Below the pieces are notes generated by a model. It was given only the letters and a program-made list of their open reading frames with translations. It did not search any database and was not told the origin of the DNA. From Prorocentrum cordatum (lineage: Eukaryota), in NCBI GenBank assembly GCA_963575745.1, contig CAUYUJ010000329.1, forward strand, positions 1 to 64,000: a DNA stretch of 64,000 nucleotides. The letters run 5' to 3'. The position numbers and the translations under genes are program-made. Positions 1 to 64,000 of the stretch are shown piece after piece (the stretch's first letter is position 1; each line of letters begins with the position of its first letter).

Positions 1-560
1 GAAGCCTTGTAGGGCCTCTTTAGAGCCTCCTTGGAGCCTCCTGGGGTCTCTTGGGGGCCTCTTGGCGGCATCTTGGGCCATCTTGGGGGCCTCTCGGGGC
101 CTCCTGGGGCCCTCTTGGGGCGGAAGGCTTGAGGTTTCGGTTCGTGGTCCCCATCTTGGGCCCCTCTTAGGGCCGTCTTGGGGCTCTCTTGGGCCGTCTT
201 GGGCGTCTCTTGGGCCGTCTCGGGGCCCGTTTGGGCTCTCTGGGGGCCTTCTTGGGGGCCTCTTGAGCCGTCTTCGTGCGCTCTTGGGGGCCTCTTGGGC
301 CGTCTTGGAGCACCGGAAAACCGAAAATGCGACAAGGCCAAAATCCTTCCAAAACCAGCGTGAAATTTATGATTTTGGCCTCTCGGGGCGCTCTTGTGAG
401 GCCTCTTGGAGGCCACTTGGAGCGTCTTGGCGGCTTCTTGGGCCGTCTTGGGATCATCTTCGGCGTCTTGGAGCGTCCTTTGGGCGTCTCGGGGGCCTCT
501 TGAGCAGTCTTGGGGGCCTCTTGGGGCCCTCTTGGCGCGCTCTGGGGGGCCTGAGAGGCC
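1..560. repeat. Degenerate ~11-bp satellite (GGGGCCTCTTG-like)
   Basis: Continuous variants of ggg(g)cc(t/g)tcttg; the overlapping ORFs are low-complexity by-products. Confidence 0.8.
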
Positions 561-769
561 GTACCCAGGAGGAAAACCATCTCTGAGTAGACCTTCCCGG
601 GACCTTCCCGGGCTGCGGTCGGGGTACTTTTCGCTGGGGGACCCCCAGGGGCCGCCCCGCGCGCCCGAACTAGAAGAATCGTGAACCAGTTACCGGAGAT
701 CTTAGCACGCCTCTGGCCCGTTGGGCCGGCGAATTTTTCCTTTCCCGGGCAACGGTCGTTACCCTTGGT

Positions 770-960
770 GGGGGCAGCCAAGAGGGGGGGGATGACAAGG
801 TTTGGGATATCATGGCGGGGCCCATGATATCTCCCCAGATTTCATGGCGCCTCGTCTTATCTCCATACGTCCCTGGCCCGCTCCTGGGCCGCGCACATGC
901 CGCCGGCCATGGTTTGCGCCCCCACTCCCCCCTCTTGGACGCCCCACTCTTGGCCGCCCC
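770..960. mobile_element. ~190-bp MITE-like element, copy 1 (same family as 31714-31907)
   Basis: Ends ggggcagccaagag / ctcttggccgcccc are inverted repeats; the interior (atcatggcg...ccatgatat...cagatttcatggcgcctc) aligns by eye with 31760-31880. Confidence 0.75.
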
Positions 961-1711
961 AGTTTGGGCTGGGGGTGGGGGGGGGCGGCTCGGGCGGGAG
1001 GGTAATGGTAACGGCGGCCGCGGCGTGCACCCACCAGGTGCGTCCGCGCCGCCAGCGCATCAATCGCCTGTGCGCACCACGGTATGGAGGGGGGGGTCCA
1101 GCCCCTCCCTTCCAGTACGATCGTTAGCGTTAGCCCCAGGGGGATGGGGGGGTGGGGGGAGGGGCTTGGCCCGGGTAACGACCGTTACGCCTCTGCGAGC
1201 CCCAGATCCTGGGCCGCGCATGGGCCTGGCCAGGATCGGTGTTGGCATGCATCCTCATGCTGTACTTTGTGGGTGCCATGGGTCCCGAGTCGTCCGGGGG
1301 AGGAGGAACGAAGCGCTCACGAGCCCCTCCCTGGCGCTGCCGAGGCGCCCTGCAGGCTGCCGAAGCCCCGTGCCGCGCCGCCGCCGCCCGACGCCGGCCA
1401 GTGGCGGCGCCCGCCCGCCCGCTCGCCAGCCGCCCAGCGCCGCCCCGCCGGCGGCCTCTGCGGCCGGGCGCCGGGCCGGCGCGGGCGGGCGGGCGCCGCG
1501 GTCTCGGATCCTCCTCGAGCTTCGAGCCTCCTCGGGCGGGGGATCGAGCCCCGAGCCTCCTCGAGCCTCTTCTTCAGCCTCGATCCTCCTCGAGCCTCGA
1601 GGGAGGAGGGACAGGAGCGCGGCCCAACGCCGCCACCGCCCGAGAGGCCTTCCGAGGTCGTCTTTGTGCCGCCGCCGCGTGGCGCTTGTTCAGCCGCCGG
1701 CCGCCGGCCGC

Positions 1712-2098
1712 CAGGAGATGGTGGTGCAGCGAGGCCTGGAGCCGAACGACATCACGCTGAGGAGCCTCGTCGTCGGCGTCGACGTCGGCGTCGTTGTTTC
1801 TTTCGGGCGTCGTCATCGTGGTCGTCGTTGTCGGCCTTGGCGTCGACGTCGGTGGCGTCGGCGTCGGCGTCGGCGTCGTCGTTCTCTTCTTCTGGGCGGG
1901 CAGCAGGGAGGAGGAGGGAGGAGACAAGAGGCGAGCAAGCTGGGCGCGCTCTCACCACACCTGACATCATACCCCGCCCACCCATTCCTTCCCATTGCGT
2001 TGAATTCTTTTCTGTCAGCCGCCTCGAGTGTCCTACAGAACTTTGACGCCCAAATGGCAGTTGCAGGATTTGAGCCATCAGCTGCTGCCTACTCGGAA
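1712..2098 (+). other. Possible exon fragments of a PPR protein
   Basis: Short peptides EMVVQRGLEPNDITLRSLV (~1715-1771) and QMAVAGFEPSAAAYS (~2051-2095) resemble the PPR helix-turn consensus M...G..P...(T/S)Y. No gene model can be built. Confidence 0.3.
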
Positions 2099-3004
2099 AC
2101 AAGGGTGCTTCTGTGGATAGAAGAAGGAGCAGCAGGAGGCGGAGGGGGAGGTGGCGGAGGAGGAGGGGCAGGATCGGGAAGGCGGAGGGAGAAGAGCAGC
2201 AGGAGCAGCGGAGGAGAACGGGGGATCGGCGGAGGGTGGAGGAGGGGGAAAAGGGGGGGCGGCAACGACGAGGAGTGAATCGGATTCAGAGATGTGGCCC
2301 ACGCTGGGGCGGGAGCGCCGTTCCCAGCGTCGGGAGCACGGCACCGGCCCTGAGGTGCGGCCAGCGCTGCAGCGGGAGCAGAGTTTTTCGAGTGTTCCGA
2401 ACGGCCCGATCGAAAACGTCCTAGCGGTGGAGCAAGAACCAACACGAGAGAGAGAGAGAGGTGGGAGCACGCTGTCGCAAGATCAGAGGTGGGGGGAGAG
2501 TAGCACTCACACTGTGTAATTGGATGGGGAGGGCAGAGGGGAAGAACTGTAGGGTCTCCTCCTCCTCCTCCTCCTCCTCCTCCCACTCCTCCTCCTCTTC
2601 CAGCAGAGTCGCTGCAGAGGCACGGTACTCCGCACGCCAGCGGGAATTTCCGCGCTTTGCATTCTTGGGAGGGATGGAGGAGGCGGACGGTCATGATATA
2701 GAGGCCAGGTGCCCTTCAGACCCTCGCCCGCAAGCGCTCCTCACCATCTTCTCATCTTCCCTCCTTATCCTCCTTCCCCCCCCCCCATTCCTCGTCCACA
2801 CTCCTCCTTGCCCTACTCGCCTCAATACTCTTCTGCTCCCCCCGTCTGGTGGGGGGCGGGATATTCTCGGAGGCCGCATAACCGCACCAGATCCGCCCGC
2901 TCCCTCTGCTTGGAGGACGTCGATTACCTCTGGGGCATGGTTGCTACCAGGCTTCTTCAGAGGTGCCCAGTGGCTTCCAGGGGACCTCAAAGGGAGGACG
3001 GGAA

Positions 3005-3073
3005 GGATGATGATGATGGTGGTGATGGTGATGATGATGGTGATGTTGATGATGTTGATGTTGATGTTGATGT

Positions 3074-3111
<38 letters not shown>

Positions 3112-3136
3112 CTGATGAGGATGATGATGTTGATGT

Positions 3137-3171
<35 letters not shown>

Positions 3172-3772
3172 GTGCTGCTAATGATGATGTCGATGATGAT
3201 GCTGATGATGCTGCTGATGATGATGATGATCATGGTGGTGGTGATGGTGATCATGAGGAGGAAGAGGAGGCTGATGATGACGATGCTGATGACGACGATG
3301 ATGATGATTATGATGATGATGCTGATGATGCTGATGATGACGAGGAGGAGGATGTCGATGCTGATGATGATGACGACGATGATGATGCTGATGATGATGA
3401 GGATGATTGTGATGCTGATGATGACGACGACGGCGATGATGATGATGACGATGATGAAGATGGTGATGATGATGATGATGATGATGATGGTGATGATCAT
3501 GATGGTGCTGATGGTGATGAGTGATGACGACGCTGATGCTGATGACGATGATGATGATGATGATGATGATGATGACGATGATGGTGGTTGTGATGGTGAT
3601 GATGATGATGGTGATGATGGTGATGGTGATGGTGATGGTGATGATTTTGATGATGTTGCTGCTGATGATGATGTTGATGATGATGCTGCTGAACATGATG
3701 AGGATGATGAGGATGATCATTGTGGTAGTGATGGTGATGATGATGGTTGTGATGATGACGATGATGACGATC

Positions 3773-3834
<62 letters not shown>

Positions 3835-4050
3835 TATGAGGACGATGCTGATGATGATGACGATGATGCTGATGATGATGCAGATGAGGGGAATGATGCT
3901 GGTGCTGGTGCCGATGATGCTGACGCTGTTGCTGATGCTGCTGCTGATGCTGATGCTGATGCTGCTGATGCTGCTGATGATGAGGAGGAGGAGGCGGAGG
4001 AGGAGGGGGTGGAGGAGGAGGACGACGAGCAGCAGCTGCAGCAGCAGCAG
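3005..4050. repeat. (GAT)n-based microsatellite tract grading into GCT/GAG
   Basis: Directly visible; explains the poly-M/D/H/I ORFs. Confidence 0.95.
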
Positions 4051-4294
4051 GAGCTCCGCTCCGTGTCCGTTCTTGGCCCGACAGGAACTGGGGCCGCCCT
4101 CCCCTCCGGCGAGCGTGGCCGCGCGCGCGTGGGGAGTGGCCCCGCTGCCGCCGCCCGCCAAGCCATGGTGTCCGGCCTGTCGCCCAGGCGGTAGCCACCC
4201 CTCCAGAAGGCCCGCGGCAGCGTCCGCGGCGTGGGCCGCTCGGTCTTCCAGCCAGCGGCAGGACGGAGGGGGGGCGACGCGACGACGACGACAA

Positions 4295-4460
4295 CGGCGC
4301 TCCAGAAGGTATGAAGCGGCGGGTTTGGGACCGTTTTCGGCCTTCGGGGGCCCTCGCTGAGCCTCGGGACCGACAAAAAACGGCTCGGAACGAGAAGGCG
4401 GCTCTGGGGAAGTGGTCCAGACCGCTGAGGCCCACGCATCAGAAGAATGTGAGCAGCTGG
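4295..4460 (+). repeat. Dispersed repeat (other copies ~11235-11370 minus, ~13795-13936 plus, ~14225-14400 minus)
   Basis: Shared ccgttttcggcct...cctcggg(a/g)ccg(a/t)caaaa and gcccacgcatc...gagcagc motifs; three of the four copies abut (GTC)n/(GAC)n runs. Confidence 0.7.
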
Positions 4461-5074
4461 CTGTTTTGGATCCAACGCATTGAACAAAATGGGACGTTCC
4501 AAATAGTACATAGGGCCTTGCGTTCGAGGATCGAATGGGTTGCCCTCTCTTCCTGGCCGGGAGGCGGCGGAAGGCGGCGGAGGTAGAACGGGGCCGCCAC
4601 CGCCAGCGGAAGCCAGCAGAAGGCCAGCGGAAGGTCGGGTGAGGCTGGCGGGGCGTGCGAAGCTCGGGCGAACGGCGAAGCAGCGGCTGCCGTGCTCAGC
4701 GCCGCTTCTGCTTCTTGGCCTGCTTCCCCGACTTCACACCCTTGCCGCGGAGCGCCAGGCTCTCCACCTCCTCGGCGGCCTTCGACCTCGTCGCGATGTC
4801 GTGCTGCATCGTGACTCCCATCGTGACTCCGACCTCGAGCCTCTCATAACAAATTGCCTCTTAGGCGAAGCTCGAACGGTTTTCAGTTTTGGGCCTAGAT
4901 AGAGCCCCCACCCTGAGGATCCTTGGGGGGGGGTTCTCGGGACCAATTCAGGCCCACGCTAAAGCGTGGGGTCTGAGCGCCTCTCCTTACAGGTGGGGGG
5001 GGGAGAGCCGCCCCGACACAGAGCCACCCCCGCAAAGGTGGTGCTTGCGCGGAGGCGGGGTCGCGACACAGCCC

Positions 5075-5157
5075 TCCTCTTCCTCCTCCTCTTCCTCCTC
5101 CTCCTCCTCCTCGTCCTCGTCCTCCTCCTCCTCCTCCTCCTCATCATCATCATCATT

Positions 5158-5191
<34 letters not shown>

Positions 5192-5192
5192 G

Positions 5193-5242
<50 letters not shown>

Positions 5243-5870
5243 CCCCCCCTCCTCCCCTCCCTCTCCTCCTCCTCCTCCTCCTCCTCCTGCTCCCTCCTGC
5301 TCTTCCTGCTCCTTCCTGCTCCTCCTCCTCCTCCTCCTCCCTTCTCCTCCTCCTCCTCCCTCCTTCTCCTCCTCCTCCTTCCTCTCCTCCTGCTCTTCTC
5401 CTCCTCCGCTCCTTCTCCCCCTCCTCCCCCCCTCACCCTCCGCCTCCTCCTCCTGCTCCTCGACCTCCACACCCCCCCTTCTCCCCTTCCTCCTCCTCCT
5501 CCTCCTCTCCTCCCCTCCTCCTCCCTCCTCCTCCTCCTCCTCCTCCTTCCTCCTCCTCCTCCCTCCCCCCTTTGCCCCTGCCCATCCCCCTCCCCTCCGC
5601 CTCCTCTTCCTCCTTCCTCTTCCTCCTCCTTCTTCTCCTCCTCCCCTCCTCCTCCTCCTCCTCCTCCTCCTTTTTTTCCTCCTCCCCTCCCCCGTCTCCT
5701 CCTCCCTCCTCCTCCTCCTCCACTCCTCCTCCTCCTCCTCCTTCTCTCTCCTCCTCCTCCTCCTCCTCCTCCTTTCCTCCCCCTCCTCCTCCTCCTCCTC
5801 CTCCTCCTCCTTCTCCTCCTCTTCCTCCTCCTCCTCCTCATCCTCCTCCTCCTTCTGTTCCTCCCCCCTT
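5075..5870. repeat. (CCT)n/(CAT)n microsatellite tract
   Basis: Directly visible. Confidence 0.95.
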
Positions 5871-7114
5871 CCAATTGAGTAAGTAGGCGCCCGCCAGGTC
5901 CGTGAATACGGGCGCCCTTGGTACCTTAGTAAGTGCACTCCGCAGCCCTTCGAATCCATTGTTTAACCTGTAAATCCAACCCACCCCTTCATTCGAGGTA
6001 CTCGACGTGGAACGAATGTGCTGGTGTAAGTAACTAACAGGGCTAGCAAGACATCGATTAGCATTACTCTGGCAAGATGCAAACGCAAACGAGAGGTGGA
6101 GCATGGGGAGGTCGAGACACTGGCAAGTACTATAGACTTACTGAAGGAAGAGCTGTTTTCTGAGCTATGTGTGGTCCGTAGCCCACAGTGGGAATGACAG
6201 GTCATTCCCCTACCGACGTGCCAAGCTGGTAACTCACTGTAGCCAGCATGTTGCCAGCTAAGAGTAAACTATTCATAGTCAGGTCAGCCAGGCACGAAAG
6301 GAGGCACGAAGGTCCTCATCCATCTTCAACACCACCCCTACCTCCTATAGCCACCAACCCCCATCCCATCCACTGAATAGGTGCCATCTATGCAGACTGC
6401 TATGAGTAAAGGAGTGTACGCCGCGTGAGCTGCCAATGCAGCGTGGAAAGGATAATCGTATGCCGAGCATTGTTGCTTGGGCTGGCATGAGAGGCTTGCC
6501 CGTATAACCGTAACTGGGGCACGGGCAATGCGGCAGAGTAAAACAGTATCTGCTCTAGTCTTGGCCTGACGTTGTAGGCTTGTATACTCCTCCTCCACTA
6601 GCTCTGTATCCACCACCTCGATAGTCACGTAAGCTGTCATGCAGCAGTCGAAATAATAGATTAAAGTGTGGCAGTTCTAGGGCTGCCGCCCAGGATTTTT
6701 GGGTTTACCCCGAACCACATCGGTACTCGGACCCTCGTGTTTTTGTATGGTCTTTCTCGGGTTTAGCACGAACCCAAATTGTCCAGCGATATAGTCTTGT
6801 GATAGGTGTCGCATGCTGGCCTTTTAAGGCTGGCCTATTGGGATAAAAGCGTGCCCTAACTGTGGTTAGGTGCTGCAAGACACTGTGAGCTGTACTCTAA
6901 GTGCGGGATGTTTTGTTGGAGCTCATACGTGGGCAGAGTAGCCAATGACGCGAACGCCCAGCGAGACATCCCACGTCGACACCGACCCCAAGGACCATCC
7001 TCCCTCCATCCCTCCTAATTCCCAACCCTCCTGCGTTGGGTACTCGTTTTGAATAGAGCACTGCGGTCGCGTCTTCCCTCCTCCTTCCCGTCCCCCTCCT
7101 CTCCTCCCTTCTCC

Positions 7115-7790
7115 CGATCTGCGAAACTGTCGCCACTTTCGAGGGCTGCTGGGGGGCCCAGCGGAGTGGGGTCATACTCAGACCCAGATTAGACCTCGCC
7201 ATCCCTGGGGGGGCTGCGATCTGTGAAACTGTCGCCACTTTCGAGGGCTGCTGGTTGGTCCAGCGGAGCGAGGCACCACGGGGATTCAGATTAGACCTCG
7301 CCATTTGTGGGGGCTGCGATTTGTGAAACTGTCGCCACTTTCGAGGGCTGCTGGTGGGTCCAGCGGAGCAAGGCACCACGGGGATTCAGATTAGACCTCG
7401 CCATCTCTGGGGTGGCTGCGATCTGCGAACTGTCGCCACTTTTGAGGGCTGCTGGTGGGTCCAGCGGAGTGAGGCACCACGGGGATTCAGATTAGACCTC
7501 GCCATCCCTGGGGGCTGGGGGGCTGCGATCTGTGAAACTGTCGCCACTTTTGAGGGCTGCTGGTGGGTCCAGCGGAGTGAGGCACCACGGGGATTCAGAT
7601 TAGACCTCGCCATCTCTGGGGGGGGGCTGCGATCTCTGAAACTGTCGCCACTTTCGAGGGCTGCCGGAGGGCCCAGCGGAGTGGGGACATATTCGGATTC
7701 AGATTAGACCTCGCCATCCTTGGGGGGCTGCAATCTGCGAAACTGTCACCACTTTCGAGGGCTGCTGGGCGGCCCAGCGGAGTGACGTCA
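7115..7790. repeat. Tandem minisatellite, ~7 units of ~101 bp
   Basis: ctgtc(g/a)ccacttt recurs at 7127, 7229, 7329, 7430, 7538, 7642 and 7743; ttagacctcgccat is in each full unit. Confidence 0.9.
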
Positions 7791-8974
7791 TACGCGAGCC
7801 TGGGGCTTTAATCCTCGTTCTTTCGATCGTCGTCCTGTGAGCCGTGCAATGCGTGCGCATCCCATGTAGTTTGCACAGCAATTCACATCGCCTACATTAT
7901 CGTTGTTCCTGCTAATGTTGGCCTACTCCTCTTGCCACTTGATGCACGTGGGTTGGGTACGTCGCAGGGTAATTTGTGTTGCGCATTTGTCTCGCAATGC
8001 ATTTTGTCCAGACACGCCAGATTCCCGAGGCCACGGCCTCGCCCACCTGGTCTTGAGAAGGCCCGGATGCTGTCCGCAACGGTGGTCGCATTGCACCGCA
8101 TACGTGGGCGGATTGCTCACGTAGAGCCGGGTGCAGCAAACATGTGAGAATGTGTGCTGTCTGGTCTGCTGCGAAAGAGTTAAACATCGGTATTGCTGCT
8201 GTGCTGCTACTCTGAGGCTGGGTGCATACAGCCTCCAATGTATACACACAGTGATCCCATGTGGGATCTAAAAAGGTGGCGTATTGTCGCCGAAGTGCTG
8301 CTGCCTTCAGGTCTAGTGCGCGCGAATGCTTCTAGCTGTGGTCCGAGGCCGCATGCAAGTGAGCTCTTCGTTGCAAAATGTGGCGTAGTGCCGCCGAAGT
8401 ACTATTAATGCCGTATGGTGTCCACTTCAACCGCCCCCCAACTGAACCGACCAGGCATCCACCCTCCCATGTAAGCGAGCTGCATTAAGGGACTGGCAAC
8501 TTGGGCTGCTGTGGGGTTTTGTAGGCGCACCCCGAACCTTGACAGGAGAGAAGAGCCACCAGAGTGTCGAACGGGAAAGAGAAGAGCAGCGTGTAGAGCG
8601 CATCAGTGACGGGAGGGTAGCAGCGGCGGTGAGAAAAGCATGGGCTTCAAATTGGAGGATACTATTGTTAGTACCTGCTCCTCTCCCTCCTTCTCATCCT
8701 CCTCCTCCTCCTCCTCCTGCTCCTCCAGGGCGGTCTCGACACTTCAACCTTTGGGCGCGCTCACCATCCTCGCAGCCGAACCCCCCTCAGTGCACCGACA
8801 AAATTGTATTGTCGCGCCCCGCGTTTGGCACGGTAGACTCGTGGCCCTAGCAGAACTCCTAAATTCTCGGGGGTGGCGTTGGAAAAAAGGAAGGCCGGCG
8901 GAAGGCGGCGGAAGTAAATGAACCCGGCGTGACCCCAATTAGGGGAAAGGTTTGCATTGCATGGGCGCAGTGGG

Positions 8975-10110
8975 GCGCAGTGCTTGGAATTGCTTGGCAG
9001 TGCTTGGCAGTGCTTGGCGTTGCTTGGCAGTGCTTGGCATTGCTTGGCACTGCTTGGCAGTGCTTGGTATTGCTCTGCATTGGTTGGCAGTGCTTGGCAG
9101 TGCTTGGCATTGCTTGGCACTGCTTGGCAGTGCTCGGCAGTGCTTGGCAGTGCTTGGCAGTGCTTGGCAGTGTTTGGCATTGTTTGGCATTGCTTGGCAT
9201 TGCTTGGCATCGCTTCGCATTATTGCTGCGCATTGCTTCGCATTGCTCCGAATTGATTGGCATTGCTTCGCAGTTCTTCGCATTGCTTGGCATTGCTTCG
9301 CAGTGCTTGGCAGTGCTTGGCAGTGCTTGGCAGTGCTTGGCACTGCTTGGCAGTGCTTGGCAGTGCTTGGCAGTGCTTGGCAGTGCCTGGCAGTGTTTCG
9401 CACTGCTTGGCAGTGCTTGTAAGTGCTTGGCGTTGCTCGGCAGTGCTTGGCATTGCTTGGCAGTGCTGGACAGCGCTTGGCTTTGCGCTGCATTGCTTGG
9501 CATTGCTTGGAATTTCTTGGCGTTGCTTTGCATTGCTTGGCAGTGGTTGGCAGTGCTTGGCAGTGTTTGGCCTTGCTTTGCATTGCTTCGCATTGCTTCG
9601 CATCACTTCGCATTGCTTGGCGTTGCTTGGCATTGCTTGGCATTGCTTCGCATTGATTGGCATTGCTTCGCATTGCTTCGCCTTGCTTCGCAATGGTTGG
9701 CAGGTTTGGCAGTGTTTGGCACTGCTAGGCAGTGCCTGGCAGTGATTGGCAATGCCTGGTAGTGTTTGCCACTGCTTGGCAGTGCTTGGAAGTGCTTGGC
9801 AGTGCTTGGCGTTGCTTGGCATTTCTTGGCAGTGATTGGCAGTGCTTGGCAGTACTTGACAATGCTTGGCAGTGCTTGGCAGTGATGGGCAATGCCTGGT
9901 AGTGTTTGGCAGTGCTTTGAAATGCTTGGCAGTGCTTGGCCGTGCTTGGCGTTGCTTGGCATTGCTTGGCAGTGCTTTGCGTTGCTCTGCACTGCTTGGC
10001 GTTGCTTTGCATTGCTTGGCAGTGCTTGGCAGTGCTGGGCAGTGCTTGGCATTGCTTGGGTTTGCTTGGCATTGCTTGGCACTGCTTGGTATTACTTGGC
10101 ATTGCTTGGG
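8975..10110. repeat. 10-bp satellite (GCAGTGCTTG/GCATTGCTTG)
   Basis: Directly visible decamer periodicity; followed by a 9-bp GAACCCGAG repeat at ~10125-10215. Confidence 0.95.
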
Positions 10111-10487
10111 AAAGCCGCCGGGGTACCCGAGGAACTCGGGGAACCCGAGGAACCCGGGGAACCCCAGGAACCCGAGGAACCCGAGGAACCCGAGAAACCC
10201 CGTGGGACCCGAGGTAGCCTCCCGAAGCACCAGCCTTCAACCAAGCAAGAACCCCGTAGGCAAGCCTCATTTGGGAAAGATGCGCCCCAAAGAGATGACA
10301 ACATGCTCGGGGCCAGGGTGTCCAGAATCGGCCACATGAAGAAGGAGGCTCGTCACCGCTTCCGGCCTCTGGAGGCCCACGGCTAGCCCCAGGACGGTCA
10401 AACAACGAGTCAAAGCCGGTCCCCAGGAGTAGGTCAAGACTTCCGGGGGCCCCGCTTGGGGCAACGGGACAAGACGTCGGGCATCTC

Positions 10488-10518
<31 letters not shown>

Positions 10519-11414
10519 TTTTTCTTTCTCTCTCTCTCTCTCTCTCTCTCTCCTCCCTCTGGAACAGCAGAAGCGCCCTGCTAGTGGCTACTGGTGGGGA
10601 CCCTCCCTCCTCCCTCCCTCCTCCCTCCCTCCTCCCTCCCTCCTCCCTCCTTCCTCCCTCCCTCCTCCCTCCCTTCCTTCCCTATTCCCGCTGAAACGGA
10701 TACGTCCTGCCGGTGGCTACTGCTGGGACCCTCTGAAACGGAAACGTCTTCTGAAACGGGCACGTCCTACCTGTGGCTGCTGGTGGCTACCAGTGGGCCA
10801 GCCCAGACATGCTCGTGTCACGTCACCATCCAAAACACAAAAACATACGTTTTTTGGCCGTATTCGGTCGTAGGGGGCCTTCGCTGGGTCCCAGGACTAT
10901 CACAACACGAGTCGCGATGAAACATTGGCTCCAGGGGAAGGGTCGGGTTTTACGGAGGCCCCGTAGGGAACAACCAAATCCGGGAATCGCATGTCTGGGT
11001 GGAGATCATGCCTCCCACCATGTCATCGAGGAGATCGGGCGGGCTGGGCGTTTCGCCCGAGAATTCCTGACCACTGACGACCTGGAAGCTGGAAATCTAC
11101 CACAATTTCACGGGTGGAGGACGGGTGGTTTTCAACATGTGGCTCTCGCCTTAGCGCCGCGCACATTCGTCCTGATTGTGCTGGTGGCTACCAGTGGGCC
11201 CAGACCCCCAGCGTCGTGTTTTTCCACAACGTCGACCCCCAGAAGTTTGGACCCCTTCCCCCAGCAATGGTCTTTCCTCCCTGAGTCGTTTTGTTGACGG
11301 TCCCGAGGCCCAGCGAGGGCCCCCTGAGGCCGAAAACGGCCCAAACCCACCGCTCCAAATTTTCGGGAGCGTCATCGTCGTCGTCGTCGTCGTCGTGATT
11401 TCTTCACAACGCGA

Positions 11415-13265
11415 GGGGAGAGCATGTTACGCATGGAATGAAGTCAATGGAAATAAATTGCAGTGGATCCGTGAGTGGATCAATCTAGATTGATGAGGCT
11501 ATGATGCCTCTTTTGATTTTGAGCCGGCTATGATGCCCGCTCGTGCCCACCCCGTCTCGTCATCAGGGACTTCGCATCCCCCTGTGATGGTAAGATGGGA
11601 AGACGGGCCGCCGCCTCTGGCACTGCACGTACGGTGCCAGGTTTGTGGGGATTTGGTTCGACCCCCGCAGTTCCAATGATGGAGACTGCGACGGGTGTGA
11701 GGCCTCATGGTGGTCCTCACTGGTAACGCCTATGAGGGTCCTCACCGGGGGGGGAGAGGGCAAGAGCGGACGTCCACCAACAACGTCCGTCGTGCTCATC
11801 CTCCGTGAAATGCACTGACCACACTCATGAATCAAAAGACCGTGACATTCACGAGCACGACCCGACCTATGATTGCGGACTCCGTGAAACGCACCGTGGC
11901 CACGCTCATGACCACGGAAACCGTGAAATTCACAAGCACGACTCGACATGTGATTGCAGACTCCGTGACATGCATTGTGATCGCGCTCATGATCACGAAG
12001 ACCGTGAAATTCACGAGCGCGACCCGACCTATGATTGCGGACTCCGAGAAATGCCCTGTGACCACACTCATGAACAAGAAGACCGTGACATTCACGAGCA
12101 CGACCCGACCTACGATTGCGGACTCCCTGAAACGCACCGTGAACACACCCATGATCATGGAAACCGTGACACTCACGAGCACGACCCGATCGAGGCCGAG
12201 GTGCTGCCCGCACTGCTTGTATCGCGGCTCCGATGGGGTGGAGACCAGGAGGAGGAGAAGGAGGAGGACGGCGACGACGAGAAAGTTGAGTTCAATGAAC
12301 AAATTGAGCGCGAAGGCCTATGATGGTCCATCTTCCCAAAACGAGCCTTGCTGATGGCCCCGAATTGGGTGCGAGGTGCCGATGATGGCCCCTCTGGTTG
12401 CCTATGATAGCGGCACTAGACGACCAGCAGGGGATTGAGTCCCGTTCGCGGCCCATTAGGGGAGAGCATGCTACGCATGGAATGGACTCAATGGAAAGCA
12501 ATTGCAGTGGATCCGTGAGTGGATCAATCTAGGCTGATGAAACTATGATGCCTCTTTTGATTTTGAGCCGGCTATGATGCCCGCTCGTGCCCACCCCGTC
12601 CCGTCTTCAGGGATTTCGCATCCCTCTATAATGGTAAGATGGGAAGACGGGCCGCCGCCTCTGGCACTGCACGTACGGTGCCAGGTTTGTGGGGATCTGG
12701 TTCGACCCCCGCAGTACCAATGATGGAAACTGCGATGGGTGTGAGGCCTCATGGTGGTCCTCACTGGTAAGGCCTGTGATGGTCCTCGCCGGGGGGGGGG
12801 GAGAGGGCAAGGGCGGACGTCCACCAACAACGTCCGTCGTGAAATGCATTGTGCCCATATTCATGAATCAGAAGACCGTGACATTCACGAGCACGACCCG
12901 ACCTACGATTGCGGACTCCGTGAAACGCACCGTGACCGCGCTCATGACCACGGAAACCGTGAAATTCACAACTACGATTCGACCTATGATGGCGGCACTA
13001 GACGACTGGCAGGGGACTGGGTTCCGTTCACGGACCATTAGGGGAGAGCATGCTACGCATGGAATGAAGTCAGTGGAAATAAGTTGCAGTGGATCCGCTA
13101 GTGAACCAATGTAGATTGATGAGGCTATGATGCCTCTTTTGATTTTGAGCCGGCTATGATGCCCGCTCGTGCCCACCCCGTCTCGTCTTCAGGGACTTCG
13201 CACCCCCTTATGATGGTAAGATGGGAAGACGGGCCGCCGCCCCTGGCGCTGCACGTACGGTGCCG
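11415..13265 (+). repeat. Three tandem copies of a degenerate unit containing 81-bp (27-codon) Thr-rich subrepeats
   Basis: The block gggagagcatg(t/c)tacgcatggaatg...gctatgatgcccgctcgtgcccacccc starts at ~11415, ~12459 and ~13041. The subrepeat reads MNQKTVTFTSTTRPMIADSVKRTVATL-like about 4.6 times at 11827-12190. Confidence 0.8.
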
Positions 13266-14394
13266 CGACTCGCACCGGCGGTCGCCCCGTGTGGGCCGAC
13301 AGCGCCGTGCGCGCGGCCCTGGGCTCGCCCCGAGGTGCTGCGGCCAGCGCTCGGGGCTCCTCTTGTGCTGTACGGATGGCGGGGCTCAGCAGACGGGGAT
13401 TTGTGCACCAGCGGGGAGGGGGCGTTCCACGGGTCGGGCATTGCTAGGTTGCCCGCCTGCGACAGTAGTGCCCGTGCCGCGCGGTCCGGCCGGGCGGGCG
13501 GTCCGGACGGGCCTCCTGCAGGGCGGAAGAGGAAACGGAAAGGGCTCAGTCAGAGCGCCCGATTTGCAGTATCCTGCACAGCCAAGGTTGCATCGACCCG
13601 GGCTTGAGTGCAGGATCCTGCAGGAGGTCGCTAGGTTCCTTCTAGGGTTCTGCTGGGGTCCTGCAGGATTTTGCAGCATCTTGCGAAGCCTGACTGCCTC
13701 GTGTTTGGATTGGCCCGGGTGGTCAGATCCACGAGGACGAAGGATCTGGGGGGGGGGCCATAGGGGGGGGGCGGAGGGGGCCCCGTAGATCCGACGCTCC
13801 CAAAAATTTGGAGCGACGGGTTTTTGGCCGTTTTCGGCCTCTGGGAGCCCTCGCCGGGCCTCGGGGCCGTCAAAAACGATTCAGGACGAGAAGCCGGGCC
13901 CACGCATCGAAAGAATTGGAGCAGCCGGATGTCTGGAGAGGCGGTCGTCTGGAAGGTGGTGTCCACGGTTCCTTGGCTTGTCCCGAGGGCAATCGGATCC
14001 GTTTCGTTCCGACTTCGCGACACAGATCACGATGGGGCACGTCGTTCTTTTCATCCCAGGGTTCTGACGCGGGGGGTGGCGCCTTATGGGAAGCCAAGGG
14101 GGTTTTCGGAGGAGTCTGCAGAAGGCATCGGAGGCTTCCAGGAAGGCCGCCCATGATAGAAGGCGGGCGGGCTTCTAGGGAGCCTCCCTGCCCTCGCCGA
14201 CGGCCAGCCCCCCCACCCCCACCCCCAGACATCCGGCTGCTTCAATGTTTTCGATGCGTGGGCCCCGGAGGTCTGGACCACTTCCCCGAGGGCCCGACGT
14301 CTCGTCCTGAGTCGTTTTTTGACGGCCCCGAGGCCAGGCGAGAGCTCCCGAAGGTTGAAAACGGCCCAAACCCCGCCGCCCCAAACTTTCTGGA

Positions 14395-14432
<38 letters not shown>

Positions 14433-14639
14433 CCCCCTCCCGTCCTCCGCGCCGCTGGCGGGCCCACGCCGCGGACGATTCCGCGGGCCTGCTGGAGCGC
14501 CGGATCTGTGGGCCCCTCCTGCGCGCCGCCAGGAGCTGCCGATGGGCCGCTCGTCGGACGATGACGGGGACCTCCTCGAGCACGGCGGGCTGCCGCGGGG
14601 GCTCTCCGTGTTCCGCACGGCCTCCAGGCCCCCGAGGGG

Positions 14640-15090
14640 AGGAGGATGGAGGAGGAGGAGGAAGAGAAAGAGGAGGAGAGACAGCAGGAGGAGGAGGATG
14701 AGGAGGAAAAATAAGAAAAATGATAAGGATAATAACAACAAGAGTATGATACTAATAATACGAATGATAATAATGAAAATACTAATAATAATATAAATGA
14801 TAAGAAGAAGAATAATACTAGTAATATTATTATTATTACTAATACTAATAATATTAATAATAGTAATGAGGATAATAATAATAATAATAAAACTCATGAT
14901 AATAGTAATTGTGATAATAGTACCATTAATAATACGAATAATAATATTCAAAAGTAGCAGTAATAATAACGAGAAGAAGAGGAGGAGGCGGAGGAGGAGG
15001 AAGAGGAGGAGGAGGAGGAGGAGGCGGAGAAGAAGGAGGAGGAGGGAGGAGGAGGGCGGAGGAGGGCGGAGAAGGAGGAGGAGGAAGTCT
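14640..15090. repeat. (GGA)n-(AAT)n-(GGA)n compound microsatellite
   Basis: Directly visible. Confidence 0.9.
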
Positions 15091-16468
15091 AGGGAATCGT
15101 ATGTGGCCGGTTCCGCCTTCTGCCGACATCCGAATTTCAATGGCATAGCTACACTTGGAACCGATACGGGGACCGAGGTAACTGGCATTGGGCTTTGGGG
15201 GCGGCGGGCAGGGTGATGTGTCCCGTCCCGACGGCACGCGCTTGGACCCCAGCCCCCTCTCCCAGAAACAACGGGCAACATGTCTTGTTAGTCATGGTTT
15301 GTTTTACATCCTATCTCGGCGAGGGCCCCGTCCTAGAAGCTGATTTGCACCCTCGTTGATCGCAACCAGCTCGCTGAGTACCTGGTGGGGCCCTGCCGAC
15401 AAAAAGCTTTAGCATACTGTCCGCATTGAGGATCAACGATGTACCAACAGCGCGGTCAAGAAACGGGTGCTGCGTCACGAGACCTTCCGCCCCCATCCCC
15501 CAAGTCTCCAGCCGCGTCCCCCATTCCCGTATTGCAGTTTGGAACACAATCACAAATTATCTGACGACGTGTGAGTCGCCCATGGAACTTCCGCATCCTG
15601 CCTGAAAAAACGGGCGCCTTCGGAGCAGGGGAGGGTCACCGCTGCCTCCTCAAAGCGCTGGCATCCGAGACGTGCTAGGCTGTCTTCCGTCAGCTCCGCT
15701 GCAGCAGCTCGCATGTCGGGCCAGCTTACGCTCGCAAAGGCGTTGGTGAGATCATATAACTGCACAATGCCTGAGCGCTCCGCGCGTCTTGCGCGCCACA
15801 TCATGATGAGTACATTTGTGATTGCACTCTCCTCGTAGCAGTGGGAAAGAAAGCCATGCGCTTGGGGCGGTATCACAAGGGCTTCAGAGTGAGTGGAGTT
15901 CCAATTCTTACCGAGCGGAGGGAGGCGCTGAATGGTTGTGAGAGTTCTGAGCCCCGGCGCCGTCTCTCCAAAGGGCGTCCTTTCGACCTTCTTGGCCCAA
16001 GGGATCCCCATGCTCGAGTACCAGAAAGCTAGAGTACGAAAACTCATGCGAACTCTAAGACAGATATGTTCCAGATGCTTCCGAACAGAAGCGCTTCTAA
16101 CTCAGGCCCTGGCGCTCCACGCCCTCGGGGCCTACATGAAACCACGGTGGGAGGACACATTCAGATTACCAAAAGTTCCACAGGCGCAGCCGAAGTCGGA
16201 ACATCTTTTCTCCTGGGTGCTTTTGGTGGCCAACGCTCGAAGTGACGAACATCAAGCTTAGCTTTTAGACCGCAATCTATCATGCAAAGGGGTCTCCGTC
16301 GTCAGGTGTAATAGGCGTTCTGGCGCGAGCCCATCTGATCCACTAGTCGGTTTCCTGTGCGGACATTCGTCCTTCCGATCATGGACGAGACAGTTGGTCC
16401 AACCATGTCTGTTCCGTTGGAGGTGCACCCTTGGCGGCGAGGGAGGGACGCTTCCTTGTGTCATAATT

Positions 16469-18349
16469 TGAGAAAGTGCGCCACTGGATCTCCCTGAATA
16501 CACTAAAGGGGGGGGGGTTCAGAACCCCCCCCCCCCTTCCCCCCTTCAAGGGGGGGGGGGGTCCGGACCCCCTCCCCCCCGTAAGGGGGGGGGGGGTCCC
16601 GAACCCCCCCCCCAACCCTTGAAGGGGGTGGGGTCCCAGACCCCCACCCCCTCTTCCCCCCCTTGGCGCTGGAAAGGAGGGGGGGGTCGGATCCCCCCCC
16701 CCTCGTGTAGGGAGTACGGAGTTGGGAGTATGGAGTGGTGAGTAGTGAGTAGTGAGTTAGTGCGTAAGGAGTAGTGAGTATTGGGTAGTGAGTAGTGGGT
16801 AGTGAGTGGCGAGTAGGGAGCAGGGAGTAGGGAGTGGGGAGTAGTGAGTACTGAATAGTGAGTAGTGTGTATTGATAAGTGAGTAGCGAGTGGCGAGTAG
16901 TGAGTAGTGAGTATTGAGTAGCGAGTAGCGAGTAGTAAGTACTGAGTAGGGAGTAGGGAGTAATGAGTAGTGGGTAGTGAGTAGTGGGTAGTGAGTAGTG
17001 GGTGGCGAGTAGTGATTAGTGAGTAGTGCGTAGTGGGTAGTGCGTAGTGCGTAGTGAGTAGTGAGTAGAGAGTAGTGAGTAGTGAGTAGTAAGTAGTGAG
17101 GAGTGAGTAGTGAGTAGCGAGTAGTGAGTAGTGAGTAGTGAGTAGTGAGTACTGAGTAGTACGTAGTGCGTAGTGCGTAGTGAGTAGTGAGTAGTGAGTA
17201 GTGATGAATAGAGAGTAGTGGGTAGTGGCAGTGGGTAGTGAGTAGCGAGTGGGGAGTAGCGAGGCGAGGAGCGAGTAGGGCGTAGTGGGTAGTAAGTAGT
17301 GAGTAGTGAGTGGAGAGTACTCAGTAGTGAGGAGTAAGTAGTGAGTAGTGAGTAACGAGTAGGGAGTAGCCAGTAGTGAGTAGTGAGTAGGGAGTAGGGA
17401 GTAGGGAATAGTGAGCAGTGAGTAATAAGAAGTGGGTAGCGAATAGTGTGTAGTGAGTAGCGATGTGCGAGTAGTGGGTTGTGACTAGTGACGAGTGACT
17501 AGTGATTTGTGACTAGTGACTAGAGACTATGTAGTGACTAGTGATTAGGGAGTAGTCAGTAGGGAGTAGTGAATAGTGAGTAGCAGGGAGTGAGTAGTGG
17601 GTATTGAGTAGCGAGTATGGGAGTAGCGAGTAGTGAGTACTGAGTACTGTGTAGCCAGTACTGTGTAGGGAGTAGCGAGTAGTGGGTATTGAGTAGTGAC
17701 TTGTGGGCAATGAGTAGTTAGTAGTGAGTAGTGAGTAGTGGATAGTGAGTCGTGATTAGTGAGTAGGGAGTAGGGAGTAGTGAGTAGTGCTTAGTGAGTA
17801 GAGAGTATTGAGCAGTGGGTAGTGAGGAGTGGGTAATGAGTAGGGAGGAGGGAGTAGTGAGTAGGGAGTAGTGAGTGGCGAGTAGTGGGTGGTGGGTAGT
17901 GAGTAGTGGATAGTGAGTAGTGAGTCGTGAGTAATGAGTAGGGGGTAGTGAGGAGTGAGTAGCGAATAGCGAGGAGTCAGTAGTGGGTAGTGAGTAATGA
18001 GTAGTGAGTACTCTTTGGGGCTGGGGTCAATGGTTGGGGTTAGGATTAGGGGTTCGGGTTAGGGTGAGGACTAGGGGTAGGGGTGGCGGGGGGGGCGGCG
18101 TGGCGAAAGGGGGGACGGGGGGGGGGTCGGACCCTTCCCCCTTTTGAAAGGGGGGGAGGGGGGGGGGTCCCCGACGACGGATCGGGGAAAGGGGGGAGGG
18201 GGGGGGGGGTTCCCCGACGACGGATCGGGGAAGGGGGGGAGGGGGGGGGGTTCCCCGACGACGGATCGGGGAAGGGGGGGGGGGTCCTAACCCCGTTCCC
18301 CCCCCTACCCCCCCCCTTCCCCTTGGGGAGATCCAGCGGCGCACCCTCA
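16469..18349. mobile_element. Non-autonomous TIR element filled with a 7-bp (GTAGTGA) satellite and G/C-run palindromes
   Basis: TIRs tgagaaagtgcgccactggatctccc / gggagatccagcggcgcaccctca; direct repeat tcataatttga at both junctions (16461-16471 and 18347-18357). Confidence 0.85.
16735..18010. repeat. 7-bp satellite (AGTGAGT/GTAGTGA)n
   Basis: Directly visible. Confidence 0.95.
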
Positions 18350-20319
18350 TAATTTGATCCAGCTGCTCTCCTGGGCAGTCGATATACATCGTGGAGATGC
18401 CACTTGCCCCACTGTTCCTACAACTCATCCACCGATTGTGCTTGAAATGTGTTCCACTCGAGTTTGCGTTCACGCTTCAGATGCGGAGAGAGAAGTCGTA
18501 GTTCGAAAGTGAGTTGCTCAATGTCATAACCTCTATAAGTTTCAAAAATGTATCTCCCTCGGGCTCTTGATTCTGTCGTTGTTGCAGCAGCGAGCGACGG
18601 TGTGTTTGGAGCGTTTGGTATCGTTCATATCGTGCCACTTCTTTGGTGCAAATTTCACTGCTTCCTCGATCATGGTGTCTTCAATCTCTGAACGATAGCT
18701 GTCGGGCAATGTTTTCTGAGTGAACTCCAATACCTCTTCTTCCTCTTCAAGTTTGGCTTCCACAGCTAGTATCAACCCATCACCAAAAATGATCTCCATC
18801 AAAGTCTTCACCATGACATCACGATTCCATTGAGGTCGTTGGTGTGTTGCAGCATGTATTGCTTATGTTTTCCATGATGGTATCCGACACTGCACGTGCA
18901 GGAGCATGTGTTCACGTTGGGCACGAGGAGCGTGTATCAACTGAAGTTGTCGCGCTAGTGTGCCTAGCGTCCCGGCTTTGACCATTTCATCGTCCGCCAA
19001 TTTTTCAGGAATGTATAGATAATCAATAAGCCTCTCTCCGTGATCGCCGTACCATGTATTTTGCCCGTGTTGAGCAGAAGAGGCGTGTAGATGGTGGGCT
19101 TCAAGGGTTCTTCGCATAAGTTGACCAGCGAGATGCTCGCCCCTCGAGCTCACATGGCTGATGACGAATGTCTCAATTTTTCGATCGTCTGGAATTGGGG
19201 TGCGACCCATTCCGTCGATCAAACCCATACATCTAGCTGGAATGCTTATGCTCGGGCCTTCCCCAATAACCAGGACTGTCCATTCATGAAGAGAGCGAGC
19301 ACATCTATCGTACTGTGGGGCCTCGAGCTTCGACTTAGCCTTGAGGGGAGAATGCAAGCACAGGAAGGTGAAATCGTGAATTTTGGAATCGGCACCCGTA
19401 CATCCTCTGCTCGCGAGATCTTGTTCGGGGACCCATCTCTGTCGTGAGTGCTGCTTTTTTGATCTTGCGCCCGAAGCTTAGAGTGATCCCCGCTGTCTTG
19501 TTGGTATGCTTGCCTTTAGACCATCCTCCTTCCTCCCTCCGCCAGTTTTGATGGACAGGGAGGTACAGGGAAACAGGTAGAGAAAAACGAACAACGAAAC
19601 GAAGACAAACCGAAAAACCACGCTTGGGTCCAGCCCTGCCCTCCGCCTGCCATCTAGTCCCCATGCGTCGTCGTTGCACACGGAGGTCCGGCCCCTTGCG
19701 CCAGTGCCTGCCGTCCCCGCCGCGTCGAGGTTGCTACAGGCAAGGCTGATGTCCTCCTGGCACTCGCGGCAGGAGGCGAAGAGGCGGGTAGTGCCCATCG
19801 GTCGTTGAAAGTAGGTATCTCTGGATTCCCAGATTCCACTCTACTGTAAGTGTCTTCCTTCTTCAGTGATCGAGTGGCTTCACCTTTTCCGTCCTCCTTG
19901 GGGGGGGGGACGGAACCCAACATTTTTTCAACGCCTCATATTTCATGTTTCTACCTGATTCTTGCGACATATGGGTAGTGTCCAAAGCGTCAGACATGTG
20001 GGAGATATTGCTGGTCGTCCTGCTGCTGATCCCCTCCACCCAACTCTCGAGAGCACTTTTCAATCTCCAGCTGTAGACATGCCCCCGCGGCCATGCAGGC
20101 CACCAGCAGAAACGGACTCTAGACCTGGCAGGTCATGTGCACCTGAAGATGTCAAATACTTGGTGTCTTCATTGTTTGGACCGCTGCGGCAGCTGGGGGG
20201 AGAAGGAGGGAGGAGGTAGGATGAGGAGGAGGAGGAGGAAGAACAGGAGCAGGAATCGTCAGGGGCCGTCGTGTCGTCGCCGTCGCCGTCGTCGTCGTCG
20301 TCGTCGTCGTCGCCCGCAG

Positions 20320-20455
20320 GGCGAGCTTCAGCGACGGCCTCAAGGACAGGCTCCAGCAGGTGCCCGGCCTCCTCGACCCTGCGGCGGCGCCTTGCGACGT
20401 GCTCTCCGTGTCCGGAGCGGTCCACCGCGTGTTCGAGGCGCCGTCCTCCCTCCAG
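20320..20455 (+). other. Probable isolated exon of an unidentified gene
   Basis: cgcag|G acceptor, GC3-rich codons reading ASFSDGLKDRLQQVPGLLDPAAAPCDVLSVSGAVHRVFEAPSSLQ, flanked by simple repeats. Confidence 0.3.
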
Positions 20456-20984
20456 GGAGGAGGACTTCTGTTCCCCTCGTCTGGCACCACAAATCGGCCC
20501 TGCTTAGAGGAGGAGGAGAAGGAGGAGGAGGAGGAGGAGGAGCTGACGCCGCGGGCGGACCGCCCGCATGGCCTGGCAAAGAAAGAGGAGGAGGAAGAGG
20601 AGGAGGAGGAGGAGGAGGAAGAAGAGGACCAGTGCAAACCCAAGACTCATCAACGATGTTGGGATACACACTCCCTCCAAGCTCGCTCTTCATAGGCCCC
20701 ATACAATGGTTCCCTTCCACTGAGGGAAGTGCCCCGTTGAGAGACAACCGTGTGAAAATCCAGAAGCGTGCCAAAACACCATTCTCAGGAGTTCAACGCC
20801 ACGAGTCAACTTGACTGTTGCGTCTTGACGATTCTGATTCGTGCCAGAACACCATTTCTGGGACTCTAACATCGCGAATCAACGTAACTGATGCGCCCGG
20901 ACAGTCCTGAATCGTTCGAAAACACTTTTCTGTAAGGGTGATCGTGAGAATCCGTGAAGCTATTGAGTTTTTGTTTACGACGAA

Positions 20985-21480
20985 TGCGCACGGCGCGAAG
21001 GCGACAGCCACATTTTGAAAACGACCCGCCTTCTATCCGTGAAGCTTTCGAATCTCGTTTAACGTGAATGTGCGCGGCACTGCAGCGACAGCCACACTTT
21101 TGAAACGACCTGCCTTCAATATATGAAAGCGTTGCAAATGTTTAAGACGAGTGACTGTGAATTTTAAGTTGTTTCACGTGCGTGTGCGCGGCGCTGAGGC
21201 GAGGGCCACATTTCGAAAACGACCCGCCTTCCAAATTTTTCAGATGCATGTGCGCGGCGCTGAGGCGAGAGCCACATTTTGAGAAGGATTACTTTCAATC
21301 CGTGGAACTCTTGCAAATGTTAAAGACGAGTGTGCGCGGCGCTCAGACGAGAGCAACATTTTGAAAACGACCCGCCTTCAATCCGTGAAACTCTTGCACT
21401 TGTTAAAAAGAAACGAATTTGCGCGGCGCTACTGCGAGAGCCATATTTTGGAAACGACCCGCCCTCCATCTGTGAAGCTG
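20985..21480. repeat. ~70-90-bp minisatellite (gcgcggcgct.aggcgagagccacattttgaaaacgacccgcc); related copies at ~27000-27230 and ~11110-11168 (minus)
   Basis: About six recurring units visible. Confidence 0.75.
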
Positions 21481-22369
21481 TTGGCGGTTTATAAGCTTCA
21501 GGCTCATAAGTGGTAAGGCAGTCTCAAGCGAAACGCCTGACCCGCTCTTCCGACTGGCCTCGGGAGGGGACAGGGAGGAGACATATTCACCAGGAAAATG
21601 AATGGGCTTGTGTGTCCGTCTGGCGGCTATGTAGCCGCCGTTGTTGCCCTGTCGCCGCCCCGTCGCCGCCCGTCGTCTGGGCCGGTGTTCTGGTCTGGCG
21701 ACTATGTTGCCGCCGTCGCCGCCCCATCGCCGCTTCGTCGACGCCCGTCGTCTCATGGCGGCAACATCGCAGAGCGGATTTCGTTCGGAAAGCGGTAGGA
21801 TTGGCCTGGATTGTCCTGGAGAATTTCGTTCTGGATTTCGAGGTGAATTTCGTGCGGATCTTTTTTGCCAGGAATGAATGCTTAAAAAAATCAGCGCGAA
21901 GTCCACTTCATTTTTCACTCGCCGTTTCGGGGTTTTGCATTGATAGAAATCCACGCAACAATCCGTTGCAGCACGTCTGCAAGGTCGGTGCAGTGAGTCG
22001 TCTGGGCCTTGCTGTGCATTGCGGTGCGCTGCTTGCGTGTTTCTTAACTGCTGAGCATTGCAAATTGCATTGTTTTGCACTGTTTTGCACTGTTACCTAC
22101 ACAGTGCTTGCTCTTATGGACTTTTGCTTCTGTTCTACGGAACTGGGCCTGACCGCCGGTCTGGCGGCTATGTTGTCGTCGTCGCGGCCCATCGCCGTCT
22201 CGTCGCCGCGCGTCGTATGGGTCTGTCTGCCAGTCTGGCGGCTATGTTGTCACCTTTGCCACCCCGTCGCCGTTTCGTGGCTGCCCGTCGTCAGGGCTTG
22301 TCTGCTGGTCTGGCGGCTACGTTGTCGCCGTCGCCGCCCTGTCGCCGCCTCGCCGCCGCCCTGTCGCCG

Positions 22370-24403
22370 CCCAGATTGCACCACGCAGCTTGCACCAAGC
22401 GGATTGCATCACATAAGTTGCACCACGCAGGTTGCACCGCGTCGATTGCATAGCAAACATTGCGCACCTCATAGATTCGCATCACATTCACTACTCAACA
22501 AAATCGATTCATCCACAAGTATTGCACAACATCGATTCCTCTTTCTGATAAGGAACTTGGATCTACCGCCCCTGCGAGGCCGCGTCTCCCCCCCCAGGGG
22601 CCGTGCAATGTAGATATCACGATGCATCATTCATTCGGAATCTGAACTCATATCATCCCAGCCAAACCGCCCACCTCGTCCCTTTCTGCGCGCACACCCG
22701 TTTACCAAAAATCATCGGTTTTCATCAATGACCCTTTGCAACAGATGGGACCAAGTTCACACGCGCGCGTCGTCGCGTCTGCATGCCGGAATCCATCAGA
22801 AACTTGTGAGTGTCGTACGGATTCCAAGATCGAGTGCCCCGAAACCATATAAACCAAACCACATGGTTGTGCAACATGTTTTTCAAAACGGTATGCGCGC
22901 GCGTTCTTGCGAATTCTTGTTGTTTTGTATCAAAAGATGAACCAGCAACAAACATGTGTTCTATATGCTCATCAAGTGCGACCAAGCGGGCCTCTCGCGC
23001 GCGCATGTCGACATCATTCGAACGCCCTTGCGCGTTTGTTGGGGGGCATGGTCCCTGTCAAAGAATGCCATGCAGGCCATTCGCCCCGCGTGTCGAGATC
23101 CTGCCGAAGCCTTCATCACCCACACGTGGACACCATCATCGTCATCGGCGTGATCAGCATCGGCACCATCATTGGCCTGGCCGTCGTGATCGTCACCATC
23201 GCTAATTACCAGCATTGCTACTATCATCATCGTGTCTGCCATCGACGACGTCGCCATGATACTGCGCCCGCCCGAGTCACCGAGTCGCACTGAAATGCCT
23301 GCGCGTCAGCACAGCCTGCGAAGCGCGCTGGGAAGTTTCCAAGGGTCAGCGCCGCCGCGGCCACGTCCGTCGTGCCAGAGTAGCTGGCCGCTCTGCGCGC
23401 GAGCCTACGCGCTAGCGCGGTCGCTGCGATACGCTAGCCAGCGCCAAACATTCATCGCAGTCGCCCTCGCAAGGCTTTTGCAAACCAGGTTGCGGGTGGG
23501 TGGGTGGCATGATCATGATACCGCGAGCAGTGGAGTTGACAACTCACTGCGAACAGAATCTCTTTGCACCGCATAGATTGCGCCACGTCGGCTGCACCAC
23601 ATAGATGGCACAACATAGATTCCACAGCATATATGGCACCACGCAGGTTGACCACCTCGATTGCGCAACGTAGATTGCGCACCACATCGATTCCCCTTTC
23701 TAAAAGACTAATAGATTCTACCCCCCCCCCGGACTTATCGGTTACCCCGCGCGTGCTGTAAATTACCTGTGCTTCTGACCACATGTCCATTTTAAATATG
23801 AACTCATACCATCCCAGCCAAGCCGGGTTCCCCCCCCTGCGGGTCCCTTGTAAAAAAACACTATGCGGTGACATTTTTTGTTCCAACATAACATTTTTTC
23901 GCGAACCCTTGGCAAAAATGAGACGAAGTGCACACGCGCGCGTCGTGGCGCGCGCATGCCAAAATCATTCAAAAACCTTCGGTTCCGGAGAGAGTTCAAA
24001 ATTGAATTTCCAAACAACATACAAAAACACATGGTTTCGCAACACTGATTCAAAGAAAAACTTACGCGCGAGCTCTTGCGAAATCTTAAGAAAACTATAG
24101 GTTTTCCAAGATTTTCACAAAATGCTACAAACGGGCTTCGCGCGCGCGCATGTCGAAATCTGTCGAACGCTCTTGCGCGTGTGCCGTCGCGAGAATCTTC
24201 TGCAAAAAATGGGACGAAGTGCAGACGCGCGCGTCGTCGCGGGCGTATGCCGAAATCCTTCAAAAACCGTCGGTTTCGGAAGAATTTCGAAATCGTGCGT
24301 CCAAAAAACCTACAAAAACACAAGGTTTCGCAACACGGGTTTTCAACAAAATTGTGCGCGCGCGCTCTTGCGTCGTCGTCGTCGTCGTCGTCCTCCCTCC
24401 TCC

Positions 24404-24442
<39 letters not shown>

Positions 24443-26900
24443 TTCTGTCTTTCCTCGTCGTCTTTGGCGTCGTCGTCGTTTCCGTCGTCGTTGTCGCCGT
24501 GGTCGTCCTTCCTCCCTCGTTGTCTTCGTCGGCGTCTCGTCGTTGTCCCTCCTATTTCGTCGCCGTCGTCGTCGTCGTCGTCGTCGTCGTCTTCACTCCT
24601 CCCTCGTCGTTATCCTCCTCCCTCGTCGTCGTCGTCCGTCGTCGGCGTCTCGTCGTCGTCCCTCCTATTTCGTCGCCGTCGTCGTCGTCTTCGTCGTCGT
24701 TGTCATCGTCGTCGTCTTCCCTCCTCCCTCGTCGTTGTCGTCGTCGGCGTCGCCGTCCTTCCTCCTTCTTCGTCGTTGGCGTCGTCGCCGTCTTCCCTCC
24801 TCCATCGTCGTTGTCGTCGTTGTCGCCGTCGTCGTTTTTTCTCCTCCCTCGTCGTCGTCTCCGTTGGCGACGTCGTCGTCGTCTTCGTCGTCGTCGTCGG
24901 CGTCGTTGTCGTCGTCGTCGGTGTCGTCGTCGTCGTTGTCGTCGTCGAAAACATTGGAGACGTCGTCGGTGTCGTCGCAGTCGCTGTCGGCGGCGCCGTC
25001 GTCGTCGATGTCGCTGTCGTCGTCGGCATCGGTGTCGTGGCCAAGTGCCACGCAGTACCTACCGTGACGGTCTTGTCTGAAGATGTCTTGCGACCAAGTT
25101 GCGGGTGGGAGGGTGGGATGTTTGCACGAGCAGTGGAGAGGACAGCTTCAAGACAGTCGAAGTGGATTGCGCAACGTAGATTGCACCACGCATGTTGCCC
25201 AACATAATTCGCACAGCGTAAATATCACCACATAGATTGCACCACGATGAGTGCACCACATGGATTGAAAACGTTGCACTACATAGACTGCGCGAGAGAG
25301 ATTGCACAACACATGTTGGCCAACGTCGGTCTTTCTTTGTTCGACAGTAACAGGATCTCCCCCTCCCCCCACCAGAGTTCCTCGCTCGTATTGCAATGTG
25401 CAGGTGGTCCTGCCGCATCGTCCATCCGATATGCACTGATATCATCCCAGCCAAGCCGGCAATCCCCCCATGCTTTGCAACAAATGCTATGCGCGCGCAT
25501 TCGTTTATCAACAATCAGCAGTTTTCAAAAACTCCTTTGTACTAGATGAAACGAAGTGCACACGCACGCGTCGTCGCGGGCGCATGCCGAAATCCTTCAA
25601 AAACGCTTGGTGCCGTTAGGATTTCAAAATCGAATGCCCTGAGGACACATAGGAACACATCGCCTCGTAACAAGAATGTTCAAAACAAACCTGCGTTCGC
25701 GCTCTTGCAGGTTATTTAGAAATCTGTTGGTTCTTCAACAGTTCAATCACATGCTACCAAGCATGCCTCTCGCGTGTGCATGGCGAAATCGCTCGAACGC
25801 CCTTGCGCGCGTGCTGTCGCAAGAACCCCTTGCAACTGATGAAACGAAGTGCACACGCGCGCGTCGCCGCGCGCGCATGCCGAAATCCTTCAAAAACCGT
25901 CTGTTTCGCAAGGGGTTCAAAATCGAGTGTCCCGAACACACCTAAGCATGGGCTCGCAACAATAATGTTCAAACAAAGCTTGCGTTTGCATTCTTGTCGG
26001 TTCCTGACAAAACTATGGGTTGTACCACATGTTCAACAAGTTATACCAAACATGCCTCTCGCGTGCGCATGGCGAAATCGCTCGAACGCCATTGCGCGCT
26101 TACTATCGCAAGAATCCCCTGCAACAGCTGGGACGAACTGCGCGCGCGCGTCGTCGCGCGCGCATAAATCGACGCTCTCGAAAACAAGTTTGACAAAATC
26201 ACATGGTTTTGCAACATCAGTTTTCAAACATGCCTGCGTTCGCGCTCCTGCGAGTTCGTAGGACAACCATCGGCATCTCATCAGTTTCATAAAATTCGGC
26301 CAAACGGGCCCTTTGCGCAGCACGTCGCAATTATTCGAACGCCCTTTGCGTGCGTGCTGGACGGGGCACGATCCGTGTCAAATAATTCCATGCGTTCCAC
26401 TCTTGCGCGTCGGCCGCGCGCGCATGCCGAACTCTTTCCAAAACTTTCATCACCGACGCGGGGACGCCGTTATCGTCTTCGGCGTGATCAGCGTCGGCGC
26501 CGTCAGTGGCCTTGCCGTCGTCGTTGTCATCATCGTCACCAGTACCGCTACTACCATCATCATGTATATCTTCGTCGATGTTGCCATGATACCGCGCCCG
26601 CCCAAGTCGCCGACTGGCACGGGGGTGCCCGCTGGGAAGTGCCCAGTGGTCAGCGCCACCGCGGCCGCGTCGGTCGCGCCAAACTAGCTGGCCGTTTCGC
26701 GCGCGAGCATGCGCGGGCAAGCGCGGCCGCAGAGATGCACCAGCCAACGCCAAGCACTCATCGCGATCGCCGCGGCATGGGCTTTGCAAACCAAATTGCG
26801 GGAGGGTGGGTGGAATGGTTGCGCGAACGGTGGAGTTGAAAGCTCAGTGCGATCATACTTTAGATGCATCACATATGTTGCCCACAGGTTGCACAGCATA
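22370..26900. repeat. Composite higher-order repeat, ~3 large units
   Basis: Each unit has (agattgcaccac)-type repeats, then tga/gc(a)ct..(t)a.catcccagccaa (~22643, ~23799, ~25432), then gcgcgcgtcgtcgcg..gcatgccgaaatccttcaaaa repeats and (GTC)n. 23110-23530 resembles 26445-26840. Confidence 0.7.
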
Positions 26901-28406
26901 TTTGAGCACCCTGTTTGGGGCCCACGCTTGCTAACATTAGACAAGAGCCAACCTCTATCGTTGCAGTTGTTTCTTGTATATAATGTGTTGAGGACGTTTT
27001 AGGCGAGATCTCAAGTTTGAAAAAAAGGCCGGCCTCCATCCATGTATGTGTTCGGAATGTTCGAGACGAGTGCGTGCAGCGCTACAACCGCACCGTGACA
27101 ACATACAAGCCTCCTTCCGTGCAGCTGTTGATCGTGTTTGCGACAAGTGTTCGCGACCCTCAGTGAAGAGCCACATTTCGAAAAGGTACTGGCCTCCATC
27201 CGTGCACTTGCGTGAACTGTCAAGCAAGCTTTGGGACAGTAGTTTGTAAGGAAATGTTGAACGAAACTCCCAACCTGGCCTGCGGACGCATCTTGTAGTG
27301 CGACAGGAGGAGGGGGAGATAATGGAGGACTTTTGGATGCCCCGCGGGGCCCTCGTGGAGTCCCTTGAGGGCTCCTTGACACAATTCGGTGGCCTGCCAA
27401 GGCCTTGAGCTCGGTGGTTGAATCCCGAACACGGCCCTTGAGCCAGATTGGCTGCGGATCTTCTACTCCTCCTCCCTCATCGTCCTTCTCCCTCACCCTT
27501 ATTCCTTATCGATATCAGTTCTTATTCTGCCACGAAAACAGCCGATGGCAACCGGATCTGCGCTGTCCATCCTATTTGTTGAAAACAAAAATGTAGAATC
27601 AATGCTTTTCGTCTCGACACGGGCGTTCTGCTGTCGACGGTGTAAACTGCGTGGCAGGAGTGGGACGCGGCGCACATCCCGCGCGAAAGGCCGAAATGTC
27701 GCTCCCGCGCGGGCGCGGCGCGCACACGCAAGTTCGCCGACGCGCGGGCGGACGAACATGTCGCTCTCGCCTCGACGCCGCGTCCAGATCGCCTGAAAAT
27801 TGCGCTCCCGCCTCGACGCGTCGCATATGTTTCTCACTCGCCGGTGCTGAAGGGCCTGCGCGAGTGGGCGACTTGTCGCCCTCGCCCTCGCCCAAGCTCC
27901 GCCCGCATTTCGCTCGGAAGTGGCGTTCCCGCGCGGGGCCCGGCGCGCGGGTCGTTCGCCGCGTCGCGTGAAGCTGACAGCGGCAGCGGTGCCGCGCGAG
28001 AGCGGGAGAGGTGCCGAGCTCGCCCAAGCGCCGCGAAGCTTGTGAGTGAAAGTGGCGCTGCTGTGTCAAGTCGGCACATGCTTCGTTTTCGCTGCGCCCA
28101 TCGGAAGTTTTGCCATCCCTTGCGCGGCCCTCGCAAGTTTCTGTTCGCCAAGTCTCAGGAGGGAAAGAAACACACAGACACAATTAATCGTCGATTTCCC
28201 AGAAAACATGGGAAAATATGGGAAGTGGGGGGGAAGACAGAAACCCAGAAAATATGGGAAAATATGGGGAATATTTTTAGTTGTGTGTATTTATTTGTGT
28301 GTCCTGGGGCCCCTTGAAAGTCGTCGGAAGCGGGGCCGCGCGCGAGCGCCTTCCGTTTGCGAGGTGGGGACGCGTTCCAATCCCAATACCATGTTGTGCC
28401 ACAGTT

Positions 28407-28573
28407 TAGGGCGACGAGATCTATGCATATCCACTGCTCCTGGCCAGGCCAATCCTGGGCCCAGGAGCGGTGTATACGCCCTCCTGGCCTGGCCAGGGAG
28501 GCATATACACAGCTCCTGGGCCCAGGATGGGCCTGGCCAGGAGCAGTGGATATGTATAGATCTCGTCGCCCTA
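28407..28573. mobile_element. 167-bp foldback MITE with a 5-bp target-site duplication (CAGTT)
   Basis: Near-perfect palindrome tagggcgacgagatctat...atagatctcgtcgcccta; cagtt at 28402-28406 and 28574-28578. Confidence 0.85.
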
Positions 28574-29567
28574 CAGTTGGTCCTCATGTTGTGGGAGGAG
28601 GGTGGGAAGAGGCGGGGCCTTCTGACTCGCTCGACCTGGCTAAATTGATCATCGTCCTACTCCTCCCGTCTGCTCCTCCACCCTCTCTTCCGCTGCCTCC
28701 TTCTCCTCGTCTTCCTCCTCATCATCAGTATCCTCCTACTCCTCCTCTTCCTCCTCCTCCTCCTCCTCCTCCTTTTATTTCTCCTCCTCCTCCTCCTCAT
28801 CCACCTCCCGCCCCCCGAGGCCGATGAAACGACCTCTCGAGGCCTCTCGAGGGCGTCCACGGCGCCCGCGGCGCTCTCGTCGATGCGGGCATTCGCGGGC
28901 GGGGTGTCTGGCAGCGGGCTGCACTCGGAGACCTGCTGGCTGGTGTTCCTCTTCGTGGCCCTCGACGCGTCCAAGAGCCTCGCCGTCTCCTGGGCGGCCC
29001 TGAACGGCCACGGTTGCGATCCGCTCATGATAGGCACCTGGGCCTCCTCGTCCTCCTCTTCCTCCTCATCATCATGACCATCACCATCACCATCACCATC
29101 ATCAAACACATACTTATCATCATCGTTCCCCTCCTCGTCCTTCCTCTCTCTCTCTCTCTCTCTCCCTCCTCCTCATCCTCACCCTTTCTGTTTCCACTCC
29201 TCATTTCTCGGCTCCTCCCTCCTCCTATCCCTGCTCTTCCTCCTCTTCCTTGCGCCTCCCCCAGCTCCTGGGCTCATTAACGGACGTTCACGGGCACATG
29301 TCACATGTGCGCGCCTTTCGTGATAAGCGTCGTCGTAGTCCTCGTTACCGCGTGGCACTATTTCGTCGTCGCCGCCGTTGCTATCGTTGTCCTTGCCGCC
29401 GTCGCCGTCCTCGCCACCACCGCCAACGCCGTCGTCGTGGTCGTCGTCGCCATTTTGGTTCAAGCGGTGGTATTTGCAAGGCCCCCATCCTTCCTGAAGT
29501 TTCCTTTCACATTCCCCTTTCTACAGTCCGCTCATCCCCAAACAGGACGCACGTTGCCTCTCCTGTC

Positions 29568-32500
29568 ATGGCCGCTGTTGGTGCCTCCGCTTCCGCAGGT
29601 GCCGCGTTCGCCCCCATAGGCGACGATGAACTTGAGCTGTTCGGAGCTGGCGGCCCGCGGCAAGCAAAATACCAACGTCTGCCAGCCGCATTGGCAGGAG
29701 GACCTCCAGGTGCTGCTGCCCCAGATCTTTGGACCGCCGCTGCAGCCAGTAAGTTTGGAACGCCACCACAACCAGGCCAGTCTTCTGGTCCATCAGTTGC
29801 GGTGGCGTTGGGAGCACCAATCACCGCCCTCGCTGCCGATTTCCGCACCATGTACGGCGCCACCATCGCTCTTCTAGGCAAAAAGGTTGAGACCGTGAGT
29901 TCCAAGTTGGACACCACCGTCACGGAGGCCATGCGTATGAAGCACGAGGTGCAGTCTCTCAAATCTCCTATGGGAGTCTTGGAGTCTGACGCTACTTCGG
30001 TTGGCAGTGGTGGGACCGATATTTGCGCTGTAGCCCCGTCGCCTGCCCGACGTCCTACGGGGCAACGCAAGGTTCTTTGTGTCGGAGTTAGGCTTACATC
30101 CAAGGAGTTGCCAAGGTGTGCCCCGCAGGCTCGTACGCCGACAATGTGAAGGTTGAGTTTACAAACGAAGTAATGGAAGTGCTTAGTTGCGACGACGGGT
30201 AAGAAGTTCACTAGCCCCCTAGCCGACCGTTCCAGAGAGTCCGACACAGTAGACAACACGAAGAGGAAGCTCTGGCACAGCATCGACGAGTACACCGAGG
30301 AGATCGCCTGCTGCACCCCAGCGGCACGCGCTCGGGGGGTGATCCTGGACGCCTTCCGCCAGAAGTGGCCCGACCTGGAGCCAGAGCCCCTCGCAGCCAG
30401 CCGGGGCGCGCAGAGCCACGTGGGTTCGGCAGCGTGCCTCCGCCGTCACACCTTCCGCCTGCTGTGGCCCCTCGCGAGCCCCTTCGCCCCCCCCTGGCTC
30501 GCGCGTGCCCCTCTTTTGACCCGCAAGTGGCGAGGGGGCCCAAGCGCGGCTCAACCAAGAGGGAGCTGTTTTGCAGGCAGAGGCCCACCTGGAGGTCGTA
30601 AACGATCCCCTAGGACAAACCCGCGACTAGGTTCTTCGCCGCGAGAACATTCCAACGACGACACTCTAGCTTTCACATGGATCTGCCATGGCGTCCCTGG
30701 GCGTGGCATTGTGCGGGTGCTGGAATCTCTCGAGCAGCGCTTTTTCTGGGATATCCTTCGCCTCCAAGAATTCATGGGGGTGACTTAACCTACCCCGAGA
30801 TCACTTGCCATGCAGTTTTCCTGCTGGGGCCCCCCAGCGGGAGGCGGAAAATGAGACCCTGCGATGTTGTGCTTAAGACACTCAGGGCTTGTATCCTCGG
30901 GATTTGTTTTGTCTGCGTCTACGCTGCTTGTGCCGGACTGCTCTGGGTCATTTGCGCGCGCCTGGACCCCGATCCAAATGATCGAATCTTGCGCGCTTCA
31001 GATCTGTCAAGTGGCGAGCAGCTGCTCCAGCGAAGGTCACCAGGCAGCCAACCTGTCTGGGGAGTTGACGTAAGCGTCTCTTTCTCGCCCCGGCCTTCTC
31101 CAGCACATCAGATCGGGCCTCGCGCTGTTGGGGCAGATAGCTGGAAGTGTACGGCGTTTCTCGGAATCCTCACCTCCCACCGTTGCGTTGCAGCCGTTGT
31201 GCGGAGTCGACCGTCGCAGGGAATCGCCGCGCGCTTCCGTGGTGGCCGCCTGGAACCTCGCCGGATCGACTCCCTTGTCGCTAGCCAGAGCTCGCTTATT
31301 TCGAAATATGGGGCGCTCCAAACAGAGCCTTGCCTTCGAGGATCGAAAGGGCTGTCATCTCTTCCTCGGCGGAAGCCGGCGGAAGGCTGCGGAAGTAAAA
31401 GACATGCCCCAAGAGATAAACGATTTTGGTCCAGGGTGCTCAAGTTCGCCCTTCCGAAGTTGTCGAGTCCGATCGCGTTCCTGCGGCGTTGCGCTTCTGC
31501 CTGTAGGGACGGATTCGCCCCGCTCCAGGGCCCGCCCACAAGCGTCGATTGTCTCCGAAGCCTGCGGGCCAAGGGCTCGACGATCACAGCTTCCGCGCCC
31601 AGACTCGAGCAGCGCTTCGACATCGAGGAACGCCCTGGCGCGGGGGCCGCGCTGGACCAGGTCAGTTCACGCTGGTTGAACGACGGCCATGCCATTGCAC
31701 GAGGAGCACTGACATCGGGGGCGGCCAAGAGAGGGGTGATGACTAGGGTGGGGTGAGTATCATGGCGTGGGCCATGATATTTCCTCAGATTTCATGGCGC
31801 CTCTTCTTCTTTCATTACGTCCCTGGCCCCCCCCTTGGGCCGCGCACGCGCCGCCAGCCATGATTTGCGCCCCCCTCTTTGACGCCCCCCTCTTGGCCGC
31901 CCCCGATAAAAAGGAAACGCATCGTGGTTGGGGCTTCGCCTCCTGGGCAGAAGACCCCGGGGCTCTCCCCGAATGCCATGTCCCCGGGGGCCCCTTTGGA
32001 CCGACTCTTCAGGCTTGCGGGCTGGCGCGCGCCGACCCCGTCCTCCAGGGGTGTGGTTCGCCAGCAGCGCGGCGGGACCTTCCGGGGCAGCGGGGACGGG
32101 TCTGCGGCCCCTCTTGGTTCCCCCAGAGCCTGCGGGGCGCCCGATGCCGCCAGGGCGCTGTGATCGAGGTCGCATTCGGCTCCGCGCGCCTTTTGGGCAC
32201 TTGGGAGCCTGGGCAAAAACTTCGCACCGGAACGCAGCGTCGCCCTCACCTCTCTCCTCCAGCTCCTTCGGGGCCAGGTCTTCCGAAAGTTCAGGGCCCT
32301 CCGCCCCTTCGGGGGCGGAGGGCCGCTCGAGCGCGCGGGGCAATGTCTTGGCGGGGCGTCAAGCTCTCGAAGGAGGCGCCCCGAAGAGTTCGCGCGCGGC
32401 TACGCCTGCGCGCGCCCGGCCGCGCTCGACTGGGCCGCTGGACAGAGCAGGCTTTGCTCCCGACTGTTGAGCATCAGCTCGCATTTCGAGAAGGCGCCCG

Positions 32501-34440
32501 CGCCCTTCGCCCGTCTCTTCTGTCTCGGCGCGCGCAGGCCACAGGGTCCCGCCCGAGCCGCGGAGGCAGCGGCGGGCCCCTGCGCGCGCCGCTGTGGGCG
32601 AGGCCCTCGAAGAGAGCAGGGCGGCTCAGGAGGGCCGCCGCTGCCTCCAGGCTCTGGCAGTGGGGGGGTCTGCCGCCGCGATTGCAGGCGCGGCCCCGGC
32701 GCGCTGGAGCAACAGAGACGCTGTGGGGTGGGGGGGGGGGCGAGGCGTGTGGCCCCCAGGGCGGCCAGGGGCCATCCGCTCCAGCAGCAGGTGCCAGCTC
32801 GACGTGAAGCCCGAGACGCAGAGCCCGGCTGTGGACTCGGATCTACCATGGGTGTCCAGCCAGTGGACCTCGTGCATCAACTGCGCGCGGTGCAGCGAGA
32901 TGAGACATCTGAGTATTTGGCGAAGCACGGGAGGGTTGACAGAGCATTCAGAAGAGGGATGGCGAAAGCCATTGGGATCAACATGGGGGACCTGGTCTTC
33001 TCCGGAAGCGTCCGGAAATCATGATGTTTGGGAAGACGTGCGCTAGGGCTGTCTATATCGCGGCGGAAATGCTGCAAGCATTAAGCAACGACGCTTTGGG
33101 TTTGCTGGTGGAGCATTCCTCCTTGCGCCTCACAAGTCGCCCGAGCGAGGCGCATGATTATTGTTACCAGGCACCAAGTGGCTCTGGTTGCCAAGCTCTG
33201 GGGCTCCTGCAATGTGTGCGATTTCAGACCCATTGTCATCCTCTCTTGCTCTATGTGCATTGGTGCTCTCGCCGTCCTTCACGAAGGGTTCCCAGGTCCA
33301 CGAAGTTGCTGCCACTACGCGCTCACTGGTCGAGAAGGCTAAAGAGCGCCAAGGCCACGCGTTCATCGGGATGAGAGACTTCTGCACAGCGCGCGACCAC
33401 GTGTCTACCGCCTCCTCATATCATTCAGAACCCTGCCCGCCGAGGAATCCTTCGCATCTTGTCAGCTGCGTGGTTGCGTGGAATCCGAAGGGGAATATTT
33501 GGACATGTTGCTGCAGGGGCTCCTGGCTCATCGCGCTGCGCCTAGATCCAGATTTCCTTGGCAAGGAGGCCCAGAGGCGCCGGCGATCTTCTTTCTCTTC
33601 TCGGACGACGCTGCGCGAGATTTCGAGGGCTGCTGCAGGAAGGGAGGATGGGTCTATCCTTTGGAGGAGGAGGATGATGATGATGAGGAGGAGGAGGGGG
33701 GCATGGGAGCTCTGGGGCAAAGTGAGAGGAGGAAGAAGGAGGCGAACGTGGACACATTGGAGATTTATCTTCTGGCAGACAAAGTATTCTATGTACACCG
33801 CGTCGGCGGCAGTTCCCACGCAGATGATGATCGCCTGGCGCGCCGTCGTGATGATCCGACGCGAGGAGTGTTTCTGGACGATAACCGCCCCAGTTGACGT
33901 GACTTATCTGAATCCCCCAAAATGACGCTTGAAAAGATTAGGAAGATCATTCAGGACCTTGGGAGCCCAGGTCCCTTCGATGGACGTGCCTCGTGTGCCG
34001 TTCGCCAGGGCATCGCTCGGGCCCGGGTGGCGTCTATGTAGCAAGAACAGATCCAGTTTCTGTGCTCGCCGCACCCCATTCGGGCGAATAATCGACATCC
34101 TCGACGGGGGCGCCAGGCCCTTCGCATTCTTTTGCGTCGGCCGTGCGTCTGCGTTGCTCACGCGTCAACACCTTGCCCAGACACGTGCTGCTCAATGTCG
34201 AATGTTGACGTACATTGTCGGCTTCAAATACGACGCGAAGGCAGTCGCCAGATCGCGAAACGGATGCTTCACAAGATAAGGACGCCCCTGGGCGCCCATA
34301 AATCTGAACCTTGGGACCCACACGTGTTGCGTCTGAACCGTTCTTGGGCGGGACATCTCATGCATATGGCTAGGTCTGATAAACCCAGTCTTTTTCTGAA
34401 AGTTGATAGCTACAACGACTTGCAAGTAGTGGCATTTTTT
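29568..34440 (+). mobile_element. Decayed LINE (ORF1-like coiled-coil region + RT remnants, RTE-like tail)
   Basis: RT-like pieces DFRPIVIL (~33220), LVEKAKERQGHAFIGMRDFCTARDHV, QGGPEAPAIF and YLLADK, then a C-terminal SWAGHL (~34345). The 29568-30360 ORF is coiled-coil-like. Many frameshifts. Confidence 0.65.
31714..31907. mobile_element. ~190-bp MITE-like element, copy 2, inserted in the LINE
   Basis: Perfect 18-bp inverted ends atcgggggcggccaagag / ctcttggccgcccccgat. Confidence 0.8.
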
Positions 34441-34858
34441 GTTTGATGCCATCGGCTCCCAGGGACCCCAAAGTCATGTCTGGCGTCGGGAAAGGCAGTT
34501 GTACCAATCTTACCGACAAGACTGGACCGAGACCTGGAGGATTGGCAGATGACGTCTGCTGCTTGGCTGAACTGTCGCCAAGAGGACATGACATCGACGA
34601 AGCGAGGCACCAAGAGACGCAGAGCCGGTGCGGTGGAGATTTGGGTGCACCTACACGCACGGCGGAATTTTGGAAGCTCCAATCATGCATGCCCGAATTT
34701 CCATTGTAACCTGCCAGCGTTGGTTTTGCTGTTGTTTTGCTCTCTTTGCTCTGTCTCCTTCTTCCGCTATATGATTTCAAGTTCAGATTGCGCATTGTTG
34801 GCCTTGGCCTGGAGCCACCGTGAGCGCCGAGTGATGATGATGATGCTGATGCTGATGC

Positions 34859-34890
<32 letters not shown>

Positions 34891-35104
34891 CTTGTAATGA
34901 TGATGGCGGGGATGATGGCGATGGTGATGATGATGATGATGGTGATGACGATAATAATGGTGGCGATGGTAAAGTTTTCGACGTTGTCGTCGTTGTCGTT
35001 GTCGTCGTTGTCGTTGTCGTCGTTGTCGTCGTCGTCGTCAGCACACCGCTCGTGGTAGGCTGCAGTACAGTCCTGTGGGTATCGCTGGTTCCCTCCCTCT
35101 TCCC

Positions 35105-35845
35105 CTTTTTTCCCAACCATCCTGTGGTGTTGGGTCTTCGCTTTGAAGAGACAGGGGCCTGCGTCACTCCTTCTCTTCCTCTTCCCTCTCCCGCCTCCTC
35201 CCTCTTCCCATCCCTGCCTCTGCTCTCTCGCATGCTAATTTCGGCGCACCCCTCGCACTTTTCGTGGCCTCATAGCGAACTCCACCGAAGGTCCCGTGGC
35301 AGGGTCCGCATGCAGTTTCACCTCCATTTCGGCGCACCCCTCACACGCTTCGTGGCCCATAGGGTGCCCCACCGAAGGCCCCAGTGGCAGGGTCGCATGC
35401 AGTTCCACTTCATTTCGGCGCACCCATCACACGTTTCGTGGCCCCATATGGTGTTCCACCCAGGGCCCCAGTGGCAGGGTCCGCATGCAGTTCCACCTTC
35501 ATTTCGGCGCACCCTCTCACGTTAGGGTCCGCGAGCGGTTCCACCCCCATTTCGGCGCACCCCTCGCACGTTTCGTGGCCTCACATGGGGCTCCGCCGAC
35601 GGCCCCAGTGGCAGGGCCCGCGTGCAGTTCCACCCCCATGTTGGCGCACCCCTCGCATGTTTCGCGGTCTCACATGGGGCTCCGCCGATGGCTCCGGTGG
35701 CAGCGTCCGCAAGGCGTGGCGTACACGTGTCAATTATGGCACACCCGTCATACGCGTCGTGGCCCCAGAGAGAGGCTCACCGATGACGATACCCATACCT
35801 GCGTTACTCACAACTGCACATGGTTGTGTCCTTCGCCTGGATAAT
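35105..35845 (-). mobile_element. Non-autonomous element with ~89-bp internal tandem repeats (short copy)
   Basis: Reverse complement of both unique ends and of the repeat unit of 40264-42060. Confidence 0.8.
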
Positions 35846-37609
35846 GAACCCCTGTCTCCTGCCCCTCCTCACCACTGCCCTCCTCCTCCCCCGTCAGCAG
35901 GAGGGGCCGGGCAAGCGGCCAGAGTCTGGAGCCGAATCACTTCTGGCCCAACCCCTTTCCTTCCCCTCCTCCGTCTTCCCTCTGGCCCTGCGGCTGCCAG
36001 CAGGTGCCGTTAAGAAAGAATGGCGCCCCTTGGTTCCTCTGCCAGGTTCACGTGAAGGCCAGCCCCCTGTCGACAGTTTCGCACCTGCAAGTGTTGCGCA
36101 GGTAAGCATATTGGGCACAAGCCAGGATCCAGGGGTCCGCCCCTAGAGGCAGCGGCCACTGGACACTTTCTAATTCGGGTCCTCGTGCACTACTGATGCC
36201 CTTGCGCAGGGTTCCCAGATTATTCGTCGTGCATAAGCGCGACTACGTTCGCACCGCTGCCGCCGGTTTGGAGCCGTCGTGAATTTGTACCCCAGCAAGT
36301 ACATAGAACGAAATTGCTTTGCGTGGCCTTGCCTATCTGTCGGCACTGCCCAGTGCAGGCCGCCACTCTTGCACAGTGTTAGTGTGGGTTGGTTGCCAGG
36401 GCTCGCCCCCGTTCGCAACCATCTCAGCAGGCTGCGAGTTGGGGTTTCCCCAGGCGACGGGTGTACCCCCTTGGCAATTCGTCCTCGGTGCAGGGACTGT
36501 TCAAAGACGACCCGCTCGCAGACCTAGCAGTTTGGTGCAGCCGAGTTTCGGCTACCTTGCTGCGGCCGATTTTGGGCCGCGTTCGCCGGCCAAGCCTGGC
36601 AGAGTCTTCTTGTTTTTTCTTTTCCCTTCCCGCCCAGCAGCGGCGCGCGCAGGTAGCTGTCGCGAGCGGTCTGCCGAGGCGAACGTGCTTCGGCAGAGCA
36701 AATCGAGGCTGCCGGAACCAGGAGTGGGGAAGTTCTGATTAAAATGGTTTTTTGGACAGAGTTTCCCCCTGCTTGGTGTTGCTGTTTCGGCACCCCTGAA
36801 AACAGGGAGGGCGCCTCGGATTCTGGTTGAGGTCACCATGATATCCTCCTTCCTCATCCTCCTCCTTCCTTTCCTCCTCTTTGTCCTTTGCACATATCCT
36901 CCTCGTCCTCCGCCTCCTCCTCCTCCCCTTCCTCCTCGTCTTGCGATGCAAGGGCGAAGCAGCGAAGTAGCGCACAATATGTGCGTTTCGTATGTTTTTG
37001 TTCCGCCCTTTCTAGTTTTGGGATGCTGGCGGCACGTCCCCTCGGTGCCCCATGTTTCCCGGCTGCTCGTTGCAATTCGTTCCCCTCTCTCCCCCCTCTC
37101 CCTCTCCTGAGCGACAGCCATGCAACCCCCACCCCGTTGAGGCATATGGATGATCCGCCCTCCGCCCTTCGTCCTCCGCTGTGGTGGGTCCGTGCGAGTG
37201 CTATTCCCATGCGCGGGCCCATGCTTTTCAGGAAGAAGGAGGTTTGGGCGCCACGGGCGCCTTTTCTCGCGTTCAAAGTTCTGCCTGCGGGCTCGCCTAC
37301 CGCAGGTTGGCCCGATCACCGTTCCAGCTTTGCTTGGAGGCTGCGACGTGTGTGTGTGTGTGTGGGAGTTCGAAGGCGCTGAGTGGGGGGGAAAGCACAG
37401 TCTGGCCAGTGATCCTCTTCCTCCCCTGTTCCCCCCCTCTTGCCGTTCCCCGGCCCCCCCCCCCCCCTCCCCTCCCCCCGCCCACCTTCGCCTCTCCCCG
37501 TCCTATTCCCCATGGCCCGACTGCCCGATCCTGCCCCTCCCCCCCCCGTCCTGCCCCCACCCTCACCCCTCCCCGTCCTGTTCCCCGTGGCCCGCCTGCG
37601 CCGGAGCAG

Positions 37610-38804
37610 GCGCCAAGAACGCGCTGTCCATCGGCTTCGGCATGCTCCTGGCGGCCTGCCTGGACGGCCGGGCCGGCCTCCGGCGGTGCCTCGACATGCG
37701 CCGCGCCATGAACGTGCTGCCCATCTCCTGCCTCTTCTGCGCGGCCCAGGCCCTCGCGGCACAGACTGCGACGGCTCGATTTTTGTCAGAGCCTCGAGCC
37801 TGTGCGGGCCTAGGCGTTGGGACGCCGTCTCGGGCCCTTCTGGGCCCATCCTGCGGCGAGAGGCGTGTCCCGGGGATGGTGCCGAGAGCTCCGAGCGGCA
37901 ACGTGATGAGCGTCGGGTATCTGGATCCTCCTGTCGTCGTCCTCCTCCTCCTCATCCTTCTCATCCTCATCCTCCTCCTCCTTCTCATCCCCATCCTCAT
38001 CCTCATCCTCTTCCTCCTGTCTCTCTTTTGCGCGGCGCAGGTTTTCGCGCTCTCGGCGCTGCGCGCCTTCGACGCAGGCAGCCTGAAGGTGCTGGCACAG
38101 GTCAACCTGCCCACCACCGCGCTGCTGTCCTGGGCGGTGCTGGGGCGCCGCTACTCGGGGCAGCAGTGGCTGGCCATGGCCCTCCTGCTCTCCGCGACCA
38201 TGGCTTTCATGCAGGTCCGCATGCTGTTCTTCACGTTCCCTCGAGGCAGGGCATCGAAGAGCAAAAAACTGCATAGACACGATTTCTCGGAGGCCCGCCG
38301 GGCGCCGCTTCTGGCGCGCCCCGCGCTTCAGGGAGGGGGTTCCAGCGTTAAGTCGGGCATGTCCTTCTACAGGAGGAATATTCAGGAAAAGTGAAAATTA
38401 GTCAGGGCACGATTTTTGTCGTATTTGTTGATGGCAACTGGTGATTATTGGTTGACTCTTTATCATTTCTCTTCCAAAATCCTACAGGATTCCAGCGCCG
38501 ATCGGAGCGCGCGGACCTCCGCGAAAGTGTGCTTGTGCCGTTTTGTGTTCCTCGAGGGCAGCCACGAGCGGGGGAGCTGTGCTCCTGACACCCTGGGTGA
38601 TCCAGCGACGAGACGATGGACTCCCCCAAGGGTGCGAGGAGCACAGCTGCCCCAGCTGCTGCTGTTCGGCGAGGAAACCACTCCAACGGCATTCCAGAGA
38701 AGAAGCCGGACAAGGTGCAAGGGATGATGCTGTTCCTCACAGGGATCACTCTCTCCTGTTGCGCGTCCATATTCGCGGAGCGGTTCCTGAAGAAGAGGGC
38801 AGAG
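37610..38804 (+). CDS. Nucleotide-sugar transporter (SLC35A / UDP-Gal / CMP-Sia-like), three internal exons: ~37610-37749, 38041-38245, 38674-~38804
   Basis: The spliced reading AKNALSIGFG...LFCAAQ|VFALSALRAFDAGSLKVLAQVNLPTTALLSWAVLGRRYSGQQWLAMALLL...FPR G|NHSN...GMMLFLTGITLSCCASIFAERFLKK matches the SLC35A TM pattern (Q.K...TA....L.R..S..QW; S..A....E..LK). The GC-AG junctions keep frame. Remaining exons were not located. Confidence 0.75.
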
Positions 38805-39835
38805 GTGATCGACTGAACGAAATTGGGCGGGGAGGCGATTAAAGGGTCGGCGCCAATCTATATGTACATAAATATATATGTATATGTACACTTACATTTA
38901 TACACATGTATGCATATACTTATATATATGCATATGTATAATTGTATGTATATACATATATGATTGAGTGCATATATATATATATATGTATAACATGTCT
39001 CTGGCACTCGTGCGTGGAGCGTAGGACAACAGAGATATATTCGGGGCAACTGAAATTTCCTCTGCTCCTCCGCTTCAGTACCCTTCATCTTCTCGTCATC
39101 ATTAATGTATGCCCTCCTCAAACCATCCTCCATAATTTCAATCGTATTCATCCATCTCTTGCAACCCCTTAGACCCCCAAACAACAACTTCCTCGAACCC
39201 TTTGCGTCCGAATTTTATGCGCATTACATCATAAATGATTTGAATGTCAGTCGACTCCACTACTCACCACCTTTAGGGCAGTCTGGGTTGGGGGGCCAGA
39301 GCGCAGAAGCGTGTTAGCCCGTTGGCCGGGGGAGTTTGCCATTTAGGGTTGTTGCCGTGTGCAGATAGCTTAAATATATGACAGGGGAGGCCCAATCTCT
39401 TGGGCTGGCCAGAAGCGCACATTCCACATCTAATGCACAATTCAAGTGGAAGCCCCGTCTCGAGTATCTGACACACTCGGACATTGTGGAGTGGTCTACC
39501 TGGCTCCCAGCTGAGCACTTCAGAGTGGGTGACAGGAAAGCGCATCTGCCTGAAGCCTTCTTATGTACCGCTGAATCAGCGGCTGCGTTGAACGCAGCGC
39601 CGACGCAAACCGTCCCATAGCACTCGGTGAGCACGACGACGGGAGATGACCCCTCGGCTCCCTAGCCAGCTTACCGAACAGCTCCCTGGCAGGCGGTACA
39701 TTCATTAAAAGCTTAGACACCCCTGCCTCTATTTCAGTCCAGTCCGCCAGCGCAGTGTCGCAGTTGTACATCAACATGAGGAGGCCGAACGGTCTTACAG
39801 TATTCCCGGGTGCGTACCTGAAGTGGGATTCCGAC

Positions 39836-39960
39836 GCCCGCGACCCGCCCGCGACCAGCTTGCAACCCACCCGCGGCCCGCCCGTGACACGCCCGCGACC
39901 CACCCGCGACCCGCCCGCGACCCACCGCGACCCATCCGCGACCCACCCGCGACCCACCCA
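39836..39960. repeat. 11-bp tandem repeat (CGCGACCC(A/G)CC)
   Basis: Directly visible, about 11 units. Confidence 0.85.
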
Positions 39961-40263
39961 GAAGGTTTTGACGAAAAAACGGCGCCTGCGGCGTGCTCGT
40001 TGTGTAGCGTGCCAACAATCGGCGCCTTCAAATTTGTTTTCGAGTCTCGCGGGCTGCCGACTCCCCCGCCCGATCGCTCTTGTCCGCAATTGATGGCGGC
40101 TGAGGTATGTATAGAACTGCCTTATGCTGATGACCCCCTCGTTGGATATGCTCGTGAGTTGTCTCGTTTTCTCTCTAATGTCAGAGTGGTGTGCGGGTCA
40201 GTCCTTCCAAGCATTGGTGAGTTTACCTTTCATCAGGCACCACTGGGCAGATGCCTTGCAACA

Positions 40264-42060
40264 ATTATCCCGGCGAAGGGCCCAACCATGTGCAGCTGTG
40301 TGTAACGCAGGTGTGGGTATCGTCCTCGGTGAGCCTCCCTCTGAGACCACGACGCGTGTGACGGGTGTGCCAACATTGGCACGGGTACGCCATGCGGACG
40401 TTGCCACAGGAGCCGTCGGTGCAGCCCCATCTGAGGCCACGAAACGCGTGAGGGGTGCGCCGAAATACAGGTTGGAACCACGTGCGGGCGCTGCCACCAG
40501 GGCCTTCGGTGGCCGCGAAACGTGGAAGGGGTGCGCCGAAATGGAGGGGGAACTGCATGCGGAACCTGCCACTGGGGCCCTAAGTGGAACACTCCATGGG
40601 GCCACGAAACGTGTGAGGGGTGCGCCGACATGGAGGGGGAGCTGCATGCGGACTTGCCACGGGGGCCTTGAATGGAGCACCCTATGGGGTAACGAAACGT
40701 GTGAGGGGTGCGCCGAAATGGAGGTGGACCTGCATGTGGACCCTGCCACTGGAGCCTACGGCGGAGGGGTGCGCCGAAATGGGGATGGAACTGCATGCTG
40801 ACCCTGCCACTGGGGCCTTCCGCTGAGCACCCTATGGGGCCACGAAACGTGTGAGAGGTGCGCCGAAATGGAGGTGGAACTGCATGCGGACCTTGCCACT
40901 GGGGCCTTCGGCGGAGCACCCTATGGGGCCACGAAACGTGTGAGGGGTGCGCCGAAATGGGGATGGAACTGCATGCGGGCCCTGCCACTGGGGTCATCGG
41001 CGGAACACAACATGGGGCCACGAAACGTGTGAAGGTGCGCCGACATGGGAGTGGAACTGCATGCGGACCCTGCCACTGGGGCCTTCGGCGGAGCACCCTA
41101 TGGGGCCACGAAACGTGTGAGGGGTGCGCCGAGATGGGGGTGGAACTGCATGTGGACCCTGTCACGAGGGCCTTCGACGGAGCACCCTATGGGGCCATGA
41201 AGTGTGTGAGGGGTGCACCGAAATGGGGGTGGAACTGCATGCGGACCCTGCCACTGGGGTCTTCGGCGGAGCACCCTATGGAGCCACGAAACGTGTGAGG
41301 GGTGTGCCGAAATGGAAGTGGAACTGCATGCGGGCCCTGCCTCTGGGGCCTTGGGCGGAGCACCCTATAGGGCCACGAAACGTGTCAGGGGTGCGCCGAA
41401 ATGGGGTGGAACTGCATGCGGACCCTGCCACTGGGGCCTTCGGCGGAGCACCCTATGGGGCCACGAAACGTGTGAGGGGTGCGCCGAAATGGGGGTGGAA
41501 CTGCATGCGGACCCTGCCACTGGTGCCTTGGGCGGAGCACCCTATGGGGCCACGAATGTGGAAGGGGTGCGCCGAAATGGATGTGGAACTGCATGCGGAC
41601 CCTGCCACTGGGGCCTTGGGTGGAGCACCCTATGGGGCCACGAAACGTGTGAGGAGTGCGCCGAAATGGAGGTGGAACTGCATGCGGACCCTGCCACTGG
41701 GGCCTTGGGTGGAGCACCCTATGGGGCCACGAAACGTGTGAGGGGTGCGCCGACATGGGGGTGGAACTGCATGCGGACCCTGCCACTGGGGCCTTGGGTG
41801 GAGCACCCTATGGGGCCACGAAACGTGTGAGAGGTGCGCCGAAATGGAGGTGGAACTGCATGCGGACCCTGCCACTGGGGCCTTTGCTGGAGCTCCCTAT
41901 GGAGCCACGAAACGCTGTAATGGGTGGGTGGAACGCAAGGAGGAGGGAGGAGAGGGAGGAGGAGGGAGGAGAGGGAGGGGGGAGAGGGCAGCGGGAGGTG
42001 GGAACGCGGGGCGCTGTCTCTTCAAAACGAGGACCCAACACCACAGGATGGTTGGGAAAA
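40264..42060 (+). mobile_element. Non-autonomous element carrying ~16 tandem ~89-bp repeats
   Basis: Unit gccactggggccttcggcggagcaccctatggggccacgaaacgtgtgaggggtgcgccgaaatgg..gtggaactgcatgcggaccct; unique ends shared with 35105-35845; 3' hairpin cccaac...gttggg. Confidence 0.85.
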
Positions 42061-42703
42061 AACATTCAGAACTCCAGAAGGTGGCTCGCGCCCGAAGTGG
42101 CATTGGAATTGCTCTTCGCACCGCCAGCGAGACTCTTGCGACTCACATGGATAACAAAAGCTTCGGAGGCTAAAATGTCCTCGTCGCGCTCTGCGTTCAG
42201 GTGCTGCAGAAACTCCTGCAGCAGCGCATACACTTCGCCTAAAACAGCACTGGGGGAAAACCTCGCAAGAGTCCCAGGGATATGGTTTGAAACGGCTCTT
42301 CATGAATTGTACCGACCACAGCCCAGTCAGCACGAACAAACAAAAGCTTGGTGGGGGCAAAGCAGGGCCTGTCAGTGTAGATGGCATTGGGTAACGTTTG
42401 TTTCAAAGGACTTGTCAGCTGGCCGTCATGTTCGACACGGTTTGCATACATGCTCCCATCCCAACCAGGTGGTTTCTACAATATTTGCAGGAACGGGTTG
42501 CCAGGAACTTATGCAGCGGGTCTGACGGTGCCGCCTCCAGGCCAGGCTTCACGACATTGTCCGAGAGAAAGAAATTCTTGACGCTTCGCGTATCCCCGCG
42601 GCCGTTAATTATCTGCTTCCTGCGCGCTGTGTCCCAGCCTCGTTCTTACCGCCCTCTGGACTTTTCCTTGCGGGCCGCGAATCAAAAAAATAGTCCACGC
42701 GGC

Positions 42704-42766
42704 TCCGAAGCCTTGGCTCAAGCCCTTTTGGCTCAAGCCTTTTAGCTCAAGCCGCTCTGGCTCACG
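42704..42766 (+). other. Tandem relict dinoflagellate spliced-leader sequences (3 clear + 1 degenerate)
   Basis: tccgaagccttggctcaag-cccttttggctcaag-ccttttagctcaag-ccgctctggctcacg compared with DinoSL DCCGTAGCCATTTTGGCTCAAG. Confidence 0.85.
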
Positions 42767-42871
42767 CGGGCCTCAGCGGCTGGTCGGGCCCCTGCCCTCC
42801 GGGCCTCGGCGTCCCTGCCCGCGGGGGCGTGCGAGGGGGTCGCCCCCCTCCGCGCCCCCGCTCGATCTGCC

Positions 42872-44640
42872 ATGATGTCGCGCTCGGCGCTGCGGCGGCG
42901 GCAGCGGCGCGCTGCCGCTGGCCGCGCCGCCGCCGCGGCCAGCCCGGCCGGCCGGCCGCCGCCGCGGCCTTCCTCGGCCCCTGGCGGCCCTGGCGTGGCC
43001 TGCGGCGCCGCCGCCGCGGCCGCCGCCGCCGCTGCCGCCGCCGCGTCCGTGGCGGCGGCCGGCCGCGGCGAGGCCGGCGCGGCCGCCGGCGCCGTGGCGC
43101 GCGCCGCTGCGCTTGGGCCGGCCGCTGCGGCCGCGGCCGCCGCGGGAGCGGCGGCCGCCGCCGTGGCCGCCGCGGCCGCGGGTGCCGCCGCGCCCGCTGT
43201 TGCCCCCGCCGCGGCTGGCGCTGCCGCTGCCGCCGCCGCGGCCGCCTCTGGCGGGCCGCTGGCGGCGGCCGCTGGCCGTGACGCTGGTGGCGCCCCGGCC
43301 GACGGGACCGCGCTCCGCATGCTGAACGCCGAGGTCGCGAACGGATGGCTGGCGAGGATGGCGACCACCGGGATGTCCTACCAGGACGGCCTCGCGGGCG
43401 GCGCATGGGGCGACTGGGCGCGGTACACGGACTCCCCGCTGCGCGCCTTCGCGAGCGAGTCGGACGTACGGTGCCTGGGTGCTTCTGGAACCCCGCTGAC
43501 TTCACCACGGACGGTGACGCCGCGGCCGCCGCCGCCGCACCGCCGCCGCGGCCGCCTCGGGCGGGCCGCCGCCGCCGCAGGCGGAGGCAGTGGCAGCTGG
43601 CCGTGGAGCAGCTGGCCCCCCGCTGCGCGCCTTCGAGGGCGCGTTGGGCGTGCCGGCGCCCGTCGGCTGCTGGGGCCCGCTCGGCCTTGCGCAGGACTGT
43701 GACGCGGATGTCTCCTACAGGAGGAGGTCCACCGAGAGCAAGCACGGCCGCATCGCCATGTTGGCTGCCAGGGGATACATCGCCCCGGAGTTCCTCCGGT
43801 GGCCGGGAGGTGTCGCCTGCGATGGGTTTGCATTCGGGGCCCTCAACGGGATCAAGGGGGACGGCATCGCGGTCCTTGAGAGGAGGATGCGCTCCCTGAG
43901 CGCGGAGCTGCCCAACGGCCGCCAAGCCATGATGGCCATCATCGGGAGTTTCCTCCAGGACGGCCTCACAGGCTCCGCCCGGGGCGACTGGGCGACCTAC
44001 ACGGATCCGCCGCCGCGCGCCGTCGAGAGCGCGTGGGGCCTGCAGACGCCCGTCGGCCATTGGGACCCGCTCGGCCTTGCAAAGGACGGCGGTGCGGACG
44101 TCTTCTACAGGAGGAGGTGCACCGAGATCAAGCACGGCCGCATTGCCACGTGGGCCGCCCTGGGGTGCATCGGGACGGACATCTTCCTGTGGCTGGGAGG
44201 TGTCGCCCTCGAGGGGCCTGCCGTTGCGAGTCTTCCGAAGGGCCTGAGCGCTCCGGGCAAGGTGTCTGGTGTCGACTGGGGGCAAACGCTCCTGTTCTAC
44301 GGCTCCCTCGAGCTTCGCGCGGCCAGGCAGGGCCCCGCGGATCCTCAGGGCAGGCTCAGCAGGACCGAGGCGGGCGTCGGAAAGTCGTACTTCGGGGCCC
44401 TCGGCTGGTTCAAGGGGGACGGCATCGAGGACCCTGAGAAGAACAAGCGGTCCCTGAGCGTGGAGCTGGCCGAAGGCCGCCTGGCCATGACGGCCATCAT
44501 CGGGATGTTCTTCCAGGACAACCTCACGGGCTCCGCCTGGGGCGACTGGGCGACCTACACGGAGTCGCCGCTGCGCGCCCTCGAGAGCGAGATGTGCGCG
44601 CAGGCGCCCGTCGGCAACTGGGGCCCGCTCGGCCTCGCGG
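42872..44640 (+). pseudogene. Chlorophyll a/c light-harvesting (acpPC/FCP-type LHC) polyprotein pseudogene
   Basis: Repeated EIKHGRIA, ELAEGRLAMTAIIGMFFQD.LTGSAWGDWATYT, SPLRA(F/L)E and PVG.WDPLG motifs; Ala-rich presequence containing AFLGP; no introns; frameshifts and internal deletions. Confidence 0.9.
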
Positions 44641-45200
44641 AGGTCCACGTTCACGACCGCGTCGGTGACGACCACGACCACGACGGCTACGAAGACGACC
44701 ACGACCACGTTTTCGACGGCGACAACCACGACCTCCACGGAGACTCGACCTCCCCCATGCGAGCACACATCGCCGACCCCTCCCTCTCCTCCGTCAATTT
44801 CCCAGATCTTGCGGCTATCGGCTGCGCCTCCCCCTCTCCCCCCCCTACTGCGCAGGGCACTCTCTCAGCAGGGCATGGGCACAGCCCACAGGTTGTGCCA
44901 TGTTCCCCCCGCGCCGTGCAAGGAGAGCCCCCCCAGGCTGAGGCTGAGGCCACCAACGACCCCCCCCCCTCCAGCAGGGCCAACAGGCCAGAGGAAAGGA
45001 GTTGGAAGTTTCGGGGGAGGTGGCGGAGGCCGTGGAAGCCGCGGAACATCCCCCTCTGGATAATCAGCCCGCCAGCAGTCCTCCGGGGGAGCCACGCGCT
45101 CGGCAGGGAGACCACAGAGCTGCCACCCAGACGCGGGACACCGAAGCCATGCGCCGGCTCGTCGAGAGAAATCTCTTCGCGCCTAACCATGAACCTCGGA

Positions 45201-45669
45201 GAATAACCCCCCAGGGATAGTAAAGTTCTGGGTTTTCGGGGAGATAATAAAAGTTGCCCGCCAGAGCCAGCATAAAAGATATATCAAGAGGAAAAAGCCG
45301 AAGATATCTTGAGGATTGTCTCGGTTGAGACATCCTCAACGAATTGCTTGTTTCGCCTGAGACATCCTCGAAATATTTGTCTGTTTCGCTTGAGGGATCT
45401 TCAATGTATTGCTTATTTCGCTTGAGACATCCTTGAGGGAGGAGGAGGAGAATGAGCAAGAGGAGGAGAGGAGAAGGAGATAGCAACAATCCAAAGTTTA
45501 AATATTTTTAGATTTAATTTTCAAACGCTTGAGGAACATTCAAATGTTTATGCTCGTGTAGGGTAGCTCGCGCGCCTCGTTTTCCCAGGATAACCAACCC
45601 CAGCGATAAACAAGTTCAGGGCGCCAGAGGGAGGAGGAGGAGGAGAAAGCGACAGAGAGACAGAGAGGG

Positions 45670-45733
<64 letters not shown>

Positions 45734-46023
45734 CAAAAAAAAAAACTGAGACAGAGAAACAAAGAAAAAGAGACAGAACTAACTACAAAGAGACAGAAGG
45801 ACATCGGTTTCGCTTGAGACATCCTGAAACAACGCGTTCGCTTCGCTTGATGTTGTTATCTCAACAGAAGAAGGAAGTAACCTCGATGGCGAGCTTTTCC
45901 CGCGATAATAATGAAGTTCGGCCTCCGCGCCCCCGCGCCCCCGACCAAACTCTTATTGGTCGACGATAAAGAACTCCAACTACTTAAGGGGGGTGCATTA
46001 TTATCGTGGGCATGGGGTTATTC
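45201..46023. mobile_element. AT-richer MITE-like insertion containing an (AG)n tract
   Basis: Inverted ends gaataacccc / ggggttattc; internal ttgagacatcct repeats; (AG)n at ~45675-45730. No clear TSD. Confidence 0.55.
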
Positions 46024-48169
46024 GCCCTCCGTCCCCTGACAGTGATCGGCTGCGCCACAGCTGCCGCAGCTGCTGCTGCAGCAGCAGCAGCGGCAGCCTG
46101 CCTCCCCCCGTTCCGTCGACTGAAGACAACGGTCCAGTAGGGAATCGACGTGCGGTTGAGGCAGAGGCCGCGATGCCACCCCCCATTTCGTGGTCAGACG
46201 ATGGTGTCCCGGTGGGGAATCGAAAGGAGGTTGCCAGCAGTGACCGGTGCACAGCTCACGCGAAAGTTCACCCCCTTCAGCTGTACCAGCAGGCCAGAGG
46301 AAAGGAACTTGAAGTCACTGCGGAGACGGCGGAGGCTGCGGAAGACGCGGAGTACCCCCCTCTGGTCAAACCGTCCGTCAGCAGTCCTCTGCGCCAGCAA
46401 GACAGAGGAATGGAGGGGGACGTCGCGGCGAAGACGGCGGAGGCTGCGGAAGCCGCGGGATTTCCCCCACAGTGCAACCAGTGCGCCAGCTGTCCACCGG
46501 GACGCAGTTTCCAGGGCGCGGCTCATACGAACGACCCTCGAGAGGAGGCAACATACAGTGACCAGTGTACGGCTCATCCTATCACGCATGTTCCCCCCGC
46601 AACAGGACAGGGTCAGGGCTCCCATCGTGGCATGCGCAGCTCAGCGAGGATCAGGCGCGACGGTCTGGCCTCTGCTCACGAATGTCCCCCATGGCAGGAC
46701 GCAGAAGCACCCGAGGTGGCATTTGGGGGCAGTGCCCCGAATCGCGATGTTGATCAGAGGGAGGAGATTAGCATTGGGGCGCAGACAAACGCGCTCTCGA
46801 GTAGAGGCCGAGGCACGGCGCAAGTTCCTCCATGCGACCAGGAAGGAAGCCTGGCAGGGAGGGAGCCCGACGACGCCTGCCCACAGATGCAGGACCTCCC
46901 AGCCCCTGAGGAAGAAAGAGGTGCGGCGCAGAGCAGCCCACATGGGGCGATGCATCACTCGTCAGAGCCTCCTACTGCGCAGGGCACTCTCGCAGCTGGA
47001 CATGGGCACAACCCACATCTTGGCACTGGCGAAGCGAAGGCCGACGCCGAAGCCGACGACGACGCCGACGCCGACGCCGACGCCGACGACGCCGACGTCG
47101 ACGACGTAGACGCCGACAACGACGCGGTTGTGACATGTTCCCCCGGCACCGCGCAAGGAGAGCATCCCCAGGCTGAGACTGAAGCAGACGACTCGGGCCA
47201 CTGTGCGCGGACGCCCAGTCCTGCGCAGGGCACTCACTGCAAGACATGGGCACAACTCCCATCCTGGCGCAGGCCTCCCCACTGGGAGCAGTTCCCCCCG
47301 CGCCGTGCCAGTCTGGCGGCCAGCCTTGAGGCCTGCGTCTCCCCACAAGGTCCTGCCAGGCATGCAGCTGGAGCTGACGCGAGCAGATCGCGAGTCCCCC
47401 AGCCAGGGCTGCGAGGCACTTGCGGTGGAAACTTGCGGCCAGGACACACGGCCACACCAGAGGCCCGACCCGCGGCAACGGCCAGAGCCCACAGACCCCC
47501 TCTCGGGGCTGCCGCTGTACAAAACAGGAATCAACAACATTCAGTGGGACCTCCCCGGGGAGACGCCCGGCGAAGCGATGCGACGACTCCAAGTCACACT
47601 AGGATCGATGTTCACCGGTGCCTGGCACGCTTTCGCCAAGCGGCAGTCTGTGCCCGGCAGCAAGGGCGCGCTCGACCCGCTTCGGCACGACCCGCAGTCC
47701 TGCCACCTCTTCCTGGAGTCCTTCCGCAGCCGCAAGGGCGACGTACGGGCCCTCAGCGACGCACTGGGCCTCAACGTCGACTGGGCCCGGCAGTGGCAGA
47801 TGCACCCGGGTCGGTGGCGCCCGGTTCACGCTGCCCCGCCCAGAGGAAAATGGCGGGAAGTCACGGCGGAAGCGACGGGGGCTGCGGAAGCTGCGGAGCA
47901 TCCTCTCTGAACTTCCCGCCCGTCTGCCGTCCTCTGTCTGGGCCACCCTCGCGGCGGGGAGTCCACGGGGCTGCCTTCCTGACACAGGCAGCCCTTCGGC
48001 CCTTTCTCAGGCCCATACGGGCGCACCGTCCCTTGTGTCGCTGCTGCCCGCATAAGTGGTATATCCTTGGCTGGCTCCTCCTTCCCCCGGCGGGCCCGGC
48101 CCGCTGATGGCAAGGTGGTTCCCCCTGCTCCTGCGACGGAGCACATCCAACGACTGGGGTTATGGTGTC

Positions 48170-49710
48170 GTGCGAGGGCTGCAGCGCCGCGGCCGACTGG
48201 GACCAGTGCTGGTGCTACGTGCAGGGCGGTCCCAGCCGGAACCAGGCCCTGGGCTCCATCGTGGTCGGCGAGACGCGCATGTAGGGTCCTCGGCTGTCTG
48301 TGTCGCTTGGCCCGCCTTCGCCTCCCCTTCCTCCAGTATTCATTTGATTTGCGGCTATCGGCTGCCCTCCCCCCCTCCTCCACGCACGCGGAGGTGCTGA
48401 ACATCCGACGACTGGCGGCCTTGTCTGGTGGCGTTTCCCCCCACCAGGCAGGCGCCTTCCCCCCTGACTACATTCCGACTGCGCCATGTGCCATGGAGTC
48501 GCACGAGGGCTGCAGCGCCATGGCGGACTGGGACCCGAGCTGGTGCTACATGCAGGGCGGTTCCACTTGCAACCAGGCCCTGAACTCCACCGTGGTCGGC
48601 GAGACGCGCAAGTGGCGCGAGTGCGGCTCCTACATCTGCATGACGGATTGGAATTTCGATGGCAATGCCGACGGGGTTATGGAGCCTACGAGGGCCGCAG
48701 CGCCGCGGCCGACTGGGACCAGAGCTGGTGCTACGTGCAGGGCGGTTCCAATTGCAACCAGGCCCCGGGCTCCACCGTGGTCGGCGAGACGCGCAAGTGG
48801 CGCGAGTGCGGCTCCTGCAACTGCATGGCGGAATGGAACTACGACTGCGATGCCGACGGGGTCATGGAGTCGTGCGAGGGCTGCAACGCCGGGCCGTCTG
48901 GGATCAGAGCTGGTGCTACGTGCAGGGCGGTTCCAACTGCAACCGGGCCCTGGACTCCACCATGGTCGGTGAGACGCGCAAGTGCGCGAGTGCGGCTCCT
49001 GCGACTGCATGACGGGTGGAACTACGTTGGCGATTCCGGCGCTGACGAGGGTTGCAGCGCCACGGCAGACTGGGACCAGAGCTGGTGCCACGTGCAGGGC
49101 GGCCCCAATTTCAACCAGTATCTGAACTCCACCGTGGTCGGCGAGACGCGTACTGGTGCGAGTGCGGCTCCGGCATTGGCATGACGGAGTGGAACTACGA
49201 TGGCGATGCCGACGGGGTTACGGAGTCGTACGTAGCTTGCAGCGCCACGGCCGACTGGGACCAGTGCTGGTGTTACGTGCAGGGCGGTTCCAATTGCAAA
49301 CAGTACCTTGAACTCCACCGTGGTCGGCGTGACGCGCAAGTGACGCGAGTGCGGCTCCTGCAACCGCATGACAGAGTGGGACCACGATGGCTTTGCCGAC
49401 GGGGTCATGGAGTCGTACGAGGGCTGCAGCGCCACGGCCGACTGGGACCAGAGCTGGTGCTACGTGCAGGGCGGTTCCTACTGCAACCAGGCCCTGGACT
49501 CCTCCGTGGTCGGCGGGACGCGCAAGCGGCGCGAGTGCGGCTCCCGCAATTGCATGACGGAGTGGAATCACGTTGGCGATGCTGTCGGGGCTATGGAGTT
49601 GTACGAGGGCTGCAGCGCCACGGTCGACTGGGACCAGAGCTGGTGCCACGTGCAGGGCGGTTTCAGCCGGAGCCAGGCCCTGGGCTCCACCATTGTCGAC
49701 GGGACGCGCA
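48170..49710 (+). pseudogene. Frameshifted tandem ~62-aa Cys/Trp-rich repeat protein (FN2/kringle-like WCY motif)
   Basis: About 8 units of ~186 bp reading CMTEWNYDGDADGVMESYEGCSATADWDQSWCYVQGGSNCNQALDSTVVGETRKWREC; the frame changes between units. Confidence 0.7.
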
Positions 49711-50943
49711 TGTTGGGTCCTCGGCAGTCTGTGTCGCCTGGCCCTACGCCTCTCCTTCCGTCATTATTCACCATCCCGCTGCTCGACGCCGACGACCTTC
49801 CCCCCAGACGCGCCCCTGGCCACGCTTTGTTGGGTCCTCGGCAGTCTATGTCGCCTGGCACACCTGCGCCTCTCCTTCCTCCAGTATTCACCAGATTTGC
49901 GGCTATCGGTTGCGCCCCTCCCCCCCTGCGGTGCTGAGCCCGCCAGTCGGCTTCCCCCCCACAGTGCTACGTCTTCGCGCACGCTCCAAAGTGGTCACTC
50001 CTTCCACGCGGCAGGGCGCGCCCGGTGGGGCACTGGCAGGTGTGCCGTGGAGGCTGGCTTCCTGTACAAGTGGTGCATCGTCGGCCTTCCCCCCTGTCTC
50101 GTCCTGGGCCACGCTCTGTTGGGTCCTCGGCAGTCAGTGTCGCCTGGCCTCCTTTCCGACCTCGCCATGTTGGGTCCTCACGTCATTTCCTCAGGTGCCT
50201 GGTTCAGTGGAACCCGCTGCGAGCGCTCCGTGAGTGAGACTCGAACACGTGAGGTGTTCTGTGAGTGAGGCCTGGTTTCCTCCCCCCCCCCTCGTCGCCG
50301 CCCTCTCTCCTCGCGTTGAGCTGGCGCCGTCTCGGCGACTCCTCACATTCTCGACGCTAAGATGCGTCTCCCTGAAGACGACGACCTGTATTGGGGCTGG
50401 TCGGGTTCCGCTTTGTACCGGCCCATGAATTTATTTTGTCGTGTTGAGCTGGCGCCGTCTCGGCGACTCCTCGCTTCCTCGACGCCAAGATGCGTCTCCC
50501 TGAATTTAATTCATTTTGATATGTGCATGTGCACTCCGGCGTTGGCTTTTGGCCCGCTGGCAATTATCTTGCGTGCTGCCCCATGCTCGATGCGACCCGT
50601 TCTCTGGAATCGTCCTTGGAGCCGCAGATCAAAAAAGTATCCCCGCGGCTGAGTCTTGCGAAGAAGTGCGGCAGTTGCGGGCAGGGTCGGGCCATGGTGA
50701 CCGTCAGCTCTGGTGCCTGCTTCAGCGCAGCTTCCCCCAGGTCGCCTCGCCCCATGGCAACGTTACACACTTGCTTGAACATGCGCCACACGTGCCCCGG
50801 GATGTGCAGCCAGCTCTGTATACTTGTGGATTTGCTTGTCCCTGGCTCAGTTTGGCGTACCTCAGGCGGCAACACTACCACCAGTGCAGCACCCTCCTAC
50901 ATTCCTCTACCTCGCTGGCGATGCTCACCACGCCGGCTGCCGC

Positions 50944-51140
50944 TGTGAATAGAACCCGTGTAATACCCTCATATATACTCCTTATCCTTACCTCTCCTGC
51001 GCCTGGCCGTTTGGGCTCAGGTATTGGGGCAGATCGATCAGACCTTTGATCGTGCAGGAGGGAAAGACATCCATCTATCCCTCCTTCCCTCTACCAACGG
51101 ATCAGGGGTTCTGTACCCTTGTACTTCAACCCCATACACA
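50944..51140 (+). repeat. Candidate 5' LTR (197 bp) of the copia element
   Basis: Starts TGTG and ends CACA, with TATATA at 50972-50977, and sits immediately before a PBS-like motif. The 3' LTR is outside the window, so this is unconfirmed. Confidence 0.6.
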
Positions 51141-51153
51141 GGTTATCAGCCCT
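51141..51153 (+). promoter_or_regulatory. Primer-binding site, half-tRNA (Ty5/copia, Hemivirus) type
   Basis: GGTTATCAGCCCT directly after ...ACA; one mismatch to GGTTATGAGCCCT, the complement of the initiator tRNA-Met anticodon stem-loop used by Ty5. Confidence 0.65.
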
Positions 51154-51684
51154 TTAAAGCTCCCCTTTCACCGAACCGCGCGTTGCGACCTCGCACGCGG
51201 TCTCGATGGGGCCCCTGCGGCGCATGCGCCGCAAGGGGTCCATCGGGGCCTCGCGTCCGAGCTCTCCGACGGCGCGACGGCTCGGTGACGAGTTGGAGAG
51301 CCTTAGTGCGGACTGTGTTGGTGTTCCAGATACCCCCCCCCCCCAGCTCCGACGGACCCGAGGCGCGGCTAGCTGCTGAGCTTCACCGCAGCGCCGCCCG
51401 CGGGGGGACAGGAGAAGGAGTAGGAACAGGAAGGAAGGAGTTCCACACGCCTACCTTCGATCCTCCATCCCCTCCCCCGTCGGGAGCAATCCCAACCGCG
51501 TCAGGCGAAAGCCTCACTGGTCATGACACTCCAGGGCGCTTTCGCGCTAACCGCCGATGGACCTCAGGTGCTGGTACCCCCAGCCCTGCGACCGTCCCCG
51601 TGGCGGAGCACGTAGCCACCTTCGAGGAACTCAGTAGACCAGTGGCGGCACAGCCGCAGACGCAGTACCCCAAGGTATCATCGG

Positions 51685-52960
51685 ATGAGACACCACACGC
51701 ACATGGTCCGAGTCGCAGCTCGTCCGCGCGCAACCGCCGTGGAGCCCCAGGCCCATACGGCGAGAGTAGGTCGAGCCCGCGTACTGCTTCTCAGAGGCCA
51801 TGCACTCCCCGTGACAGGGGACACAGGGAAGCTGACGCTCCCCACCTCTCCATCTCAGACGACCATAGTTGAGCTCAGAGACCAGGTTGAAACCTTCGTG
51901 TCCAGGCAATGCTCTGGACTACTGCAGAGCGTTCAGACGAACGCCGCCGACACTGCAGCCATGCGCCACGATCTGGACGGCGCCTTAGGGATCATTGATT
52001 CCAGGATCGCTGAAGATCGACGCATCATAGGTGAACTGCAGTACCAGGTTGATCGTGAGGTGTCACACTCAGGTGAACGAACGGCGATGGTCGAGAACCT
52101 GCGCAATTACCTCGCGCAGATGGAGCAACAGCTTGTGCTCGTACGCGACACAGGCGTTTCAGCAGTCAGGATTTTACATGATGAGATCCACGACCAGCTC
52201 CGCAACCGACCAACACCAGCCGAGGCCACCGACCTTGGCGACGTTCAGTCTCGGATCAATGATCTTCGATCTTACCTAGACCACACTACGGCGACGCTTC
52301 GCAACGAAGCACACGCCAACTCGTCGAACCTGATCGACATGTTGCAGCGTACTGAGAGAGTCATCACTCAAAGGCTTGATGCGACCAACGCTGTCGTGCA
52401 GCCGCTCGCTAACCGGATCTCTGACATCGAGCGGCGTTTTCCTGGTGTGCAGGACGCCCTGGCAGAGTTGCGTGTCGGACGAGCCCAGACTGGCCAGCTG
52501 GATTCTCCTCCCACGGTTTACGATTTCGCCCGCTTCACTGACAGGTTGCAGGAGGTTGAGAAGGCGGCGGACCACACGCAGTTGGAGCTCTCCCAGGTTA
52601 TTCGTGAAAGAGATACTGAGAAGGTACGTGTAGAGGGTCACCTCGCACGTCTGGAAAGCGAGCTGGAGGCACAAAGCGCCCGTCTCCGAGCATACGAGCA
52701 ACGACTTGATCGGTATTCACAACGTTCTCGGGATACTGATGAGTATACACGCCAAAAGGTGGCACAAATACACGAAGACATGGCGAGCTGGACGAATCAG
52801 CTGATCGACCACACCAACGACACCAATCTCCACCTTCGACCTGCAACCGACCTGCACAGGCCGACGGCAGCGTCCGCCGAAGCACACAAGCTTCTGCAGG
52901 ACAACAACGACGTACGTCACCAGGAGCAGCCTCCGCGGCAGCTTCTGCACAGACACGCCA
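51685..52960 (+). CDS. Coiled-coil N-terminal extension of Gag (frameshifted relative to the gag-pol ORF)
   Basis: Heptad-like L/E/Q/R-rich sequence at ~51870-52830; the true start is uncertain. Confidence 0.6.
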
Positions 52961-52961
52961 T

Positions 52962-55900
52962 GTGTCTCCTGTGCGCACAGAACCAACTACTGACGGTGCA
53001 CCGATACCCTCACAACCACTGTCTGCGGTTTCGGTCCATACTACAACTCCTATCAAGGAGTCAGACACCGTCCGAGTCCCTGTCTTGCCTAAGATCACGC
53101 AGCTGCTCGAGTGGCAGCAAAAAGTACGGAAGAACTTCGGGGCCGCCTCAGGGCGACCATCCAAAGCATACGCCTTCCTATGCGTGGCTGAACAGCCCGA
53201 ATGTACATTCGAGGACTTACAAGACAGTGGAGACTTTGAGAGCATCGATTGCAAACTCGCTACCGCTCTGAGCGACATCTTATCCTCGGACTTACGCTAC
53301 CAAATCAGGCTCATCGAAACTAGAGAGCACAAAGCAGGACGCATGCTCAAAGGACGCCAGATTTACTGGCACATCCTACAGTCCTACAAAGTGACAGAGG
53401 TTGATGACGACCTGCACGATTTCGAGCGCCTTAAAGAACTGAGGATGAGAGATGACGATTTGCAACGTTTTATTACTGACTGGGACGCTTTACTCTTGGA
53501 GTGCCGAGAAGCACCCGATCCAAAGATCTTGGAATCGCTGTTTCGTATACAGATTCGGAGACATGTATGGATGAAACAAGACATGTACGAGTACCAGCGC
53601 ATGAAGATGAGCGACCCGAATCGTACCTACGATTGGCTCCGACAGCGTGTCCTGGACATACTGGAGCTTAAACAATTGGAGAATAATCAAAACAAGTTAC
53701 GGTACGAACATGAGACACGTTCTCAAGTCAACGTGTGCGCTGCCTGGAAGAAAGGCAATTGTCGCAGTGGTGAACGGTGCAAGGCTTTGCATATATATTC
53801 CAGGGATTGGAAGAACAACAAATCTTCCAGAACATCGACGGCTGGTGGCAACTCCCGCCGCAGCATGTCCACTCCTGCGAATCACAAGAAGCCAACATCG
53901 AAACCATTTTGCTTTGATTTCGCCAAGCGCAACACATGTACCAGAGGCGATAAGTGTAACTTTCCACACGTCGCACAGTGTAAAGATTTCGCACATAATA
54001 AGTGCCCAAGGGGCGACAAATGCAAATACGCTCATCTTACACCTGGTGCAAAGACTCCTGAGCGAAGCCCGAGTCGACCACGGACCTCCAGCCAGGATAG
54101 CCGTGGCCGATCACCATCCCGCGGATCAGGAAGCCAACCTTCTTCGCAACGCCTGGGGTTCCGCTACGCAAGCGACTCGCGCCATGGACGTGACAACCGA
54201 CGCCAATACGACCGATCTCGTTCAACATCCAGGAGGTCCCCAGACTCTCGCAGTCAATCGAGAAGTCGATACGACAGATCTTCGAGATCTACCTCCCGAG
54301 GGCGAGACAATCGTGGCGGCGGACGCGGTAGTCCACGCGGCCGTGATAGATCATATGGCAGTGGCAAAGGACGTGGCAGACGTTCCTTGAGTCATGGTTC
54401 GCCCCGTGGCTCACCCCACGCCAGAGCACGTTCTCCTGCCAACTTTCGACGTTCACGCCGTTCCGACCGCAGTTACGTCATCCGTGACAAGACCCTCATG
54501 GCCAACACCAAGGCCACAGCGACATCTACCAAAACACGTCGTCGGATACGCTTCGACATACGTAACGTGGAATACTATTTACATACCGTATCTGGCAGGG
54601 CCAGATTGGATAAATGGAAAGAGATGCCGAACGAGGGTGACATCGTCAATGTACCAGACCCGTTACCACAACGATGGTGGGATCAAAGTGCGGATGCCCT
54701 ACGAGCATGTCAAAAAGAGGCACAGCTATGGTACTCTGACCTATATGGCTACCGACACAACAAAGAGTCGGTGGCCACACCAACTGCGATCCGAAAATAT
54801 GACGACCCTGTTAAGCAGTCATCAAAGACAGTCCAGACGAAGACAACGACAATGCAAGTCGACCCACCACGCTCGACTGCTGCATTGACACGGTCTTGGG
54901 TTCTCGACAGTGGTTCTGCTCATCATATTCAGGGAAAACATGAACTAACGCAGACCGAATCGGATCGCATATCTATTCGCGAAGAGCATATTCTGGAAAC
55001 CGCCAATGGTGATCGTACTGTCAACGAGCACTACGACATACGGCTACCCGAGGTCGGCTTACACAGTTCAGCCCTTGCATTGCCAGACTGTCCATCTTTA
55101 CTATCAGTTGGGAAATTGATCGAAGTTGACGGCTTTCGGCAGCTTTGGGATCCTGAGCTGGGCTACTTGCTTCAGGATCCGGGGGGCCAATGGTATAATA
55201 TTCCAGTCAACAATAGAGCTCCAGAATTACGACTCGACGACTTGACACTGATACCACCACCACGTTTATGCACTTCGTCAGCACCCCGACGTCGTCAGCG
55301 CAAGCGTTCATCCGCCCGCTGCAACGACATTTGTTGGTGCTGCAAAACTACAGAGCAGTCAACCACTGCAGACGAGCTACGGCCCCACATAGGGACCTGC
55401 CCCAAGAGACCACATGTCGGAGAGGGAGGAGGGGCACGGACCACCACGGTCGAAGAACCTCCCGACAAAAACACAGACGAGCCTAACGTGGACACACCCA
55501 CCGACTCGCCTACGTCTCAGACGCAGCGTTCTCCTCCACAATGCGGGGGGCTAATAGATACAAGTCAAGCAGATAACGACATACCGACAGAGACGCCCAC
55601 GCGAATGCATCGCGACAATGATCGAGTTCTCCCCAACAGACAGAAGAAACCGATCGACCCGATGCATTACATGACTCACAGCCCAAAACACCCTGACTGT
55701 GAGATCTGTTCTCGTACGATGGCGCAGAATGCCCCGTGTAGACGACAGCGCAAACCACATCCGCCGGCAGACCCCACCGACGAGGATAACGCCTACGAGG
55801 CTTTTGTCCCAAAGAAGTTTGGTGAGGCTTTAACTGCCGACCATATCGTGCTGGCCAAAGACGATGCCGCGGACAAACACGGCGACAAGTATGCACTTGT

Positions 55901-57374
55901 TGTCCTAGACAGATACACCGGCATCTTCATGGCCTACCCAGCACTGCACAAAGACGCAGCTACCACAAAGGCATCCTTTCAACAGTTCATCGCCGCGAAC
56001 GATGAGGTGAAGCATATCTATACAGACAATTCTGGAGAGCTTCAGAAAGCTCGCCGCCAACTGGGATGGAGACACGACGCGAGTACGCCACATCGTCCGC
56101 AAACGAATGGATTGATTGAGCGCGTCGTCAAAATTGTCATTCTCGGTGCGAGAGCTGTGTTACATATGTCTGGTCTGGGACACGAATGGTGGAAAGAGGC
56201 CATGCAAGCCTTTTGCTGTGGACACAATTTTGTGCATGCATCTACGGGCGTGGCTGCCCTCAATGAAGAGCATGCAGATAAGACAGCTCATGAAATGCGA
56301 TTTGGCGAAAGCTTTCCCGGGCACTGCATACCATTCGGTGCTCGGATCTTTTGGAAATGCCTCAACCCCGGGATTAACAACGAGACTGCAAAGTTTAAAG
56401 AGAATACTCGGGAAGGGTTATTCATGGGTTACCACTTACATTCTGGTGGACGATGGTCAGGTGACTATCTTGTTTTGGATACGGCTACATACGCCAGGAA
56501 TCCTGATGGTGAACTGTGTCACGTGCACAGAGTCAAAGACATCATCATCCCTGATGGCAAGTTCACCTACCCAGTGAAAGAAGGTACTCTACGACATCAT
56601 AACACTGAGGCACACGACGAGGTCAAGGCATCCACATCTCGCCCCTTGGGTGATAAACCAATGCCCGATCCTCCACTTTCCTACCCTAAAGAATGGGATG
56701 ACCCATCTATGATGACAACGGAGGACAACGCCGCTGATATCCAAACATCGGCCTCTGAAGTTGCTGCACCAGCGCCGGAGCCCGACTACTGGGAACAGCG
56801 CGGATATTGCGTCATCAGACATATTCGTACTCCACGCAAGAAACTGTTCATCCCGACGGACGAAGTCATGAACATACCTGTACCTGTTGATCAACTCGAC
56901 GTGACACGAGATTTCAAGACAACTTCTACTTTTGAAGGAGAAAGTGACTTTCGAGATGTTTGGGATGGTGTTAGCGCCAACGACCACAGGGAGTTAAGCG
57001 AGCCGTGGACAGGCACGATTCAATTCTATGAGCTTCCAAAAATGACGCCAGACGGCAAAATGGTGGTTCGCGGACGCGAGACACGTATACAGACTACTAC
57101 ACGCCCTGATCACATTCTTCCCGAGCATTGGAAAACACTCTCTCGTGGACAACAAAAGAAGGAAATCGATTACGCCAACAATGTTAAACGGGCTCGTGAG
57201 ATTCGTGACCGAGCTGCACTACGAGTGTGGACAAGGCAGGACAAACAGGTCAACAATTTCCGTGCCACCACATCTGGCGGACCCACATGGAATACTGTGG
57301 AACGACGGATTACATACGACACTGGCAATGGCGACGTCATCCGCGACGAAAACGTCAAAGGCGTGACGAAATAA
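52962..57374 (+). CDS. Copia Gag (3 CCCH fingers, RS-rich tract) - aspartic protease - integrase
   Basis: CCCH fingers 53736-54035; WVLDSGS (D at 54906); HYMTHSPKHPDCEIC (55665-55709); integrase D (TADH, 55839), D (TDNS, 56025) and E (NGLIER, 56118). Ends at an in-frame TAA. Confidence 0.9.
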   Translation: MSPVRTEPTTDGAPIPSQPLSAVSVHTTTPIKESDTVRVPVLPKITQLLEWQQKVRKNFGAASGRPSKAYAFLCVAEQPECTFEDLQDSGDFESIDCKLATALSDILSSDLRYQIRLIETREHKAGRMLKGRQIYWHILQSYKVTEVDDDLHDFERLKELRMRDDDLQRFITDWDALLLECREAPDPKILESLFRIQIRRHVWMKQDMYEYQRMKMSDPNRTYDWLRQRVLDILELKQLENNQNKLRYEHETRSQVNVCAAWKKGNCRSGERCKALHIYSRDWKNNKSSRTSTAGGNSRRSMSTPANHKKPTSKPFCFDFAKRNTCTRGDKCNFPHVAQCKDFAHNKCPRGDKCKYAHLTPGAKTPERSPSRPRTSSQDSRGRSPSRGSGSQPSSQRLGFRYASDSRHGRDNRRQYDRSRSTSRRSPDSRSQSRSRYDRSSRSTSRGRDNRGGGRGSPRGRDRSYGSGKGRGRRSLSHGSPRGSPHARARSPANFRRSRRSDRSYVIRDKTLMANTKATATSTKTRRRIRFDIRNVEYYLHTVSGRARLDKWKEMPNEGDIVNVPDPLPQRWWDQSADALRACQKEAQLWYSDLYGYRHNKESVATPTAIRKYDDPVKQSSKTVQTKTTTMQVDPPRSTAALTRSWVLDSGSAHHIQGKHELTQTESDRISIREEHILETANGDRTVNEHYDIRLPEVGLHSSALALPDCPSLLSVGKLIEVDGFRQLWDPELGYLLQDPGGQWYNIPVNNRAPELRLDDLTLIPPPRLCTSSAPRRRQRKRSSARCNDICWCCKTTEQSTTADELRPHIGTCPKRPHVGEGGGARTTTVEEPPDKNTDEPNVDTPTDSPTSQTQRSPPQCGGLIDTSQADNDIPTETPTRMHRDNDRVLPNRQKKPIDPMHYMTHSPKHPDCEICSRTMAQNAPCRRQRKPHPPADPTDEDNAYEAFVPKKFGEALTADHIVLAKDDAADKHGDKYALVVLDRYTGIFMAYPALHKDAATTKASFQQFIAANDEVKHIYTDNSGELQKARRQLGWRHDASTPHRPQTNGLIERVVKIVILGARAVLHMSGLGHEWWKEAMQAFCCGHNFVHASTGVAALNEEHADKTAHEMRFGESFPGHCIPFGARIFWKCLNPGINNETAKFKENTREGLFMGYHLHSGGRWSGDYLVLDTATYARNPDGELCHVHRVKDIIIPDGKFTYPVKEGTLRHHNTEAHDEVKASTSRPLGDKPMPDPPLSYPKEWDDPSMMTTEDNAADIQTSASEVAAPAPEPDYWEQRGYCVIRHIRTPRKKLFIPTDEVMNIPVPVDQLDVTRDFKTTSTFEGESDFRDVWDGVSANDHRELSEPWTGTIQFYELPKMTPDGKMVVRGRETRIQTTTRPDHILPEHWKTLSRGQQKKEIDYANNVKRAREIRDRAALRVWTRQDKQVNNFRATTSGGPTWNTVERRITYDTGNGDVIRDENVKGVTK

Positions 57375-57380
57375 GAAATA

Positions 57381-60300
57381 TTGTATGCCAAATTACCTGG
57401 TGGGCCACGTGACATTACTACGGTACTGTACTACCGCCAATCACCACAACAGCACGAACGCGCTTTGGTACTTGTGGATAGTGAAGGAACCGACTTTGGG
57501 ACCATGAACCCGCTTATACGCCAGTTCACCCAGTCGGTAGCAATACCAACTATGCCACGTGAGACCACCTACACACCGGCACACAGAGACAAAATACCCG
57601 ATTCCTCATGGTCACGCCCGGCCCTAGTTACCAGAAGCCTGAGTAAAAAAGAAGTTGCCGCAGAACCACGTGCACAAGAAGCCCTGCGAAAAGAATACGA
57701 GAGATTGGAAAAGAAACAAACGTGGATGTTGGAGACTGTTGCAGAAAAAGCTGATATTGAGTCACAAGCTATCCGCACTGGGACGAAAGTTCATTTCTTC
57801 AATATCTTGGAGCTATCTTCAGTCAAACACGAGGAACTTCCACCTGATCTACGTAAATTCAAGGGCAGAGTGGTGGTTCAGGGCAATACAGGCAAAGATG
57901 AAACTGGCTTGGCCGCAATATTCGCCGACGCCGCTTCCAGTGCTTCACATATTGAGGCTTCCAAACTTTGCGATGCTCCTGCATTATTGCCACAATATGC
58001 GGGAGAACAAAGTAATGCACCTGGAGCCTACACACAGGCATTATTATACGGCGACGGACGAATCGATCCAGTTGATACTTGGATTACCATCCCTAAGTGG
58101 CGACAACCGACATCCTGGTCAAAATACAAATATCCAGCGTGCCGATTGCGATTGGCTCTATACGGACACCCTCTCGCAGGTGTCTTTTGGGAACGAAAAT
58201 GCCGTACATGCTTAGAAAGCGTTGGTTTCGAGCCTATTTCAGGATGGGAATGTGTATGGAGACACAACAAACTGGGACTGATACTTTCAGTATATGTGGA
58301 TGACTTTAAATTAGCCGGCCCAGCTCACAATTTACAGACTGGCTGGGATTATATTCGCAAAAGCGGTATTGACTTGGATCCACCTACTCTATACTCGCAA
58401 TATCTTGGTTGTGGACAACAAGCATATGATGTACCGCAGACTATCTTCGACAAAAGAATGTCTACCATACGCCCTATGTTGCCCGTACACAATGAGAAAG
58501 ATTACAATACGGCCAAACAGGTTCGTGGAATTCGACATGATATGCTTGGTTTTACCGATCAGTGCATTGAGCGATGCCTGGAATGCGCCTCCAAGCGCGC
58601 CCAGGGACCAGGGTCACGTCGGAAACGATCCGACTCGCCGAGGACTCCGCGATCCAAACCGCCCGCATCCTCCGGGTCGGTCGCCAGACCTACTAGTGTG
58701 CTCAATGCACGGCCACGATCATCCAGCCCAGCAAAATCGGTCGACACGACATCTACCACGACAGATCCCATACCCGTCACATACGATGACCTACCTGACG
58801 CCGAAACTCCTGGCATCGAGGACACCTCCTTCACGGATTCCGACTATTCCGACGAGGGCATCCTTGGCCAGGACGCGGCGAGTGTACTAATGAAGATCCT
58901 ATACCTGGCACGTTGCTGTCGTTTCGATCTTCTACATCCAGTATGTATGCTGGCCAGAGAAATTACCAAATGGAATACTACGTGTGATAAACGTCTACAT
59001 CGGTTGATATGCTGCATCAAAACGACGCGTACACATTGTTTGCACGGATGGATAGGTGATTCGTCAGACAAGTTATCCATCATGCTCTTTACTGACGCCT
59101 CGTTCGCTGATTGCATTACATCATCCAAATCCACTACCGGCGTTTTTGCCGCGCTTGTTGGACCCAATACGTTCTTTCCAGTCACCGCTGTATGTAAGAA
59201 ACAAACGGTTGTCTCATATTCATCTACTGAATCCGAGATGATTGCTCTTGACTCAGCACTACGACTGGAAGGATTACCACTACTCTCATTCTGGGAAGCC
59301 GTGGTGGGAGTTGCCAAAACATGCAAAGAGAAGAATGCATGCCTGAGCTGCCATCGACACGCCGACCCGGCGATGCGTCCGACATTGGCAGCCAAAAAGA
59401 AGCGTAAGCCATCGCCTCGCAAGGCACCCCCTACACGGGGATCTTCTCCTAGCCGTAGGCAACTACCGCTAAATACGGAATTACCTACGCCTCCAAAGAG
59501 ACGTACAATATCCCATGAGGGTACAGTATTGCACGTGGATCCAGAACCGGCTCAGGAGATTAGTTCTCCCAAAGTGCGTCTTATCGTCCTCGAGGATAAC
59601 CAGGCCGTGATCAAAATTGTCCAAAAAGGACGTGCACCAGCACTTCGTCATCTTCATCGTACTCATCGTATCAACCTGGATTGGATATGCGAGACGTGCC
59701 AACTCGAACATATCGAGCTCAAATACGCAGGTACAAAGGAGCAGATCGCAGATATGATGACCAAACATTTCGAGACGAAGAAAGCAGACCTTTGGAAGGA
59801 TCTCTTGGAACACTCGCTCATCTTTCCCGCTACCCCGATACAGTGTCCTCCAAAGAAACCCTGGAAACCACTGCGAGGGCCTCGGAGGCCCGATGGTTTA
59901 CCTCATTTTGCGGAACCTCCAAAACTGGATGGATGCCCGGAAGTATGCAAAATATTACTTACAGAAAAAGAAGGATGGGGCGAAGTAGGATCAGAATGTG
60001 GATTTCGGTGCGTTGGGCAATCCAATCACGAGGGAATATGCGCATGCATGTACCACATTGGCGTACCGGCCGCAGCTATTGCGTCGCGCACACTTCGTTC
60101 ACGCGCACGTTCCCCGCACGGTAGACATCCCCGCCATCCTCCCTCGCCTCCACAAGATGCAGAGAGATTTAGGACATTACTTTTACGTTCATGCCGCAGC
60201 AATTTTACGACTCGAGCTACAAAGCTTACAGGCATTCTATTCGCCACGTGCGAGGCGAAAATAAGCGAGATCGGTTCTAATCCCGACACCCCCATCCACA

Positions 60301-61115
60301 ATATGGATCAGGCACAGCCGCTCAACCTCATCGGCTGGCCCATCGGCTACGACACGGAGTACGACCCGAACGCCAAGGACGACGACCGCGTGGGCTTCAC
60401 GTACCACGCTCAAATTGGCAGTCCTCGTGATCCTGATGATGGTTACATATACATACATCAACGGCGTGCCGATCGCAGTGGAGAGTTTGATCTCCGCGTG
60501 CCCGACGAATCCACTATTCGAGAAATTACCCGCTCTGCGTCCGCCGACGCCAAGAGTTGGATCAATGACACGAGTGGATCAGTCGGCGGCAACGCCAACT
60601 ATGACTACAGCACATTTACAGCTACACCGTGGCTATCATTCATGCGGGCTATGTGTATGCTTTCCAGTCTCTTCAATCGTAATCCGTCTGTACAAGAAAG
60701 TGTTCGTGGTCTACATGATCATTTGAACGCGGTGATCCCAGGAACGCACCGCAAGTGCCCACCAGAGAACTTTACGACGATGATATTGAAAACGGAGTGG
60801 ATGATGATTCACAACGATTGGTCTAAGATTGGCAGTGCAGTATTGGGACAGTATGCCGAGGACAGCGTTCAGGATACACAAATGTACTATTCAAATGGTC
60901 TTTGTGCACCATCCGATGTATACAGCAATGGGTTGATAACTCCATGCTATGCTCCTAAACTTGATCGTACAACGGCCAAGTTACCTACACGCCCACCTGG
61001 CGTAGCCAGGACATCAGATACATCTGGACACACCGGCCACATTGTTGAGGATAATTTGGTCACCAACATGAGAGCATACCAAGCAACTTTCGCCGCAAGC
61101 TCACCACATGGTTGA
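57381..61115 (+). CDS. Copia reverse transcriptase - RNase H, fused to a Cys/His motif and an unknown C-terminal region
   Basis: FKGRVVVQGN, LYGHPLAG and YVDD (58293); RNase H FTDASFA, SSTESE, EDNQA and ADMMTK. Same frame as the upstream ORF. Confidence 0.9.
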   Translation: MYAKLPGGPRDITTVLYYRQSPQQHERALVLVDSEGTDFGTMNPLIRQFTQSVAIPTMPRETTYTPAHRDKIPDSSWSRPALVTRSLSKKEVAAEPRAQEALRKEYERLEKKQTWMLETVAEKADIESQAIRTGTKVHFFNILELSSVKHEELPPDLRKFKGRVVVQGNTGKDETGLAAIFADAASSASHIEASKLCDAPALLPQYAGEQSNAPGAYTQALLYGDGRIDPVDTWITIPKWRQPTSWSKYKYPACRLRLALYGHPLAGVFWERKCRTCLESVGFEPISGWECVWRHNKLGLILSVYVDDFKLAGPAHNLQTGWDYIRKSGIDLDPPTLYSQYLGCGQQAYDVPQTIFDKRMSTIRPMLPVHNEKDYNTAKQVRGIRHDMLGFTDQCIERCLECASKRAQGPGSRRKRSDSPRTPRSKPPASSGSVARPTSVLNARPRSSSPAKSVDTTSTTTDPIPVTYDDLPDAETPGIEDTSFTDSDYSDEGILGQDAASVLMKILYLARCCRFDLLHPVCMLAREITKWNTTCDKRLHRLICCIKTTRTHCLHGWIGDSSDKLSIMLFTDASFADCITSSKSTTGVFAALVGPNTFFPVTAVCKKQTVVSYSSTESEMIALDSALRLEGLPLLSFWEAVVGVAKTCKEKNACLSCHRHADPAMRPTLAAKKKRKPSPRKAPPTRGSSPSRRQLPLNTELPTPPKRRTISHEGTVLHVDPEPAQEISSPKVRLIVLEDNQAVIKIVQKGRAPALRHLHRTHRINLDWICETCQLEHIELKYAGTKEQIADMMTKHFETKKADLWKDLLEHSLIFPATPIQCPPKKPWKPLRGPRRPDGLPHFAEPPKLDGCPEVCKILLTEKEGWGEVGSECGFRCVGQSNHEGICACMYHIGVPAAAIASRTLRSRARSPHGRHPRHPPSPPQDAERFRTLLLRSCRSNFTTRATKLTGILFATCEAKISEIGSNPDTPIHNMDQAQPLNLIGWPIGYDTEYDPNAKDDDRVGFTYHAQIGSPRDPDDGYIYIHQRRADRSGEFDLRVPDESTIREITRSASADAKSWINDTSGSVGGNANYDYSTFTATPWLSFMRAMCMLSSLFNRNPSVQESVRGLHDHLNAVIPGTHRKCPPENFTTMILKTEWMMIHNDWSKIGSAVLGQYAEDSVQDTQMYYSNGLCAPSDVYSNGLITPCYAPKLDRTTAKLPTRPPGVARTSDTSGHTGHIVEDNLVTNMRAYQATFAASSPHG

Positions 61116-64000
61116 CGGCGCGCGGAGGCTTTGGAGGTATCGGATCATACCCCAAGACGGTGGCAACACCATCCGATCATCCAGAAGGCTGGGTGGCAAT
61201 ATCAGATCATGACGGGGATATGACAAGTACCTATCGTTGGCAACCATACAACGAGGGCAACGACTTCTTTGGCGAAGCCGCTGACCAGATCGGCCAGATC
61301 GACCCTGGTCTTACCCCTGGCCCTGATGTTGACCCACTCGAGCTGGACCAAGCAAAGTGCAGCGCTTTCTGTGGTGGTCGTTTGGTTTCTACTCTTCTTT
61401 CAGATAATGGGTGGTGTTCCCTCGTACAAGAAGACTTGGGACTACTCTTGCATCATGCATTTGGTCCATCAGGGCACGCGTACAAATGGACCAACTTATA
61501 CACCGACTCAACGTGGAGTATGCAGGCCAAGAAAGGGGCCAAGAGTGCAAAACACAAGAAGTACCCAACTTACGGCATCGACGAGCTCAACACTGCACAG
61601 AAGCGAGAAGATCTCGCCAAGGCATCAAACGTTGCTCTCGTACCGCTATTTATGCCGTGCCTCAACCGCGCGGAATACATGGGCGGCGCTACTCTCGAGC
61701 ATTTGTCGACCATGATCCGCGACGACATCATGATGTGGGCATTCTCCTTTGGCAATTATAAAGAATGGTTCAGACAGAACGACACGCCGATCGGCCAAGA
61801 TTGCGTTCGATTGCCAGAGGCTGGTGGAGACACCCGCTATGGTATGGAAGAACTGCGTAACCAGCGTTTCGATACACAAGAAGCCCGTACCACAGCTATT
61901 CTCAACGACCAGTATGAGTGCACTCTCGAGCAGCGCAACATGATCAGGATGATCCGCGAAGCCAGAGGCCTCATGTTACACAGCGACAATCCCTCCATCA
62001 AAAAGTGGCGCGAGTTAAACGAGACTTTTTGGAGCTACTGGGCCAATGATTTTCCAGCATATGTGAAACAAAGACATTATTGCAGGGGCCTCAATGCCAT
62101 GGTGGCATGGAGCGCGAATGACATCGCATGCGCCAACCACGGACAGAACACCGCGGACATGCGTCGACATCAGAATCGTGCACCTACTGACGTATATGAG
62201 CTCCAGAAATGGAATGTGAGGGTGGCGTCCCGACGCTCATGCCAGTACACGTACACGTGGACGTATCACGTTTTGTCGATGTGCTGCAGTACTTCCGCTG
62301 TCCCACAGTCGTGGGGCCTGGCAAAGCAGCACAATGGGGCGTACATCCGAACTTTGATCACCACACGAACGACCTGATCAATATTATGCAAAATCGTGGT
62401 ATCACTGTTCTTCCATCAGATCACTGGGTGGAAGCGTACGATAGGATTACCCCGCAGGCTTGGCATGCAAAACAGAACAACCATAACATGGCGATGTTTA
62501 CAACACAGTTCCGCGACGCAGTATGCTATCGTAACTTCTGCGCTTTGATTCAGTCACTGCCCTCTCAACCATATCCATTCAGGGCGCCATTATTGATTCC
62601 TGTCACGGATGAGCAGGCCTACACACAGGCCAAAGAGATCATGGCTGCTCTCGACTTCAGAGAAAGGATGACAAACGAATGGAAAAGAGATCACGACGCG
62701 ATGACACAGACGGCAAGCGAAATGGCTCATTGTGCGTGGATGGCATCATGTGCCGATGGTACGTTGCCGGCATCACTCCCTGCTGACGCAGGCGACACAA
62801 CGGAACCTATTCCTGGAATGCCGAAACGGACACCAGCACCTGATCCTAGCGAGCCAGACAAAGCTATCCCTGAAAATGATCCATGGGGTGTAGCGTACGA
62901 CGACTTATTCAACGACTATCAACGACTATCCTGGGGCTTGGGCATCCTGGCATTCAGTCGAGAAACAAGAGCTCCTCCACCCCAAGATCATTAAAACGGT
63001 TGAAGATGCACATGCAGTTACTTGGGTTGTGTTCGAGCAGTTTTTACAACAGATTACTGACTTGGATGGAGATGATAACGCGACCAAGTCACGACTCACT
63101 GCGGAAAACAACAGGTTGACTTCTCACTGTATCGGCCCTGCTGCCGAGAACGAGCGGACCATCATAGCATGCAAAACTTTCTTCAGGCAGAATGCACTAG
63201 ATCGCGTGGCATTGGGATATGATCCTGATGTTCCGACGTCCGTGTGGCGTGCGGCGGCTGATACAGAACAGCCAGCCCCACCAGGCCCATTGCCTGACCC
63301 ACTGCAACCTGGACCGCAATCGATAGACGTGCCACAGCCATCGACTCCTGGACCAACAGCAGACCAGCAGCCAGCAGATCAGCTCCCAAAAGCTGAGGCG
63401 GTACCGATCCCTGACAACGGCACTGACCTAGAGGCCATGGAGCTGGAGGCAACTCCTGCCGAAGAGGAATCTTCTCCACACGAGATGAATTTATTATCAT
63501 GGCAGGACAGCTGCGAGCGTTCCATGTATGAGGACATCAGCCAGGTCGGGATGTTCGATAACGCATGCACTATTCGAGAGTGGAAGCTGCAAGCAGGCAT
63601 CAAGGATGACCATCCGTACGTATGTCCAGTATTGCGGGGTACATCCGCGATCAATGGATTCGCCTGCCTGGACAACAAAGACTGGTACGAGCAACTGTTA
63701 CACGATGATTGTGTGATTGCTCACGCGCCTGATATCGCACAGTCTGGTTGCTTTCCAGAATGGAAGTGGATATCGCTACCAAAATTACGACGACGTACGT
63801 TATGGTCCCGAGTTAATTGATGATGAATGGCTGGGAGCAAACAAATACATGAGCAAAGACATCGCGACCATGTTACGCCACGAGATTCACTACAAAAAGT
63901 TCTATATAAATCAATTTCACGATAGACGGGTCAACATTTGGACGAAAACAACAGATCGTGAATGGAAGATTCCAAGCAATTGGAAATCCTTTCAGGAAAT
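61112..64000 (+). CDS. Extra post-pol coding region (frameshifted pieces 61112-62210, 62209-62994, 63029-63820, 63717->64000); SGNH-like domain and possible Tpt1/KptA start
   Basis: Consecutive long, high-complexity ORFs that abut or overlap; motifs YTDST, GGAT, WSAND, WH and MSKDIATMLRH. Confidence 0.6.

What the first reader, a model, noticed from the sequence alone, without database searches (positions are those of the whole stretch)
59820..64000. Giant copia retrotransposon carrying >4 kb of non-retroviral cargo downstream of RNase H
Seen: the RT-RH frame does not stop after ADMMTK. It runs ~430 more codons, and coding continues through frameshifted ORFs to the window edge with no 3' LTR, so the element exceeds 13 kb. 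Established: typical Ty1/copia elements are ~5-7 kb and end soon after RNase H; known 3' extras are mainly env-like ORFs in Sireviruses. Inference: this is a dinoflagellate copia lineage with a large enzymatic accessory module (globular, no evident TM helix), either fused to Pol or starting at MDQAQ (60303).
Basis: partly seen in the sequence, partly recalled or inferred. Interest (0 to 1): 0.85.

Follow-up and report, generated by a model that had tools for sequence, protein, structure and literature searches.

The report
Giant copia retrotransposon with orphan extra protein
A decayed copy of a very abundant, more than 13-kb copia-type jumping gene from a dinoflagellate-like alga carries, straight after its normal replication genes, a further protein-coding region of at least 1,230 codons that is conserved in distant relatives but resembles nothing of known function.

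Summary
After the RNase H end (ADMMTK, 59748-59765) the pol frame stays open to 61115. Same-strand ORFs in shifting frames then run to the window edge, with no LTR copy before 64000.

The frame shifts are lesions of this copy. Relatives read across the ~61080 and ~62206 shifts in one frame, and contigs in public runs carry an extra base at 62206-62208.

The extra region is one long ORF, at least 60303-64000. It has 49 relatives among 1.84 billion representative proteins, the best at about 35-43% identity over about 730 residues.

It travels with the element:
- Overlapping protein fragments link RNase H, a Cys/His-rich linker and the cargo start in one frame.
- The whole 50.93-64.0 kb stretch is a high-copy repeat in four runs.
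- Its composition matches pol.

Function is unknown. There is no Pfam, PHROGs, NCBIfam, PDB or Atlas match and no hydrophobic segment. AlphaFold models are poor and mostly helical or low-confidence. "Enzymatic" is unsupported.

Neighbouring genes say dinoflagellate, although the closest fragments carry a Pyramimonas label.

Verdict: a new variant of a known kind, an LTR retrotransposon with an additional ORF.

The parts
50944..51140 (+). Candidate 5' LTR (starts TGTG, ends CACA), followed by a PBS-like GGTTATCAGCCC at 51141-51152. Tentative.
   Evidence: Summed contig depth jumps in bin 50934-51400 in all four runs. The termini were read directly. No second copy exists in the window, so this is unconfirmed.
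51616..53271 (+). ORF1, a coiled-coil-like N-terminal protein that overlaps ORF2 in another frame.
   Evidence: only weak coiled-coil-type Pfam hits. Some contigs carry an extra C behind 52884 that would put ORF1 and ORF2 in one frame: by depth X1 198/1149, X2 834/3000, X3 18/18, X4 72/72.
52743..57371 (+). gag-protease-integrase part. It holds three CCCH zinc fingers (53736-54035), a DSGS protease motif at 54906 and the integrase core at about 55872-56099.
   Evidence: Pfam: zf_CCCH_4 33.7 bits (cut-off 29); rve 25-26 bits (below the 32.6 cut-off).
57372..57374 (+). In-frame TAA between the integrase and RT parts, probably a lesion of this copy.
   Evidence: Two X1 contigs show other letters just before 57373 (loose ends). 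This is weak evidence.
57375..59765 (+). RT (YVDD at 58293-58307; RVT_2 match about 58137-58409) and RNase H motifs (59088-59765, ending ADMMTK).
   Evidence: Pfam RVT_2 E 1.8e-4, 21.6 bits, below the 31.6 cut-off. The RNase H motifs were read directly and compared with recalled Ty1/copia motifs.
59766..60302 (+). Conserved linker in the pol frame. It holds a Cys/His cluster, C-x3-C-x17-C-x3-C-x6-H-x3-C-x-C-x2-H, at 59934-60056.
   Evidence: 20 fragments at 56-89% identity tile 59712-60446 in one frame. The Cys/His columns are kept in the fragments that cover them.
60303..61079 (+). Cargo part A (from MDQAQ), in the pol frame.
   Evidence: P0001 residues 13-278 align here at 35% identity. Fragments P0053 and P0070-72 also align.
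61085..62206 (+). Cargo part B, in another frame. The frame-shifting lesion lies at about 61040-61090.
   Evidence: 49 relatives. P0001, P0034 and P0035 cross the shift in one frame, and P0013, P0026 and P0030 start at MRAF just before it. Loose ends at 61077/61091 in X2 and X3.
62209..62918 (+). Cargo part C. This copy has a 1-nt deletion at about 62206.
   Evidence: P0001, P0003, P0010, P0022 and P0037 cross the shift in one frame. Contigs carry an extra base at 62206-62208: all depth in X2, X3 and X4, and 22/117 in X1.
62919..63817 (+). Cargo part D (ORF 62894-63820). It includes a Pro/Gln-rich stretch and a Cys-containing C-terminal part.
   Evidence: Loose ends before 62918 in X1, X3 and X4 mark the indel. 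Depth stays high. No homologue search was left for this part.
63717..64000 (+). Cargo part E, open at the window end.
   Evidence: Depth in bin 63543-64000 is X1 290, X2 1212, X3 37, X4 45, against 18, 53, 0.25 and 5.9 in the flank bin 50000-50466.

Best explanation
Window 50.94-64.0 kb is the 5' and central part of a dead copy of a very high-copy LTR retrotransposon family of at least 13 kb, of Ty1/copia organisation. The host carries dinoflagellate-type genes.

Beyond RNase H the element continues through a conserved Cys/His-rich linker into one long additional coding region. This region runs from about 60303 to beyond 64000 (at least 1,230 codons) and has no detectable relative of known function.

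This extra region is part of the transposing unit and is amplified with gag-pol. The window copy has broken it with at least four frame-shifting lesions.

Inferred, not shown: the cargo is made either as the C-terminal part of the Gag-Pol polyprotein and cut off by the element's protease, or from the ATG at 60303. It is a mostly helical and low-complexity, non-membrane accessory protein that serves the element's own cycle (particle assembly, nuclear or chromatin targeting, or blunting host silencing) and is not an enzyme. I put about 0.7 on 'integral, selected part of the element' and well under 0.3 on any particular function.
For: 1. Continuity. RNase H, linker and cargo part A share one frame without a stop. 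There is no LTR copy anywhere in 50000-64000.

2. Independent junction evidence. 20 of the 23 fragments found with 59730-60752 tile 59712-60446 in a single frame. P0066 spans the RNase H end into the linker. Eight fragments start at or next to MMTK. P0050 covers 59838-60272. P0053 runs from the linker (60096) through MDQA into the cargo (60446) at 62% identity.

3. Repeat unit. With contigs of four runs laid at >=85% likeness (14473, 9025, 1251 and 1732 pieces), summed depth rises from 46/223/1.5/7.6 to 3373/5566/91/113 at bin 50934-51400. It never returns to flank level up to 64000. No pile of loose ends or joints appears at 59.8-60.3 kb.

4. A real, constrained protein.
- 49 relatives among 1.84e9 representatives.
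- P0001, 749 aa without a stop, aligns at 35-43% identity to 60321-62478.
- P0003, P0010 and P0022 align at 35-53%.
- Invariant motifs are seen, such as FPA.VKQ.H and VD..RF.

5. The shifts are lesions. Relatives cross the 61080 and 62206 shifts in one frame, and contigs carry an extra base at 62206-62208. Five other fragments have frame shifts of their own, as expected for a decaying repeat family.

6. Composition. GC3 is 0.50-0.58 in the cargo and 0.45-0.51 in pol, while the flanking DNA is 0.59-0.70 GC at 40-50 kb. AT skew is positive from 52 to 64 kb.

7. Not a duplication of pol. No internal similarity at E<0.05.
Against: - The 3' LTR was not seen because the window ends first. Membership of the cargo in the LTR-bounded unit is therefore inferred, not shown.
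- Summed depth over the cargo is only about 0.3 (X1) to 0.6 (X3, X4) of that over pol. This could mean that many pol copies lack the cargo, although the tool warns that this depth is not a copy number.
- Logan contigs are short (130-410 nt in the rows shown), so no single record bridges pol and cargo.
- Only one fragment (P0053) plus the window crosses the linker-cargo junction.
- All close fragments come from one source data set.
- Three fragments end exactly at ...SEI (60272), and P0001 starts with M near the MDQAQ position on a 2265-nt contig. This fits a separate ORF at least as well as a fusion.
- No full-length or pol-fused relative exists in the protein collections.
- Both AlphaFold models are poor, so 'helical, non-enzymatic' is weakly based.
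Confidence: 0.7

Rival explanations
1. Composite of two repeats. The copia element ends soon after RNase H, and the cargo is an unrelated repeat or gene family beside it or around it (nested insertion or preferred target). The composite was then copied, or is repeatedly re-created.
For: - Cargo depth is only 0.3-0.6 of pol depth, with steps near 59.8 and 60.7 kb.
- P0001 begins at the cargo start, not in pol.
- Three fragments end at 60272.
- Neither the 3' LTR nor target-site duplications were seen.
Against: - No LTR copy or any other repeat boundary lies between 59.8 and 60.3 kb.
- 161 conserved linker codons continue the pol frame into the cargo.
- P0053, a copy at 62% identity, has the same junction.
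- No pile of loose ends appears at one place.
- Composition equals that of pol.
Confidence: 0.12
2. Transduced cellular gene. The cargo was captured from a host gene by read-through or template switching, as retroviruses capture oncogenes, and has since been carried along. The divergent ENA relatives (P0001, P0003, P0010) are then cellular genes of other protists.
For: - The divergent relatives sit on short contigs with no pol seen.
- The cargo shows no similarity to any retroelement or viral family.
Against: - According to the review passages read (PMC7264820), transduced ORFs occur in one or a few copies. Here the cargo is a high-copy repeat in four runs.
- No relative longer than 749 aa and none carrying a name or a Pfam domain was found.
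- GC3 is element-like, not flank-like.
Confidence: 0.1
3. Env-like or virus-derived surface protein, as in Sireviruses, errantiviruses or rotifer elements, giving the element a virus-like extracellular or cell-to-cell phase.
For: - Position and orientation (sense, between pol and the expected 3' LTR) match those of env-like additional ORFs (PMC7264820 passages; PMC5408684 abstract).
- Long predicted helices are present.
- The C-terminal end lies outside the window and could hold a membrane anchor.
Against: - No hydrophobic 19-mer above Kyte-Doolittle 1.18 occurs in about 1,230 visible codons or in P0001.
- No signal-peptide-like start follows MDQAQ (direct reading).
- No match in viral structure or contig collections.
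Confidence: 0.05
4. Assembly chimera. The pol-cargo junction in this contig is an artefact of collapsing two repeats.
For: Both parts are high-copy repeats, which are prone to mis-joins.
Against: - Protein fragments from another data set tile the junction in frame.
- A 169-nt X1 contig spans 59778-59939 (table 8).
- The frame is continuous across the junction.
Confidence: 0.03

Closest known systems
Ty1-copia-like LTR retrotransposons of Symbiodinium microadriaticum (SmTCL1-4). Source: PMC5776459, main text read.
   Same: Copia organisation (integrase upstream of RT, then RNase H, LTR-flanked), in a dinoflagellate, abundant and large. SmTCL3 full-length copies are given as about 10 kb.
   Different: That paper describes only integrase, RT, RNase H and LTRs, with no extra coding region. 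The unit here is at least 13 kb without its 3' end and carries at least 3.7 kb of extra ORF. I could not compare sequences. Its supplements were not read.
LTR retrotransposons with sense additional ORFs between pol and the 3' LTR (env-like aORFs of plant elements; Sireviruses among Copia). Sources: PMC7264820, passages; PMC3414828, search listing only.
   Same: The extra ORF is in sense orientation, downstream of pol, and present in many copies, not just one.
   Different: No transmembrane segment and no env-like features in the part seen. The ORF is longer (at least 1,230 codons). In this copy it is in frame with pol through a conserved linker. The host is not a plant.
Bdelloid rotifer LTR retrotransposons with varied ORF3 (env-like, GDSL esterase, DEDDy exonuclease, dUTPase). 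Source: PMC5408684, abstract.
   Same: Modular capture of a third coding unit behind pol by LTR elements.
   Different: Those ORF3s have recognisable families. This cargo matches none. The elements there are retrovirus-like lineages, not copia.
Retrotransposons with a captured enzyme inside the Pol polyprotein (SymbioDIRS-Dnmt3, KnitGypsy-Dnmt3). Source: PMC5890265, passages.
   Same: An added module shares an ORF with RT and is kept across copies. One example is from Symbiodinium.
   Different: Those are DIRS, LINE and Gypsy elements carrying a DNMT domain. The paper states that Symbiodinium Copia elements lack a DNMT. Here no methyltransferase or any other domain is detectable.

Membership tests
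Ty1/copia (Pseudoviridae-type) LTR retrotransposon | Reverse transcriptase of the copia (RVT_2) type | tested here: inconclusive
   RVT_2 is the only RT family hit (E 1.8e-4, 21.6 bits), but it is below Pfam's 31.6-bit cut-off. A YVDD motif lies at 58293-58307.
Ty1/copia (Pseudoviridae-type) LTR retrotransposon | Integrase encoded upstream of RT (order PR-IN-RT-RH) | tested here: met
   DSGS at 54906, rve core at about 55872-56099, RVT_2 at about 58137-58409, RNase H motifs at 59088-59765. The rve score of 25-26 bits is below its 32.6 cut-off.
Ty1/copia (Pseudoviridae-type) LTR retrotransposon | RNase H domain after RT, ending in an AD..TK-type motif | tested here: inconclusive
   The motifs FTDASFAD, SSTESEM, EDNQAV, RTHRINLDW and ADMMTK were read from the frame and match copia RNase H motifs as I recall them. 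No library model or solved structure confirmed this.
Ty1/copia (Pseudoviridae-type) LTR retrotransposon | Two long terminal repeats with a target-site duplication, PBS and PPT | not testable with these tools
   Only a candidate 5' LTR (50944-51140, TGTG...CACA) and a PBS-like 12-mer were found. The 3' end lies beyond the window, no genome is held and no related loci were found.
Ty1/copia (Pseudoviridae-type) LTR retrotransposon | Gag with nucleic-acid-binding zinc knuckle(s) | tested here: met
   Three zinc fingers lie at 53736-54035, but of CCCH type (zf_CCCH_4 33.7 bits, above the cut-off of 29), not the usual CCHC knuckle (recalled).
Sirevirus / env-like additional-ORF elements | Extra sense ORF between pol and the 3' LTR, present in most copies | tested here: inconclusive
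   The sense ORF behind pol is shown. It is high-copy in four runs. 'Most copies' cannot be counted from summed depth, where the cargo is 0.3-0.6 of pol.
Sirevirus / env-like additional-ORF elements | Env-like features: transmembrane segment(s), signal peptide | tested here: not met
   The maximum 19-residue Kyte-Doolittle mean is 1.18 in the visible cargo and 0.97 in P0001. The unseen C-terminal end remains untested.
Transduced host gene (oncogene-like capture) | [quoted passage not shown] | tested here: not met
   The cargo region is a high-copy repeat in X1-X4, with 49 cluster representatives. No cellular parent was found, but eukaryote genomes could not be searched.
   No hit in Pfam at E<=10 beyond noise, PHROGs, NCBIfam, PDB sequences or the Atlas (27, 64). 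Fold search on a poor model gave only generic helical bundles, best Z 5.5.

The most novel reading that the evidence does not exclude
A dinoflagellate copia lineage has permanently added a large orphan protein of at least 1,230 residues, plus a zinc-binding-like linker, to its polyprotein. Intact copies may then encode one of the longest retrotransposon proteins known: more than 3,700 codons from 52743 to beyond 64000, or more than 4,100 if ORF1 is joined. The module would be a new class of retroelement accessory protein adapted to the unusual dinoflagellate nucleus, for example for targeting or escaping its histone-poor, base-modified chromatin silencing, and conserved across lineages that have diverged to about 40% identity.
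Probability: 0.15. Interest if true: 0.8.

Novelty: new variant of a known kind. Interest (0 to 1): 0.55.

Why it matters
[quoted passage not shown] They are discussed as drivers of dinoflagellate genome growth and stress-induced variation (PMC5776459; PMC11453091 passages).

A conserved 3.7-kb-plus orphan coding module carried by such a family has three consequences:
- It adds a new, testable accessory function to the copia repertoire.
- It would explain part of the unusual size of these elements.
- It is a practical annotation issue, because thousands of fragments of this ORF will be called as 'hypothetical proteins' of the host. All 49 + 23 relatives found here are unnamed apart from numeric source ids, and most are short fragments.

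The four literature searches returned no description of such a cargo in copia elements of dinoflagellates. That covers only the open-access library searched.

Tried and rejected
- **Own genome:** none is held, so the contig could not be extended and copies could not be counted.
- **Related loci:**
  - The trimmed alignment A2 and the single protein found nothing in metagenome contigs (both scans used).
  - A2 found nothing in viral contigs.
- **Longer or similar-length relatives of P0001:** none besides itself. This is weak evidence, since only 8000 word-sharing candidates were scored.
- **Function by sequence:** Pfam, PHROGs, NCBIfam, PDB by sequence and by profile (19, 52; the only row was Ataxin-7 at E 1.1, which is noise) and the ESM Atlas (27, 64) gave nothing usable.
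- **Function by fold:**
  - The AlphaFold model of P0001 with 52 rows had mean pLDDT 48.4, with only about residues 480-620 (helices) confident.
  - VIA-align wide gave a best Z of 5.5 to de novo helical bundles, below the level the tool calls meaningful for helices.
  - BFVD gave TM<=0.10.
  - The model of 62209-62991 with 6 rows had mean pLDDT 56.6. I did not search with it because a poor model gives meaningless matches.
- **RNA evidence:** no RNA holder was listed among 19 runs, so expression, splicing and a possible subgenomic start near 60303 could not be examined.
- **Earlier findings of this scan:** nothing relevant.
- **Internal duplication of pol as the source of the cargo:** rejected.
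- **Tpt1/KptA-like reading of the motif SKDIATMLRHE in 63717-63998:** a recalled resemblance, with no Pfam support at E<=10. Dropped.
- **Codon-position analysis of the differences:** not done. Only 40 of 1817 places were shown, and they are mostly private changes of this dead copy.
- **Coincident fragment ends as proof of a stop after ...SEI:** rejected as proof. Other coincident ends (59942, 59984, 60260) occur where other fragments read on, so unitig breaks can explain them.

Full report
**1. What is in the sequence**

On the + strand, stop-to-stop ORFs run almost without interruption from 51.6 kb to the window end:
- 51616-53271
- 52743-57374
- 57375-61115, in the same frame as the previous one and separated from it only by TAA at 57372-57374
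- 61055-62377
- 62200-62994
- 62894-63820
- 63717-63998, open at the window edge

Pfam places the following:
- Three CCCH zinc fingers at 53736-54035 (zf_CCCH_4, 33.7 bits, above its cut-off).
- An integrase core at about 55872-56099 (25-26 bits, below the cut-off).
- An RVT_2-type reverse transcriptase at about 58137-58409 (21-22 bits, below the cut-off).

I also read directly a DSGS protease motif (54906), YVDD (58293) and a series of RNase H-like motifs ending in ADMMTK at 59748-59765. Their likeness to copia RNase H is recalled, not tested. The order PR-IN-RT-RH is the copia order.

The four downstream ORFs have no Pfam match.

**2. No LTR before the window end, and where the repeat starts**

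Neither repeat finder nor blastn of 50000-64000 against the whole window finds any duplicated stretch that could be an LTR pair.

I laid the contigs of four public runs on 50000-64000 at >=85% likeness (runs found). This gave 14473, 9025, 1251 and 1732 pieces.
- Summed depth is 18/53/0.25/5.9 in bin 50000-50466.
- It jumps to 3373/5566/91/113 in bin 50934-51400.
- It stays at 290-880 (X1), 1112-2657 (X2), 37-92 (X3) and 45-120 (X4) over 59.8-64.0 kb.

The repeat unit therefore begins near 50.94 kb and is still running at 64.0 kb, so it is at least 13 kb.

At 50944 the sequence changes character and starts TGTG. At 51140 it ends CACA and is followed by GGTTATCAGCCC. I offer this as a candidate 5' LTR and PBS, unconfirmed.

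**3. The extra region is one real, conserved ORF, broken in this copy**

- The 440-aa ORF 61055-62377 has 49 relatives at E<=1e-3 (34 at <=1e-10, 7 at <=1e-30) among 1.84 billion representatives.
- 48 of them are 60-333 aa. One, P0001, is 749 aa and lies on a 2265-nt ENA contig.
- tblastn shows P0001 residues 13-746 aligned to 60321-62478 in three successive window frames, at 35, 40 and 43% identity.
- 12 of the 49 relatives align in more than one window frame and 37 in one.
- P0001, P0034 and P0035 cross the shift near 61080 in one frame of their own. P0013, P0026 and P0030 start at MRAF just before it.
- P0001, P0003, P0010, P0022 and P0037 cross the shift at about 62206.
- Five others (P0020, P0028, P0029, P0040, P0047) shift where the window does not, so they are other decayed copies.

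The laid contigs agree:
- An extra base sits at 62206-62208 in all depth of X2 (179+132+66 of 376), X3 (10/10) and X4 (12/12), and in 22/117 of X1.
- Loose ends mark other letters at 61077/61091 (X2, X3) and before 62918 (X1, X3, X4), which are the places of the other frame changes.

So the 'frameshifted ORFs' are one ORF of at least 1,230 codons (60303 to beyond 64000) with copy-specific lesions.

The copy also has the TAA at 57372.

At 52884 some contigs carry an extra C that would join ORF1 and ORF2. By depth this is 17% of X1, 28% of X2 and all of X3 and X4 (one contig each). Whether that is a lesion or a frameshift site of the family I cannot tell.

**4. Does the cargo belong to the element?**

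Evidence for:
- *(a)* There is no boundary. The pol frame continues through 161 linker codons into the cargo.
- *(b)* My last homologue search, with 59730-60752, returned 23 short fragments at 56-94% identity. By tblastn, 20 of them tile 59712-60446 in one frame.
  - P0066 runs from ELKYVGTKEQIADMMT (RNase H end) into the linker.
  - Eight fragments start at or next to MMTK and reach 59942-60035.
  - P0050 covers 59838-60272.
  - P0053 (62% identity) runs from 60096 through '...SREIGSNPDPPIPGMDQASP...' to 60446, that is, from the linker into the cargo without a stop.
- *(c)* The linker is conserved. It holds a Cys/His cluster (C-x3-C-x17-C-x3-C-x6-H-x3-C-x-C-x2-H, 59934-60056), kept in the fragments that cover it with one C-to-H change.
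- *(d)* There is no pile of loose ends or joints at 59.8-60.3 kb.
- *(e)* GC3 of the cargo pieces (0.50-0.58) is like pol (0.45-0.51). It is unlike the flanking DNA, which is 0.59-0.70 GC at 40-50 kb. The positive AT skew runs from 52 to 64 kb.
- *(f)* The cargo is not a diverged duplicate of pol.

Evidence against, or limiting:
- Cargo depth is only about 0.3-0.6 of pol depth. The tool says this depth is not a copy number, but copies without cargo cannot be excluded.
- Contigs are too short for a single bridging record.
- All close fragments come from one source data set.
- The 3' LTR is unseen.

I put 0.7 on the cargo being an integral part of the transposing unit.

**5. Fused to Pol or separate?**

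This remains open.
- The two sequences that cross the junction, the window and P0053, are open.
- All contigs in all four runs read GAG instead of AAT at 60300-60302, which is not a stop.
- However, P0050, P0055 and P0062 all end at ...SEI (60272).
- P0001 also starts with M about where MDQAQ lies, with at most 18 nt of contig before it.
- Coincident fragment ends also occur at places where other fragments read on (59942, 59984, 60260). Unitig breaks could therefore explain the SEI ends.

**6. What does it do?**

Nothing recognisable was found.
- No Pfam, PHROGs or NCBIfam family.
- No solved-structure relative by sequence or profile.
- No Atlas neighbour.
- No viral contig.
- AlphaFold with the 52-row family alignment gave mean pLDDT 48.4, with only a helical stretch (P0001 about 480-620) confident. 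Its best structural matches are de novo helical bundles at Z 5.5, and BFVD matches have TM<=0.10.
- The model of 62209-62991 is also poor (pLDDT 56.6) and helical.
- No hydrophobic segment is present (maximum Kyte-Doolittle 1.18).

An env-like membrane protein is not supported in the part seen.

My working mechanism is inferred. The cargo is an element-encoded, soluble, largely helical or disordered accessory protein. It is released from the polyprotein or translated from 60303, and it acts in particle formation, nuclear or chromatin targeting, or defence evasion.

**7. Host**

- ORF 43518-45203 encodes tandem chlorophyll-binding units (Pfam E 2.9e-45, two stretches; 558-574-nt DNA repeats).
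- Its 10 best solved relatives are all PCPI/acpPCI chains of dinoflagellate photosystem I. The following ones are fucoxanthin-type, and no green-lineage LHC title is among the 57 listed.
- Two spliced-leader-like 21-mers (3 mismatches each) occur where none is expected in 100 shuffles (the motif is recalled).
- This supports a dinoflagellate host.
- Yet all 23 closest linker/cargo fragments, and the one close cargo-body fragment I looked up (P0002), are labelled Pyramimonas sp. CCMP1952 by their source. I leave this conflict open.

**8. Comparison with the known**

- Large copia elements are described in Symbiodinium (SmTCL3, about 10 kb), with only IN, RT, RH and LTRs mentioned (PMC5776459, main text).
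- Sense additional ORFs between pol and the 3' LTR are a known feature of some LTR retrotransposons, often env-like (PMC7264820, passages).
- Rotifer elements carry varied ORF3s (PMC5408684, abstract).
- DNMT domains have entered Pol polyproteins of DIRS, LINE and Gypsy elements, while Symbiodinium Copia elements are said to lack them (PMC5890265, passages).
- Four literature searches and the passages read in PMC11453091 and bioRxiv 10.1101/2022.04.12.488082 gave no description of this cargo.

It is thus a new variant of a known kind: a copia element with an unusually long, orphan, in-frame additional coding region.

**9. Verdict**

- Interest is 0.55. The architecture is real, conserved and unusual, but the kind is known, the function is unresolved and the 3' end is unseen.

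Noticed in passing
window 43518-45203 (+): ORF of 562 aa with tandem chlorophyll-binding (LHC) units, over DNA repeats spaced 558-574 nt. Its best solved relatives are dinoflagellate PCPI/acpPCI antenna proteins, so this is a light-harvesting polyprotein gene of the dinoflagellate type.
   Followed up: partly
window 27437-27457 (-) and 29444-29464 (+): Two 21-mers with 3 mismatches each to the dinoflagellate spliced leader (motif recalled), where 0 are expected in 100 shuffles. They may be relics of retroposed mRNAs.
   Followed up: no
window 53736-54035 (+): The gag-like part of the element carries three CCCH-type zinc fingers (Pfam zf_CCCH_4, above its cut-off) instead of the CCHC knuckles usual in retroelement Gag, as I recall them.
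   Followed up: no
window 59934-60056 (+): A conserved Cys/His cluster, C-x3-C-x17-C-x3-C-x6-H-x3-C-x-C-x2-H, lies directly behind RNase H and is kept across diverged copies. It may be a zinc-binding module, but it has no Pfam match.
   Followed up: partly
proteins P0002, P0050-P0072: All 23 closest linker/cargo fragments, and the one close cargo-body fragment whose source I looked up (P0002), are labelled Pyramimonas sp. CCMP1952 (EukProt EP00959), a green-alga name. The window's neighbouring genes are of dinoflagellate type. The cause could be mislabelling, contamination or a shared element. Unresolved.
   Followed up: no
window 50000-64000, runs X1-X4: Pieces >=99% alike to this copy occur in two differently named organisms (X1 4525, X2 1798) and in two metagenome runs (X3 245, X4 297). 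The family therefore has very recent copies and is widespread in marine samples.
   Followed up: no
window 40377-42043 and 48097-49744: An array of about 16 tandem units of 88-89 nt lies at 40377-42043, and a family of repeats spaced about 185 nt lies at 48097-49744. Both are GC-rich and just upstream of the element. A (GA)n tract lies at 45617-45744.
   Followed up: no
window 16505-16654 (-): ARAGORN calls three mutually overlapping tRNA genes (Ser, Lys, Leu) in a region of strong GC skew. These are probably spurious or a tRNA-derived repeat.
   Followed up: no
window 37141-38391 (+): Weak nucleotide-sugar transporter match (E 4.9e-6, 26.3 bits, just below the 27-bit cut-off) in an ORF with GC3 0.78. 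It is probably an exon of a host gene.
   Followed up: no
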